In this document: positions 1 through 64,000 of the stretch, one piece after another
Position numbering within the stretch: the first letter of the stretch is position 1
How the letters are laid out: each line of letters opens with the position of its first letter
Assembly (NCBI RefSeq): GCF_046119375.1
Contig: NW_027362762.1
Coordinates: forward strand, 681,070,001 to 681,134,000
DNA: 64,000 nt
Reading direction: 5' to 3'
Source of the DNA: Phyllobates terribilis
Taxonomy: Eukaryota
Notes under the pieces: generated by a model
The model's input: only the letters and a program-made list of their open reading frames with translations
Told to the model about the DNA's origin: nothing
The model's database searches: none
Translations under genes and position numbers: made by a program

Positions 1-299
1 GAGCGGTAATATACTCTTTTTTATAAAGTTTGTGCCAGGGGATTGCAGTGCTATGATTTACCACGTTGCCTGGTTCCCCTTACATGGTACTAACCTACCT
101 GTACACTATACACTATATATAGAGCCTCTGTGTATAATGTCACTGGTGTTCACTGTATTACCTGTACACTATATACAGAGCACCTGTGTATAATGTCACC
201 GGTGATCACTGTAATACCTGCACACTGACACTATGCAGAACTCCTTTGTATAATGGCACTTAGTATTGTGTTTTTTTTAATGATCAGTATTGTAATATA

Positions 300-1470
300 C
301 AGTCACTATGTGGTGGTAATATGTGGTCTGGTGATGGTGTGGCAGTATTTGTTCTTTCTATGTGGTATTATTCATTTACTATGTGGTGTTAATATGTGAT
401 CTGGTCATGATGTGGCGGTATTTGTTCCTTGTATGTGGTATAATTTAGTTGCTATGTGGTGGTAATATGTGGCCTGGGCATGGTGTGACAGTATTTCTAC
501 CTTTTATGTGGTATCAGTCACACTATGTAGTGGTAATATGTGGACTGGTCATGTTGTGGCGGTATTTTTTCCTTGTATGTGGTAATATTCAGTCAATAAT
601 GTAGTGCGGCAGTGTTCACACTGTGCTCTAATGAGGCAGGGACCCAGTAAAGTTCAACTCAAATGTCTTTATTTTTCAAAAACTCACAAAGAAAAGGCAA
701 ACAGTATCCTCCGGATCGCAGCCGGGGCATTAAACAGTCCGTCTCCAAAACCTGGTGCCGTGGGTGACTGCACCACCATATCACTCTGAGGTGCGTCAGA
801 GTTTTGCCTACTTGGGTCCTGTGTTCAGGTCACACAGGCCAGTATTGCAGAGCCTACAACTCTGCAGCTTGCAAACACAAAACTGACACACCCAAACCTT
901 TGCTGCAGGTTTTTAAATGAAAACTTTGGACCTGAGCCACATGCAAAACAGGGCTGGAGAGAGTGGACAGCCCAACTGCAATCCTGTAGTCCACTCCAAG
1001 AAAAAAAGCCGGGTTTTACTAAATTTGCCTTGGTCATATAGCTTGACACTTTTATTCTGCACTGCAACCACAGCTATGTTTGTGATTGCAATGCACTCCA
1101 GCGGGTTCAATATGCTTCTATGGGCACTCCAGGGGATAAATACCGTGCCTTGCATATAATTCCCCTCACTGCCTCACAATATGTTGTGGTAATATGTGGT
1201 CTGATCATAGTGTGACAGCATTTCTTCCTTGTATGTGGTATTACTCAATCACTATGTGGTAATAATATGTGATCTGGTCATAGTGTGGCGGTATTTGTTC
1301 CTTGTTTGTGGTATTATTCAGTTGCTATCTGGTGGTAATATGTGGTATGATCATGGTGTGACAGTATTTGTCCCTTGTATGTGGTATTATTCGGTCATTA
1401 TGTGGTGGTAATATGTGGTTTGGTCATAATGTGACAGTATTTGTCCCTTGTATGTGGTATTATTGGTCAT
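300..1470. repeat. ~72-bp GT-rich degenerate tandem repeat, interrupted at 600-1178
   Basis: Unit TATGTGGTGGTAATATGTGGTCTGGTCATGGTGTGGCGGTATTTGTTCCTTG... recurs about every 72 bp at 300-600 and 1180-1470. Confidence 0.8.
600..1178. mobile_element. Probable solo LTR inserted in the 72-bp repeat
   Basis: TG...CA ends with imperfect inverted repeat (TGTAGTGCGGCAGTG / CACTGCCTCACA); flanks ATAA/ATAT resemble a 4-bp TSD; the tandem repeat resumes after it. Confidence 0.4.
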
Positions 1471-1494
1471 TGTAAAAAATGTATGTGACACATT

Positions 1495-3860
1495 TGTGAC
1501 GCCCTGCAGCTGCAGGCTGTCACAGAACTCCTTGGTGTTGCACAGATGGGATTCTCCCCAGTGGCCTCAATACATGCAGATACCTCCAACCAATTCCACT
1601 AGATGGAGCCCTGTAAGGTATATATATACTGGGGGGTGGAGTTCAGGAAGTCAGTCAGTGGGAGGCTGTTTATGTGACACGATGCTGCACCACCAGACAA
1701 GCTGAAGTCTGTGTGGCTGAAAGCCAGGCTAGGCCCAAGCTGCGGGCTAGTCTGGCCAGTGAGAGCCTAGAGTGGGCTAGAAGGCAAGGAGAAGAAAAGA
1801 GCCATGAGGGACAGAGGAACCACAGAGAGTTCGTCCCCTGATGCAAGCCGAGGACTGCTCCGCAGCGGTGGCACCCCTGTCTGTTCTTCCTCTGACCCGG
1901 CTGGGTCACCTCTCCCCAGCATCCACCATCCATCTACCCCTACACTGCCCTGAAGCTAGCTCTACCTGTGGAGAGCCACACCATCCCTGCTGCCGTAACA
2001 CCAGCTCCAGAGGACTGCTCCGCAGCGGCGGCTCCCTTTGGTCGCATTCCACAGGTGGCGTCACGAACACTTGAAATCCCTTATAAATACCCCCCTTTTT
2101 ACTGACCGCCCTGGGTCACGGACCGGGCCAGCTACCGTGATATCTCCCAGCAATCAGAGGCCCGGCTGCCGAGTACCCCACGGCCCAGGGGGCATGTCAG
2201 CTTTGGCGTCACGAACAGGATTGCGTGCCCGTTGCCACTGGGTACTGTGCACCTTAAGGGACTGTAACCCTTACTGTGGTGAATTTTTCCCGCCATTCCT
2301 GAGCTTTCCTCTGCCATTTTTCTTGTTGCCGCGCGGGAAGAAGAGGGGCGTAACCACGAGAATCGGAAAGGCGTAATAGCTGGAAATGTGCGAAACCGAG
2401 GACACGCCCCACCCCTGACGTCGAACCAGTAAGCGTCAGGTCCTGAAAAGAGCCCAGTGGACGCTCTGACGTCAGACGCGAGCGACGCAAGGTCCTGGAA
2501 GAAGACTGTCGCCCGAGGAGCTGCGGCCTACACGACAAAGGGAGTGAAGAAGGTAGGCTCCGTTTCACTAGGGGGGCGCAATCATGGCCGACGACCAGCA
2601 AGCCGCCGGTGCACCGGTTAACGCTCCTGATGCCCAACCTGCACCCGGCGCTGCACAGGCCGGAGCGGCCGCTCCACCAGCAGGGGTCATGACCCCGTTG
2701 ATACCCATGGCTCTGCCGTATGCCCTAGATGTTCAGAGGGTGAAGGAACTTCTGCAGGAGGACACCCTGACTGAACGGGAGGATGACCAGGACGGGTCAC
2801 CTACCTCTCATCCCCAGGCGCATCCCAGGAGGGGGCGCCCTTGAGCTTCTAGTTCCCCGGTAGCTCTCATGCTAAGTATGAGTTAACCTGAACTTGGAGT
2901 CCGTGAACTGTGAACGACCCGCATTGTACATAGTTTGCACCTCCTGAGGTGCCCCTTGGTGGTTTTCACAAGACCACCACCACTAAAACCTGCTTGACAT
3001 GGCCGAACCAGTGGTCCTACACCAGTCCTGCAGCCCCCCCAGGACCTTCGTTGGGGGTTTGGAGCAGGTACCCCACAAGCCAGCTTACCCGGATGAGAGG
3101 GACACACCCGAGGAGGGATCTCATCAAAACTGGTTGCTACAGTAAAGCATAAATAATGTTTATTAAACCTGTCATTTGAACGTTCAAGCTACGTGCCTCC
3201 CATAAAGGGAAGAAAAATTGTAATGTTTAAAAATATGTTATCCTTGTGTTACCTGTTATACAAAAATTTGTTTCAGTCCGGGAGTACTAACTTTTACTAG
3301 GGGGGAATGTGACGCCCTGAAGCTGCAGGCTGTCACAGAACTCCTTGGTGTTGCACAGATGGGATTCTCCCCAGTGGCCTCAATGCATGCAGACAACTCC
3401 ACCCAAGTCCACTAGATGGAGCCCTGTCAGGTATATATATATACTGGGGGGTGGAGTTCAGGAAGTCAGTCAGTGGGAAGCTGTTTATGTGACATGATAC
3501 TGCAGCACCAGACAAGCTGAAGTCTGTGTGGCTGAAAGCCAGGCTAGGCCCAAGCTGCGGGCTAGTCTGGCCAGTGAGAGCCTAGAGTGGGCTAGAAGGC
3601 AAGGAGAAGAAAAGAGCCATGAGGGACAGAGGAACCACAGAGAGTTCGTCCCCTGAAGCAAGCCGAGGACTGCTCCGCAGCGGCGGCACCACTTAGCCGC
3701 ATTCCACAGGTGGCGTCACGAACTTTCCAAAAAACCCATATAAATAGAAATCCCCCTTTTTACTGACCGCCCTGGGTCACGGACCGGGCCGGCTACCATG
3801 ATATCCCCCAGCAAATAGAGGCCCGGTCGCCGAGTACCCCACGGCCCAGGGGGCGCGTCA
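1495..3860 (+). mobile_element. Internally deleted non-autonomous Gypsy LTR element (element 1)
   Basis: LTRs 1495-2199 and 3308-3860; perfect TSD CATT; PBS 2204-2222; PPT 3296-3307; the first ~46 gag codons (MADDQQAAGAPVNAPDAQ, ATG 2584) match the Gypsy A gag at 32795, then jump to the 3' region. Confidence 0.85.
2204..2222 (+). promoter_or_regulatory. Primer-binding site, tRNA-Ser(CGA) type
   Basis: TGGCGTCACGAACAGGATT just after the LTR end; complementary to the 3' end of a vertebrate tRNA-Ser-CGA as recalled (...ATCCTGTTCGTGACG-CCA). Confidence 0.8.
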
Positions 3861-4017
3861 CATTCCCTTAAAGAAAAATAAATAAAATATACCTAAAAAG
3901 AGTATTGGATATTTTAAGAAATGTTTACTAGGTTAGAGTAGGGCCCGACCAAAAGAGTTTACCTTGTCTTGGTGGCAGCTTAAAAAATCTTTTGGTCAAA
4001 ACAAAAGCTGATGGCTA

Positions 4018-5262
4018 TGTGGCGCCCCTGAGGGTTCAGTCGCCACAGAGGTACTGCACCTCACCCAGAGGTGTGGTGTCTCCCTTGTCTCAGGTAAAGA
4101 GGGAGTGCTGCCCGGAACCCCAACACCCACATTCAACACTACACTGCTCCAGGCCGGCTGGAAGGGCAAGATGCATGTGCACAGTGCTGAGCCCTGTCCC
4201 TGGCTGGAGTGGGGGAACCCAAAGGTAGTGGGAACCAGTAGTGGATGTGGGTGGAGGAAGAAGTTTAGGGGAGCACCATTGTAGGAGATATAAAAAGGGA
4301 AGCCATCTTAGGGTGGCAGAGCAGTCAGTGAGAGGAGAGAGTGAAGACAGTCAGGGAGCTGAGTCTCTTAGGAGCTCTGCTCCACAAGTAGGGCCTAGGG
4401 CTAGAGGGGAGCAGAGGAGGAAGGTTCCGATCTATAGAAGGGATCCCAGGGGGTACGGCGAGTGCAGGACGGCACCCGTACGCCCCGAATCTGTCAGAAG
4501 ACAGAGGGATCAGGCTGCAAGAAGGGGACCGGCCCCTGGACCAGCCGTGTTACTCCAGGTTCAGGCTGGAAAAACCGGAGGCTTCTGGCTTTTATAGTTC
4601 AATTGCCAAAGCCTCATTCTAATCTCCGTGAGGGTCAAGCAGGTCCGGGAACTCCAGTTAGACAGGAGGGACTTCAGAGCACCCGAGCGAGACTGTGAGT
4701 GGGGAAGCGCAGGGCAGGAGGGAGAAGACCCAGCGTGACGTCGGTCTAGAGAGGAACACCAGAAAGCGGGGTTCCGTTAGGTGCTTTTAACATACCTGAG
4801 GAAGAGCTGAACCCCCGGTCTGGTGAACGCAGTGCGACGTGGGAGGCTGGAACCCGCGCAGTGTATCAGTGGAACGAACATGAGAACTGTGAGTAAAGAC
4901 TCGGATGACTGCACCGCACTGCCTCAGTCCATTATTTTAGCTGCGCCATCTTTCCCCCTGCACTACAACGCCCCGCGCAACCAATTATATCTACACTGCC
5001 CTGGAGCTAGCTCTTACTGTGGAGAGCCACACCATCCCTACTGCAGCACCATCAGCTTCAGAGGACTGCTCCGCAGCGGCGGCTCCCTTTGGCTGCATTC
5101 TACAGGTGGCGTCACAAACCTTATAAATCCCCTATCAATAGAGAAACTTCCCCTTTTTATTGACCGCCCTGGGCCACGCACCGGGCCAGCCACCGTGATA
5201 TCCCCCACCATCGTCCATAGGCCCGGCTGCCGAGTAACCCCCACGGCCCAGGGGGCGCGTCA
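4018..5262 (+). mobile_element. Solo LTR of the same Gypsy superfamily (1245 bp)
   Basis: TGTGGCGCCC...GGGCGCGTCA; TSD GCTA/ACTA; TATA-like ATATAAAA near 4288; AGTAAA near 4892; U5 homologous to element 1 LTR. Confidence 0.8.
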
Positions 5263-6216
5263 ACTATGTATGTGATATGGTGTTAGATGGGAAGTGTTAA
5301 TGTGTGATTGATGAGGACGTGTTGCAGAAGTGGAGTTTTTCCAAGACTGGGCGGTGGGACTGTGGACGATTTGAGGGGTGGAGGCGGCGATGGGGTGGAG
5401 CCTGACGGAGTGTCAAGGGGGCCCGAAAATTTTGAAATTATAGGGGCCTGAAATTCCTGGTGGCAGATCTGAAAAGGAGCACTGTTTTGTACTACACAGC
5501 AGGTGCAGTAATAGGGACACGTACGGCAGCAGCGGCTCAGCATTGGGATATCAGCAGGATGAGGAGTTTGTGCAGGTTGGGAATAGATGGAGACGGTGTT
5601 GGAAATGTGAGAGGTCGGAAGTGTCTTTGTTGTAATCTCTGCAGACGAGTACATGCTGGAAGAATTTGTCATGTCAGTCTGGGGCAAATGGATAAGACGG
5701 GAAGAGTGAATGACTCCAAAAAAAAGGAATGTCAGCTGTAAGTCACCATCAACTGTACTGTGACCTCTAACATGTTCTGTAAGACCGGTCTATACCACTG
5801 TATGGTCACCATATGGCGGTAATATCAGTGTTGGTTTTTGTATAGAGATTTTTTTTCCGTAACAGCGCGGTCATCTGCTGATGTTCCCCTATACCCACAG
5901 TTAGGGTGCGCCACCATAGTTGTAATCAGGTTTATCGGTTAGGGGCCCACTCAGATGTTTCACCCCACCTGAGCTAAACCCCTAGCTATGCCTCTGGTTC
6001 TTACAAACTTACTGTTCAGTAAAAAACTGTTTATTGTTGGCTAATGGTCTCCCTCATTGATCTCCTCAACACCTGGTCCTGGCTAGCTGAAGTCACTGGC
6101 ATCATGCAGCCTGCAACAGCGTAGCGCCCCTGTTGATGAAGCCCACACATCCAGCCAGGACCCCAATCTTCATATAGCGTGCCAGGGCATAAGACGAATA
6201 CCTCGCCCGCAGCTAG

Positions 6217-6867
6217 TGACGTGCCCCCTGGGACCGTGGGGTACTCGGTAGCCGGGCCGGTCGGTTCTATTGGGGTAGTCACAGTGGCAGTGACCCGGTC
6301 CGTGGCCCAGGGCGGTCAAATAAAGTAAAGTGTCAATTGGGGAACAAAGTGTTTGGGAATAAGTTTGTGACACCGCCCGTGGTGTGCAGCTATATGTGGC
6401 CGCCGCTGCTATTCAGAACCACTGGGGCTGTTGGTAAGCAAAGATGGTTCAGCTCTCCACGGGCAGAGCTAGGCCTCAGGGCAGTTTATAGTACTTGATG
6501 AGGTAGATGTTGTTGGTGTAGTGCAAGGCAGATGGCGCGGCAATTAATCAAGGACACAGTGGGGTGCAGTCTTCAAGTATTTACTCACAGTTATCAAGAT
6601 GCTCCAGGTTACAACCGGCGTATTATAACCGCCCACATCGTCCTGTGTCCTCGGGGGAGGTGATCCAGCCAACTCTCAGATAACTTAGGTGCACTTGAAC
6701 GGGACCCCTTTCTTGTGTACCTTTCCAGGTCGTCTCTCTCTGCGCTGGCTCTCGCCCTCCTGTCCTGCGCCTCACACACAGTGGCCTTGTTGGGCAACGT
6801 CCTTTCTGTCTCCTTTGTCCTGTATGGCCACCTTTTCAGTGAATGTGTGTGGATTTTGGCTATAACA
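6217..6867 (-). mobile_element. Degenerate LTR (solo or fragment)
   Basis: 6217-6385 is the reverse complement of the shared U5 end (hairpin module and degenerate PBS-like site). Right boundary uncertain; no TSD found. Confidence 0.5.
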
Positions 6868-7449
6868 CATGAAGATACCGCAACCTTCATGTAAATGTAT
6901 GCCATTTATCTACTGTCTAATTTTTTCATGGACCCATAGACTTGCATTGCCGATTTTTATCCGACACTTGGAACAATATCGGACATGTCTTGCGATTTTG
7001 CACTGACCGCTCGGTTCGTGAAAAATCATGGTCATGTAAATAGCCCCATTAATTATTATATGTACGAACGCTGTCCATGAAAACACGAACAGCACTTCTG
7101 CACAAAAAAACTGGTGTCTGAATGATCCCTTAATTAAAATGGTCGGAGTTCTAGTAACATCGGAGTGCCGCATTATTCTCCCTAGATTGATTGCCACTCT
7201 TAGGAATAACAGAATCACAGGTTCTCGCCATTTTTGGCCAGCATTTAGGGGAGCAATGGGAGACATGGAAACAATATTCTCCTGTTTTGGACCCCACTCA
7301 TCAGACATATAGTATTGATATGCCATAAATGTCATAAGTATTCTATTAAATGCAAAGAGACATTAATCAATTAGATTTTTCTTATTTTAATTAATAATTG
7401 CATTGAAGGATGAAGGGATGTTCTTGGAGGAGCCTTCACCTTCAGCAGA

Positions 7450-7597
7450 TGTTTTATAAATTCCCTATCAATATGTCTTTGGAGTGTGGGAGGAAACCGG
7501 AGGACCCGGAGGAAACCCACGCAAACACGGGGAGAACATACAAACTCCTTACAGATGTAAAGCTGCAGTGCTAACCACTGAGCCACCGTGTTGCCCT
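7450..7597 (-). mobile_element. tRNA-derived V-SINE fragment
   Basis: Minus-strand head GGGCAACACGGTGGCTCAGTGGTTAGCAC plus V-domain GTTTGTATGTTCTCCCCGTGTTTGCGTGGGTTTCC. Confidence 0.75.
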
Positions 7598-7667
7598 GTG
7601 AGATGGTACAAGATCTTGCACACTAGTACAGCTCTGATGGTGGACCTGCTGTACTTTCTTCAGGGCG

Positions 7668-7807
7668 CTAGATGTGGAAGCTTTCTTTATCTGAGATGTT
7701 TAAGGTGCCCTTGTGACACATTGCAAAAAGGCAGCTTTCTCTGATAGCGTGAGCAGCCCTGGATAATCCACGCCGGCAGGATGATATAAACCGGCGGAAG
7801 CGAGAAC
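7668..7807 (-). CDS. MAST-like terminal coding exon ([14 protein letters not shown]...ESFHI*)
   Basis: Acceptor CTCATAG, phase 1, TAG at 7670-7668. Confidence 0.7.
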
Positions 7808-10800
7808 CTATGAGAAGAGATGTAGAACTAATGTAAGTAATAGGGCTCCATATTATAGGACACTAATGGGGTGTCACTGTGACAGGACGGTAGAGGAATC
7901 TTATCCATACAGAGGTACGGGATCATTGTCACCATCATACATGTGACCGTGCGACCACTGACAGATAACATCTGCTCCACATGACCTATCCTCACTGACA
8001 TCATACAACATGGAGATTGTTGTCACACTTACCTCTTCTGCGTTCTCCCTTTTCTACTTTTCCTGTTTCTTGCTGTGAACTCTGTCTTAATGCAGATTCT
8101 CCTTTCTTCTGAACTGGAAATTCTTATGAGAAAGTGAGAAAAAGATTTTATAAGATTAGCTTTGTATCTTTATATAGTAGAGTTATATTATTCTTGTACT
8201 CTATAGTCCTGCTAATGGGGTAATACACTATAATAGGGAGAATATGCCATATATACATTTCATCACCTGAGGGAATGAGAATTAGATTGCTTGGTGAAAT
8301 GATTAATATGATCCTGAAGCTTTTCTGTGCGCCGCCATGTGGTGTCACCCCAAAGGACTATGGCCCTGATTTATCAAAGAAATCCCACAAGAATTCTGTC
8401 TTAAATGGTTTTGAGGAGCCGCAAATTTATTTGCAACACTTACTTGCAAGAAGTGTTCTAACTCCAGTTTTACCATCTACACCTTAATGGTCGTAGCTGG
8501 GGAGGAACAGGTGCGGAATGATAGCATAATGCCATAGCTCATCTAATTCATGATTCATGATTAATTGTACCCGTTCCCTACGCCAGAAATTTTACTCCAA
8601 TCCTTGACCAGAGTAAGATTTCTTGCATTTATAGAAAGAACTTGGCTCTACAAGATTGATTGCAGGTAGAAGAGTGTTTTGATTATATAAGCAATCCACT
8701 GTAGAAATTATGATGTTTCGGTTGTTAAAGTGACACATTCATCAGTAATATTATATATATAAAAAAAGAAAAATAATAGTTAAAGAATTCAACAAAAATA
8801 GAATTTATACCTAAAAATACAACTGGTATCAATCCTAAATGTAGCAAGTATAATGATGGGATATGAAAAAGATTAAAGTATTTGAAGAAAACATAGAAAA
8901 AAGTAATATATTATTAATGAATAGAAGTTTCTACATTACTATATCAGAACACTTCTTATATTTATAATATTATATCTCATAATATGTGGAAAATGAGGTT
9001 TCCCCATATAACAATGCTCCTATAATACATCATAAGCTTGATGATCACTGTTTTCTATGGTTTCTTCACACCCTTTAATCTATTTGTATCCTATTATATA
9101 CTTCAAAAATTTGACTCACTTATATAGCGCCATTAATTCCACAGCGCTTTACAGACATTATTGGCACTGTCCCCATTAGGGCTCACAATCTACATTCCCT
9201 ATCAGTATGTCTTTGGAGTGTGGGAGGAAACCAGAGTACCCGGAGGAAACCCACGCAAACATGGGGAGAACATACAAACTCCTTGCAGATATTGTCCTTG
9301 CCCAGATTTTAACCCATTACGCCAGCGCTGCAAGGCTGTAGTGCTAACCACCGAGCCACCGTGCTGCCCATACTTGCTATCACTAGGAATTACACCACTT
9401 GCATTTTTATGCATAAATTCTATTTCTGGTGATTTTTTGGATAATTATTTTTCTTTTTTGTATATCATAGTATCTGATGAAGGTCTGATGTTAAAAATTG
9501 AGACATCATCATTTCTACAGTGGCTTGCTTATGTAATAAAAGACACTCTTCTACCCGCCATCAATCTTGAAATGCCAAGTTCTTTATGTGCATTAGATGA
9601 GAGGTGGCATCCTACTTGTGCAGCCACGGATTAGGAGTGCCACACATCTTCCCGGTTACATGGAGTAAGATTTGTGGCGAGGGGCACGCCATTTTTCAAA
9701 TGCCCCTGATTCATTAAGAGACATGCAACCTCATAAAGCATCAGACGTCTCTGACTCCAGCACGGCTCTCATCAAGACCGGAGTCAACAGCGCTGGTCTT
9801 GATGAATTGGGGCCCATGCTCCCTTATTAATGTGACATTTGTTGCAGCATCCCACGGTGTTATAATATAACATAATATATAAGTTTTAATCCATGACATA
9901 AAAGAGAATTTACATATTGAAGTCTTGGACTGCTCATGGTGATAAGGGCACAAATAAGTGATACATTTCTGAGCCTTCATGTGCACATTCACATTACACT
10001 GTGAGATCCTAGGCTATAAGAGGATGTCCTATAGAGGTGTACATACCTGACAGTGCGGACGAGGGTGAGCTGCTGTCCTTGGCAGTGAAACACTGATTGT
10101 CGCCATCGGTTCTAGAAGGAGAAGATTCTTTCTGCCTACAAAAAAAAATCCAAAAAGTAAGAACACCTGTCTGTAAGGCCAATTAGGACAATATTGAGAG
10201 AATACCCTGCTCGGACCCCATCTATCAATAATAAAGGAGGATCACTAGTAATATTGACCTGAAATGTACAGGAAATAAATGGCTGGTCGCAATGATGAGC
10301 TGTTGTCACCAGCGTTATCACGAGCCAGACCGCAGTGATCAGCAATCATGGGGTGGTGGCTGCTGGATTTAGTCTTGTGTTACACGTGTCTTGTATTTAT
10401 TATTCTGATCATATATCAGAACTGAACCCCGTAATAATCTACTCACATGTCTGACTGTTTGCTGCTGCTCTCTGGGGAATTCTCTGGAGGTGGCTTTGGA
10501 TCATCCATGTTCATCACCCTGGTATTGGTGGTACAAAGCTAAACAACACAGAAAAGTAAAGTAAATATATTTGTAAACTTTTTAACTGTATATTTTATGG
10601 ATTTTATTGGTCACCCACTTACTTTAAAATGCCTTAGAGAAGATGATACAAAGTTTTGATCATCTAGCCAGTAAATGCCCTCACTAGTGTCCTCCTCGTC
10701 TGAATCCATATGTTTGTGTCTTCTAGAGCGAGCTACAAAGTACAAGTGTTACCAGAGATTATTAGTAGAACACACGGCCGTATAGCACACGGCCACAGAC

Positions 10801-13800
10801 AGTCAATAATGATGGGAAATGATTGTCACATAGAATGAAAGACACACGGCAGCTTGTTCTAGATGACATCTCCTTCTACTTACTGGAGAAGCAGTGGGTA
10901 TCCTCCTCGGATTCAAGTTGAGGAACATACAGAGGCTCCTGACTTAGAAGGGTCTCAAAGTCTAAGTCACTCATGTATGGATGAATCTTGATCTCAATTG
11001 CTCCTCCTGGAAAAGACAGACAAGAAAATAGTGATACAGACATTGCTAGAAAGATGTGAAGGACATATACTGAAAGTCAGAGCGTGAAGAAAAGGCTTGA
11101 TATTAGGTTAGGGTCTCATCAAAGAAAACGTACGCTTGTCACAGCTGATGGGCTATGATGAATTTTCCCATTTATGCACCTAAGTACCTTCATTTTTATA
11201 AGTATATTCCATATAGCATTGCTGCAGTTAAATTTCACATATTCTATGTTCACCTACGCACCTGTTCACACTAGCTTTATTCTGTTTGGAGGTGCTGGGC
11301 AGTTTTTTGTTTTGTGTTTTTTATATATACACTCATTATCATAATATAGTTATACATAACTTCACTGCTGCTCTGGCTAACTATAATCTATATAGTGTGT
11401 TGCTGTGTATATACTTTATCATATATTATAAGGTTATCCAAACCTCTGTGTAGGATTACACTATATCATTACATACAGCTTCACTAGAGTCCACACCATA
11501 TAATATATAGTATATACACATCTCCACGTTATAGGGTTATAAACATCTCTGGAGTGGAGTTGCTGTGTATAACTATATAGTGTGTAGATGTGTATATACT
11601 ATAGATCATATAATGTGGGCTACAGTGGAGGTATGTTTATCTATATACTACGGTGCCATGTATATACTATATACTGAGGAGTCCAGGGGAGCTGTGTATA
11701 ACCATATATATATAACTCTATACTGTATAGAGTAAACTCCATAGGAGCTGCTCCACTGGATTCCACACTGTATACTATATAGTATATATATATATAACAA
11801 AACACTATATACTAAACAGTTCTATATAGCTCCAGACCAGCATTGTACACCTATATATTTTGATGCTTTGTATATACTATGATCTATAGTATATGCACAG
11901 CACCATTATATATAGTTATACATATACTAATTACACATATAAATCTCTATGTGGAGCCTGAAAAAAAGCGCATGTAAAAAAAGCTGTTGCCTTTTAAGCG
12001 CAGAATCATTGCTTTTCTGTACTATAAAAAACACTAAAAACTCTGCTTCCCATCTGCACCAAATAAATAAAGGGGAGAAAGCATAAAAGAGGCAGCAAAA
12101 ATGCAATAATCAAAGAAAATTGTTGTTGCTTATTGTGGTGCAGATACCTGTAGAAAATGTGCTTAAAAAATGCTGCAGAAAAAATGAAGCATTGGGGAAA
12201 AAAATAAATGATGTCATTATTTTAGGCCATTTACTGATCACTTTAAAGTTCTGTTCAATGTATTACGCACGGATTGTTACAATTACAGAGTTACCAAATT
12301 TGTCTGTCATTTGATGATTTGTTTCCTTTTTTTAGATGAATTAAAAATGTTATTATTTTAACTGTTTTTCATTATTTTTTTAGTAACATTATGGGAAGAA
12401 AAAATGTTTGACTTTTATTTTACCTGTAGAATACCGGTAGATAGAAAGGCACTAGTATATAGAGATGTATCTCTATGTGCCATTACAAGATGAACATGAT
12501 AAATTTATCTGGTCAGAGAGATGTAATATTTCAATACTAATACTATTATATATATTACCTGTCCCAAGTCTATGTGCTGGATTTTTTCTCAGCAGGTCAG
12601 TGATGAAATCATGAGCATCGGGTGGAATAGAGTAAAAATGAAGTTTCCAGGTTATGTCCTCTGTTGAGTAAAAATCAAATATTACAAAATATAAAATGTC
12701 TCCATTTACATTAAAAAAAACGTTTAGCTTAACACAAGTATCCAAACCAATGAACTGATGCATCCAAATAACAATGAGATCACATAGCATTCAGATTATT
12801 TTACATACCCTTGAGGATCCTGTAGAAAGTCTCATATCTGGTGGGCCCTTCAAAAGGCAAACGTCCTACAAGAAATTGATATAGGATGACACCTATTGAC
12901 CACCAGTCAACAGGCCTTCCATAGCCGTCCCTTAAGATGACTTCTGGCGCAATGTAAGAAACGGTGCCAACAATCTAGAAACCAACACAAGAATAAGATG
13001 ATGATCAGTGAAAATAATTGTGATAAATAATATCAGTGAAAATGTTTTCTAGAAAATATCAGGATAGCAGAAATAGATGTGAACTGCAAAGAGCAAGTTC
13101 CTATATATAAAGCTGACCTCATCATCAAGGAACTCTCGTGTGATGTCTTCAATTGGAGCCTTGTAGATGTTCGATGTTGGTCTCATGAGGCCGACTTTTG
13201 AAAGCCCAAAATCGGTGACTTTAATATGACCAGATGATGTTATCAGGAGGCTGTGAAAGAAAAGATGGTGTCAGTCCCAAGTAATATCCCATAGATTATA
13301 ACAAAATATAACTTTCTTCCCCTTATTATACTACAAGGGTCACTTACTTTTCAGGCTTCAGGTCTCTGTGCACCACACCATAGCTGTGCAGGTATTCCAC
13401 AGCTAGAACCGTTTCTGCGATGTACATACGGGCCAAGGTGACAGGTAAAGGACCATTGGACTTTAGAAAACTGCCACAGTCTCCTCCTACAGGGGAAAGA
13501 TAATATGACAGGAGAGGGTTTGTTACAATGTAGATCACACAGGGTGATTGTGAATGACAACTACGCTGAGACATTGGAGCAAGGCGCCATACATAGAGAT
13601 ATAGTGTATAATGCAGAGTGTACACCGTATACTCAATGTGTGACCCCCAGGCTTCATTTACATGCCTCTTATTTATTTCCCAGTTATGCAGTGTATTATA
13701 ATAAAGTCAAATCCTCTTACAGGGATAAATGATTTTTCAGCATTTGGTAATAGGTAACTTCTAGTAAATGCAGTGAGGACATGTAACCGTCCATGCAGAC

Positions 13801-16800
13801 ACATTCAGATTATGTATAAGGTTCTAGGAGATAAGCAGACATGGGCTGGATAGAGATACAATGTATATGACCTACCTGCTACATAGTCCATGACCATACA
13901 CAGATGATGTTTAGTTGGAAAGGAGCAGAACATGGAGGCCACAAAGGGACAATCGGCGAATATTAGGATGTCCCTCTCTAGAAAGGCCAGTTCAAGTCTT
14001 TCTGGATTTCTCAGGTTCTGCTTGTCCAATTTCTTCATAGCCAATATCTGGTTGGTGTCCTTATGGCGAACTAAGTGGACGGCCCTGGAGAGGAGGAAAA
14101 TCCATGATTTATAAAGAATTCTTACTACCAATCTGTCCATGGATCTCATCATATTATCTTCAATTAATGATTAATGCTATGTCCATCACTAGAAATCCAT
14201 AAATGATCACCTATGTGAGGTCCTCATACATGTCACATCCTACCTGACCTTAATAGTGACAATTAGATGTGGCCAGTGATGTGGACTTATAATTTCTCTA
14301 TGATAACGCTGTATTGACAGGGCACAGAGAAGAGAGATCGTCATATGGAAAGCTGTAAAATATACATTATGCCAAAATTAAACTCACCCAAAGGATCCAC
14401 TGCTGATCAGTTTGATGGGATCATAGTCGCTCTTACACGGCTTTCTCACTGGGGATGACCCAATCAAGGCCTAAAAGGAATAAGAAATTACACTTAGACA
14501 TAGAAGATGCTGGAAAATAAAAGCTTCAGATGCAGGAACGATATTATGCTGATTACACTGCAGCCGATGTAGAGGACGTGATACAAGCCGGACCCTCCAC
14601 TGACACTATTATATTATAGGGGACATCCTCCATACACAGAAATCATTGTACTGCAGGGGATGGTAGGGGATATCATAGGAGGCAGGTATAAAACTGCCAT
14701 CATCACACACAATAGGTCTGATCTACATTAACAATAGGGATATCCCATTGTCATATTGGGCATAAGATGGGATGTAATTCATACCCCGTTATCTGATGAT
14801 ATACAGACGTCTCCCTCTGATACTTACACTGGTAGATTCGTGGATGATCTCTGGGGTCTCACACACTCCACCATCAGTATTTGCCGGCACAGTTATATCT
14901 AAAGAAATGAAGAGACGTCATGTATTAGACTATATCAGCACTTACTATATAACACATCACTATAAAGAAATGACAAACTGTCTATAATGGTATAATACTA
15001 GGTATATGGATATTCTGTACATATTGTTTATATCTATGGCAAATCTATAGATATATATTCTGTACATACTGTATATATCTATGGCACATCTATAGATAGA
15101 TATTCTGTACATACTGTATATATCTATGGCACATCTATAGATAGATATTCTGTACATACTGTATATATCTGTGACACATCTATAGATATATATTCTATAC
15201 ATACTGTATATATCTATGACACATCTATAGATAGATATTCTGTACATACTGTATATATCTATGGCACATCTATAGATATATATCCTGTACATACTGTATA
15301 TATCTATGACACATCTATAGATATATATTCTATACATACTGTATATATCTATGGCACATCTATAGATAGATATTCTGTACATACTGTATATATCTGTGAC
15401 ACATCTATAGATATATATTCTATACATACTGTATATATCTATGACACATCTATAGATAGATATTCTGTACATACTGTATATATCTATGGCACATCTATAG
15501 ATATATATTCTGTACATACTGTATATATCTATGACACATCTATAGATATATATTCTGTACATACTGTATATATCTATGGCACATCTATTGATAGATATTC
15601 TGTACTATAAATATGTTATTGTTCAGGATCTGATCAAATCCTCCACAATTATATGAATGGGACCCTATAAGCTTCTATATACATTTAGGAGCTGAGAAAA
15701 GCTCGGATGAGAGATTCAGAATTACATGAGCCCCCTGTAATATAGTCTATAGTGGGCTCAGGAGCCATCGCTGGTTTTCATACAGAGAATGTAGAGTAAA
15801 TCTCCATATTCTCTGGTGTCTTCTGTGATATTTAGATGAGTGTAAGAACATTGGATGATCGGCTTACCTTCAATCAGATCAATGTGTCGCCCACACTGAC
15901 TGGAATCAATATCAGGGAAGCTGAGGTCTTGCTCCTCTTCAGAGTCACTTTCTGAAGTTTCCTGATGGTCATAAAATATACAATTAATATAATATTTCAC
16001 AAATACTAAATTACCATATGCATAAGGCAGGAAGAACAGAACGTGGATTTACAAGATAATTTCACCGCTTAGTACAGACCGTCATCATAAATGATGGAGC
16101 CGCAGAGACATAAAATCTCCTGTGTCTGCCTGGTGGTGACAGGGAAGCCCCTAAAATCATAAATCTGACCATCTGCTATATGGGTGGTCATCTGGAGAAG
16201 ATCAGAAAAGAAGAAGATGATGGACACTTACCGAGCTTTCCAGTGAGTGGGCCGGATACTCAAGTATAAACAGGACATTTTGGGCCAGTTGGTTTAAAAA
16301 GGCCAATTCTCCACTTTGGGATTTTTCTTCAGCCTATAAAGATGAAGATAAAGAAGAAAGGAAAATCATGAGAAAAAGTGCACAATGGAGGAGGCCATTT
16401 TATGTCACCATGTTACTTCTGCTATCTGCAACTACAATTACTAAATATTGGGTATAGGTCATATATTATTACATATTGTATATCACACACATATTGTGTG
16501 TATATATATATTTATATATATAATTCTTTACATGTCAGGTTACCAGTTGTCCCCGTTTCTTCTTTTTTACTACCTGCCGATCTCCGGCATTTCCTCGTGC
16601 TGCTCCATACACCATACATATACATATGTGATGCCATCCTTGTTTGCCCACATTTGTGTGTGGTCATGAAGGGCACAGAAAATCAGTGTAGCAGAGCACT
16701 GCTAGATATAAAATCTGCAATAGGCATCCTTTATAGTGCGGAAATTAGAATAACGTCTACTAAAGTGTACAGCAGACTACATTGTGTATAAGGAGTGTGA

Positions 16801-19708
16801 CTGGCATAAATGATAGACATTACACATGTAAGACTCATAGGTTGTAAGCTTGTGAGCAGGGCCCCCGCGCCACTTGATATCTGAGTTATGTGTTACTCTG
16901 TAATGTCTTTATTGTCTGTACAAGCCCCCTCTAAAATGGAAAGTGCTGCGGAATATGTTGACGCTATAGAAATTAAAATTATTATTTTTATTATTAAGAC
17001 TCCAAGCACATAGCTGATTCCTCAATAAGTATATGTATGATCTTTATGAACTTTGCTACCAGACTGCCAAAGTAAACTATATTGGGACCTTGTTATGTCA
17101 ATGATGGGGACAGTATATAATGCCCTTTATTTTTTATTTGGTACACCCACCTAATATACTTCTACTACTTTGGAATAAATTATTACGCTCCTAGCACCCA
17201 GAACTACTACAACTATAGACCATCAATGTTATGCACATCACCCCCTCCACATCTTTACATCACCAGGGCAGTTTTAATATCAATATTTTTTCAATTTTTT
17301 ACCTATTTTCTGTTGTCCAAACCTAGACACGTCTCTTAGTCAGGTGCGTCTTATAGTCCGAAAAATACGGTATATAGTATAAAATATAGTATATTTTTTT
17401 GGATTATAAGACACACTTTTTTCACTCCAATGAAAATGGGGGTGCCTCTTATAATCCGAAAGTAGCTTATGGGGGGACGGCTGCGGTGGAGCATGGTCCT
17501 AGGAGGTAGGGTCGCTGCTGCAGGAAGCTGGTGGTGGTGGCAGGAGTGGAGCAATGCTGCGGGCCCCGAGCTGGGAGGAGGGGGTGTACAGCACTGCGAG
17601 GTTGTGGCTTTCACAAAATATTGGGAGTCCCTGCACTTCCCATCCTTTTCACTGTGGTGGACCTCGGGAAAATGACCACCGGAGGCGGCGCATGCACAGA
17701 TTGAGATCTCGTTTTTAGTACATTATATGGTAAAATCAATGGTGTTGGTCAAAAGCACAAGCCGTCCCTTAAAAAACAATCTTTTAGACGGCCATATTGA
17801 TAGAAAAATGAAAAAGTTATGTCTCTGGGAAGAAGGAGAGCAGAAAACGAAAGAGCAGAAATGGAAAATCGCAACATCGTACAGGAGTTAAATAGGCGTG
17901 AAGGAACTTGGTATGAGTAGTAGTATTAAACTGTGATGTCAGTGGTGTCATATTGAAATCTTAGTGATGGTGAGAAACGATATCAATGATGACATAATGG
18001 AACCCTGTGACATAATATTAAAGGCACCTATTAAACTCCTGTCATATTCTGATACCTAAAAACCTCTCTGATCTCAAACGGCCATGGCTTATCCTCCATG
18101 CCTGCATCTAGTACCGATACTCAGAATATGGTTTTGCCGGCTTAAAAGGAAGTGTCCTAGCTACCCTTAAGACTGCAAAACCATATTCTGAGTATCAGTC
18201 CTAGATGCAGGCATGGAAATAAAAGTCATGGCTGTTTGAGATCAGAGAGGTTTTTAGGTATCAGATTAGGACAGGTTTTATATCCCTGAAATCCAATATA
18301 AAGTATTAAAATCTGATTTTGGATGATAAATGTTCTTCACCTGTGTCCACATTTACTTTTTCTCGATATTGTGACTCCCGATGTTTTGTAGATAAGATTT
18401 CATTACCAGAAACACTTGAAGACAGTCCCACTGACACTGAAGTCACATCTCTCAAGACACCTCATAGCATCATTATTATTTCATATTTCAGTTTTCTTTA
18501 GAAGCTAAATTACTAACTTTATACATAACTTATCTATATTTGAAATACACGATAAAAATTGTATCATTACATAACTATAAAGAATCCATTATTCAGGTGC
18601 TATAATAAGTATCTTTTCAGCTCTGGTATTTGAAAGCACACAGGCCCATGCTGCCCCTCACCCACTTGCCAAGGTGAGGGGACTTATTACAAATATGATG
18701 TCTCCTCTGCTTACTTAGAATAATCATTTTCTCTGGGCTGCATTATAATAATATTGCCTCCTGTATTGCCTACTGATAATAATAACAGCAATGCCTTTTT
18801 ATAATAATAATAATGTCCCCTGTGCCCACTTGTAAAAAAAAGTGACGCCCTGGGCCTTCTTATAATATAATAATAATATTGCCCTCTGGAAATCCTTGTA
18901 GTGTTAATACTAGTTCCTCACTGGGCCTCCTAATATTACTAATAGGGCCCACTGGGCTCCCTTATAATAATAATAGCACCACCTTGGGTTTCCTGCTATA
19001 AAAATAGCACCCCCTGGGCCTCCTTATAAGGCCACAGCCACACTATCAGTATTTGGTCAGTATTCGGTCAGTATTTTTTCTCAGGAGTGGGAGCCAAAAT
19101 CAGGTGTAGGTGATAAATGCAGAATTGTTTCTATTATACCTTTTCTCTGATTGTTCCTCACCTGGATTTGGCTCCCACTCCTGAGAAAAAATACTGACTG
19201 AATACTGACCAAATACTGATAGTGGGGCCGTGGCCTAACAGTAATAATACTGCCTCCCTATATTGGTAATAGAAACCACTGGGTCTCCTTATTATAATAC
19301 TTCTGCCCCTTGGGCCTCTGTATTATAATATTAAGGCCCCCCTGGGCTTCCATTTAACAAAAATAGTGCCCCTTCAGCCTTCTTATAATAATAATTGCTC
19401 CCCTAAGCCTCTTCCTAATAACATTAGTGTCCTCCCGGGCATTTCTGTAATAATACTGGTATTGTTACTATTATCCATTATTTTTTTTCTAAACATTCTC
19501 TGCTGCTTACCTGATGTACTAATGTCCTGATGTTCTGTTGTAAATGTTCAAGATATGCTGAAGTTATTCGACCAAGGTGATATTTGGTCAGGCAATCTCT
19601 TATTAGCTCCATAACCAGCCGGTAAGTGAAGCTAAGGACGCCATCGGGTAGTGGTAGCACGATGTCAGGGGAATAGTTGGTAAGAATCTCCTGAAGTTGT
19701 GCCAACAC
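7668..19708 (-). CDS. MAST-family (microtubule-associated Ser/Thr kinase)-like AGC kinase, PDZ-less, 16 coding exons
   Basis: Hand-spliced GT-AG exons with consistent phases: 19708-19511, 16333-16232, 15961-15868, 14898-14828, 14470-14388, 14084-13876, 13486-13348, 13250-13118, 12974-12809, 12660-12559, 11006-10884, 10732-10623, 10538-10447, 10135-10047, 8113-8033, 7807-7668 (sum 1932 nt, open to TAG). Motifs: DUF1908 [58 protein letters not shown]. Start uncertain: in-frame ATG at 19738 or an upstream exon. Confidence 0.9.
8033..8113 (-). CDS. MAST-like exon (VQKKGESAL...ERRR)
   Basis: TTTCCAG acceptor, GTAAGT donor, phase 1-1. Confidence 0.7.
9115..9369 (-). mobile_element. Near full-length V-SINE with L2-like tail
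   Basis: tRNA head, V-domain and tail TGTAAAGCGCTGTGGAATTAATGGCGCTATATAAG on the minus strand. Confidence 0.8.
10047..10135 (-). CDS. MAST-like exon (MQKESSPSR...SALS)
   Basis: T-rich TGTAG acceptor, GTATGT donor, phase 2-1. Confidence 0.75.
10447..10538 (-). CDS. MAST-like exon (LCTTNTRV...KQSD)
   Basis: TTTAG acceptor, GTGAGT donor, phase 0-2. Confidence 0.75.
10623..10732 (-). CDS. MAST-like exon (TRSRRHKH...SLRHFK)
   Basis: Aligns to the MAST RSDRYHH...FSSCSPRFSK exon; GTAAGT donor. Confidence 0.85.
10884..11006 (-). CDS. MAST-like AGC C-terminal exon (GAIEIKIHP...[13 protein letters not shown])
   Basis: Matches MAST AYEVKQHPFF...PQLESEDDTSYFD. Confidence 0.9.
12559..12660 (-). CDS. 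MAST-like kinase exon (EDITW...[10 protein letters not shown])
   Basis: Kinase subdomain XI; canonical splice sites. Confidence 0.9.
12809..12974 (-). CDS. MAST-like kinase exon ([11 protein letters not shown]...DWWSIG)
   Basis: Subdomains VIII-X. Confidence 0.92.
13118..13250 (-). CDS. MAST-like kinase exon ([19 protein letters not shown]...EFLDDE)
   Basis: DFG and activation segment. Confidence 0.92.
13348..13486 (-). CDS. MAST-like kinase exon (GGDCGSFLK...HRDLKPE)
   Basis: Catalytic loop. Confidence 0.93.
13876..14084 (-). CDS. MAST-like kinase exon (AVHLVRHK...MVMDYVA)
   Basis: ATP-site lysine and alphaC glutamate. Confidence 0.93.
14388..14470 (-). CDS. MAST-like exon (ALIGSSP...[10 protein letters not shown])
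   Basis: Gly-rich loop; matches MAST DFETIKLISNGAYG. Confidence 0.9.
14828..14898 (-). CDS. MAST-like linker exon ([17 protein letters not shown]...)
   Basis: Phase 1-0, canonical splice sites. Confidence 0.8.
15005..15605. repeat. 45-bp intronic minisatellite, about 13 copies
   Basis: Unit ATCTATAGATATATATTCTGTACATACTGTATATATCTATGGCAC; 15-aa periodicity in the spurious ORF. Confidence 0.9.
15868..15961 (-). CDS. MAST-like acidic exon ([11 protein letters not shown]...IDLIE)
   Basis: CATCAG acceptor, GTAAGC donor, phase 0-1. Confidence 0.75.
16232..16333 (-). CDS. MAST-like DUF1908 exon ([16 protein letters not shown]...LESS)
   Basis: 34 codons, colinear with MAST AHERSESSEVAFV...PARLLECL. 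Confidence 0.88.
16840..16995 (+). mobile_element. L2-type LINE 3' end fragment
   Basis: TGTAAGCTT...GCAGGGC and terminal AAAGTGCTGCGGAATATGTTGACGCTATAGAAAT followed by an ATT-rich tail. Confidence 0.6.
17320..17720. mobile_element. Tc1/mariner (Tc2-like) non-autonomous element fragments
   Basis: TIR-like GCGTCTTATAGTCCGAAAAATACGG-TA at 17346-17373, then a degenerate opposite TIR and a GC-rich body. Confidence 0.55.
17725..17891 (-). mobile_element. piggyBac-like element 5' fragment
   Basis: Reverse complement resembles the start of the TTAA-flanked element at 51844. Confidence 0.5.
17930..18730. repeat. Copy 1 of a ~0.7-0.8 kb direct duplication (copy 2 at ~19850-20560)
   Basis: Colinear shared blocks such as GAAATCTTAGTGATGGTG and TATCTTTTCAGCTCTGGTATTTGAAAGCACACAGGCCCATGCTGCCCCTCACCCACTTGCCAAG. 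Confidence 0.85.
19030..19235. mobile_element. Palindromic MITE (Kolobok/T2-like, TTAA-like target)
   Basis: GGCCAC...GTGGCC ends, long internal inverted repeats, TAA flanks; a sister copy is split at 29449/63919. Confidence 0.65.
19511..19708 (-). CDS. MAST-like DUF1908 exon (VLAQLQEIL...RTLVHQ)
   Basis: Matches MAST ATAQMEE...LPLADGALSF...RDCL; GTAAGC donor. Confidence 0.88.
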
Positions 19709-19849
19709 CTGAAATTTGTCTGAAGAAATTCCAGACATTTCAATCAAATCCAAGCGCAGTCAGTATATAACTATCTCAATAGCCAATGTCTGACAACAAT
19801 GACACTAAGGCTGTAAACACTGGTCTAAGTAGTAGTGTGGAATTCTGAG

Positions 19850-20560
19850 GTCAGTGATGTCATAATGAAATCTTAGTGATGGTGCGTAATGATATCAATG
19901 ATGTCATAATGGAATCCTGTTACATTATATTAAAGGTACAGCTCCTCTTAAAAGGAAGTGTCCTAGCAACCGTTAAGATGGTAAAACCATATTCTGATTA
20001 TCGTTACTAGATGCAGGCATGGAGGAAAAAGCCTTGGCCATTTGAGATCAGAGAGGTTTTTAGGGTTGAGATTAGGACAGGTTTTTATATCCCTGAAATC
20101 CCATATAAAGTATTGTAATCTAATTTAGGATGACACATTTTCTTCACCTGTGTCCACAATTACTTTTTCTCGATATTGTGACTCCTGGTTTTGTAGATTA
20201 TTTGAAGACAGTCACACTGACATTGAAGTCACATCTCTCAAGACATCTTGTAACATCATTATTTTATATTTCAGTTTTCTTTAAAAGCTAAATTGCTAAT
20301 TTTATTAATAATTTATCTATATTCAAAATACACATAAAAATTGCATCATTACATTTCTTTAAGGAATCCATTATTCAGGTGCTATAATAAGTATCTTTTC
20401 AGCTCTGGTATTTGAAAGCACACAGGCCCATGCTGCCCCTCACCCACTTGCCAAGATGTAGGGCTCTATTACATATATGGCCCTGCCTGACATTGGAGAA
20501 AATCTAACTTTAGTACTAATAATAATGTCCCATCTGCTTACTTAGAATAATAATATCCTC
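19850..20560. repeat. Copy 2 of the direct duplication
   Basis: Colinear with 17930-18730 but lacks the left arm of the hairpin. Confidence 0.85.
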
Positions 20561-21126
20561 TGGGTCGCATTATAATAATATTGCCCCCTGTGCCTACTTA
20601 TAATTTTGTAGGAAAGTGGGGGGTGCGTCTTATAGTCTGAATACTAGCCATAGTATATACTATATAATGTGGATGGTGGCGGGTGTGTGTGTGTGGGGGG
20701 AGGGTTTGGGGAGTGGCAGTGGGGGATGAGTGGGGCACAGGAGGAAGCTGGCGCCTGCTGCAGCCTACCCTGTGCCTACTGCTAAAGAAAATTAATATTC
20801 ACTACTCCCCACGCCCATAGGCGTAGATATCAATGAATATTCATTTTCCTCAATAGCGCGCACACTATAGACGCACCGCGGCTCCTGCTGTGCTCGGCGG
20901 TCGGTGTGCCCACTATTAAAGCCCATGAATATTTACTGCAACTCACTCCCATAGGTTTTAGTGAACATTCATGGTCTTTAATAGTGGGCATTTTTGAAAA
21001 AACTATCGCACTTTCCTGATGTTGGTTCGTGCCCAGTTAAGGTACCAAGCCCATTATAAGTCTATAATAACCCGGCACTCAGACTTTAGTTACATTTTCT
21101 TGATTTTTAATGAAGTTTAATACAAT

Positions 21127-21166
21127 GTACAAACGTTTCGGTCACTCAGGACCTTCATCAGGGTCC
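21127..21166 (-). ncRNA. Minimal type I hammerhead ribozyme (3' pLTR copy, stem I mismatched)
   Basis: CTGATGA-A-GGTC-ctgagt-GACC-GAAACGTT on the minus strand; stem I GGACC/TGTAC has two mismatches. Confidence 0.65.
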
Positions 21167-24087
21167 TAAAACAACAAAAATAATATAGATAACAATCAGT
21201 ATATGGTCACAGAGGTTAAGGAAAAATAGCCAATATTTACAAAATATATATGACATGTAGTTTATGTCAATTGAGAACTACCTGTCATGGGAGGGTCAGG
21301 GAAGGAGGGGCAGGAGGCATGAGGTGGATGTCCCATAAAAGAAAGAAAAAAGAAAGCATATCAGTATATGTGTAAGGTTTTCATAAGGTGAACAGAAGCC
21401 ACCAAGGAGGCTGTGAAAAAAGAGGGTATTGTTAAGGAAAGACACTGATAGCCGCTGCAACCAAACAAGGGTCAGTGGTGGACACATACCTTGTGTAGAT
21501 GCATGCGCTGTATGACGCTCTGGGAACGCGGTATTCACCACTTGTTCCTGTGATGTGCGGTGTGCAGAGAATGTGAATAAGCCTTTTATAGGCTGTGGGT
21601 GGGTCCTATATGGATACACTAGACATTGGTGGTAGTGGGACGCCGAAAATGCGCGTTGTTGAAGGACCTGCCGGACCAGAAATGACGCGGCGGACGCATC
21701 ATCAGGTCCTGTGACTAGGCGGCGGTCACGTTGGCGGAAGTGATGTACCACTTGCGTTCCATTTCGGAGGCTTTGCGTTCCACTGCGCGGCTGGTGTGAA
21801 TGGCTGGCTATTACAGGGGATATTACAAGAGTGTTGCACATAGGAGAAAAAGAATCCAGAGTAGGGACATCAGGAGGGATCAGGGAAGAAGGCTGGGATC
21901 TAGGAAGGATTCTGGGGAATAAGAAAAAAACGTTAGAATATGTACAGAAATGCATATGTCAAAATCTAAATACTGTATATGAAAGACACTATTGAATATA
22001 TATAGAGTTTATACAGACATATTCTTGATGAGACACATATTGTACATAAGACAAAAATAAATGTAAAACAGACGATCCCATACCTAGTCAAGACGTGGCA
22101 GGTGCTGGAAATCTCATGTGTGGGGACCAAAATTAATACGGGTTCAACATCAGGTTTATGATATTGTTTATTTACGGGATATTGTTTAGGTAAAAGACAG
22201 AAGGTCATATTCTCGGTTCAGTCCTCTAGGTGTAAGCGATTGTAGTTTGTGAATACAATAGGCTTCACGGCATTTAAGCATACATATACTGTCTCCCCCT
22301 CGGCGTGGTAACGGTACGTGGTCCATAACCTGGAATTTAAGTTGTGCAACTGTATGGCCGGCTGATGTGAAATGATTGGGCAAAGGCAATAGTAAGTTCT
22401 TATGACGCGCCCCTGGGCCTGCTGTGTCGTGCGGCATCGCGCACACGGGGGCTTACCCGGAGCCGGATCAGATGGGGGTAGTAGTCTCGTGGCGGTGACC
22501 CGGTCCGTGCCCAGGGAGTCAAACTGGACGGCAGTCTATTAGCAGTAGATGTTGTACGACTACGCCACCCGTTGAATGCAGCTATGAGGCTGCCGCTGCA
22601 GGACAGTCCGCTGAGGCCGGTGATATGATTGTGCAGCGTAGATGGTATAACCCCCAACGGGAGGGGTATGGCCTCAGGGCAGCAGATGTAGATGATGGAG
22701 GAAGTGATAGTGCAGCAAGGAGACTCAGACACGTATGATGCAGTTTCAGGGTGTTTACTCACTGATGTTGCTTTAGTCTCTTCGGCCGGGAGTGACCACC
22801 CGAGCCGTACTGCGTTCACCAGGTGCGGGACTCGGCTAACCCCCAGGCAATTCCGGAGCGTGGTCCTGAGCTTCCCTCTCACTCTCTTTCTCCTGGCCGT
22901 CCCCACCAGGGATCCACCTTTGTCCGGTTCCCTTGGGCCTTCTATGGTAAAACCTTCTCCGGCTTTCCTGACCCTACTCTTGGTGTACCTTCCTGGTGGA
23001 TGTGGTGAGGGTCGTGGCAAAACTTAACCACGACCTCCGGTTCCTGGTTAAGGGTTACTTTTGCCTCCGCCAGCTTGGGATCCGGTGCCCTCTTCTGCCA
23101 ACCCTTCACCCTTATTGGTTTGCTTCTGGGATCTTAGGGTTCCCTCTTTCTGCGTCTCTGGGCCTTCCTTCTTCCTCTCCACTACAAGCCTGGCCCTGGA
23201 GCTGGGCCCAGCCGGAGCCACAGCTCCCTGTCAGCCCTCCTGGCTGAGCTCCTCTGCTCTGCTTCTCCTCAGACTGAACTCGACCCTGTCCTAAGATGGT
23301 GCCCACCATATATACTCCCTCTATGTGTGAGCCCAGGTGACCAGCACCCAATGGGCTCCTAGCTTTACCCAGAGTACTCCCCCTATCTGCCCCTACACTA
23401 CTGGGATGTTCCACCCCCCCTCCCACTCCAGCCAGGGACAGACGCTGTCGTACCTGCACATCTATTTGGTGGGAGTACCGTAGTTCTGTCCCCCGGAAAT
23501 GGTATGTATGTAGTGCATGCAGCCTACTGAGCTCAGTCCCACACTCCATCCTTATCCGGGAGTGGAATACCATACCTCTGGTTTGAGGTGCAATACCCCT
23601 GCAGCAGCCGAGTCCTCAGGGTGCTACATTCCCCCCTGGTAAATCACAGCACGTCCTCGGGCTGTAAAAGAGCAAAACAATATAAAACATACAAACTTTT
23701 GCAAAACATACACCAACATATAAAACATTATAACCATTATCAGATTCTAGCAATATAAACTTTTTCATATAAAACTCTTTTTTTATATAAAATGTTCTTG
23801 AGTTTCTGGCCACTGTGCACTTGTGACCAGGTAAAAGTGCAACAGTACAAAAACAGTTCCTTATAAAACCGGTAGGGGGCGCTTTAGGAAGCGCAACTAT
23901 ATACAGGATATGGCCGCTCTCAGTCCTCGGCCAGTGGGGATAAGGGATGGCTGTTCACAGTCCTCAGCCTGGGTAGGGATAGGGACACACGGGTAACAGT
24001 TTGCTGGTCCCAACGGGGACTATACTTTACTGGTAACAGTTCTTGTACCCTTACGGGTAACTATTTACAGTTTCACTGTACCGTACT

Positions 24088-25689
24088 TTAATAACGGCAT
24101 CCTCCTGCTCCTCCTTGAGGGTAATCTTCAGACCCGTCCGGGTCCTCTTGACCTTCCTCAAACCGCAGCTCTTCCTCAGTCAGTGGGTGCACATGAAGAG
24201 CATATGGTCCCTTAGCACACTGATGCCGGGTGAAGGTGACCTCATCACCCAGGTAAAGATCACGTCCTCTGTGTCCCTCCGGCAGATGGCTCTCGACGTC
24301 CCTGCGGGTGACAAAGACGTCGCCGGGGGTTCTGTGGTCCCGGATAAAACCCCAACCGTGCTGCAGTTGAAACTTGATTACGGTCCCGGTGGCGCGGGGA
24401 CCATGGGCTGCACGGGGGTTTCGCCTGGTCCAGCTCTTCTGTTCCGCACTCTGTACCTGCAGCCGCTCCTCGCGGACCCGCCTCTCTCGCCGTTCCCGGT
24501 CGAAGACCTCCAGCTGTTGCCGGCAGCACTCTGCTCGCTGGGCTGCGGCCGCCCGGGTCTCATGGGTGAACCCAATGAGGTTTTCTCCGGTGGGGTCCCA
24601 TTCGAATTGGGCCTCCTCCAACGGGAGCGGGACGATCTTGACAGGCGCCGGAGCCGGAATCAGGGGCTCACACAGAGGCCTTTCCTTCCGGAGTCGGGGA
24701 TGGAGGTACTCCGGTGGCCACTCAAAGGGCTGCCCATCCGGGCAAGTGTGCTGGGCGAACAGGTCTTCACCCAAGGGTAGGACTTTGTGGGTTGAGGGCG
24801 CGGTGGTGGCAGCGGCGCCCGGGTTCACCAGGCCTTGCGACCAGGCCGGTGGCACTCTAAAGGTAAAGGGCACTGTGGAGACGGCGGCGCCCGGGGGTAC
24901 TCGGCCCTGCGACCAGGCCGGTGGCGTCTCCTGCTTGGCCGTGCTCGGGGTTGAGGCGCGTGTCGTCACAGGGGGCGTGGTCGCGGCTCCTGCTTGAGGC
25001 CTAGTCTGGAGCGGTGGTGGTGCAGCGACAGGCACGGTAGGGGGAATTTCGGGCTCTGCGACGGGGAGCTGGGGCAGGCTCACGGTTTCTAGGCTTGGGG
25101 TAGTGACGTCCCCTTTACCTGCCTCCGTCTCTTCAGCTCCTTCCACGGCGTCGTCTCCGGCCTTCATTCCTCCTGCACCATCCTCAGAGGCGGTCAGACT
25201 CCTCGTCTCGGGTGGCGTGCTCCGCTGGCGGGTTCCAGCCTGCTGGGCCATCTCCCTACTCCACTCAGTCAGCGTTTCTCGCTGCACCTGGGCCATCCTC
25301 CGTGCGAGGCCCTCCAGCGCGGTCTGTGCACGCTCCCGGTCTCGGGGGAGCTGTGCCAAGATCTCCACCAGGTCTTGTGGGGTGGTGGCTTGCAACAGGC
25401 TCCTGACCACAGGGTCGGTGCTGCCTGACTCTCCCTCCATCTCCGGGTGCGAACTCTCCAGACTCCTCCAGGCTGCACCCATCCTCTCTCTTTTGTTCTT
25501 GATCCGCCCACTTTTTTGGTGGTCCCGGGGCAACTTGGTGATTGTCAGTTCCAGGGGCAGCCCCCCCACGCTGATGGACATCTCTACCATTGTAGTCTCT
25601 GCTGGTGGGGGCGGTCTCCGCTTTTGGCGCTCTTCTGGGACCTGGCCCACGATGGGAGGTGGCCTCTTGCCACCCTCTGGCACGCCCAT
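24088..25689 (-). CDS. 533-aa protein: helical N-terminal block, Pro/Ala/Thr-rich linker, conserved unknown domain, charged helix, C-terminal cold-shock (OB-fold) domain, acidic tail
   Basis: Intact ORF; GTVIKFQLQHGWGFI (RNP1-like)...DVFVTRRDV (RNP2-like)...LYLGDEVTF...KGPYALHV follows the canonical CSD pattern. The true start may be a downstream ATG. Confidence 0.85.
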   Translation of the reverse strand: MGVPEGGKRPPPIVGQVPEERQKRRPPPPAETTMVEMSISVGGLPLELTITKLPRDHQKSGRIKNKRERMGAAWRSLESSHPEMEGESGSTDPVVRSLLQATTPQDLVEILAQLPRDRERAQTALEGLARRMAQVQRETLTEWSREMAQQAGTRQRSTPPETRSLTASEDGAGGMKAGDDAVEGAEETEAGKGDVTTPSLETVSLPQLPVAEPEIPPTVPVAAPPPLQTRPQAGAATTPPVTTRASTPSTAKQETPPAWSQGRVPPGAAVSTVPFTFRVPPAWSQGLVNPGAAATTAPSTHKVLPLGEDLFAQHTCPDGQPFEWPPEYLHPRLRKERPLCEPLIPAPAPVKIVPLPLEEAQFEWDPTGENLIGFTHETRAAAAQRAECCRQQLEVFDRERRERRVREERLQVQSAEQKSWTRRNPRAAHGPRATGTVIKFQLQHGWGFIRDHRTPGDVFVTRRDVESHLPEGHRGRDLYLGDEVTFTRHQCAKGPYALHVHPLTEEELRFEEGQEDPDGSEDYPQGGAGGCRY

Positions 25690-25923
25690 AATGGCGTCCG
25701 CTCTGCCAGGGCGGGAAATCGTCTCAGATGGCGGGAATCATCTCCCAATGGCGGGAAACTCTGTGGATGGCGGGAAAAGACTGCAGATGGCGGGCAAACG
25801 GCGGGAAACGATCCGAGATGGCGTCCGATGGCGGGGACCCTCCGGAACCGGCGGGAGACTTCTTCTTACGGTACAGATAAACTTTTCTTCAGGCACGCAG
25901 TACCCGGTGGTAGCGGGCACGTG

Positions 25924-25941
25924 ATCCTGCCGACTACGCCA
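25924..25941 (-). promoter_or_regulatory. PBS, tRNA-Ser(AGA/TGA) type
   Basis: TGGCGTAGTCGGCAGGAT on the minus strand; complementary to tRNA-Ser ...ATCCTGCCGACTACG-CCA as recalled. Confidence 0.85.
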
Positions 25942-28336
25942 AAGTTGACGCGCCCCTGGGCCTGCTGTGTCGTGCGGCATCGCGCACACGGGGGCTTACC
26001 CGGAGCCGGATCAGATGGGGGTAGTAGTCTCGTGGCGGTGACCCGGTCCGTGCCCAGGGAGTCAAACTGGACGGCAGTCTATTAGCAGTAGATGTTGTAC
26101 GACAACGCCACCCGTTGAATGCAGCTATGAGGCTGCCGCTGCAGGACAGTCCGCTGAGGCCGGTGATATGATTGTGCAGCGTAGATGGTATAACCCCCAA
26201 CGGGAGGGGTATGGCCTCAGGGCAGCAGATGTAGATGATGGAGGAAGTGATAGTGCAGCAAGGAGACTCAGACACGTATGATGCAGTTTCAGGGTGTTTA
26301 CTCACTGATGTTGCTTTAGTCACTTTGGCTGGGAGTGACCACCCGAGCCGTACTGCGTTCACCAGGTGCGGGACTCGGCTAACCCCCAGGCAATTCCGGA
26401 GCGTGGTCCTGAGCTTCCCTCTCACTCTCTTTCTCCTGGCCGTCCCCACCAGGGATCCACCTTTGTCCGGTTCCCTTGGGCCTTCTATGGTAAAACCTTC
26501 TCCGGCTTTCCTGACCCTACTCTTGGTGTACCTTCCTGGTGGATGTGGTGAGGGTCGTGGCAAAACTTAACCACGACCTCCGGTTCCTGGTTAAGGGTTA
26601 CTTTTGCCTCCGCCAGCTTGGGATCCGGTGCCCTCTTCTGCCAACCCTTCACCCTTATTGGTTTGCTTCTGGGATCTTAGGGTTCCCTCTTTCTGCGTCT
26701 CTGGGCCTTCCTTCTTCCTCTCCACTACAAGCCTGGCCCTGGAGCTGGGCCCAGCCGGAGCCACAGCTCCCTGTCAGCCCTCCTGGCTGAGCTCCTCTGC
26801 TCTGCTTCTCCTCAGACTGAACTCGACCCTGTCCTAAGATGGTGCCCACCATATATACTCCCTCTATGTGTGAGCCCAGGTGACCAGCACCCAATGGGCT
26901 CCTAGCTTTACCCAGAGTACTCCTCCTATCTGCCCCTACACTACTGGGATGTTCCACCCCCCCTCCCACTCCAGCCAGGGACAGACGCTGTCGTACCTGC
27001 ACATCTATTTGGTGGGAGTACCGTAGTTCTGTCCCCCGGAAATGGTATGTATGTAGTGCATGCAGCCTACTGAGCTCAGTCCCACACTCCATCCTTACCC
27101 GGGAGTGGAATACCACACCTCTGGTTTGAGGTGCAATACCCCTGTAGCAGCCGAGTCCTCAGGGTGCTACACTTACAGTGTATAGTAGATTTATGTTTTG
27201 ATATACGATCTTTAATGGGTTGTGTAGTATCTCCAATGTAAATGAGTCCGCATGGGCATTTGATTAGATAAATCACAAAGGTGGATTTGCACGTGTAATA
27301 GTCCTTAATTTGGTATTGTTTACCTGAATGTGGGTGGTAAAATGTATTACCTCTGGTGACATTGTTACACTGGTAACATTGTAGACATGGAAATGTGCCG
27401 GTTTTCGGATTTGAGAGAAATCTTTGTCTGGGTAAGGTATTGGTTGTTCCAAAATCAGCTCGGATGAGTTGATCCCTGATGTTCGGGGCTCTCTTAAAGC
27501 AAGGTAAGAAGGGGCCATTGAATTCTGGTACAGAGGGATATGCAGTTTGTAGTATTTTCCAATGTTGTCGGATTTTTTTATGAAGAATGAGTACCGCCGG
27601 ATGGTAAGTATGAACAAAAGGAATGCGGTTAGAGGCGGTGGGGGGCGAACGTTGGCCCTAGGTTGTAAGAATTTTTTTTAAAAGATCGGGGTGGGGTGGG
27701 GTATCCATGTTCCTCAAACTGCATTTCTTTAAGACTGAGGTCACACATGGTTGCGTCACTGACTATCCGTTTAACACAATGGAATTGTGACTTCGGGATT
27801 GAGGAAATCGTGGATTTGGGGTGTAAGCTGTCGAAACGGAGTAATCCGTTCCGGTCAGTAGGTTTGACATAAAGGTCAGTGGAGAGTATCCCCTCCTGGT
27901 TCTTAATAACCCTAGTGTCTAGGAAGTTGATGGAAACAAAATCTGAGGAGATCGTGAATTTGAGTCCCTCTCATGCTGAGTTGATACTGTTGAAAAATTA
28001 TTTGAGTGACTCAACCAAGCCCCCCCATATGCCCTTCTTTGGTTGCAGCGGCTATCAGTGTCTTTCCTTAACAATACCCTCTTTTTTCACAGCCTCCTTG
28101 GTGGCCTCTGTCCACCTTATGAAAACCTTACACATATACTGGTATGTTCTCTTTTTTCTTTCTTTTATGGGACATCCACCTCATGCCTCCTGCCCCTTCT
28201 TCCCTGACCCTCCCATGACAGGTAGTTCTCAACTGACATAAACTACATGTCATATATATTTTGTAAATATTGGCTAATTTTCCTTAACCTCTGTGACCAT
28301 ATACTGATTGTTATCCATGTTATTTTTGTTGTTTTA

Positions 28337-28376
28337 GTACACTGATGAAGGTCCTGAGTGACCGAAACGTTTGTAC
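28337..28376 (+). ncRNA. Minimal type I hammerhead ribozyme (inverted pLTR copy, intact stems)
   Basis: GTACA-CTGATGA-A-GGTC-ctgagt-GACC-GAAAC-GTT-TGTAC: stems I and II perfect, palindromic AACGTT stem III as in dimeric PLE hammerheads. Confidence 0.75.
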
Positions 28377-29448
28377 ATTGCATTAAACTTCATTAAAAAT
28401 CAAGAAAATGTAACTAAAGTCTTAGAGTGCCAGGTTATTATAGACTTTTAATAGCGGGCACACTGACCGCAGAGCGGGAGCAGGAGCCGCGCTGCTGCTA
28501 CAGTGTGTGCTCTATTGGAGAGTGAATGGTCACTGCTCCCCAAGCACACAGTCCTGGCGCGGGGAGCAGTGACTATTCTGGCACAGCACTTTACTGTGTG
28601 AGGGCGCATGGCAGGGATGCTATGCACGCCCTGCCATGCGCGGCTCACAAAGTGAGAGTGTCGGCAGCAGAGCGGAACCCTCTGGAGGAGAGAGTAGGTG
28701 AGTATAACTATTTTTGTGTGCACAGTGTGATGTTTATCAGGGGGGCCATGCATTACCAGGATTGGGATCAGAGGGGCCATGCATAACAGCATGGGGATCA
28801 GGGGTGCCATGAATACCAGGATGGGGATCAAGGGGTGCCATGCATACCAGGATGGGGACCAGGGGTGCCTTGCATACCAGGATGGGGACCAGGGGTGCCA
28901 TGCATATAGGGATGGGGGCCACGTATAACAAGAAGGAGGAGGACATATATACCAAAATAGGGGATATTAACAGTATTGGGGGACATTACCCCTATAACAG
29001 TGTCAGCAGCAGACCCCCTCCCCATTAACCGTGCATCATGACCACAGTTTTTGCTCATTTTTTTTCCTCCTCTAAAACCTAGGTGCGTCTTATGGTCCGG
29101 TGCTTCTTATAGTCTGAAAAATATGGTAATAATAATAATAATAATAATAAAAAAAGTACCGCCCTATAAAAGTAATAGAAATCTCTTGGCCTCCTTATTA
29201 AAATAATTGTGCCCCTGGGGCCTCCTTATAGTAATATCAAGGCCCCCTGGTCCTCTGTTTAACGATAATAGTGCCCACACTGCCTTCTAATAATAATAAC
29301 AGTGCCCCCTGGTCCTCTTTATAATAGTATTTGCATATCTTGAGCCTCTTTCTAATAACATTAGTGTCCTCCTTGGGATTTCTGAAATAACAATGTTACC
29401 CCCCTGGGCCTCCATACAATAATATTATTGCCCTTATTGATCTCCTTA

Positions 29449-29629
29449 GGTCACGGCCCCAATATCAGTATTTGATCAATATTCAGTCAGTATTTTTTCT
29501 CAGGAGTGGGAACCAAAACCAGAAGTGGGTGATAAATGAAGAATTTGTTGCTATTATTCCTTTTCTCTGATTGTTCCTCACCTGGTTTTGGCTTCCCCTC
29601 CTGAGAAAAAATACAGAAGGAATACTGAC
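29449..29629. mobile_element. Left part of a palindromic MITE split by the hAT (right part 63886-63919)
   Basis: Colinear with the intact copy at 19030-19235 up to AATACTGAC; the missing terminal arm reappears at 63886-63919. Confidence 0.8.
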
Positions 29630-32600
29630 TACTGGAAAGCGAGCACTAAAATGCTCAGGAATTCTTTGTTCGAGTCGAGCAAATTGGAATGCTCGAGTGC
29701 TCGGACCCAGTACTGAGCCCAATGTAAGTCTATGGGAAACTCGAGCATTTTTCAGGCGGCTCCCCCCGGCGGTCTGCAGAGGGCCTAAAAATTGCTCAAA
29801 TGACATGGGAACAGCATGGCGAAGACCTATGGAAGCATCTCTGACTCCCAATCACTGCTGTCAACAATGTTGTCAGAGTATTGCGCCACTTTTACGGACT
29901 CACAATAAAACATACAAAAACGAAACCAAAATGCATATTCCTGGGAAAAATGTTAAGCAACATCCTTTCCAGGGTAATGGGTAATAACTTTATATAAGGC
30001 AAAATAAATAACCAAAAACAAAAATGCTCCTCCACACCTTGGACTATGTTCACACATAGTGTTTTTGATGCATTTTTGCACTTTTGCATTGCTTTCAACG
30101 GTGAAAAAACATTTACCAGTAAATTTCATTTTAACATTTTACTACCTTATCTGGCTATGTGGTGTATGACACAATATCGGACACATCCTGTTTCATTTAT
30201 GATGGAGGGACTCTGAAACTCACAAAGAATATTTTTATAGGGCCATCAGGCGGCCCTTACTATTCTTAAAGGGCCAGCAGTCGGCTATGCTTTGTTGTTC
30301 CCATTATTAACGACTGGGTCTCAAAAAACTGTTATTGCGTATGCAGTGACTGTAATGTCTTCCAAAAGTTTGGAAGAACTTCAATGCCCCTTGAAAGAGA
30401 CGTAGGAGTCGGACGGCCTCCTGAGAATAATGTTCCCATTATTAGGAAGTGTGTCTCCCATACTGTTTGCCTATGCAGTGAAGAAATGGTTGCCAAAAAT
30501 TTGGAGAAACTCCAGTGCCAGTTGCAAGAGACGTAGAGGTTGGAGGGCCTACGGCAAAAAATGCTCCCATTATTAGGAAATATGTCACCCATAATGTTTG
30601 CCAGGCAGTAAAGCAACAGCTGCCAAAGATTTGGAGGAACTCCAATGCACCTTGCAAGAGACGTAGAGGTTGGAGGGCCACCTGCAAAAAAAGCTCCCAT
30701 TATTAGGAATTGTGTCCCCCATCTTGTTTGCCTAGGTAGTGAAGCAACGACTGCCAAAAATATGGAGGAACTCCAATGCCCCTTGCTAGAGATGTAGAGG
30801 TAAGAGAACCTCCTGAAAACAATGTTCCCATTATTAGGAAGTGGGTCTCCCATACTGTTTGCCTATGTAATTAAGCAATGGCTGCCAAAAATTTGGAGGA
30901 ACTTCAGTGCTCCTTGCAAGAGACGTACAGTTCGGTGGGCCTCCAGCAAAAAATTCTTCAATTATTAGGAAGTGTGTCTCCCATACTATTTGCCAAGCAC
31001 TAAAGCAAAGGCTGCCAAAGATTTGGAGGAGCTCCAATGCCCCTTGAAAAAGACATAGAGGTCGGAGGGCCTCCTGCAAAAAATGCTTCTATTATTAGGA
31101 AGTGTGTGTCCCATACTGTTTGCCAAGCAGTAAAGCAAAGGCTGCCAAAGATTTGGAGGAACTCCAATGCCCCTTGAAAAAGACACAGGTCGGAGGGCCT
31201 CCTGCAAAAAATGCTTCTATTATTAGGAAGTGTGTCTCCCATATTGTTTGCCAAGCAGTAAAGCAAAGGCTGCCAAAGACTTGGAGGAACTCCAATGCCC
31301 CTTAAAAAAGAAACAGGTCGGAGGGCCTCCTGCAAAAAATGCTACTGTGGCACCCTGCAGTGCACAGGTACCACAGTACCCAGGGTGCATGGACGGACTT
31401 CTCCACAAGAGGCCCTCACTACATACAAACACCTCCACCCTTCCACCTCACACCACCAGAGGGAGCCCGTTAGGGATATATATATGGAGGGTGCAGGCAG
31501 TCAGTCAGAAGAGAGAGGCAGTCAGACAGAGTCAGAGAGTCTGAGAGCGTGCTGACGCTGAGAGCAGCGAAGACGCAGCGGGTCTGCTTCAGAGTTTTGA
31601 GGGCCCCGAGTGTGGCCGAAGGCAAGAGGAGAAAGGAGAGAGGGGTTTAGGGGGCAGAGGAGCATAATAGGCTCACCCCAGTATACAAACCGGACACCGG
31701 GTCCACGCCTACTGGGTCCCTTTATACCCAGTAGGGATCACCGGCATTGCAGGAGGACTACAAGTCCCTGGACGACCTGAAGCTAGACCCACACAGGACC
31801 AGGAACCACGAAGGCCCCGACGACCTGGGATAGTGGTTGCCAGCAGAAGGTCCTACTACCGAGCGACAGGTGAAGGAACAGCACGACACATAAGCTAGGC
31901 CCAGTTGCAGGCTGGCCAGGAGCATACAGAGAGGCAGACACGGACCAGGAGGCCTTATACCCGCTCACTGGGGAGAAGTCCTGAAGTGCACCCATCCTAC
32001 TGAGTACCCTGGACCGTACCTGACATCCGCACCAGTAAAGTTATTGAAGCGAATCCCCTGTCTCTGTCAGTTACTCCTGCTGCGCCATCCGCCTGCACTT
32101 CAAGTCCCAGCATCACCACCATCAAACTCCACACAGCCCCGGGGGCCCGCTCCACCTGTGGGGAGCAGAAACACCTCAGCTGCCATCCCATCACCCCCCG
32201 GAGGTCTGCAGCAGCGCTGGTAAACCTTACCAGGTACCACACGTGGCGTCACAAACTATTTACTTTATTTTTATTTTTTATCCAAGTTACAATCCCCCTT
32301 TTTGGTTGACCGCCCTGGGTCACGGACCGGGCCAGCCACCGTGATATCCCCCACCAGCATCCATAGGCCCGGCTGTCGAGTACCCCACAGCCCTGGGGGC
32401 GCGTCAACTTCTGGCGTCAGAAACAGGTTTCTGTGCCCGTTGCCACCGGGTACTGTGCGCCTTAACAGACTGTAACACTTACTGTGAAGATTTCCCGCCA
32501 TTCCCGAGGTTTCCCGCCATTATCCGCCATTTTCCTGTCGCCGCGCGGGAAGAAGAGGGGCGTAACCGTGGGAATCAGAGAGGCGTGACCGCTGGAAGTG

Positions 32601-32794
32601 CGTGAAGCCCAGGCCCCGCCTTGACGCCGACCCAGGAAGCGTCAGGTCCTAGAAAGAGACCGTTGTCAAGCGCATGCTCTGACGTCAGACGCGAGCGACG
32701 CAAGGTCCTGGAAGAACACCGTCGCCTGTGGAGCTGCGGCCTACCTGATAAAAAGTGGAGAAGGTAGGCTACGGTTTACCAAGGGGGCGCAACC

Positions 32795-33842
32795 ATGGCC
32801 GACGACCAGCAAGCCGCCGGAGCACCAGTTAACGCTCCTGATGCCCAACTTGTGCCCAGCGCTGCACAGGCCGGAGCGGCCGCCCCACAAGCAGGGGTCG
32901 TAAGTCTGTTGATACCCATGGCCCTGCCGTATATCCCTGGAGCGAAATGGCTTCCCCAGTATGATGGCAAACCAGACACCTTGGTATTCAATGACTGGTA
33001 AACAGAGAGCCGCTGTTGTGCTGGGAAAATTGACTGGTGTCGCAGAGCGGGAAGTCGAAACCTGGCCAGCCGCAGACCAGGAATCAGTATCCATTATCTT
33101 TAAGAGACTGCAAACTGTGTTTGAAAACCGCACTGAGACAGATCTCCGGTTGAGGTTCCACCATTGTGTCCAGAAACCTGAGGACAGTATCCAGGACTAC
33201 GCCTGGTGCTTGCAGGAAGCCCTGCGGGCCCTGAATCAGGTTAGTCCAGCCAGCATACAAGATGAGAATAAAATGCTGACTGAACAATTCAACCGGGGGT
33301 TGAGGTCCCAGGAGGAGAGCAGAACTGTACGGTGGTGGGCTTTAGATCATCCAGACGCCACCTTTGACACCCTCAAGGACATGGCTATTAAGGGTCTACA
33401 GCCCCTGGAAACATCAGGGACTGCTATCCAGGGTTACCAGGGTGGGGCCACCCCAGTGGCCGCAGCACCCACTGCTCCTTCATTAACGGCTGAAACAAAG
33501 ACGCAACCAGTGCCCCCTAGCGAGCTGGACAGCCCTTGCTCTGAAGTGCGCCAGCTAAGTAAAACCCTGGCCACTGTCCTGAGCACCCTGCAGCTACAGA
33601 AGGAGCCCGAGCGGGATGGAAGGATCCTCTTTGCCGATAGCCCTGAGGATGTCCCCTGGATGAGGAGAAGGAAGACAACGCCACCCCGTAGGAGGACAAC
33701 GCCACCCCGGAGGAGGACCAATGACCAACAACACCCTCCAGGAGACTTCATCTGCTACCGCTGCCACAAGGCAGGCTACACAGCGCGGAACTGTTCTTTA
33801 AACGAGCAAGCCCTGGGGCCGAGGGCCGACACCCAGGAGTAA
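32795..33842 (+). pseudogene. Gypsy A gag (PNMA-like capsid plus degenerate CCHC knuckle), frameshifted
   Basis: MADDQQ...PYIPGAKWLPQYDG; FHHCVQKPEDSIQDY; ICYRCHKAGYTARNC; slippery TTTAAAC at 33797-33803. Confidence 0.8.
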
Positions 33843-35075
33843 ATCAACCAGGCCCATCAAGCTGGTACCACCGGTTCGTAGGAGGAAGGCCTTTCCTGTC
33901 CATCATGCTGGACGGTATCGCCACACCTGCATTACTGGACACCGGCTCACAGGTAACCATCGTACCTGATGTCCTCTACAAAAGGTACTGGTCCGTAGAT
34001 GAACTCCAGCCGCCAGCCCCGAACCTCTCTGTGTATGCCTCTAACGGCCTTCCTCTTAACCTAATAGGGGTTAAGGACTAGGTTTGAGCGAGTATGTTCT
34101 GTTCGAGTATACTCGGGCCGAGCTCCGAGTATTTACAGCTGCTCGGTGATAAGGTTAAATCGCTCCCGTGTGCATGATTTGCAACTGTTTCACAGCTTTA
34201 TTACATGTGAGGAATGTGTAAGAAATAGACATTCCTCCCATGTAATAAATCTGTCAAACAGTTGCAAATCATGCACACGGGAGCGATTTAACCTTATAAC
34301 TGAGCAGCTGTAAATACTCGGAGCTCGGCCCAAGCATACTCGGCGAAAGGGTTAATAGAACATACTCGCTCAACACTATTAAGGACGTGGCAGTGAAGGT
34401 GGGGAGAGTGGAACTAAAGGACCAAGGACTGATTGTAGTGGAATCTAACCCTGGTGATACAGACTTGTAAAGGATACTTGGTACAAATATTGTTGGTAAC
34501 TGTTTGGGAGAAGTGTTGTTTTTGCTCCAACAGATTGCGGACACTGCCAAACCAGGGCAGAGGAAGGTGCTCCAGAGAGATTCGAGCCCTCCTGTACCAG
34601 CAACAGGTAAAGCTATCAGGTGGTGAAATTGGTAATGTACGGGTGACAGACCCGATACCCATTGTGATTCCCCCAATGAGTGAGATGCTGATTTGGTGTA
34701 GGGCAGCAATAGGTCTCAAGGGACAGAACTACCAGGCGGTAGTGGAGCCCATTAGCTCAGAGCACAGACCTACACTCCTAACTGCTAGAGGGGTAGTTCA
34801 CGTACGCAATGGGAGGGTGCCCGTATGACTCCTAAATTGTGGGGAGGAGGAAGTCAAATTGCCAAGGAATTCCACTGTTGTTAGATTGTATACTGTGAAT
34901 GATGATGCCATACACACAGTGGAATCCTTGACCCCACCAGATGCAGTGGAGGACAACGACTCCGAAGCTCAGCTGGAGGATTGGTGTCAACAGCTCCATG
35001 TTGGGACTGACGCCACTCCTGTCCATCAAAAACATGGTGTTTACAGAGTGGTTCAGGAATATGAGCAAGTGTTTA
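33840..35075 (+). pseudogene. Gypsy A pol part 1 (aspartic protease and spacer)
   Basis: ALLDTGSQVT motif near 33930; interrupted by a hAT MITE and by Gypsy B. Confidence 0.8.
34079..34378. mobile_element. 300-bp hAT MITE, near-perfect palindrome
   Basis: TIRs TAGGTTTGAGCGAGTATGTTCT / AGAACATACTCGCTCAACACTA; perfect 8-bp TSD TTAAGGAC. Confidence 0.9.
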
Positions 35076-36390
35076 TGTGGCACGCCAGGTCTGGTCGCCA
35101 CAGTGGCAGCAATGTCATGTCTGAGAGCAGATGGGAGGTTCCCTGGTTGGGGACAATTAGCATGCAGCACCTCCTGCCTCAGTCCAGGGAGGGGAGAAAC
35201 CTGCCCTTTAACCCCGCCCCAGATCCAGTTTATAGAGAGACAGGTTCCAGACAAGTTCCTGGCAAGGTTCCAGTGAAGTTGCAGATAGGGACAGGTCAGC
35301 AGCATGCTGAGGAGTCCCTGTAGGCAGAGGAGGAACACGAGGCCAGGAGGGGAGCTAACAGAGCTCGTCCTGGCTAGAGACTTACAAAGCCGGACACTGG
35401 AGTCCGAGGCTGTGAGGGTTATAAGCCCAGCAGCAGAAAACCACCACGCAGGGGACTTCAAGTCCTCTGGCCCAAGGAAGCCCGGAGGCTCAGCCACATG
35501 AGAGGGACCACTACTGCCCCAGAAGGGTGAGAGGTACGGAAGGCCCGAGTCGCCAGTCATACGGGTGAGAACAACATGGTACACTCAGGGACATGGGCTA
35601 CCACTACACTACAGCGGGATAGCCAAGAAAGAGTGAAGTCAGCACGGTAGGCCTGCAAACTCTCCCTGACCAGTGGAATTTCCCAGTTGCTCTCAGACTG
35701 ACAAGGCCTCCATTGTTAACCTGTATTCCGGACAGGTCCCTTAATACCACCAACAGTAAAGACCCTGAATTGAATGACAGACTCCGTGTGGTTACTGCTG
35801 CTCCCGCACACCATCACCACCAATATCCCCATTTACTGCCTTGAGGCTATACTCCTCCCATGGGAGTTATACTACCCTCTGCTGCACCCACAACACCAGC
35901 CTCAGCAGTCTGCCCTGCAGCGGCGGTTCACTCTGACCGCAATCCACGGGTGGCGTAGTCGGACATTCAGCATATAGACTGCCATTTGGTTTGACTGCCG
36001 TGAGCACGCACCGGGTCCCCGCCACGCAAGGACTACAACCCCCAGCATCTACAAAAGATCCGGTTCCGGGTATCCCCACACACACACGGCCCAGGGGGCG
36101 CGTCAACTTTTGGCGTAGTCGGCAGGATTTCGTGCCCGCCACCAACGGGTACTGCATGCCTGAAGAAAGACTGTAATACTTACCTTGGTGGAGTTTCCCG
36201 CCATCGGGCACCATGCGGGAAGAAGAGAGGCGTGGATGACGAAAGCGCGCGAGAACTGGAGCCCCGCCTTACGCACGGACGCTGCGCAAGGTCCTGAAAG
36301 GAGCCGAGCGGAAGCTGACATCACCAGGACACGACGCAAGGTCCTCAACCCCGATGGTCGCCTGCGGAGCCGCGGCCTACAGAAGAAAAG

Positions 36391-37640
36391 TGTGACGCCT
36401 CTACTCTTAAAGCCCGTGTTTTACCCTGGGTGTTAGGGGGACTCGGTGTCGGGCCCTGTGATGGAGAGGTAGGATGCAGCCGTGGCCCGGGCCCGACCCG
36501 TGCTCGGGGCCGTCACATTAGAAAGAGATGGTATGGGCTTGTCCGGGTTGAGTGGCTGATTAACGACTACGCCACCTGTGTTGCCTGGTGAAGGGTCACC
36601 AGCGCCGCTGCAGTCCGCCGAGGCCCGGTGTCACGGCGAGTCGTGCGGTGTGACGCAGGAATAACAGTCCGGAGGCCATAGGGGTGAACTTCCAAGGCTT
36701 TACTCACTTAGATGGCAAAGGAAGGCGACTCCCTGCTCCCCACGGAGTCCTGCGGTCACCAGGGACGGGGATCCGACAGCCTCCGAGTAAGTCCAGCATT
36801 CAGTCGGGACCTTACACCAGAGTGTTCCTGAACTACAGACCAATTCCCTTCCTGTCCGTGTGTGTGCAAATAGGCCGGGTCTCCCTCTGAGCTCCTCTCA
36901 GAACAAGGGGTACGGGTAGCAGCTCCGTCCGATACTCGGTGGGATCCTCTGGGCCTAACCGGGCTTTCCCGTCCAGGAGGTAGAGTAGCAAGGTCGGGTG
37001 TCGGGGGCCGGTACCCCTCTTGCAGCCGGAGTCCCTCTGAATATATCAGCAAGGCGAGGACAGGTGGTGTACACAGCTCCGTCTGCATCCTGCCTGGGAT
37101 CCATTTGCTAGGGAGCCACACTCTTAAACTCCGGGCCTTCTTGATCCTGGTCCTTGGCCGGGTTGAGACATTCCTTGTCTACAACCTACCTCTCGTCCCG
37201 AGGCGAGGGTACGAGGGCTGTGTCCCTTGCCTTTGCAGGCCCACACAGGATCTGCGCTCCCGGAGGGAGGTCACATTACACACAGTAGCCTGACAGCACA
37301 GTACGACCACATGAACTTGATTAACTAGGACCAGCAAAAGGACGAAGGGCCAAGATCAAAGATGGCTTTCAATTAAATAAGAAATCTAAAGTGTAACTAA
37401 CTTATAAGTCCTCCACCCTCACCCACTAACTGGTTCCTACCACTTTGTGTTCCCCAGTCTCCTTGTAACCAGGGGAGCAGCACCTAGTGCCTATTTGCTC
37501 CCTCTGGTGGAGAAGTGTGGTGTTGGATGCAAAAGGTTAGGTCCCGACTATCACACTGTCCTTACCTCAGAGGAGGAATACCACACTCCACTAGAGAAGT
37601 GCAGCATCCCTGTGGCGGTCGAACCCTCAGCGGCGCCACA
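36391..37640 (-). mobile_element. Solo LTR C inserted in the Gypsy B leader
   Basis: TGTGGCGCC...GGCGTCACA on the minus strand; perfect TSD AAAG; U3 start resembles the 4018 LTR and the CSD LTRs. Confidence 0.85.
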
Positions 37641-37683
37641 AAAGCAACAGAAGGTAGGCCACGGTCGACTAGGGGGGAAGAAG

Positions 37684-38640
37684 ATGTTGGAAGCGGGGGG
37701 AACTGCCGCAGTAATGCCGTTCACGATGCCTTATATCCCCGGAGCGGCCTGGTTGCCCCAGTACTCAGGGGAGTTGCATACCCTGAGCGACTTTAAAGAG
37801 AGACTGTATAGCCTATTCAAAGTATACCCCCTGACGGAGGAACAAAAAGTGACCATACTGATAGGCCAGTTAACCGGCGCGGCCCAACGAGAAGTAAAGT
37901 CCTGGTCAGTCAGGGACAAGGGTACCGTTAAGGAGATTTTAGCCCGTCTAAAGGACACTTTTGATACCCGCACCTCAGCAGAGATCAAAATGAGATTTTA
38001 TGGGTGCAAGCAGCGGGCCCAAGACAGTATAAGAGACTATGCTTTGAATTTGCAAGAGGCCCTGAGAGCCGTTAAGCAGGCACACCCTGACAGTGTGCGG
38101 AATTCAGATAAACTGCTGACTGAACAATTCATTGAGGGTCTGCTGTCCAGCGCCCACCGAACCCAGTTAAGCCTAATGGCCCTGCAGAACCCTGAGTTAG
38201 ACTTTGCACAGTTTAAGGACAGAGCCATCCGGGTACTCCAAGGCGTTGCGGACTCCAGGCACCCTGCTATCACTTATTACCAGGAGGCGGCGCCCCAGTC
38301 TATAGAACCTGCAGGAGCCAATGCACAGACTACGAATAGTACCCCGTCTACAGACCTGCACCATCAGGTCCAAGAACTGACCAAAAGCGTTGCCGCACTA
38401 ACCAGGACTGTGCAGTCATTACAGGTATCCTCTCCAGGAAAGATCCAGCTGGCTACCAGTCCGGAGGACGTCACGTGGTGCCGACAGAAGAGGATCCCAC
38501 CATCCAGAGGGAAGCCAACGGACCGCTACGACCAGGATGGACAACCCATCTGCCGCCGCTGCAGCCAGCCAGGACATATTGTGAGGTACTGTAATTTAAA
38601 TGAGCCCAACCTGGGGCAGAGGGCCAACCCCCAGGCGTAA
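37684..38640 (+). CDS. Gypsy B gag (PNMA-like capsid plus CCHC knuckle), open frame of 318 aa
   Basis: ATG 37684; PYIPGAAWLPQYSG; FYGCKQRAQDSIRDY; ICRRCSQPGHIVRYC; slippery TTTAAAT at 38595-38601. Confidence 0.8.
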   Translation: MLEAGGTAAVMPFTMPYIPGAAWLPQYSGELHTLSDFKERLYSLFKVYPLTEEQKVTILIGQLTGAAQREVKSWSVRDKGTVKEILARLKDTFDTRTSAEIKMRFYGCKQRAQDSIRDYALNLQEALRAVKQAHPDSVRNSDKLLTEQFIEGLLSSAHRTQLSLMALQNPELDFAQFKDRAIRVLQGVADSRHPAITYYQEAAPQSIEPAGANAQTTNSTPSTDLHHQVQELTKSVAALTRTVQSLQVSSPGKIQLATSPEDVTWCRQKRIPPSRGKPTDRYDQDGQPICRRCSQPGHIVRYCNLNEPNLGQRANPQA

Positions 38641-41600
38641 GATCATCAGGCCCGTCAAACTGGCGTGACAAGTATGTGGGGGGACAACCAGTCTTGCCTG
38701 TGGTACTGGATGGCATTCCTATGAGTGCACTGTTGGACACCAGTTCACAGGTAACCACCATCCCCTATGTACTTTTCAAGCGGTACTGGAATGACACGGA
38801 TATTACCCGCTACCCAGATAATGACTTGAGAATCATCGCCAGCAATGGTCAGCCCGTGCCGCAGGTGGGGTTCAAGGAGGTGACCATCAAGATTGGTAAG
38901 GTCGAACTGCCGGCGCAGGGACTGATTGTTGTGGACATTGACCGTCGTGAAAGTCACCCTAAAATAACCTTGGGTACTAACGTTATTGAAAATTGTCTTT
39001 CAGAGATAATTGGTATATTACAGCAGGTTGCAATGAATGCCAGCTCCAGCCAGCAGCGTGTCTTACAAAAAGAGATCAGAGCCCTGACGAAGCGGCAACA
39101 GGTAGAACTGTCTGGTGGTGAGATTGGTAGCGTTAGGATGAGTGACCCGTTCCCTATCGCCATGCCCCCAAAAAGTGAAATGATGATCTGGTGCCGGACT
39201 GCAATCGGGTTGAGAAGTAGAGACTACCAAGCTATGGTAGAACCCGTTTACTCAGACAGTAGGCCCACCATTTTGACAGCACGGGGGGGTGTTTGATGTC
39301 CGCCATGGGAGGGTACCCGTCCGCATCCTAAATATTGAGGAAAGAAGTACACTTGCCCCGGTATGCCACTCTAGCCAAATTGTTCACCATTAACCAAAAC
39401 TCTGTAAAAGCCATGGAACTCTTGCCTCCATCTCCCACAGAGGAAGGTAACGGCTCTAAAAAAAAAAAATGGAGGACTGGTGCTAGAAGCTGCACGTGGG
39501 CACTGACTCCACTCCCCCATGCCAGAAACAGGGAGTCTACCGGGTGGTTCAGGAGTACGAAAGAGTCTTTAGCAAACACCCGCTAGGCTTTGGTGTTCCA
39601 CCCGCTTTACTTGCCCAAATTCCCATAGGAGACCATCCACCCATAAAAGAGAGATACCGGCCTGTACCCCCTGCACACTATCAGAGTGCCAAGGGTATGT
39701 TACGAGAAATGAAGGAGGCTGGGTGATCAGGGATAGCTGTAGCCCCTGGGCAGCTCCTCTAGTTCTTGTAAAAATGAAGGATGGCACGATGAGGATGTGT
39801 GTAGATTATAGAAAGGTCAATAGAATAGCACACAAAGATGCGTACCCGTTACCTAGGATAGAGGAGTCTTTGGCAGCATTAAAATCTGCTAACTTATTCT
39901 CTACTTTGGATCTCACTAGCGGGTACTGGCAGGTTCCTGTAGCAGAGTCAGACAAGGAGAAGACCGCCTTCATCACCCCGATGGGTCTCAGTGAATTCAA
40001 CTGTATGCCGTTCAGACTCTGCAACGCGCCAGGGACCTTTCAGAGGCTGATGGAGTGCTGTCTGGGGCACCGAAATTTCGAGACGGTCCTGCTATACCTG
40101 GACGATGTCATCGTGTATTCCAAGACCTATGAGGACCATCTAAAGCACTTGGCAGAGGTGTTCGATGCCCTGGCAGGCTTCGGCCTAAAGGTGAAACCCC
40201 CCAAGTGTCATCTACTGAAGCCAAAAGTACAGTACCTGGGACACGTGGTGAGTGCTGACGGAGTAGCCCCAGACCCTGACAAGATCACGGTGATTAAGGA
40301 CTGGCCAAGACCCTCCAGCATAAAGAAGGTGCGGCAGTTCCTCGGGTTGGTAGGCTACTACCGAAGATTCATCTCCGGGTTCACCAAAATGGCAGCCCCT
40401 ATGCAGGACCTCCTGTTAGGTCAGTCAAAGACTAAAAGTCAGAAGCTGCCCTTTAAGTGGGACAAGCTGGAGGAGGAGTCTTTCCGCCAGCTGAAGATGG
40501 CCCTCACTGGGGATGAGATCCTGGCCTATCCTGATTATGGCCAGCCTTTTATCCTCCACACCGATGCCAGTAACGTGGGGCTAGGAGCCGTACTGTCCCA
40601 GATCCAGCAGGGCAGAGAACGGGTAATTGCTTATGCTAGCAGAAAGCTGAGACCCACAGAAAGAAACCCTGAGAATTAAAGCTCCTTCAAGCTAGAGTTC
40701 CTGGCAGTGGTGTGGGCGGTCACCGAACGCTTCAAGCATTACCTGGCTTCTTCTAAGTTCACTGTGTACACGGACAACAACCCATTGACACACCTGGACA
40801 CTGCAAGACTTGGTGCCCTAGAGCAGAGATGAATGGCCCGGCTGTCCAATTATGAATTTACTATCAAATACCGGACAGGGCGCGCAAATGCCAACACAGA
40901 TGCATTGTCCAGAATGCCTCACTTGCAGGACGGGGGAGAGGATCCAGAAGAACTGGAAGAAATTGAACTCCCTGCATTCCACCGTCATGGGATCACCCAA
41001 TGTTCCCACTGCGTAAAGGAGAGGTGCTCTGCCACAGCTACGTTCAATCCCTTACCCCACCATGGCTGGGCAGAGACAAGATAGTGACCCCACAGTCCGC
41101 CTGGTAAAAGAGATGCTGACCCAGGCTGATGCCCACCTTGATCCGGATGCTCCAGAAGAGACCAAACCGCTGTGGAAGGAGAGGAGCAAGCTGTTTCTCT
41201 ACGAGGGGAGGCTGTGCCACAGAATGTCAACTCTCGAACACATGAGCTGACCTGGCAGGTAGTGGTCCCAAGGCGGGATGCGGCTATGGTCCTAGAAGCA
41301 TACCATGACGGATCAGGGCACTTTGGATGGAAGAAGCTGGAGTTCCTGTTGCGTGAGCGGTTCTTCTGGGTAGGCATGAGAGGGGCTATAGAGAGATGGT
41401 CCAGAGACTGTGGCCCGTGCAACCTAAGGAGGAAGGACAGCGCCAGCCAGAAGACTCCCCTGCAGCCCATCATCACAAAGCAGCCCCCTGAGCTGGTGGC
41501 CCTGGACCACGCAAAGCTCGCTCCAAGCAGATCGGGATACGTCTACTCCCTCAGAATAGTAGATCACTACTCCTGATTCCTAGTGGTTGTCCCTGTCAAA

Positions 41601-42398
41601 GACTTAACACGTCAGACGGCCGCCAGTGCCTTTCAGCAGCATTTCTGCCGCCCACACGGGTATCCAGAGCAAGTGTTGACTGATCAAGGTCCAGCGTTCG
41701 AGGCTGAAGTCTTCCAGGAATTCTGCAACCTGTATGGCTGCAAGAAGATAAGGACAACGCCTTACCACCCCCAAACCAACGGGATGTGTGAGAAAATTAA
41801 CCAGGTAGTACTAGACCTGCTCAAGACGTTGCCCCTGGAGGAACGCAGCCTGTGGCCTGAGAAACTGCCGGATCTGGTGGACTTGTATAACCATATCCCA
41901 GTAAATTCTACCAACTACACCCCAGCTTACCTAATGAGAGCAAGACATGGTAAGCTGCCAATTGACCTGGAGATGAGAGTCCTGACACCCGAGGACACCT
42001 CACCAGAAGCAGACTGGGACACAGAACGACAGCAGCAGTACCGGAAAGTACAGGAGAGTGTGGAGCGAAGTCTGTCTCAAGCAAGAGAGGGGCAAGAGAG
42101 GAATTACAACCAGCATGCTCCTGCTGCTCCCCTGGCACCTGGAGAGCAGGTCTTGAAGAGGAAGAGACGGCTCCACAAGTTGGATGACCAGTGGGAGAAA
42201 GACCCGTACACCGTACTGCCCTCAAGCCATGAAAACCCAAAGGTATGTGTTATCATTAAGGATGGAGGAGAGACCACAGCCACTGTCTCCAGAGACCACC
42301 TGAAGAAGTGTCCTGAGCAGCTGCAAAGTGCTGATGAAGACCAAGATAGCCCTCAACCCGCAGAGGAAAGGGAAGAAATGGTCAGTACAGTGCTCTGA
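38640..42398 (+). pseudogene. Gypsy B pol (PR-RT-RNase H-IN), disrupted
   Basis: LLDTSSQVT, SPWAAPLVLV, LYLDDVIVYS, HTDASNVGLG, HHCC, DHYS, TDQG, GMCE; several stops and frameshifts. Confidence 0.92.
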
Positions 42399-44152
42399 GA
42401 ATTTTCCCGGTCCTGGACACAAATCAACAATGCTATAGTGGTACCCGTCCTTACCTTTCTCCAGCCAGCCCCTCAAGGGCCTGCAGAAGAGCAAGTAGTG
42501 TTGGTAGAGCAAGTGGCCCTGGAGGCAGAGAGTACATACCAGCAGCTCAGGAGAATCAACCCTCTGCTAGTAGTGAACCTGCCATGCCCGTGGTGAGCCA
42601 AAGAGTATGCAGAAAGCTGCCCAACCTACCAGTAACATCTGCAAACACCTCTAGTGCAGACACGAGCACACCCTGTACACAGGGGGTGGAAACAGGGGAC
42701 CCAAATGGAGTACCACCAGACAAAGGGGGTTACGTAGGTCCAACAGGAGCACTAAAAGTCAGGTACCCGCTCGCTAGAGAATCTAATATGTCGTATTTAC
42801 CTGTATAGATGCAAAAATTAAAAATGTTTAATGTTTGTGTTACCTGGTTATTAATTATGTTTTTCGAGTTCAATGGACTAACAGGTTATGGACAATGAAT
42901 AACCGGAACTGTACCTTGTACATAGTTGCACCTGGTAAGGTGCCCTCTTTTGAAGACGAACACAGAACACAAAACCCGTGGAGGTAGCTGAAGACGTGGT
43001 CCAACTCCGGATCATCAAAGCCCTGTAGCCACCCCAGGGCCTACGTGGAGGGTTTGGGACGGGTCCCTCAAAGTGCATCTTGGTTGACAAGGACACCTGG
43101 TCACGGGGGCGCTATGACCTAAAAAGACTAAACTTCTTGTATATATGTTACTGTATTGTTATTACCTGTTGTGTTTTTGCAAAATGTGTTTAGTCCCGGA
43201 GTACTAAATTTCACTAGGGGGGAATGTGGCACCCCAGGTCTGGTCGCCACAGTGGCAGCAATGTCATGTCTGAGAGCAGGTGGGAGGTTCCCTGGTTGGG
43301 GACAATTAGCATGCAGCACCTCCTGCCTCAGTCCAGGGAGGGGAGAAATCTGCCCTTTATAAACTGGATCTGGGGCAGGGTTAGAGAGACAGGTTCCAGA
43401 CAGGGTTCCAGACAGGGTTCCAGTGAAGTTGCAGATAGGGACAGGTCAGCAGCTGGGTGAGGAGTCCCTGTAGGCAGAGGAGGAACACGAGGCCAGGAGG
43501 GGAGCTAACAGAGCTCGTCCTGGCTAGAGACTTACAAAGCCGGACACTGGAGTCCGAGGCTGTGAGGGTTGTAAGCCCAGCAGCAGAAAACCACCACGCA
43601 GGGGACTTCAAGTCTTCTGGCCCAAGGAAGCCCGGAGGCTCAGGCACACGAGAAGGACCACTACTGCCCTGGAGGGGTGAGAAGCACGGTAGGCCTACAA
43701 ACTCCCCCTGACCAGCGGGATTTCCCAGTTGCTCTCAGACTGACCAGGCCTCCATTGTTAACCTGTATTTCGGACGGGTCCCTTAATACCGCCAACAGTA
43801 AAGACCCTGAATTGCATGACAGACTCCGTGTGGTTACTGCTGCTCCCTCGCACCATCACCACCAATATCCCCATTTACTGCCCTGAGGCTATACTCCTCC
43901 CGTGGGGAGTTATACTACCCTCTGCTGCACCCACAACACCAGCCTCAGCGGTCTGCCCTGCAGCAGCGGTTCACTCTGACCGCAATCCACGGGTGGCGTA
44001 GTCGGACATTCAGCATATAGACTGCCATTTGGTTTGACCGCCCTGAGCACGGACCGGGTCCCCGCCACGCAAGGACTACAGGACCCAGCATCCACAAAAG
44101 ATCCGGATCCAGGTATCCCCACACACACACGGCCCAGGGGGCGCGTCATTTA

Positions 44153-45308
44153 GTAAACACCCACTTGATTTTGGAAGGGTTAAAAGGATACAACATCATA
44201 TACCCACCAGTAACCATCCACCCATTAAGGAGCGTTACCGAGCCATACCACCAGCACATTATGAGAAAGCCAAGGAAATGTTGCGTGACATGAAAAAGGC
44301 AGGGGTAGTAAGGGATAGCTGTAGTCCTTGGGCAGCTCCCCTGGTCCTTGTCAGGAAAAAGACGGTAGCATGAGGATGTGTGTAGATTATAGACAGATTA
44401 ATCGCATAACCCATAAAGATGCATACCCTTTGCCCCATATAGAGGAATCCCTGGCTGCACTAAAATCTGGCAATTACTTCTCTACACTGGATCTCACTAG
44501 CGGGTACTGGCAAGTCTCTGTTGCTGAGGAAGACCGGGAGAAGACGGCCTTCACCACCCCGATGGGACTGTGCAAGTTCAACAGTATGCCGTTGGACTCT
44601 GCAATGCACCCGGAACATTCCAGAGGCTGATGGAGTGTTGCTTGGGACACCGGAACTTCGAGACAGTGCTGCTATACCTGGATGACGTTATCGTGTACTC
44701 GAGGACGTATGAAGACCATCTGAAGCACCTGGCGGAGGTATTTGAAGCATTGTCCCGGTATGGGATGAAACTAAAGCCTTCTAAATGCCACTTGCTCAAG
44801 CAGAAGATTCAGTACCTGAGGCATGTAGTCAGCTTGGAGGGAGTAGCACCAGACCCGGAGAAGGTCACTGCCATCCAGAAGTGGCCTGAACCGGGAGGCA
44901 TCAAAGTACGGAACTTCCTGGGACTGGTCGAGTACTACAGGAGGTTCATAAAGGACTATACCAAAAAGGTAGCACCGCTACAAGACCCCCTGGTAGGACA
45001 GTCCAAAAGAGGAAAGAGTCCCCCATTCCAGTGGGGCAAAGAGCAGGCTGAATCCTTTGCAATAATGAAGGAAATCCTGACCGGTGAAGAAATCCTGGCT
45101 TACCTTGACTACAGCCAGCCTTTCCTGCTGTACACCGACGCCAGCAACGAGGGAATGGGAGCTGTGTTGTCCCAGAAGCAGAATGGAAGAGAGAAGGTAA
45201 TTGTATATGCCAGCAGAAAGCTACGCCCTACCGAGAGGAACCCGGAGAACTACAATTCCTTCAAGCTGGAGTTCCTGGCCTTGGTCTGGGCTATCACTGA
45301 AAAGTTCA
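44153..45308 (+). pseudogene. Gypsy A pol part 2 (RT and RNase H)
   Basis: MCVDYRQIN, DLTSGYWQ, LYLDDVIVYS, YTDASN; frameshifted. Confidence 0.9.
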
Positions 45309-48232
45309 TAGGTTCATAGAATCATAGAATGGTAGAGTTAGAAGGGACCTCCTGGGTCATCTGGTCCAACCCCCTGCTCAAAGCAGGATTCACTAGATCA
45401 TCTCAGACAGATGTCTGTCCAGCCTCTGTTTGAAGACGTCCATTGAAGGGGAACTCACCACCTCTCGTGGCAGCCTGTTCCACTCATTAATCACCCTAAC
45501 TGTCAAAAAGTTTTTTCTAATATCTAATCTGTGTCTCCTCCCATTTAGTTTCATCCCATTGCTTCTAGTCTTTCCTTGTGCAAATGAGAATAAAGATGAT
45601 CCTTCTACAATGTGACAGCCCTTGACATATTTGTAGACAGCTATTAAGTCTCCTCTCAGTCTTCTTTTTTGCAAGCTAAACATTCCCAAATCCTGCAACC
45701 GTTCCTCATAGGACATGGTTTGCAGACCAGTCACCATTCTGGTCGCTCTTCTCTGAACTTGCTCCAGTTTGTCTATGTCTTTTTTAAAATGTGGTGCCCA
45801 AAACTGTACACAGTATTCCAGATGAGGTCTGACCAAAGAGGAGTAAAGACCGATAATGACTTCACGTGATCTAGACTGTATGCTTCTGTTAATACATCCC
45901 AGAATTGTATTTGCCTTTTTTGCTGCTGCATCACACTGTTGACTCATGTTCAGTCTATGATCTATTAGTATACCTAAGTCTTTTTCACATGTACTGTTGC
46001 TTAGCTCTATTCCTCCCATTCTGTATATGCTTTTTTCATTTTTATTGCCCAGATGTAGTACTTTGCATTTTTCCCTGTTAAAAACCATTCTGTTGGTTGC
46101 TGCCCACTGCTCCAGTTTATTTAGGTCTTTTTGAATCCTCTCTCTCTCTTCTCTAGTATTAGCTATCCCTCCTAGCTTTGTGTCATCAGCAAATTTAATC
46201 AGTTTACCCTCAATTCCTTCATCTAAATCATTGATAAAGATGTTGAACAATACAGGTCCCAGGACGGAGCCCTGTGTTACCCCACTTCAGACATTCATCC
46301 AGCTGGATGTGAAGCCATTTACAACCACCCTTTGAGTCCGATCACTAAGCCAGTTATGAATCCACCTAACAGTTGCCTGGTCCATTGCATACTTGGTCAT
46401 TTTTTCAATAAGGATGGTGTGAGATACTTTGTCATATGCTTTGCTGAAGTCAAGATATACTATATCTACAGCATTTCCCTGATCCACCCAGTCAGTGATT
46501 CTGTCATAGAAGGAAATTAAGTTAGTCTGACATGACTTGTTAGTTACAAACCCATGCTGACTCTGGTTAATCACTTCATTCTTATCCATGTACTTACATA
46601 CATGTTGTTTAATAATTTGTTCAAAGATCTTTCCTGGTATAGAAGTCAGACTCACCGGCCTATAGTTCCCTGGGTCCACCTTCTTCCCCTTTTTGAAGAT
46701 AGGAACAACATTTGCTCTTCTCCAGTCTTCTGGGACTTCTCCTGTTCTCCAAGAATTTTCAAAGATTATGGAGAGTGGTTCTAAAATTTCTTCTACGATC
46801 TCCTTCAGTACTCTGGGGTGTAATTCATTTGGACCTGGAGACTTGAACTCATTTATGTTAGCTAAATATTCCCTCACAATCTTTCTGTTTACAGATAACT
46901 TGGATTCCTCTATTCCTTTAAAAGGACAGTGAATGTTACATTTTCTTTCTGAGAGAAAACAGATGCAAAATAGGAATTAAAAAGTTCGGCCTTCTCAACA
47001 TCCTCTCTTACCATTTCTCCATTTTCATCCTGTAAAAATCCTATAGCATCTTTGACTTTTCTTTTACTTTTGACATACCCCCAAAATCCTTTTTTATTGC
47101 TTTTGACATCTCTTGCAAGCCTTAATTCATTGTCAGCTTTAGCTAACCTGATACGTGCCCTACAGGATCTGCAGACTGCATTATAATCTTCTTTAGATAT
47201 GCCTCCCTCTTTCCATTTAATAAACATTTCTTTCTTTCTTTTTAGCATGTGTTTAAGTTCTGTGTTCATCCATCCTGGTTTCCTTAAATGCTTCCCATTC
47301 TTCCTACTTTTCGGGATTGTTAACGATTGTGCTTTGAGAATCTCATTTTTAAAAATTTCCCATCCTTCCTGGACATTTTTGTCCTTAAGGACATCCAGCC
47401 ATTGGATCCCTCCTATTCTCTTTCTGAGTCTCTTAAAATCTGCCTTTCTAAAATCTAACCTTGAAGTTTGAGTCTTCACATGTCTTCCTCCTCTAGTTAT
47501 CCAAAATTCTATAATAGCATGATCGCTGCCTCCTAGGGTCCCAGCCACCTTTACCTCCTCAACCATTTCCTCCCTGTTTATAAGGATTAGATCCAAAGTA
47601 GCAGATCCCCTTGTTTTCTCCCCTACCTTTTGGAAGATAAAGTTGTCAGCAAGAGAGGATAAGAATTTGCTTGACCTGTTAGTTTTACTTGAGAGAGATT
47701 CCCAACAAATGTCTGGATAGTTGAAATCTCCCATGACCACTACGTCATATTTTTTGGAGAACTTGGTCATTTGATACATAAAGAGTTCATCCATATCTTC
47801 AGTTTGCCCAGGTGGCCTGTAGTAAATGCCTACAATGGTGTCCTTTCCGTTGTTCTCTCCTTGTATTCTTACCCAAACAGTTTCCACAGAACTCCCAGTC
47901 TCTGAAGCTTCAATCTCTGTGCAGATATACGCTTTTCTAACATACAATGCAACACCTCCTCCTCGTTTATCAAGTCTTTTTCTTGCAAATAAGTTGTATC
48001 CTTTTAGCCTTTTATTCCAATCATGTGTATCGTCCCACCAAGTTTCAGTGATTCCAATGACATCATATTCCTTTTCCTGCATTAGTAGTTCCAATTCTCC
48101 TTGTTTGTTGCCCATGCTTTGTGCATTTGTATAAAAACATTTTAGTTTGTGATTGGTTTCTCTTCCTCCCATATTTTTATTATTTAAATTGTTTTGTCTT
48201 TGTTCTTCCTTTCCACTTCCAGTAGCAGAGAT
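45309..48232 (-). mobile_element. 5'-truncated CR1 LINE inserted in Gypsy A RNase H
   Basis: (ATTCTATG)n tail; approximate TSD AAGTTCA/ACGTTCA; ORF2 endonuclease and RT. Confidence 0.92.
45393..48180 (-). pseudogene. CR1 ORF2 (APE endonuclease plus RT), two frameshifts
   Basis: YTNAQS, GITETWWD, GDFNYP, LDLIL; PGPNELHP, YLDFSKA, KFADD. Confidence 0.9.
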
Positions 48233-50191
48233 ACGTTCAAGCATTACCTAGCCTCAACTAAGTTTACAGCTTTTACTGACAACAATCCCTTTACACACCT
48301 GGAGACCTCCAGGTTGGGAGCTATGGAACAGCGTTGGGTGGCCAGACTGTCAAATTATCAGTTCACCATCATGTACCGGGCAGGTCACAAGAACACCAAT
48401 GCTGATGCCTTGTTAAGGATGCCCCACCAGTCAGACACCGAGGATGAAGTGGATGATTTAGAGGAAGTTGAATTACCTGCTTTCCACCAAAGCGGAGTGG
48501 TCCAGGAGCAAGACGTCACCAGAAGACGTCAGGGAAGGACACCGAATCCTCTACCCCACCACAGTTGAAAGGACACCCAGGACAGTGACCCGGTTGTCAG
48601 CATCCTCAAAAGACTGATTACCCAGGAAGGTTCTCACCTGGAGAAGGATTCTCCTCCACAAGCCAAGCAACTGTGGAATGAGAGAAGCCGGCTGTTCATC
48701 TATAGAGAGAAGCTGTGCAGAAGATATGTCAACCCCAAGACCCATGAAATGGTGTGGCAAATTGTTGTACCCAGGACAGATATCCAGATGGTGTTGGAAG
48801 CCTACCACGATCAAGGAGGTCACTTTGGCTGGAAGAAACTGAAAACCCAGCTGAAGGACCGGTTCTACCGGGTTGGAATGCGGAGCTCCATAGAGAGGTG
48901 GTGCCGGAATTGTGGGCCCTGTAGCCTCAGAAGAAAAGACTACGGCAGCCAGAAAGCACCCTTGCAGTCCATCAAGACAACCCAGCCCCTGGAGATCGTC
49001 ACTCTGAATCACGTCAAGCTGTCACCCAGCAGGTCAGGCTACTCCTATGCCCTGACCATGGTGGATCACTATTCCCGGTTCCTGGTGGTAGCCCCTGTCA
49101 AGGACCTGAAAGCAGAGACTGCAGCAAGAACATTCCAAGCATACTTCTGCAGGCCCCATGGATACCCAGACAAAGTGCTGACGAATCAAGGCCCTGCCTT
49201 TGAAGCCGAGCTGTTTAAAGAATTCTGTCATCTGTATGGGTGCAAGAAGATCCGGACTACGCCGTACCACCCTCAGACCAATGGTTTGTGTGAGAAAATT
49301 AACCACATCGTCATAGACCTGCTGAAAAGCTTACCCTTGGAAGAAAGAAATCAGTGGCCAGACAAACTACCTGACCTGGTAGATCTGTACAATCACATAC
49401 CTGTGAGTTCTACAAATTGTACCCCAGCTTACCTCATGAGAGCAAGACCCGGAAAGTTGCCCATGGACCTGGAACTCCGAGTGGTAGAACCGGAAGCAGA
49501 TATGTCCACTGAAGACTGGGATACAAATCGGCAAGAGCAGTACAGGAGAGTACAGGCCTGTGTCGAAGACAGTCTGAACAGAGTAAGGGAAAGACAGGAA
49601 GAACAGTACAATAAACATGCACCAGCAAAACCCTTGGCACCTGGAGAGATAGTGCTAAAGCGGAAGAGAAGAAGTCACAAGCTCGATGACCAGTTGGAAA
49701 GAGAGCCCTACACAGTGCTGAACTCCAGATTTGACAACAGTAAAACCTGCCTGATTAGCAAAAATGGAGGAAACACAACTGCAACAGTCTCAAGAGACCA
49801 TCTGAAAATGTGCCCAGGTCTACTGAAGACAACGGAAGAAGAAGTGCCTCCTATAGCACCAGAAGAACCCAAGGAAGACGTGCTTCACACAGTTCTAGGA
49901 GATTTCCCTGTGGACTGGCCTCAACTTGATGGAGCAGTGATTATACCCGTAATACACTTCTATCAGCCACAAGAAGAACCTGTGAGTGCTCTAGAAGAAC
50001 CTGCTCAAGAACAGGAAGAGTCCCCAGTAAGAGGAGGATCACCCATTGAAGCAAAGCCTGAAGGCCCAGTGGACAGTGCACTTGCCAGTCCCATAGAGAG
50101 ATTAAGGCAGTTCTATAATCTACCAGCACGTACACCTGCTAGATTAACAGAAAGGGTACACACAGACACTAGTGACACCCCAGTGCTATAA
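48233..50191 (+). pseudogene. Gypsy A pol part 3 (RNase H end and integrase)
   Basis: FKHYL...RWVARL; HHCC; catalytic Asp positions read Asn (LNHV, LTNQG). Confidence 0.88.
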
Positions 50192-51843
50192 GGTCCACAC
50201 GCAGCACACAAGGACAAATCCCTGCCAGGTTTAGGGAATAAGAATGAAGTGCCTAGCACTGTAAATAGTTACCCAGTTGTGTATTGCCTATTATTTATTG
50301 TATAAACTGTCAATAATATGTGTGCATTTAGTTACCCGCCAGGGTACAAAGACTTGTAGGCTGAGGACTGTGAGCAGCCAAAAACTGTCATGTAAGTCGT
50401 TGCACTCGTCCAAAGTGCCCCCCTTTATTTGACCACAGAACAAAAACCCGTTTGGCGTGGCTGAAGACGTGGTCCAGCACCTGGATCACTTATGCCCTGT
50501 AGCCACGCCCAAGGCCTACGTTGAGGGTTTTCAGGCGGGTCCCTCATGTTACTCTGTTACATTTTCATAGGTGGAATGGACACCTGGTTACGGGACATAC
50601 TGTAACTTAATTGTTGTTATAATTCTTATTGTTGTTATTGTTGTTAACCTGTTTTACAAAATGCTTCAGTCCAGGAGTACTGAATTGTACTAGGGGGGGG
50701 AATGTGGAACCTTGCTGTGCACAGGTACCACAGGACCCAGGGTGCATGGACGGACTTCTCCACAAGAGGCCCTCACTACATACAAACACCTTCACCCTTC
50801 CACCTCACACCACAAGAGGGAGCCCGTTAGGGATATATATATGGAGGGTGGAGCCAGGCAGTCAGTCAGAAGAGAGAGGCAGTGAGACAGAGTCAAAGAG
50901 TCTGAGAGCGTGCTGACGCTGAGAGCACCGAAGACGCAGCGCGTCTGCTGCTGAGTTCTGAGGGCCCCGAGTGTGGCCGAAGGCAAGAGGAGAAAGGAGA
51001 GAGGAATTGAGGGGGAAGAGGAGCATCATAGGCTCACCCCAGTATACAAACCGGACACCGGGTCCGCGCCTACAGGGTCCCTTTATACCCAGTAGGGATC
51101 ACCGGCATTCAAGGAGGACTACAAGTCCCTGGACGACCTAAAGCTAGACCCACACAGGACCAGGAACCACGAAGGCCCCGACGACCTGGGATAGTGGTTG
51201 CCAGCAGAAGGTGAATCCCCTGTCTCTGTCAGTTACTCCTGCTGCGCCATCCGCCTGCACTACAAGTATCAGCATCACCACCATCAAACTCCACACTACC
51301 CCGGGGGCCCGCTCCACCTGTGGGTAGCCGAAACACCTAAGCTGCCATCCCATCACCCCCCGGAGGTCTGCAGCAGCGCTGGTAAACCTTACCAGGTACC
51401 ACAGGTGGCGTCACAAACTATTTACTTTATTTTTATTTTTTATCCAAGTTACAATCCCCCTTTTTGGTTGACCGCCCTGGGCCACGGACCAGGCCAGCCA
51501 CCGTGATATCCCCCACCAGCATCCATAGGCTCGGCTGCCGAGTACCCCACAGCCCTGGGGACGCGTCAGTACCATTATTATGAAGTGTGTCTCCCATACT
51601 GTTTGCCTATGCAGTCAAGCAACGGCTGCCAAAAATTTGGAGGAATTCCAATGCACCTTGCAAGAGACGTAAAGATCGAAGGGCCTCCTGCAAAAAATGC
51701 TCCCATTATTAAGAACTGTGTCTCCCATACTGTTTGCCTACGCAGTCAAGCAACGGCTGACAAAGATTTGGAGGAACTCCAATGCCCCTTGCATGAGACG
51801 TAGAGGTCGGAGGGCTTCCTGCAAAAAATGCTCCCATTATTAA

Positions 51844-52405
51844 CCCCTTCGCGACAATGGGATTTTCCGTTTTTGCGTTTTCGTTTTTTGCTCCCCTTGT
51901 TGCCAGAGCCATAGCATTTTTATTTTTTGGTCTATATGGCCATGTCAGGGCTTATTCTTTGCGGGACGAGTTGTACTTTTAAACGCTAGTACTAGTTTTA
52001 CCATATCAGGTATTAGAAAACAGGAAAAAAATTCCAAGTGCGGTGAAATTGCAAAAAAAGTGCAATACCACAGATTTTTTATTTATTTTTTCTTACTACG
52101 TTCACTGAATGCTAGAACTGACCTGCCATTATTATTCTCCAGGTGACGGGGTCACCGATGGGCGGGGCTAAGGCCGCGCTTCCGGCGCGGCGATGTTAAA
52201 TGCCGCTGTCAGAGATTGACAGCGGCATTTAACATGTTAACAGCCTCGGGTAGATCGTGATTCCACCCGCGGCTGTTGCGGGCACATATCAGCTGTAATA
52301 ATCAGCTGACACGTGCCTGGTTCAGTGCGGGCTCAGCGCCGTAGCCATCACTGAACCGGGAGTGATGGCCTGGGGCGTACTAATATGTCCTGGGCCGGTA
52401 AGGGG
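51844..52405 (+). mobile_element. piggyBac-like non-autonomous element within the 130-bp array
   Basis: TTAA-CCCCTT...AAGGGG-TTAA. Confidence 0.75.
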
Positions 52406-55400
52406 TTAAGAACTGTATCTCCCATACTGTTTACCTAGGCAGTGAAGCAACGATCGCCAAAAATTTGGAGGAACTCCAATGCCCCTTGCAAGAGACGTAG
52501 AGGTCGGAGGGCCTCCTGAAAACAATGTTCCCATTATTAGGAAGTGTGTCTCCCATACTGTTTGCCTATGCAGTACAGCAACGGCGGCCAAAAATTTGGA
52601 GGAATTCCAATGCCCATTGCAAAGAAGAAGAGATCAGAGGGCCTCCTGAAATTTTTTTCCCATTATTAGGTAGTGTGTCTCCCATACTGTTTGCCTATGC
52701 AGGGAAGCAATGGCTGCAAGAAATTTGGAGGAACTTCAATGCCCCTTGCAAGAAATATAGAGGTCGGAGGGCCTCCTGCAAAAAATTATGCCATTATTAG
52801 GAAGTGTGTCTCCCATATTGTTTGCCAAGCAGTAAAGCAACAGCTGCCAAAGATTTGGAGGTACTGCAATGCACCTTGCAATATACGTAGAGGTCAGAGG
52901 GCCTCCTTCAAAAAATGTTCCCATTATTAGGAAGTGTGTCTCACATACTGTTTGCCGATGCAGTGAAGCAATGGCTGCCAAAAATTAGGAGCAACTCCAA
53001 TGCCCCTTGCAAAAGACGTAGAGGTCGGAGGGCTTCCTACAAAAAATTCTCCCATTATTAAGAACTGTGTCTCCCATACTGTTTTCCAAGCAGTAAAGCA
53101 ATAGCTGCCAAAAATTTGGAGGAACTGTAATGCACCTTGCAAAAGACGTAAAGATCGGAGGGCCTCCTGTAAAAAATGCTCCCATTTATAGGAAGTATGT
53201 CTCCCATATTGTTTGCCTATGCAGAGAAGCAACGTCTGCCAATAATTTTGAGGAACTCCAATGCCCTATGCAAGAGACGTAGAAGTTGGCGGGCCTCCTG
53301 CAAAAAATGCTCCCATTATTAGGAAGTGTGTCTCCCATACTGTTTGCCTATGCAGTGAAGCAATAGCTGCCAAAAATTTGGAGGAACTTCAATGCCCCTT
53401 GCAAGAGACGTAAAGATCGTAGGGCCTCCTGGAAAAAATGCTCTCATGATGAGGAAGTGTGTCTCCCATACTGTTTTCCTATGCAGTCAAGCAACTGCTG
53501 CTAAAAATTTGAGGAACTCCAATGCCCCTTGCAAGAGACGTAGGGGTCGGAGGGCCTCCTGCAAAAAATGCTCTCATTATTAGGAAGTGTGTCTCCCATA
53601 CTGTTTACCAAGCAGTAAAGCAACGGCTGCCAAAAATTTAGAGGAACTCCAATGCCCCTTGTTAGAGACGTAAAGATCGGATGTCCTCCTGAAAACAATG
53701 TTTCTATTATTATGAAGTGTGTCCCCCATACTGTTGCCTATGCAGTGAAGCAACGTCTGCCAAAAATTTGGAGGAACTCCAATGCCTCTTGCAAGAGACG
53801 TAGAAGTCGGGGGGCCTCCTGAAAACAATGTTCCCATTATTAGGATGTGTGTCTCCCATACTGTTTGCCTATGCAGTCAAGCAATGGCTGCTAAAAATTT
53901 GATGAACAACAATGCCCCTTGCAAGAGACGTAGAGGTCAGAGGGCCTCCTGCAAAAAATGCTCCCATTATTAGGAAGTTTGTCTCCCATATTGTTTACCA
54001 AGCAGTAAAGCAACGGCTGCCAAAAATTTAGAGGAACTCCAATGCCTCTTGTTAGAGACATTATGGTCGGATGTCCTCCTGAAAACAATGTTTCTATTAT
54101 TATGAAGTGTGTCCCCCATACTTTTTGCCTATGCAGTGAAGCAACGGCTGCTAAAAATTTGGAGGATCTTCAATGCCCCTTGCAAGAGACGTAGAGGTCG
54201 GAGGGCCTACTGAATGCAATATTCCCATTATTAGGAAGAGTTTCTCCCAAACTGTTTGCCTATGCAGTGAAGCAATGGCTGTCAAAAATTTGGAGGAACT
54301 TCAATGCCCACTGCAAGAGATGTAAATTTCAGAGGGCCTCCTGCAAAAAAATGCTCCAATTAATAAAAAGTGTATCTCCCATACAGATTGCCAAGCAGTA
54401 AAGCAACGGCTGCCAAAAATTTGGAGGAACTTCAATGCCCCTTGAAAGAGACGTAGAGGTTGGAGGGCCTCCTGCAAAAAAATGCTCCCGTTATTAAAAA
54501 GTGTATCTCCCATACTGTTTGCCAAGCAGTAAAGTAACGGCTGCCAAAAATTTGGAGGAACTTCAATGCCCCTTGAAAGAGACGTAGAGGTCGGAGGGCC
54601 TACTGCAAAAAATGCTCCATAATTAGGAAGTGTGTCTCCCATACTGTTTGCCCATGCAGTGAAGGAACGGCTGCCAAAAATTTGGAAGAACTATAATGCC
54701 CCTTGCAAGAAACGTAGATATGTTGTTCTGGTACATATGGTGGTGATATGGTGGTGGACGATAAGGATGCAGAGAAAGAGGAGGACAAGAGCAAATAGAC
54801 AAAATCAGGAAGTGTATACCCATGTCTGGGAGTGAAGACAGAAGTGCATGGGAATAGAGTTAGACCTCCCAAAAAAAGACACCGTATTTGAGTTTATATT
54901 ACGCTGCTATCATTCGGTTGTGTTGAGAAGTCTGGCACAATCCAGTCCTTGTTAATTTTTATAAGAGTCAGCCTGTCAGCATTTTCAGTTGACATACGGA
55001 TGCGCTTATCAGTTATAATTCCACCAGCGGCACTAAAAACCCGCTCTGATAAAACGCTTGCGGCAGGGCAGGCCAGGACCTCCAAGGCATAGAGAGGCAG
55101 TTCATGCCACATGCTCAGCTTGGATACCCAATAATTATAAGGCACAGAAGAATCACGGAGGGCATTGATAATGTCGGCAAGGTACTCCCTCAGCATATTC
55201 TGCAACTTTTCCCTCCTTGAGAGAGTACCCCGCGCATCAGGGCTTGTGAGATGGGAGGGTCAGAGAAAACTGTCCCAGAACTTTGTCAGTGTTCCTCTGT
55301 CTCTGCTGGATTGCACTTGTGTCTTTCCAGCCGGTACTCCTTAGTTGTCCAACGAACTGTGACCTTTGCAGCCAGTGTTTTCAGATGAAATTTTTTTTAA

Positions 55401-57425
55401 TAATTCTGCAACAAGGGCCTTTTCGTACTGCACCATTTTATTAGGCCTCTCCTGCAAGGGAAAAAGAGACAGAAAGTTCTCCTTGTAGCAGGGGTCTAGA
55501 AGGGTCACCAATCAATAATGACTGTTACCCAAAATTTGGACAACGTGAGGGTCACGGGAAAGCCAGCATAACATAAACTCAGCCATATGTGCTAGACTGC
55601 AAAGAGGCAAGACTTCCGTGTCCTCGCCAAGAGGACAACTGACCATGCTCTCCTCCTCATCTTCCTCCTCTTCCTCCTCCTCCCTGTCCTCAGGCCATCC
55701 ATGCTGAACAGACGGTATGACAGTTGTGCAGGTAGTACTGTCTTATAGCACAGGAAACTAGGTCCTGTTCTTCCTCCTCCTCCTCTTCCTCATTGTCACC
55801 CAATCCACATTGGAATGAGATAATGCTGGGCTGTGTGGAATCACCCTGTATGGCTCCTTGCTCCATCTCATTGTGCTCCGCCTGCAATGCATCCTCTTTA
55901 ATTGTGAGCAGAGAACATTTCAGAAGACAGAGAAGCAGGATGGTGACACTAATTATGGCGTCATCGCCACTCACCATCTTGGTGAAGTCCTCAAATTTTG
56001 GAGGATGGTACATATGTCTAACATCCATATCCACTCCTGAGGTCTTATGTGTGGAGTATGACCTGAATACTGTCGGCCTTGTTGATGCTGGTAGTCAACA
56101 ACTGCCCTCTTCTGCTCACAAATCCTTCCCAACATCTGCAATGTAGCGTTCCAATGCATGGGGACATTGCAGATCAGTCGGTGAGCTGGAAGCTGCAAAC
56201 GCTGCTGAAGCACGGCAAGAATGGCGGAAGCTGTAGCTGACTTTCTAAAATGGGCACAGAGGGGGTGAACTTTGACAAGCAAATCCAACATATCCGGGTA
56301 GGTTTTGAGAAACCGCTGAACCACGAGGTTAAACACATGGGCCAGGCATGGTACATGTGTGAGCTCGCCTCGCCTCAGAGCCGCCGCCAGGTTCTGACCA
56401 TTGTTACACACGACAATGCCTGGCATAAGGTTCAGTGGTGTCACAGATCTGCCTGCTCTTTCAGAACTGTCCACAACTCTTCAGCGTTGTGCGGTTCATT
56501 ACCTAAGCATATTAGCTTCAGCACAGTCTGTTGCAGTTTGGTCGAGGCAATGCTGCTGTGCTTCCAGCTTTCGACTCATGTGGTCATTTCATTTCGGAGA
56601 TGGAGGCTGAAGAGGAGGAGGAGGAGGTGCAGGAGCTGTTGAATGTGGAGCAACGCTGATTAACCCAGGGCCCGCAATCCTCTGCGTCGGGAGGACGTGT
56701 TCTGTCCCAAGGACCGACTGAGTCCTGGCTTCCACTATATTAATCCAGTGTGCTGTCAGCGAGATGTACTGTCCCTGCCCACAAGCACTTGTCCACGTGT
56801 CCGTGGTTAGGTTGACATTTCCAGTAACTGCAATGTTGAGGGCACTTCTAATGTTGTGGGACACATGCTCATGTAATGCAGAGATGGCACACCGGGAGAA
56901 ATAGTGGTGGCTGGGAACCGAGTACCAAGGGACAGCCACCGCCATCTGGTTACGGAAAACTTCTGTCTCCACGAGCCTAAAAGGCAACATTTCTAGCGCA
57001 AGCAATTATGAAATGTGTGATTTTAGTAGTGTGGCCTGTCGGGCGTTGGCTGCGTATTTACGCTTGTGTTCCAAGGACTGGGGTAGGGACAACTGAATGC
57101 TGCGCTGGGACAAGTACATGGACGTGATTGCTGATGGTGCAAGTTGAGAGTGTGAAACGACAGGTTCAGGGCGGGAGGCATCTTGGCATGCGCCATGAAC
57201 AGGGGATTGGCGTGCACGCACAACAGCAGAACAAGCAGTGGTGTCACCCGCAGACACTGTTGCTGGACCCTGGGGTTTGGCCCACTTAGTCGGGTGCATT
57301 GCTGCCATGTGCCTGATCATGCTGGTGGTGGTCAGGCTGCTAGTTTTGTTATCCCTGCTGATGCTGGCCTGACAGGTGGTGCAAATGGCCTTTTTGGGTT
57401 ATCTGCAGAGTCTTTAAAAAATAAC

Positions 57426-60400
57426 TGTAGCACCCCAAGGGCTCGGCTGCTACAGGGGTATTGCACCTCGAACCAGAGGTGTGGTATTCCACTCCCGGGT
57501 AAGGATGGAGTGTGGACTAGAACTCAGTTAGCTGCATGCACCACATACATCCCATTTCCGGGGGACAGATCAACGGTACTCCCACCAGATAGATGTGCAG
57601 GTACGACAGCGTCTGTCCCTGGCTGGAGTGGGAGGGGGGGAGGAATATCCCAGTGGTGCAGGAGCAGAGAGGGGAGGGACTCTGGGCATAGGAAGGAGCC
57701 CATTGGTGGCTAGTCACCTGGGCTCGGGTGTCAGAGGGAGTATAAAAGGTGGGCACCATCTTAGGAGTTCAGTTCAGTCAGACAGAAGAAGAGGAGAAGA
57801 GTAGTGACAGGGAGCAGCAGCCCTGTCTGGGTGCTGCTCCTGAAGGGAGCAAGAGAGAGAAAGACAAGAGGAAAGGAACAAGGAACAAGGAAGGAATGGA
57901 ACCTGGAGAAAGGCTCAGAGACATGAAGGAAGAGGGAACCCGAACACGCTAGGAGTCAGCGGGTGAAGGGTTGGCAGATCAGGGTACCGGATCCCGAACT
58001 GGTGGAGGCCACTTATCCTCAGCCAGGAACCGGAGGTCGTGGCCACGTCTTGGCGCGACCACTCACTACACTCACCACGAAGGCACGCCACATAGGGTCA
58101 GGGAAACCGGAGATAGGTTTCGCCACCAGAAGGCCCGAGGAAGCTGGACATGGGTGGGTCCCTAGTGGGGACGGCCAGAGAAAGGAACGGAGAAAGGAGT
58201 TCAAGGTCACACTCTGGAACTGCCTGGGGGTTGGTCGAGCCCCGTACCTGGTGGACGCAGCACGGCTCGGGTCGTCATCACCTGCAGGACTGACACTGAC
58301 AACATCTGTGAGTAAAGCATTGAAAACTGCAATCAGTCTCTGTGTTCCATCGCACTACCAGCACTAAAGGTACTAGGACGCCCTTTCTATCACTCCCTTC
58401 ACCCGCACCAGCTGCCCTGAGGCCATACCTCTCCCGTTGGGGGTTATACCACCATTGCTGCACACATACCACCGGCCTCAGCGGACTGTTCTGCAGCGGC
58501 GGCCTTGCGACCGCAAATCAACGGGTGGCGTAGTCGACACTTAAACAACATCTACAAAGACTGCCACACACTTAGTTTGACCACCCTGGGCACGGACCGG
58601 GTCCCCGCCACTCGGAGACTACTACCCCCATCGGATCCGGCTCCGGGTATTCCCCCGCGCACACGTGCGCCGCACTACAGCACTGGCCCAGGGGGCACTT
58701 CAACTTTGGCGTAGTCGGCAGGATCTCGTGCCCGTAACCACCGGGTACTGCGTGCCTGAAAAAGAGACTTTTTACTTACCTGTGGTGAAGTTTCCCGCCG
58801 TCCGGAGTCGTTTCCCGCCATCCGGAGCCGATTCCTGCCATCCGACGCCATCTTCTGCCTTCTTCCCGCCATCCGTGGAGTTTTCCCGCCATTGGGCGCC
58901 ATCTTGAGGACGCCGCGCTGGAAGAAGAGGGGTGTGGACTCCGAAAGCCCGCGAGAACTGAAGCCCCGCCTCACGTCCGGACGTTGCGTAAGGTCCTGGA
59001 AGGAGCCCAGTGACGCCGACGTCACAGGAGCGCGACGGAAGGTCCTCAACCCTGACGATCCACTGCGGAGCCGCGGCCTACGGAAGAGGATCATCGCCAG
59101 GTAGGCCACGGTCCACTAGGGGGGAGGGGGATGTCGGATACGGAGGAGAGCTTCACCGCCACAGCCGCCATACCAGATTGCAGAGCTGCTAGCGGTGCTC
59201 CAGAAGGAAGAACCGGAGTACGCGCAGGCCGCGCTGGAAGAGCTGAACAGGAGGATGATCTGGGCGCAACGAGACGTGCTCGCCGGGTGGAAGGAGGAGT
59301 TGACCCGGCGCACGCTGACCTGCCAACCGGAGGTGCAGCCACCATCCAGCACCGCGTCGATCCCGAGAGGCAGCAGAAGCGGACCGGAGGCCGGGGACGA
59401 CGCCGCGGGGGAGGCCGCAACGACAAGTAAGGGGAACGCCGTTACTCCGGGCCCTGAGGCCGCGGACCTGCCCCTACCTCCCGCCGCGGGACCCGAAGCT
59501 CTGGGTGCCGCACCGCCCACCGTACCTCCACCACCAGTAGTCAGCCCTCCAGCAGCAAGCTCTGCAGCGGAGCCTCGCCCTGAACCGTGCTCCCCAACAC
59601 CGGGCACGATCAGAAAGTCACAGGCCTGGTTAAAAGGCCGAGTGCCCGCGGGCGCTGCACCCCAGCCGGGGCCCCCAGTCGTGCCATCATTGGGGAAAGA
59701 CCTGTATGAGCAGCACACCTGCCCGGATGGGACACCATTCGCCTGGCCGCCTGAGTACACCAACCCCCGCTCCAGGAAGAGTCATCCCGTAGGAGCAAGG
59801 GCCCCAGATGAACCGCTAATCCCAGCTCCGGAGCCCGTGGACCTCTCTTCACCCCGCTGGAGGACGCCCAATTTGAGGGGGACCCCACTGGAGAAGACCT
59901 GATGGGGTTCACTCAGGAGACCCGGGCGGGCGCCGCCCGGCGCTATGAGACCTGCCGCCAACAACTGGCAACGTTTGAGCGGGAGCAGAGAGAGAGGAAA
60001 GTGAAGGAGGAGTGGCTCCACATTAAAAACGTGGAGCAGAAGACAAGGACCCGCCAGGACCCCCCCGTACAGCTCACGGTCCCCGAGTCACCGGGACTGT
60101 TGTTAAGTTTCACATGGCATGTGGCTGGGGCATCATCCAAGACCCGAAGACCATAAGCCAGGTGTTTGTAAACAGGAGCGACGTAGAGTCCCACCTACCG
60201 GAGGGGCACAGTGGACGGGACCTGGTGCCTGGAGATACCGTCACCTATACCAGGCATAAGGGAGTGAAGGGGTGGTACGCCCTTCATGTCCACCGGGTCA
60301 AGGAAGAAGAGGAGCAATCGTACCAGGAGGAGGAGGAGAAAGAGGGCCCGGACGGATCTGAACCTGAGGAAGAGAAAGGAGCGTGTGTAGCACACCGTTA

Positions 60401-62129
60401 ATCGTAAACGGTAAAAGAGGAGATGTAAATAGTTACCCGACCGGGTATAAGGACTGTTGTGGGACTGTTTCCACTAAGAGTGTGGTCCCCGTTGGGACAG
60501 AAAGAGAACTGTTGCCTATTTTTGCCCTAATCCCTAACCTGACCGAGGACTGAGAGCGGTCATCCCTTCCCTCTACCTGGCCGAAGACTGAGAGCGGCCA
60601 GATCCCAAGATCCCAAGAGCCCGAGAATTCAAGAATGTTTTATTTGAGAATGCCTTAATGTGAAATTTGATATGATGCCAAAGTTTTACATAGTGTTTTT
60701 GTAAAAGAGTTCCGGTGGCATTAGCCAGCTGTTGAGAAAACCTCCCATAAAGGGATGGATGAAAGTTGATGTGTTTTATGTGTACGTACACTTTAAAAAT
60801 AGTTTTTACTCTATTTCAGCCCGAGGACGTGCTGTGGTTTACCAGGGGGGAATGTAGCACCCCGAGGGCTCGGCTGCTACAGGGGTATTGCACCTCGAAC
60901 CAGAGGTGTGGTATTCCACTCCCGGGTAAGGATGGAGTGTGGACTAGAACTCAGTTAGCTGCATGCACCACATACATCCCATTTCCGGGGGACAGATCAA
61001 CGGTACTCCCACCAGATAGATGTGCAGGTACGACAGCGTAGGTCCCTGGCTGGAGTGGGAGGGGGGGAGGAATATCCCAGTGGTGCAGGAGCAGAGAGGG
61101 GAGGGACTCTGGGCATAGGAAGGAGCCCATTGGTGGCTAGTCACCTGGGCTCGGGTGTCAGAGGGAGTATAAAAGGTGGGCACCATCTTAGGAGTTCAGT
61201 TCAGTCAGACAGAAGAAGAGGAGAAGAGTAGTGACAGGGAGCAGCAGCCCTGTCTGGGTGCTGCTCCTGAAGGGAGCAAGAGAGAGAAAGACAAGAGGAA
61301 AGGAACAAGGAACAAGGAAGGAATGGAACCTGGAGAAAGGCTCAGAGACATGAAGGAAGAGGGAACCCGAACACGCTAGGAGTCAGCGGGTGAAGGGTTG
61401 GCAGATCAGGGTACCGGATCCCGAACTGGTGGAGGCCACTTATCCTCAGCCAGGAACCGGAGGTCGTGGCCACGTCTTGGCGCGACCACTCACTACACTC
61501 ACCACGAAGGCACGCCACATAGGGTCAGGGAAACCGGAGATAGGTTTCGCCACCAGAAGGCCCGAGGAAGCTGGACATGGGTGGGTTCCTAGTGGGGACG
61601 GCCAGAGAAAGGAACGGAGAAAGGAGTTCAAGGTCACACTCTGGAACTGCCTGGGGGTTGGTCGAGCCCCGTACCTGGTGGACGCAGCACGGCTCGGGTC
61701 GTCATCACCTGCAGGACTGACACTGACAACATCTGTGAGTAAAGCATTGAAAACTGCAATCAGTCTCTGTGTTCCATCGCACTACCAGCACTAAAGGTAC
61801 TAGGACGCCCTTTCTATCACTCCCTTCACCCGCACCAGCTGCCCTGAGGCCATACCTCTCCCGTTGGGGGTTATACCACCATTGCTGCACACATACCACC
61901 GGCCTCAGCGGACTGTTCTGCAGCGGCGGCCTTGCGACCGCAAATCAACGGGTGGCGTAGTCGACACTTAAACAACATCTACAAAGACTGCCACACACTT
62001 AGTTTGACCACCCTGGGCACGGACCGGGTCCCCGCCACTCGGAGACTACTACCCCCATGGGATCCGGCTCCGGGTATTCCCCCGCGCACACGTGCGCCGC
62101 ACTACAGCACTGGCCCAGGGGGCGCGTCA
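57426..62129 (+). mobile_element. CSD2: second LTR element carrying a cold-shock-domain ORF
   Basis: 1277-bp LTRs 57426-58702 and 60853-62129, about seven differences by eye; perfect TSD TAAC; PBS 58707-58724; PPT 60841-60852. Confidence 0.92.
59131..60401 (+). pseudogene. CSD2 ORF, homolog of 24088-25689, with three apparent frameshifts
   Basis: Blocks LGKDLYEQHTCPDGTPFAWPPEY, EPLIPAP, GFTQETRAGAARRYETCRQQL and CSD GTVVKFHMACGWGII...VFVNRSDV...GDTVTY...KGWYALHV across frames; breaks near 59170, 59845 and 60065. Confidence 0.85.
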
Positions 62130-63513
62130 TAACCATACTCGGGAAGACCTAACAGTTGTACTGGCAACTTGCATCGTGTTGGTGTTACGAGGAATGCTTT
62201 CCCACCTTGTGTCTGCGGCCACCACACTGCTTCTTCCTGCCTGTTGTGGTGCTATGCCTCCCTCTCCCTGTTTGCTGCTTTCCTCGCTCTGTATGTCCCC
62301 CTGCCAGGTTGGGTCAGTTACTATATCATCCACCACCTCTTCTTCCATTTTCGCACCCTGGTCCTCCTCCTGACTTTCTGGAAATTGTGACTCATTATCA
62401 TCATTATCCGTCGCCTTTGTGTGACCGTGGCTGCTCCAATATTTGAGTTTCACTACACGCGTTCTCCTCTTGTCTCGCTTGAAGCTAGCCGGGGAGAGGC
62501 CCGAATCTACAAATGGAAAAGTGAACAGCTCTTCTGAGTGTCCAAGTGTGGGATCAGTTGTCTCTGGTCACTCGGCATGGTGGGAGGAAGGAGGATCAGG
62601 GTGAGGAATATGCGGTACTGACTCCCGGCTACAAAGACTTGACCGTGTGGAAGACAGGGTGGTGGTGGTGGTGGCTAAGTGACTGGAAGCATTATCTGCT
62701 ATGCAACCAATAACCTTTTGACACTGCTCTGTGTTCAATAGTGGTGTTCTGCGGTCCCCTATTAATTGGGACAGGAATGTCGAGCGAGAAGATGTGGGTA
62801 TTTGTTGTGGCACAATTTCAGCTTGCCCACGGCAACTTCCTCGGCCTCTGCATGCACCATCACCATCATGTCCACTTCCCTGTCCCTTGCCATGCAGTTT
62901 GCCCATTTTTAATGGAGGACAATATTTTCCACATTCACGAGAAATGTCTGATTTTGGAACGCAGTTCTAAGTGATATTTTTGACAGAGAGCCAACAGAAT
63001 GAAAATGGAAGAAATGCCTGATTTTGGAACACTTTTATAGGTTTTATGTCTGATAGAGAACCACGGTTATAAATAGCAGGCCTGTAATTTGATAATACTA
63101 TCCTTCACAGACACCACAGCTTGACCGACACACTGCAACAGAATGGAAAAGGAGGCCAATATTTTCCACATTCAGTTTAAATTCCTGGATTTTTATTGCT
63201 GAAATATGGAACAGATCTGGCTTTATTCTGCAGTGAGAACAAGCAAAAGGAGCAGAAAAATGGTGTACTCTGGATTGCTTTTTAAGCAAATAACCAGGAT
63301 TAAGATCCCAAAAATGTTTTCCCTGGCCCCTGATATCTGGAGCTATGTCTACAAATATCTGTAAGAACAGCAGCAGCAGGAACTTTCAATGGACCCTGTT
63401 GCACTATATGCACTGCAGTCTGCAACATACACTGCCTGCCTGCTTAATTCCTGCTATCACCACTGAATATATGCAGCTGGATTTGTCTTCAGAAGGACTG
63501 TTAGTTCAGTTGA

Positions 63514-63514
<1 letters not shown>

Positions 63515-63582
<68 letters not shown>

Positions 63583-63592
63583 CATATATATA
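63515..63592. repeat. (TA)n microsatellite
   Basis: Direct reading. Confidence 0.95.
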
Positions 63593-64000
63593 TGTTGTGG
63601 AATACCTATATTAACTATGAAGAAGCAAATCTCTCCCTGGCGCAGCAGCAACTCTCTCTACTCTGCCTGGTTCTGGAGTAGACTGTGACGAGCATGGCGG
63701 AGACCCGTCTTATATACACCTGATGATACCGTGCTGCCAGCCACTCACTGTAATGCCCACAACCAACATGGCTACGGCATTATAGTGCATGGCCCGCCCG
63801 AGCAACCCAGAAATACTCGCCGAGAACCGAGCTCGTCAAGCATAGTGATGCTCGGCTGAGTACTGAGCACGTTCAATCATCACTAATACGGACCATATCC
63901 TGATAGTGGAGCTGTGGCCTTATAATAATATTAGTGCTCTTCTGGACCTCTTTTTAATAATATCAGCAGCTCTCTGGGCTACCTAATAAAAATATTCGTG

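Follow-up and report, generated by a model that had tools for sequence, protein, structure and literature searches.

The present picture of primer tRNA loading, retention and release in LTR elements comes from a few yeast, fly and retroviral models. In FIV, U5 makes contact with the 5' end of the primer tRNA, and engineered MLV and HIV vectors carrying two primer-binding sites (PBSs) are said to initiate at both, each site priming often. Drosophila gypsy has two binding sites for tRNA-Lys2, the second being non-priming and of unknown role (PMC1635307), the yeast elements Ty1 and Ty3 use a bipartite PBS (PMC5371799), and in HIV-1 a switch of primer requires U5 motifs, the PAS and an A-rich loop, to be altered along with the PBS (PMC11181671). 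Here we analyze Ty3/Gypsy elements with three sites matching the primer tRNA-Ser: an 18-nt outer PBS, an inner site upstream of it that repeats the match to the tRNA 3' end and, between the two, a loop complementary to the tRNA 5' end. The arrangement is a variant of multipartite primer binding that is new in form and probably functional.

The window, that is, the whole 64-kb stretch of DNA analyzed, is part of contig C2 in an animal genome of 10.6 Gb and is densely packed with Ty3/Gypsy LTR elements nested in one another. These have LTRs of the TG...CA form, a PBS, 4-bp target-site duplications (TSDs) and a PPT, seen as a purine run before the 3' LTRs, and the pol frames of one nested element (38604-42398) follow the Ty3/Gypsy order of protease, RT, RNase H and integrase. 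The Gmr1 clade was rejected on pol order. The gag frame has a weak PNMA match in Pfam (E 1.5e-07), and no solved structure for this gag was found. In its PNMA-like gag and canonical pol order, the element resembles the Barthez-clade Metaviridae, a clade tabled as the PNMA progenitor in PMC3670739. The tRNA-matched sites and the elements carrying them are as follows.

1495-2199, plus strand: 5' LTR of element A (non-autonomous, CGA type), TSD CATT
2056-2068, plus strand: inner site of A, 13 nt complementary to the tRNA-Ser(CGA) 3' end
2102-2199, plus strand: predicted long hairpin ending at the LTR end of A (z -1.4)
2131-2141, plus strand: loop motif of A, complementary to tRNA-Ser(CGA) nucleotides 1-11
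2204-2221, plus strand: outer PBS of A, 18 nt, tRNA-Ser(CGA)
3711-3723, plus strand: inner site in the 3' LTR of A (LTR 3308-3860; loop 3792-3802)
5107-5119, plus strand: inner site in solo LTR B (LTR 4018-5262; loop 5189-5199; AGTAAA at 4892)
6363-6375, minus strand: decayed CGA-type inner site in partial LTR X (loop 6278-6288)
22557-22567, minus strand: AGA-type inner site in the 3' LTR of D (LTR 22403-23628; loop 22481-22493)
25924-25941, minus strand: outer PBS of D, tRNA-Ser(AGA/TGA)
26100-26110, minus strand: AGA-type inner site in the 5' LTR of D, one mismatch (loop 26024-26036)
32244-32256, plus strand: CGA-type inner site in the 5' LTR of E (loop 32335-32345; decayed PBS 32412-32429)
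35951-35962, plus strand: AGA-type inner site in the 5' LTR of F (bulged loop 36021-36036; PBS 36111-36128)
36564-36574, minus strand: AGA-type inner site in solo LTR C (LTR 36391-37640; loop 36476-36486)
37408-42398, plus strand: broken gag (PNMA-like), protease, RT, RNase H and integrase frames of a nested Gypsy element
43994-44005, plus strand: AGA-type inner site in the 3' LTR of F (loop 44064-44079)
51406-51418, plus strand: CGA-type inner site in the 3' LTR of E (loop 51497-51507)
58526-58536, plus strand: AGA-type inner site in the 5' LTR of G (LTR 57426-58702; loop 58607-58622; PBS 58707-58724)
61953-61963, plus strand: AGA-type inner site in the 3' LTR of G (LTR 60853-62129; loop 62034-62049)

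An earlier, sequence-only reading of this DNA had placed CGA-type inner sites, TGGCGTCAC(G/A)AAC, at 2056, 3711, 5107, 32244 and 51406, and AGA/TGA-type inner sites, TGGCGTAGTCG, at 35951, 43994, 58526 and 61953 as well as at 22557-22567 and 36564-36574 on the minus strand; all of them are present. Within the window, the CGA-type pattern matched 7 times at no more than one mismatch, against a chance mean of 0.05, and the AGA-type pattern 10 times, against 0.32. Two further inner sites, absent from that reading, were found on the minus strand at 26100-26110 (one mismatch) and 6363-6375 (decayed, 10/13). The inner-to-outer distances in the window are 148, 168, 160, 169 and 181 nt, and those relatives of solo LTR C that have a PBS use the AGA primer. 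Integration had been assigned to the outer end, and TSDs indeed flank that end, as exact 4-bp repeats in A, C, D and G and with one mismatch each in B and E. In 52/56 family representatives, a poly(A)-type hexamer precedes the inner site by 110-260 nt, compared with 9/56 in a control interval, and from the position of this hexamer the inner site likely lies in U5.

The primers named in that reading, tRNA-Ser CGA and AGA/TGA, were confirmed from host tRNA genes. Six of the 30 tRNA-like loci read are host tRNA-Ser genes (CGA, L007; AGA, L015, L020 and L029; TGA, L016 and L017), and the other 24, also within L001-L030, are LTR junctions with the tRNA copied beyond 18 nt. At these junctions RT had copied past tRNA position 58, in some cases for at least 40 nt, a direct trace of priming at the outer site. 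In the window itself, Rfam gave 0 matches at the gathering score and ARAGORN none.

The window has other contents as well. Its start recurs six more times nearby (C2, 680.7-681.4 Mb) at 97-99% identity, indicating a large tandem or segmental duplication; protein-kinase-like exon fragments at 13344-14170 (minus strand), which we take to resemble MAST kinases, probably belong to this repeated segment. In element A, the LTRs (1495-2199 and 3308-3860) are 96% alike in U3/R and 86% in U5 and differ in their internal deletions, and the element is probably a recombinant. At 1596-1609, in U3 of LTR A, lies a putative CTCF-like motif. CTCF or CRE motifs were rejected as the reason for the inner site, which follows the tRNA, and an HDV-like or other ribozyme was rejected on inspection, there being no room for P3. 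The non-autonomous elements D and G have, in place of gag-pol, an ORF with a cold-shock domain (24088-25737, minus strand, and 60027-60401, plus strand; Pfam CSD, E 1.4e-07 and 2.9e-06), a nucleic-acid chaperone domain, and both elements are young, since their LTR pairs are >99% identical. Element D is enclosed by an element with 420-bp inverted repeats (21053-28452), in which the frame at 27076-27657 is, we assume, GIY-YIG-like. We take the minus-strand segment 45393-48247, inside an integrase region, to be a CR1-like LINE and the minus-strand pieces at 54894-57398 to be from a hAT-like transposase. Satellite arrays of 130 bp occupy 30296-31346 and 51572-54721.

Beyond the window, census loci were picked by outer-PBS patterns, blind to the inner site, and came mostly from the start of contig C1; sampling relied on PBS patterns because random 10-kb stretches gave one junction in 14. 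An inner site matching the 3' end of the element's own tRNA-Ser at 10 or more of 11 nt was present in 145 of the 165 distinct LTR-PBS junctions, the others matching at 9/11 (10 junctions) or at 8 or fewer (9 junctions) or being discordant (1 junction). Control matches were 5-8 of 11 in 164/165 and 161/163. Within each type, column conservation is 0.95-0.97 over inner positions 1-11, compared with 0.52-0.57 in the adjacent linker. As in a PBS, the site consists of 11-13 nt complementary to the tRNA 3' end from CCA, and the match stops sharply, at position 13 in the CGA type and at position 11 in the AGA type, with positions 15-16 matching in 0-4%. The predicted inner duplex reaches about -21 to -23 kcal/mol, against -34 to -37 for the outer PBS (about 60-65%). 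The suggestion that the inner site has a function is supported by its conservation between families together with its tracking of the primer; the site is real, conserved and probably functional. Decay across copies, which had been put forward as a refutation, cannot serve as a test, as inactive copies degenerate at the neutral rate irrespective of the role of the site.

The broader statement that every LTR family carries an inner site held for the LTRs found in the window but failed genome-wide. A distant Gypsy family (L141/L177), with a gag 25% identical, has an AGA PBS and neither inner site nor loop; it supplies two of the nine junctions that match at 8 or fewer positions. It serves as a natural negative control and counts against the module proposed below, as it uses the same primer in the absence of such a module. 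In a search for other primer tRNAs at the same LTR end, nearly all of the 100 matches listed, of 351, were point variants of the two Ser sites. Metagenome relatives (four loci) lacked a Ser PBS, and protein relatives were found, by protein sequence alone, in records from frog, fish, sea cucumber, tick and snail.

The loop between the inner and outer sites is new relative to the earlier reading, which had only these two. It is complementary to tRNA nucleotides 1-11/12, switches with the primer and occupies the predicted apical loop of a long hairpin. In CGA families, it is the contiguous complement of host tRNA nucleotides 1-11 (e.g., 5189-5199) and in one AGA lineage of nucleotides 1-12 (e.g., 36476-36486, minus strand); in the main (largest) AGA lineage, the match is weak, bulged and split by 2-5 nt. 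In an anchored test, run on the very alignment in which the motif had been found by eye, the loop paired better with its own tRNA type in 51/56 rows (one deletion row dropped). Without anchoring, the own tRNA 5' end was best in 43/56 rows and beat all 30 shuffles in 25/56, namely 19/35 in CGA and 6/7 and 0/14 in the AGA groups. For the largest AGA lineage, the loop was no better than shuffles (0/12 below all 30), the own type being better in 7/12. The best-matched 12-nt tRNA window was nucleotides 1-12 in both types (0.81 and 0.68), loop variants retain G-U pairs, and an unanchored 7-mer duplex test was null for CGA (17 versus 18). As in a multipartite PBS, a further region of the primer tRNA thus has its own complementary segment in these elements, although the match is weak in the main AGA lineage. 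Single folds of the hairpin were only mildly stable (z about -1.5), and RNAalifold run on 57 rows returned no common structure and no pairs.

All three complementarities change isoacceptor jointly. With the sites masked and 11 junctions left out, a tree built on the U5 sequences of 56 representatives (inner match of at least 9/11) needs two primer switches, both on starred branches, and one-switch trees appeared in 0/200 bootstraps; since the AU test did not reject a single AGA clade (p 0.14), the number of independent switches is one or two. A leader/ORF tree, with 7 changes, 3 of them forced, is confounded by LTR swapping and long branches and was not relied on. The inner site was altered at 5 positions with each primer switch. 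Covariation of the inner and outer sites by primer isoacceptor, as anticipated from the window, was concordant in the census, the tree and a genome-wide pattern search. With exact patterns, only 8 discordant copies (4 + 4) were found genome-wide, none amplified: 2 mis-primed copies (L271 and L273), 5 inter-family recombinants and 1 rearranged copy. Copies with mismatched inner and outer types have not spread. Furthermore, only the outer PBS is changed in the mis-primed copies; thus, the inner site is not rewritten in each cycle. In L277 and L278, a CGA PBS copy is joined to an AGA-family LTR end through a short shared motif, which suggests that minus strands continue beyond the PBS and enter the U5 of another RNA.

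This evidence bears on whether the inner site is a functionless relic, a former LTR end with its PBS that became enclosed as U5 grew longer. CA plus 2 nt directly precedes the site in 39/56 representatives; in 22 of these 39, the flank agrees with the LTR start in 6-8 of 9 positions, about as well as the true end does in many families; and PBS capture into U5 has been caught in action, with one extended LTR (L208) having passed another cycle. However, a longer duplicated LTR end is not detectable (score of 13.3 versus 13.8 in shuffled sequences), conservation far exceeds that of the adjacent linker, and 5 positions changed per primer switch although single mis-primed copies show no per-cycle rewriting. 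We give little credence to a mere relic: descent from a former LTR end is reasonable, yet it leaves conservation and switching unexplained. The earlier suggestion of a relic LTR end that was kept is therefore plausible for the origin of the site and does not account for its persistence; probably, a former LTR end and its PBS became enclosed in U5 and were then maintained by selection.

As the likeliest of the explanations considered, though with somewhat less than even confidence, we propose that the three tRNA-Ser-matched sites act together as a tRNA-loading module. The loop, displayed by the hairpin, would hold the tRNA 5' strand once the acceptor stem opens. The tRNA 3' end would be either parked on the weak, non-priming inner site or placed on the 18-nt outer PBS for priming, and would be handed over from the inner to the outer site. 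Judging from sequence alone, there may be one tRNA toggling between the sites or two tRNAs in the genome dimer. Among the functions offered earlier for the inner site, that of a second tRNA anchor fits best. In a more specific version, which we regard as rather unlikely, the tRNA 5' end would stay anchored on the U5 loop and the 3' end would shuttle between the PBS and a blocked parking site, with priming on just one of the two RNAs in the dimer; the minus strand could then read through the PBS of the unprimed RNA into its U5, as L277 and L278 suggest.

The same segments could alternatively form an intramolecular RNA switch, in which the inner site pairs with the two halves of the loop, never with tRNA, and masks or frees the loop or the outer PBS. 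Because PBS positions 5-11 have letters in common with the tRNA 5' strand, the loop could pair with tRNA, inner site or PBS. Pairing with the two halves of the loop is possible for inner positions -1 to 4 (92% of cells) and 5-10 (82%), the inner site retains a G at -1 in 53/56 representatives whereas the outer site never does, and the linker, being unstructured, could allow the inner site to come into contact with the loop. A hand-named structure has 82% paired cells and 82 two-sided changes (0/500 shuffles; slid controls, 22-46%), a two-sided-change statistic that is inflated by relatedness. However, the loop halves are in swapped order, with a 0-nt linker in two lineages, which would preclude their simultaneous pairing with one site; both halves in order fit the tRNA only, and their order is explained by the loop being the contiguous complement of tRNA nucleotides 1-11/12. 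Moreover, positions 11-13 of the CGA inner site, kept at 99, 93 and 86%, respectively, have no partner in the loop and are explained by the tRNA 3' strand only. We thus consider an RNA switch unlikely.

The inner site could also act as a decoy, diverting 3' tRNA fragments that would otherwise block the PBS. According to PMC12853362, such fragments act on LTR elements via the PBS, with seed pairing dispensable, and the inner site is present in solo LTRs, too. With predicted binding far weaker than at the PBS, one copy per RNA and the match of the loop to the tRNA 5' end left unexplained, a decoy role appears highly improbable.

The loading module assumes an inner site that does not prime. A further rival is a second working primer site, or a landing site for plus-strand strong-stop DNA; 11 nt are enough as a PBS in Drosophila gypsy (PMC1635307). 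The inner context followed by a full 18-nt PBS was found in 3 copies genome-wide, compared with 46,732 normal junctions, and none of the 30 sequences read of 46 candidates was an LTR truncated at the inner site. Inner-primed products are thus nearly absent, and the inner site does not define an LTR end that yields primed, integrated products, the TSDs lying at the outer end. These counts speak against routine alternative priming, another of the functions offered earlier. In L031, the 5' LTR alone has its inner site converted in register to the full 18 nt copied from the tRNA, as would be expected had priming started at the inner site. In L032 and L033, the stretch between the sites is missing, again in the 5' LTR only, which fits mis-annealing or later deletion equally well. 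Commoner than the inner-primed form is the reverse join, in which the sequence passes from the full PBS to position 19 of the inner site (to within 2 nt wherever this could be checked). It accounts for 15-16 of 17 matches in the AGA type, three being tandem duplicates, and also occurs in L006; in the CGA type there are 27 matches, and of 20 read, 16 follow the LTR end and 0 the inner context. Such in-register junctions, recurring in both types, would arise if plus-strand strong-stop DNA that terminates with the 18 nt copied from the tRNA annealed to the inner-site complement, but they represent errors, not the normal product. We therefore find a priming or landing role distinctly unlikely as the function of the site.

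Three elements have an extended 3' LTR, two of them with a normal 5' LTR and one with both LTRs extended. LTRs lengthened by a trapped full PBS and a second U5 end were observed in L208 with L267-L268 and in L253-L254; among the lengthened LTRs, one element has both LTRs extended, and another LTR has two trapped sites. Given that these U5 duplications, although rare, occur with both primer types, the inner site carries a cost and is nevertheless kept, which argues for function.

The engineered two-PBS MLV/HIV vectors resemble these elements in having two tRNA 3'-end sites per RNA but are artificial, whereas the inner site is natural, conserved and gives almost no primed products. Drosophila gypsy (PMC1635307), also of the Ty3/Gypsy group, likewise has an additional site for its primer tRNA that does not prime. 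There, however, the second site is located close to the 3' end of the genome and is complementary to the anticodon and T stems, whereas here the site, likely in U5, repeats the 3'-end match and a third site, for tRNA nucleotides 1-12, is found. Ty1 and Ty3 (PMC5371799) share with our elements a primer tRNA held, here by prediction, by more than one RNA segment; their segments bind different tRNA arms and their PBS is short, whereas here a full 18-nt PBS is present and two sites would compete for the acceptor 3' end. Furthermore, unlike in the Ty1/Ty3 model, the PBS is rewritten from the tRNA at least sometimes. The loop resembles the extended U5 contacts of retroviruses such as HIV-1, none of which is known to repeat the 3'-end site; the review PMC11181671 holds no passage on a 'second PBS'. 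In a poison-frog TE paper (PMC6278860), a term search found the PBS unmentioned. The literature searched, of limited coverage, contained no account of a repeated 3'-end site with a 5'-end loop in U5.

In practical terms, PBS callers may choose the wrong site in these LTRs. The lengthened LTRs show a route by which LTRs grow and old primer sites become trapped. If a primer tethered to the U5 loop does toggle between the inner site and the PBS, it would constitute a primer-control device without counterpart in the searched literature, in a group with more than 46,000 intact junctions in this genome. The group as a whole provides a natural experiment, with two primers, one or two switches between them, three sites that change together and replication errors preserved in thousands of copies.

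Follow-up and report, generated by a model that had tools for sequence, protein, structure and literature searches.

A frog LTR element family without gag or pol encodes a cold-shock-domain protein under purifying selection

Introduction

As a rule, a non-autonomous LTR element either codes for no protein or retains Gag. LARDs exemplify the first kind and TR-GAG elements the second; both have LTRs, a PBS and a PPT, and both move in trans. TRIMs and SMARTs, including Helenus and Ajax, have the same cis signals and are described as relying on Gypsy or Copia partners for movement in trans (PMC10886601). Among frogs, the closest described systems are the 1A11 and Xretpos/lambda-olt 2-1 elements of Xenopus laevis, LTR elements with an ORF lacking pol homology that are expressed in embryos (PMC4585706). 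The capture of a host cold-shock domain (CSD; Pfam PF00313) by retroelements has been reported to have occurred several times in birds, where it involves 46 retroviral ERVs classed on the basis of RT, in which the position of the CSD varies (PMC12287698). No description of an LTR family whose only gene encodes a CSD protein was found in our search, which covered published papers rather than the Repbase and Dfam collections.

Here we describe an LTR element of Phyllobates terribilis whose only gene encodes a CSD protein. It lies in a 64,000-nucleotide stretch of genomic DNA that was analyzed as a whole, hereafter the window, and it had been singled out in an earlier note as a candidate passenger of Gypsy elements primed by tRNA-Ser.

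Results

The element is found at positions 22403..27171 of the window on the minus strand, is 4,769 bp long, and consists of paired LTRs around one ORF (Table 1). The cis apparatus claimed in the earlier note is complete, with near-identical LTRs, a CTTA target-site duplication (TSD), an 18-nt PBS, and a PPT, and so is its single intact ORF of 533 codons. The two LTRs of 1,226 bp have TG...CA ends and differ at 8 positions. The 5' LTR carries a TATA-like box (LTR position 315) and a poly(A)-like AGTAAA signal (position 870), and the final ~300 bp, the presumptive U5, is the portion in common with gag-pol Gypsy elements. The PBS pairs with the last 15 genomic nucleotides of tRNA-Ser(AGA/TGA) plus CCA. 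Short TYCCGCCAT repeats are present in the 5' leader and also in helper leaders, and the leader may hold a putative packaging signal. The PPT adjoins the 3' LTR on its upstream side. A TG...CA LTR pair, PBS, PPT, and short TSD are the hallmarks of an LTR retroelement; the gag and PR-RT-RH-IN of an autonomous Gypsy (Metaviridae) element were not found between the LTRs by Pfam, which detected the CSD alone.

Table 1. Positions of the focal element, its parts, and other elements in the window (omega, dN/dS)
Feature	Position	Strand	Details
TSD	22399..22402	+	CTTA; other copy 27172-27175
3' LTR	22403..23628	-	1,226 bp
3' untranslated region	23629..24087	-	ends with acceptor-like pyrimidine tract + CAG, short hairpin, PPT
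ORF	24088..25689	-	533 codons counted from first ATG
Cold-shock domain	24187..24399	-	predicted five-strand barrel, pLDDT 95; Y-box-length loop; omega 0.10
Conserved Trp-containing block	starts region 24421..24774	-	omega 0.24
W-D-x-x-G-E-x-L-x-G-F motif and predicted 45-residue charged helix	rest of 24421..24774	-	omega 0.15
Pro/Ala-rich linker	24775..25248	-	predicted disordered; internal duplications; omega 0.84
Conserved N-terminal helical block	25249..25404	-	predicted two short helices and one long; omega 0.16
N-terminal extension	25441..25689	-	83 codons; omega 0.67, nearly neutral
5' leader	25690..25923	-	about 80% identity to helper Gypsy families
PBS	25924..25941	-	18 nt, after 4-nt spacer from LTR
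5' LTR	25946..27171	-	1,226 bp
Gypsy B	35076..44148	+	PNMA-like gag with one CCHC, protease, RT-RNase H, integrase
Solo LTR of third CSD lineage	36392..37640	-	TSD AAAG; within Gypsy B leader
CSD2	57426..62129	+	TSD TAAC; related element, ORF in three frames

Pfam recognized only PF00313 in the ORF, at 31.7 bits against a gathering cut-off of 27 (E 1.4e-7), and no RT, protease, integrase, PNMA/Gag, or CCHC. The C-terminal domain is predicted to be an OB barrel, with TM scores of 0.82 versus CspA and 0.76 versus the YBX2 CSD. The CSD of one ORF from a second lineage (lineage B) scored 24.8 bits, which is below the cut-off. Conserved protein blocks start downstream of the Met at window position 25440; the conservation asserted in the earlier note applies to these blocks and not to the first 83 codons. 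A fold search with a 450-residue model returned CSD/OB folds only, the CSD having filled the results and the other parts being barely probed, and the ESM Atlas gave no usable match for the N-terminal helices, its leads for the C-terminal part all scoring below 0.9.

If the ORF were the remnant of a gag, or an accessory gene belonging to an autonomous Gypsy element, the window copy would be an internal-deletion derivative. The related element CSD2 opens with a helper gag ATG followed by about nine gag codons, and the autonomous elements inspected are a small sample, both of which would suit such an origin. Against it, hhalign profile comparison of the ORF with the local helper Gag gave a probability of 0.1%, albeit from shallow alignments, and the predicted protein model contains no capsid-like helical bundle. 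The lack of a recognizable capsid observed earlier agrees with Pfam, with profile comparison, and with the predicted model, though a distant Gag origin of the 60-residue helical block is conceivable. The U3/R of the element LTR matches none of the helpers inspected, and the internal length is steady, 18 of the 20 pattern-picked copies falling at 2.36-2.54 kb. An origin as decayed gag or accessory gene is largely refuted, and we consider it highly improbable.

The superfamily is very abundant: the 10.6-Gb Phyllobates terribilis genome yields at least 16,791 matches, compared with 21 for the control; the 33,000-42,000 candidates of a first look do not count as copy numbers. The 20 copies inspected closely were chosen by pattern, which biases the sample to young copies. 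None has gag or pol inside its LTRs, contrary to what would be expected if the ORF were part of ordinary autonomous elements. A long open frame is kept in 16 of the 20 and broken in four, and the LTR pairs are at least 99% identical in 16/18, some up to 100%. Elements of the family are 4.6-4.9 kb in size, and the CSD is carried on several LTR backbones. Three further frog genera have related proteins; the sequences P0002, P0003, and P0125 were left out of the cross-species evidence, P0002 being nearly identical, by inspection, to Phyllobates terribilis copies. As a separate observation, contigs of four runs, possibly RNA-derived and bearing three organism labels, cover 30/30 element bins, which records presence only.

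The CSD and the helical blocks are under purifying selection in the replicating lineages, as the earlier note had suspected for the ORF. Omega for the CSD is 0.098 in lineage A (11 sequences, p 9e-59) and 0.101 in lineage B (9 sequences, p 5e-33). The private mutations of inserted copies number 12 nonsynonymous to 5 synonymous, a pN/pS of 0.99 that looks neutral, and in shared mutations nonsynonymous changes are depleted (pN/pS 0.25), the counts being small in both cases. This comparison used a block not covered by the search query and left out the CC+CSD row, which is biased by the search query, and the CSD2 coiled-coil row, which is in the wrong frame. A dN/dS of 0.10 within lineages, combined with neutral private mutations, indicates that selection acts on replicating elements. 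Maintenance of the ORF by host selection, as a domesticated family of Y-box-like genes, might be suggested by the NCBI gene models that cover some copies, some of which, in Bufo bufo, bear the name Y-box-binding protein 2-A-like. Neutrality of the mutations acquired after insertion, the dispersal and youth of the copies, and the broken frame in some of them argue against domestication, which is accordingly very improbable.

Mobilization of the family in trans by Gypsy elements is well supported. The copies are young, dispersed, enzyme-less insertions with cis signals common to an autonomous family, as is typical of non-autonomous LTR elements and as the earlier note had supposed. Over-read PBSs, extending up to about 50 nt into tRNA-Ser and including CCA, were found in rare copies, at six CSD-bearing and six gag/pol-bearing loci, and the CCA is not encoded by the five tRNA-Ser genes seen; these fossils of over-reading bear out the tRNA-Ser priming proposed for the CSD copies. 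The first four loci with a tRNA pattern had been candidates for tRNA genes, but ARAGORN found none, and the loci are LTR elements with an over-read primer. The leader of CSD2 is identical at 415/423 positions to that of a full-length gag-pol Gypsy, through the gag ATG. Both the over-read primers and this recombinant leader support Gypsy helpers, but Gypsy B, the helper named in the earlier note, is not the closest: copies of its family match the U5/PBS/leader of the element at only 70-76%, and other Gypsy families, the best helper match for the focal copy, at 80-87%. No match to gag, protease, or RT lies downstream of the PBS in any of 30 lineage-B loci. Counting against the trans reading are the modest helper match of the focal copy and the failure to find a gag-pol partner among these 30 loci.

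All 19 Gypsy-B-family copies and the L195 element lack a CSD ORF, and therefore these helpers do not encode one themselves. This bears on the idea that helper particles take up the protein as an additional chaperone for tRNA annealing or strand transfer, a nucleocapsid supplement that would partly aid Gypsy. CSDs act as single-strand nucleic-acid chaperones, the helper Gag carries a single CCHC knuckle, and the U5/PBS/leader is common to element and helpers, all of which would be consistent with such a role. The absence of the ORF from the helpers and of any sequence or profile likeness to their Gag make it improbable.

CSD2 is the independently inserted relative that the earlier note described, with its own TSD, but its ORF is broken across three frames. 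Its CSD scores 27.5 bits with Pfam. Its leader and gag ATG are helper-derived, and the reading frame set by this ATG is not that of the helical block. The PBS type is shared with Gypsy B, as had been noted, but the closest leader, at 98%, is that of the full-length gag-pol Gypsy rather than of Gypsy B, which is itself broken by stops and frameshifts and has the PBS type of the focal element. The CSD2 subfamily comprises more than 100 copies, and in none of 30 fetched copies are the long helix and the CSD joined in one frame. That a broken subfamily reached this number implies that copying has no strict need of the protein in cis, and it argues against such a need for packaging as well. The solo LTR inserted into the Gypsy B leader is 83-87% identical to the L193 LTRs. 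Targeting of gag had been suggested by "gagB" matches near L190, L193, and L196 and was rejected, these matches having come from the solo-LTR part of the query.

In YB-1, the RNP1/RNP2 residues W65, F74, F85, and H87 contact nucleic acid (PMC7498358). Equivalents of W65 and of H87 are each retained in only one of 19 aligned family rows, F74 is retained in 16/19, an aromatic residue occupies the F85 position in 19/19, and a new aromatic is found at the E121 position in 18/19. The description of the domain as a canonical CSD consequently does not stand, two Y-box RNA-contact positions having been lost in 18 of the 19 rows, and with this loss nucleic-acid binding may be weak or changed. Compared with solved structures, the family profile matches YBX1/2 best (55-58 bits), followed by bacterial Csp (up to 45) and Lin28 (up to 25); a profile from lineage A alone gives a tie between CspA (34.2 bits) and YBX1 (33.2). 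The family has in common with the Y-box proteins YBX1, YBX2, and FRGY2 the CSD fold, the long beta3-beta4 loop, F74, F85, and usually K/R118. Unlike in those proteins, the CSD is fused to helical blocks, lineage A is without the alternating basic/acidic tail, and identity to Y-box is about 30%. A YBX-like pseudogene, L081, matched itself alone in the genome search and no protein at E 1e-8; the CSD tree was built without any host YBX row, and L081 is not in the tree set. The CSD was likely captured once from a host Y-box gene and later remodeled.

Discussion

The explanation that we favor, and judge probable, is that an LTR element devoid of gag and pol is copied by the Gag-Pol of tRNA-Ser Gypsy elements and that its selected CSD protein binds RNA and favors its own transcript. 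Transcription would start at the U3 promoter of the element itself, helper Gag would recognize the common U5/PBS/leader, and helper RT and integrase would produce new insertions with 4-bp duplications. The protein may self-associate via its long helices and coat nearby RNA, which would mostly be the RNA from which it was made, and the coat could improve the stability, the localization, or the entry into helper particles of the element RNA. Since the CSD2 subfamily multiplied despite its broken ORF, any benefit from the protein would be partial and leaky.

Alternatively, the protein could act mainly in trans on the host, either mimicking or competing with Y-box proteins, thereby affecting FRGY2/YBX2 masking or YBX1 mRNP control, or blunting germline small-RNA silencing, with a benefit common to passengers and helpers. 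The success of broken CSD2 copies is what one would predict for cheats exploiting a shared good, the CSD surface is remodeled relative to YBX1, and the repeated capture of CSDs by bird ERVs has been read by its authors as possibly adaptive (PMC12287698). However, a purely shared benefit would be hard to maintain at an omega of 0.10 over many lineages and at least 16,000 copies since broken copies should take over, and most of the sampled copies, a set biased to young ones, are intact. We regard a predominantly host-directed role as unlikely, if less so than a nucleocapsid supplement.

More tentatively, the preferred explanation, a self-favoring RNA-binding protein, can be extended into a broader scenario. 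The family could represent a satellite class of hyloid frogs in which a domesticated and remodeled Y-box domain stands in place of gag-pol and serves as a self-preferring RNA coat or adaptor that outcompetes helper RNA for Gypsy particles. Leader swaps would track the helpers, non-coding cheats such as CSD2 would exploit the intact elements, and this three-tier parasitism would have contributed to the giant genomes of poison frogs.

What sets the frog family apart is a non-Gag, host-like, putative RNA-binding protein under strong element-level selection, carried on several LTR backbones in at least 16,000 copies. It makes testable what limits LTR-element RNA in the germline and whether a passenger can gain an edge via its own protein, and the naturally occurring intact and broken subfamilies allow cis and trans action to be compared. 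The CSD family gives a name to part of the unclassified LTR fraction reported for poison-frog genomes (bioRxiv 2023.11.06.565769). Caution is warranted with frog gene models called Y-box-like, which may in some cases be transposon ORFs.

Replication-defective transducing retroviruses of the v-onc type resemble the frog family in being helper-dependent LTR elements with a captured host gene. They are short-lived and selected via cell growth, whereas the CSD family resides in the germline and has diversified across frog genera and on more than one LTR backbone, several being known to carry the domain. LINE-1 ORF1p, in which a long helix precedes an RNA-binding domain and which prefers its own RNA, is an analogy with no claim of homology; it is RRM-based and is an essential protein of autonomous non-LTR elements. 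Relative to LARDs and TR-GAG elements, the distinguishing feature of the frog element is that it encodes a selected non-Gag protein.

TRIMs are described as shorter than 1 kb and as having no mobilization protein (PMC10886601), which places the frog element, with its 4,769 bp and selected ORF, outside the TRIM/SMART class. The bird ERVs still encode RT, and the available part of their account contains no selection test (PMC12287698); the frog element has no gene besides the CSD ORF, its probable helpers are of the Gypsy type, and omega is 0.10. The 1A11 protein is Gag-like, with no CSD mentioned in the available part of its description, in contrast to the non-Gag protein with a CSD of the frog element, and 1A11/Xretpos is represented by tens of ORF copies for which the authors suggest lost mobility (PMC4585706), whereas the frog CSD family has more than 16,000 matches and includes copies with identical LTRs.

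Structure and abundance of the element family

The earlier note described the window element as a complete LTR retroelement around one ORF, and this anatomy stands: besides the LTR pair with its CTTA flanks and the minus-strand ORF (see the table), there are a 4-nt spacer followed by an 18-nt primer-binding site (PBS), and a polypurine tract (PPT). The cold-shock domain (CSD) is the sole Pfam domain in the ORF, with a score above the cut-off. An LTR divergence of 0.0066 would date the insertion to about 1.3 My at the rate of 2.5e-9 used in the poison-frog genome preprint (bioRxiv 2023.11.06.565769). The inverted repeats on both sides suggest that a long-TIR DNA transposon was the insertion target.

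Features in and around the CSD elements of the window
Feature	Position	Strand	Remarks
CSD element	22403-27171	-	4,769 bp
LTR	22403-23628		1,226 bp; 8 mismatches versus other LTR
LTR	25946-27171		1,226 bp; pair flanked by CTTA
ORF	24088-25689	-	533 codons
Pyrimidine tract and CAG	23629-23672	-	directly 5' of PPT
Inverted repeats	21078-21471 and 28032-28425		394 bp; 96%
Second PBS type	2204
Gypsy B	35076-44148	+	gag-pol element
LINE-like element	45393-48247	-	RT and endonuclease-like frames; inserted in third Gypsy pol
CSD2	57426-62129	+	related element, ORF broken
Decayed hAT transposase region (Dimer_Tnp_hAT)	54894-57400 and 62130-62966		split by CSD2

In lineage A, to which the window element belongs, the tract before the PPT has the look of a splice acceptor, and a short hairpin overlaps it; the site was compared in the window element, loci L091, L193, L163 and L169, and the L195 element. 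Lineage B, a second CSD lineage, has a different stem at the corresponding place, and in the gag-pol Gypsy helpers a complementary pair was found by eye where the folding program chose otherwise. The structure is possibly a shared cis signal.

The CSD family is real, abundant, recently active and selected. A 20-mer from the window element's CSD occurs, with at most two mismatches, at 16,791 places in the 10.6-Gb genome (reversed control, 21), a lower bound for the superfamily since it detects 7 of the 15 lineage representatives tested. Its counterpart from Gypsy B gag has 7,641 matches and detects four of six tested gag copies, so that any comparison of the two counts is a rough one. Twenty copies were chosen by position among exact matches on contig C1, a sample that matching to a CpG-rich word biases toward young copies. 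None contains gag or pol; 18 have an LTR pair enclosing 2.36-2.54 kb (the other two are masked by larger repeats), 16 of these 18 pairs are at least 99% identical, and the long open frame is kept in 16/20. The CSD element, CSD2 and Gypsy B all have near-identical copies some 222 kb away within C2:680.8-681.45 Mb, where Gypsy B copies repeat several times, so the window sits in a segmentally repeated region.

Lineages and origin of the domain

A PF00313 search of the genome listed at least 150 matches, and the 30 fetched comprise eight CSDE1/UNR loci, one YBX-like pseudogene and 21 element-type loci. When 20 of the latter were extended to 10 kb, LTR-type repeats or ends surrounded the CSD in 17, none with RT or integrase between them; no LTR pair was seen in three. 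Lineage B, found by searching the genome with a Bufo bufo relative, has the PBS of lineage A and a different LTR, 1.03 kb long; its N-terminal region is basic and its CSD lies in mid-ORF. Its LTR-end/PBS junction has 567 exact occurrences; among the first 30 such loci, a CSD lies within 1.5 kb in 27, and gag, protease or RT matches in none. Still other CSD lineages differ in their LTRs or use a second PBS type. Three short CSD elements (L092, L102 and L104, on contigs C1, C5 and C4; internal region about 1.4 kb in L104) have the ORF cut immediately ahead of the CSD, and two of them share the second PBS type seen at one window site. Related proteins are recorded in Ranitomeya variabilis, R. imitator, Anomaloglossus baeobatrachus and Bufo bufo, compared as protein records; the closest named proteins, from Phyllobates terribilis, were not counted as independent evidence.

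In a tree of 41 rows and 71 columns, which includes two unnamed proteins among its 30 element-type rows and lacks YBX and Lin28 rows, the element-type CSDs cluster together without exception (99/99), and the bacterial, CSDE1 and remaining CSDs fall outside this cluster. An all-lineage profile favours YBX1/2 (55-58 bits) over bacterial Csp (at most 45) and Lin28 (at most 25), but CspA and YBX1 tie with a lineage-A-only profile, so that derivation from a Y-box gene is no more than likely. Annotation has probably turned element ORFs into several NCBI gene models (P0081, P0130, P0134 (Bufo bufo), P0125, P0129), which are named Y-box-binding protein 2-A-like or join the family's CSD to an unrelated host gene (R3HCC1, a serine protease or an astacin). 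Separately, C1:734436389-734450760 (L061-L066) holds retrocopies of host CSDE1/UNR that lack introns and stand partly in tandem; their apparent parent gene has exons at C2:7027-7028 Mb (L067, L068).

Predicted structure and selection

The CSD is modelled as a five-strand barrel (pLDDT 95) matching CspA and YBX CSDs. When the conserved 450 residues are modelled together (mean pLDDT 56), the N-terminal helices are followed by a disordered stretch of about 155 residues, a 45-residue helix, the barrel and, last, a short helix. Profile comparison with the local Gag yields 0.1% probability and the element has no CCHC motif; no capsid likeness emerged from these comparisons. The label "canonical" has to be dropped. 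Among YB-1 contact residues (PMC7498358), F74 is kept in 16/19 rows, an aromatic at F85 in 19/19 and K/R at 118 in 15/19; W65 and H87 survive in one row of 19 each, and 18/19 have an aromatic at the E121 position. As judged from these residues, the surface is remodelled.

That the ORF is selected, as first supposed, is borne out by codon models, with omega (dN/dS) for the CSD of 0.098 in lineage A (11 subfamily representatives) and 0.101 in lineage B (nine copies). The other parts of the lineage-A protein have omega values of 0.147 (long-helix region), 0.159 (N-terminal helices), 0.242 (Trp block), 0.57 (tail), 0.67 (N-terminal extension, eight sequences) and 0.84 (linker); 13 pairwise values agree. 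In 25 close copies from the window element's subfamily, collected with a query that excluded the N-terminal helices, private changes in these helices have a neutral pN/pS of 0.99 (12 N, 5 S) and shared ones a depleted 0.25 (3 N, 5 S), all small counts. Among the 20 pattern-picked copies, shared and single variants differ for helix plus CSD (0.16 versus 0.43, p 0.002) and show no significant difference for the N-terminal helices (p 0.38). Selection thus operates on lineages as they replicate and not on copies once inserted.

Priming and probable mobilization in trans

The PBS matches the 3' end of genomic tRNA-Ser(AGA/TGA) genes. A longer tRNA motif has 28 matches; of 20 stretches fetched around them, five hold tRNA genes and 15 hold LTR elements whose PBS runs on into the tRNA for up to about 50 nt, CCA included (six with a CSD, six with gag or pol, three with neither nearby). 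Reverse transcription is known to err by running beyond its usual end point on the primer, so these extended sites are relics of priming by tRNA-Ser in elements without an RT gene. The CSD2 leader shares 415/423 bases with that of a full-length gag-pol element, through the gag ATG, a pattern best explained by template switching between RNAs packaged together. Both observations favour the tRNA-Ser Gypsy helpers that had been proposed, and the family is very probably mobilised in trans. Gypsy B is not the closest helper, however: 19 Gypsy-B-family elements match the CSD element at 70-76%, only in the last ~300 bp of the LTR, the PBS and the leader start, while other Gypsy families (L195, L198, L205) match it better (80-87%). 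None of the 19 has the CSD ORF, two weak matches to the Bufo CSD inside their LTRs being counted as noise. Locus L101 holds a 99% identical copy of the window's LINE-like element.

What the protein may do

In CSD2 the gag-derived ATG and the helical block are in different frames, and the frame changes twice more after that. More than 100 of 150 matches listed, on many contigs, have the same ~124-codon frame, and none of 30 fetched CSD2-type copies has helix and CSD in one frame; among six sister copies, one has a single frame of 427 codons and the rest have two frames each. This shared breakage means that a broken master spread, and hence that the protein is dispensable in cis. Such dispensability might suggest an action in trans on host masking or silencing, which we consider unlikely: intact lineages far outnumber the CSD2 subfamily and hold omega near 0.1, as is easiest to explain if the benefit goes mostly to the encoding RNA. 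A particle chaperone is less probable still. We favour, with some reserve, a leaky, self-preferring, putative RNA-binding accessory whose benefit would go mostly to the RNA encoding it, with leakage.

Comparison with known systems

LARD, TR-GAG, ORF1p and v-onc served as further comparison systems. As the earlier note suspected, the literature searched holds no description of the window element's architecture (Repbase, Dfam and subscription journals being outside its scope). The poison-frog preprint reports many unclassified LTR elements, and its main text lacks the phrase cold shock (bioRxiv 2023.11.06.565769). Non-autonomous LTR retroelements whose sole gene encodes a remodelled, probably Y-box-derived CSD protein would be a new form of such elements. 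Xenopus has pol-less, ORF-bearing LTR elements, 1A11 and Xretpos, but the ORF of 1A11 is described as Gag-like (PMC4585706); bird ERVs have captured CSDs several times (PMC12287698); and TRIM-type elements are trans-mobilised, yet short and non-coding (PMC10886601).
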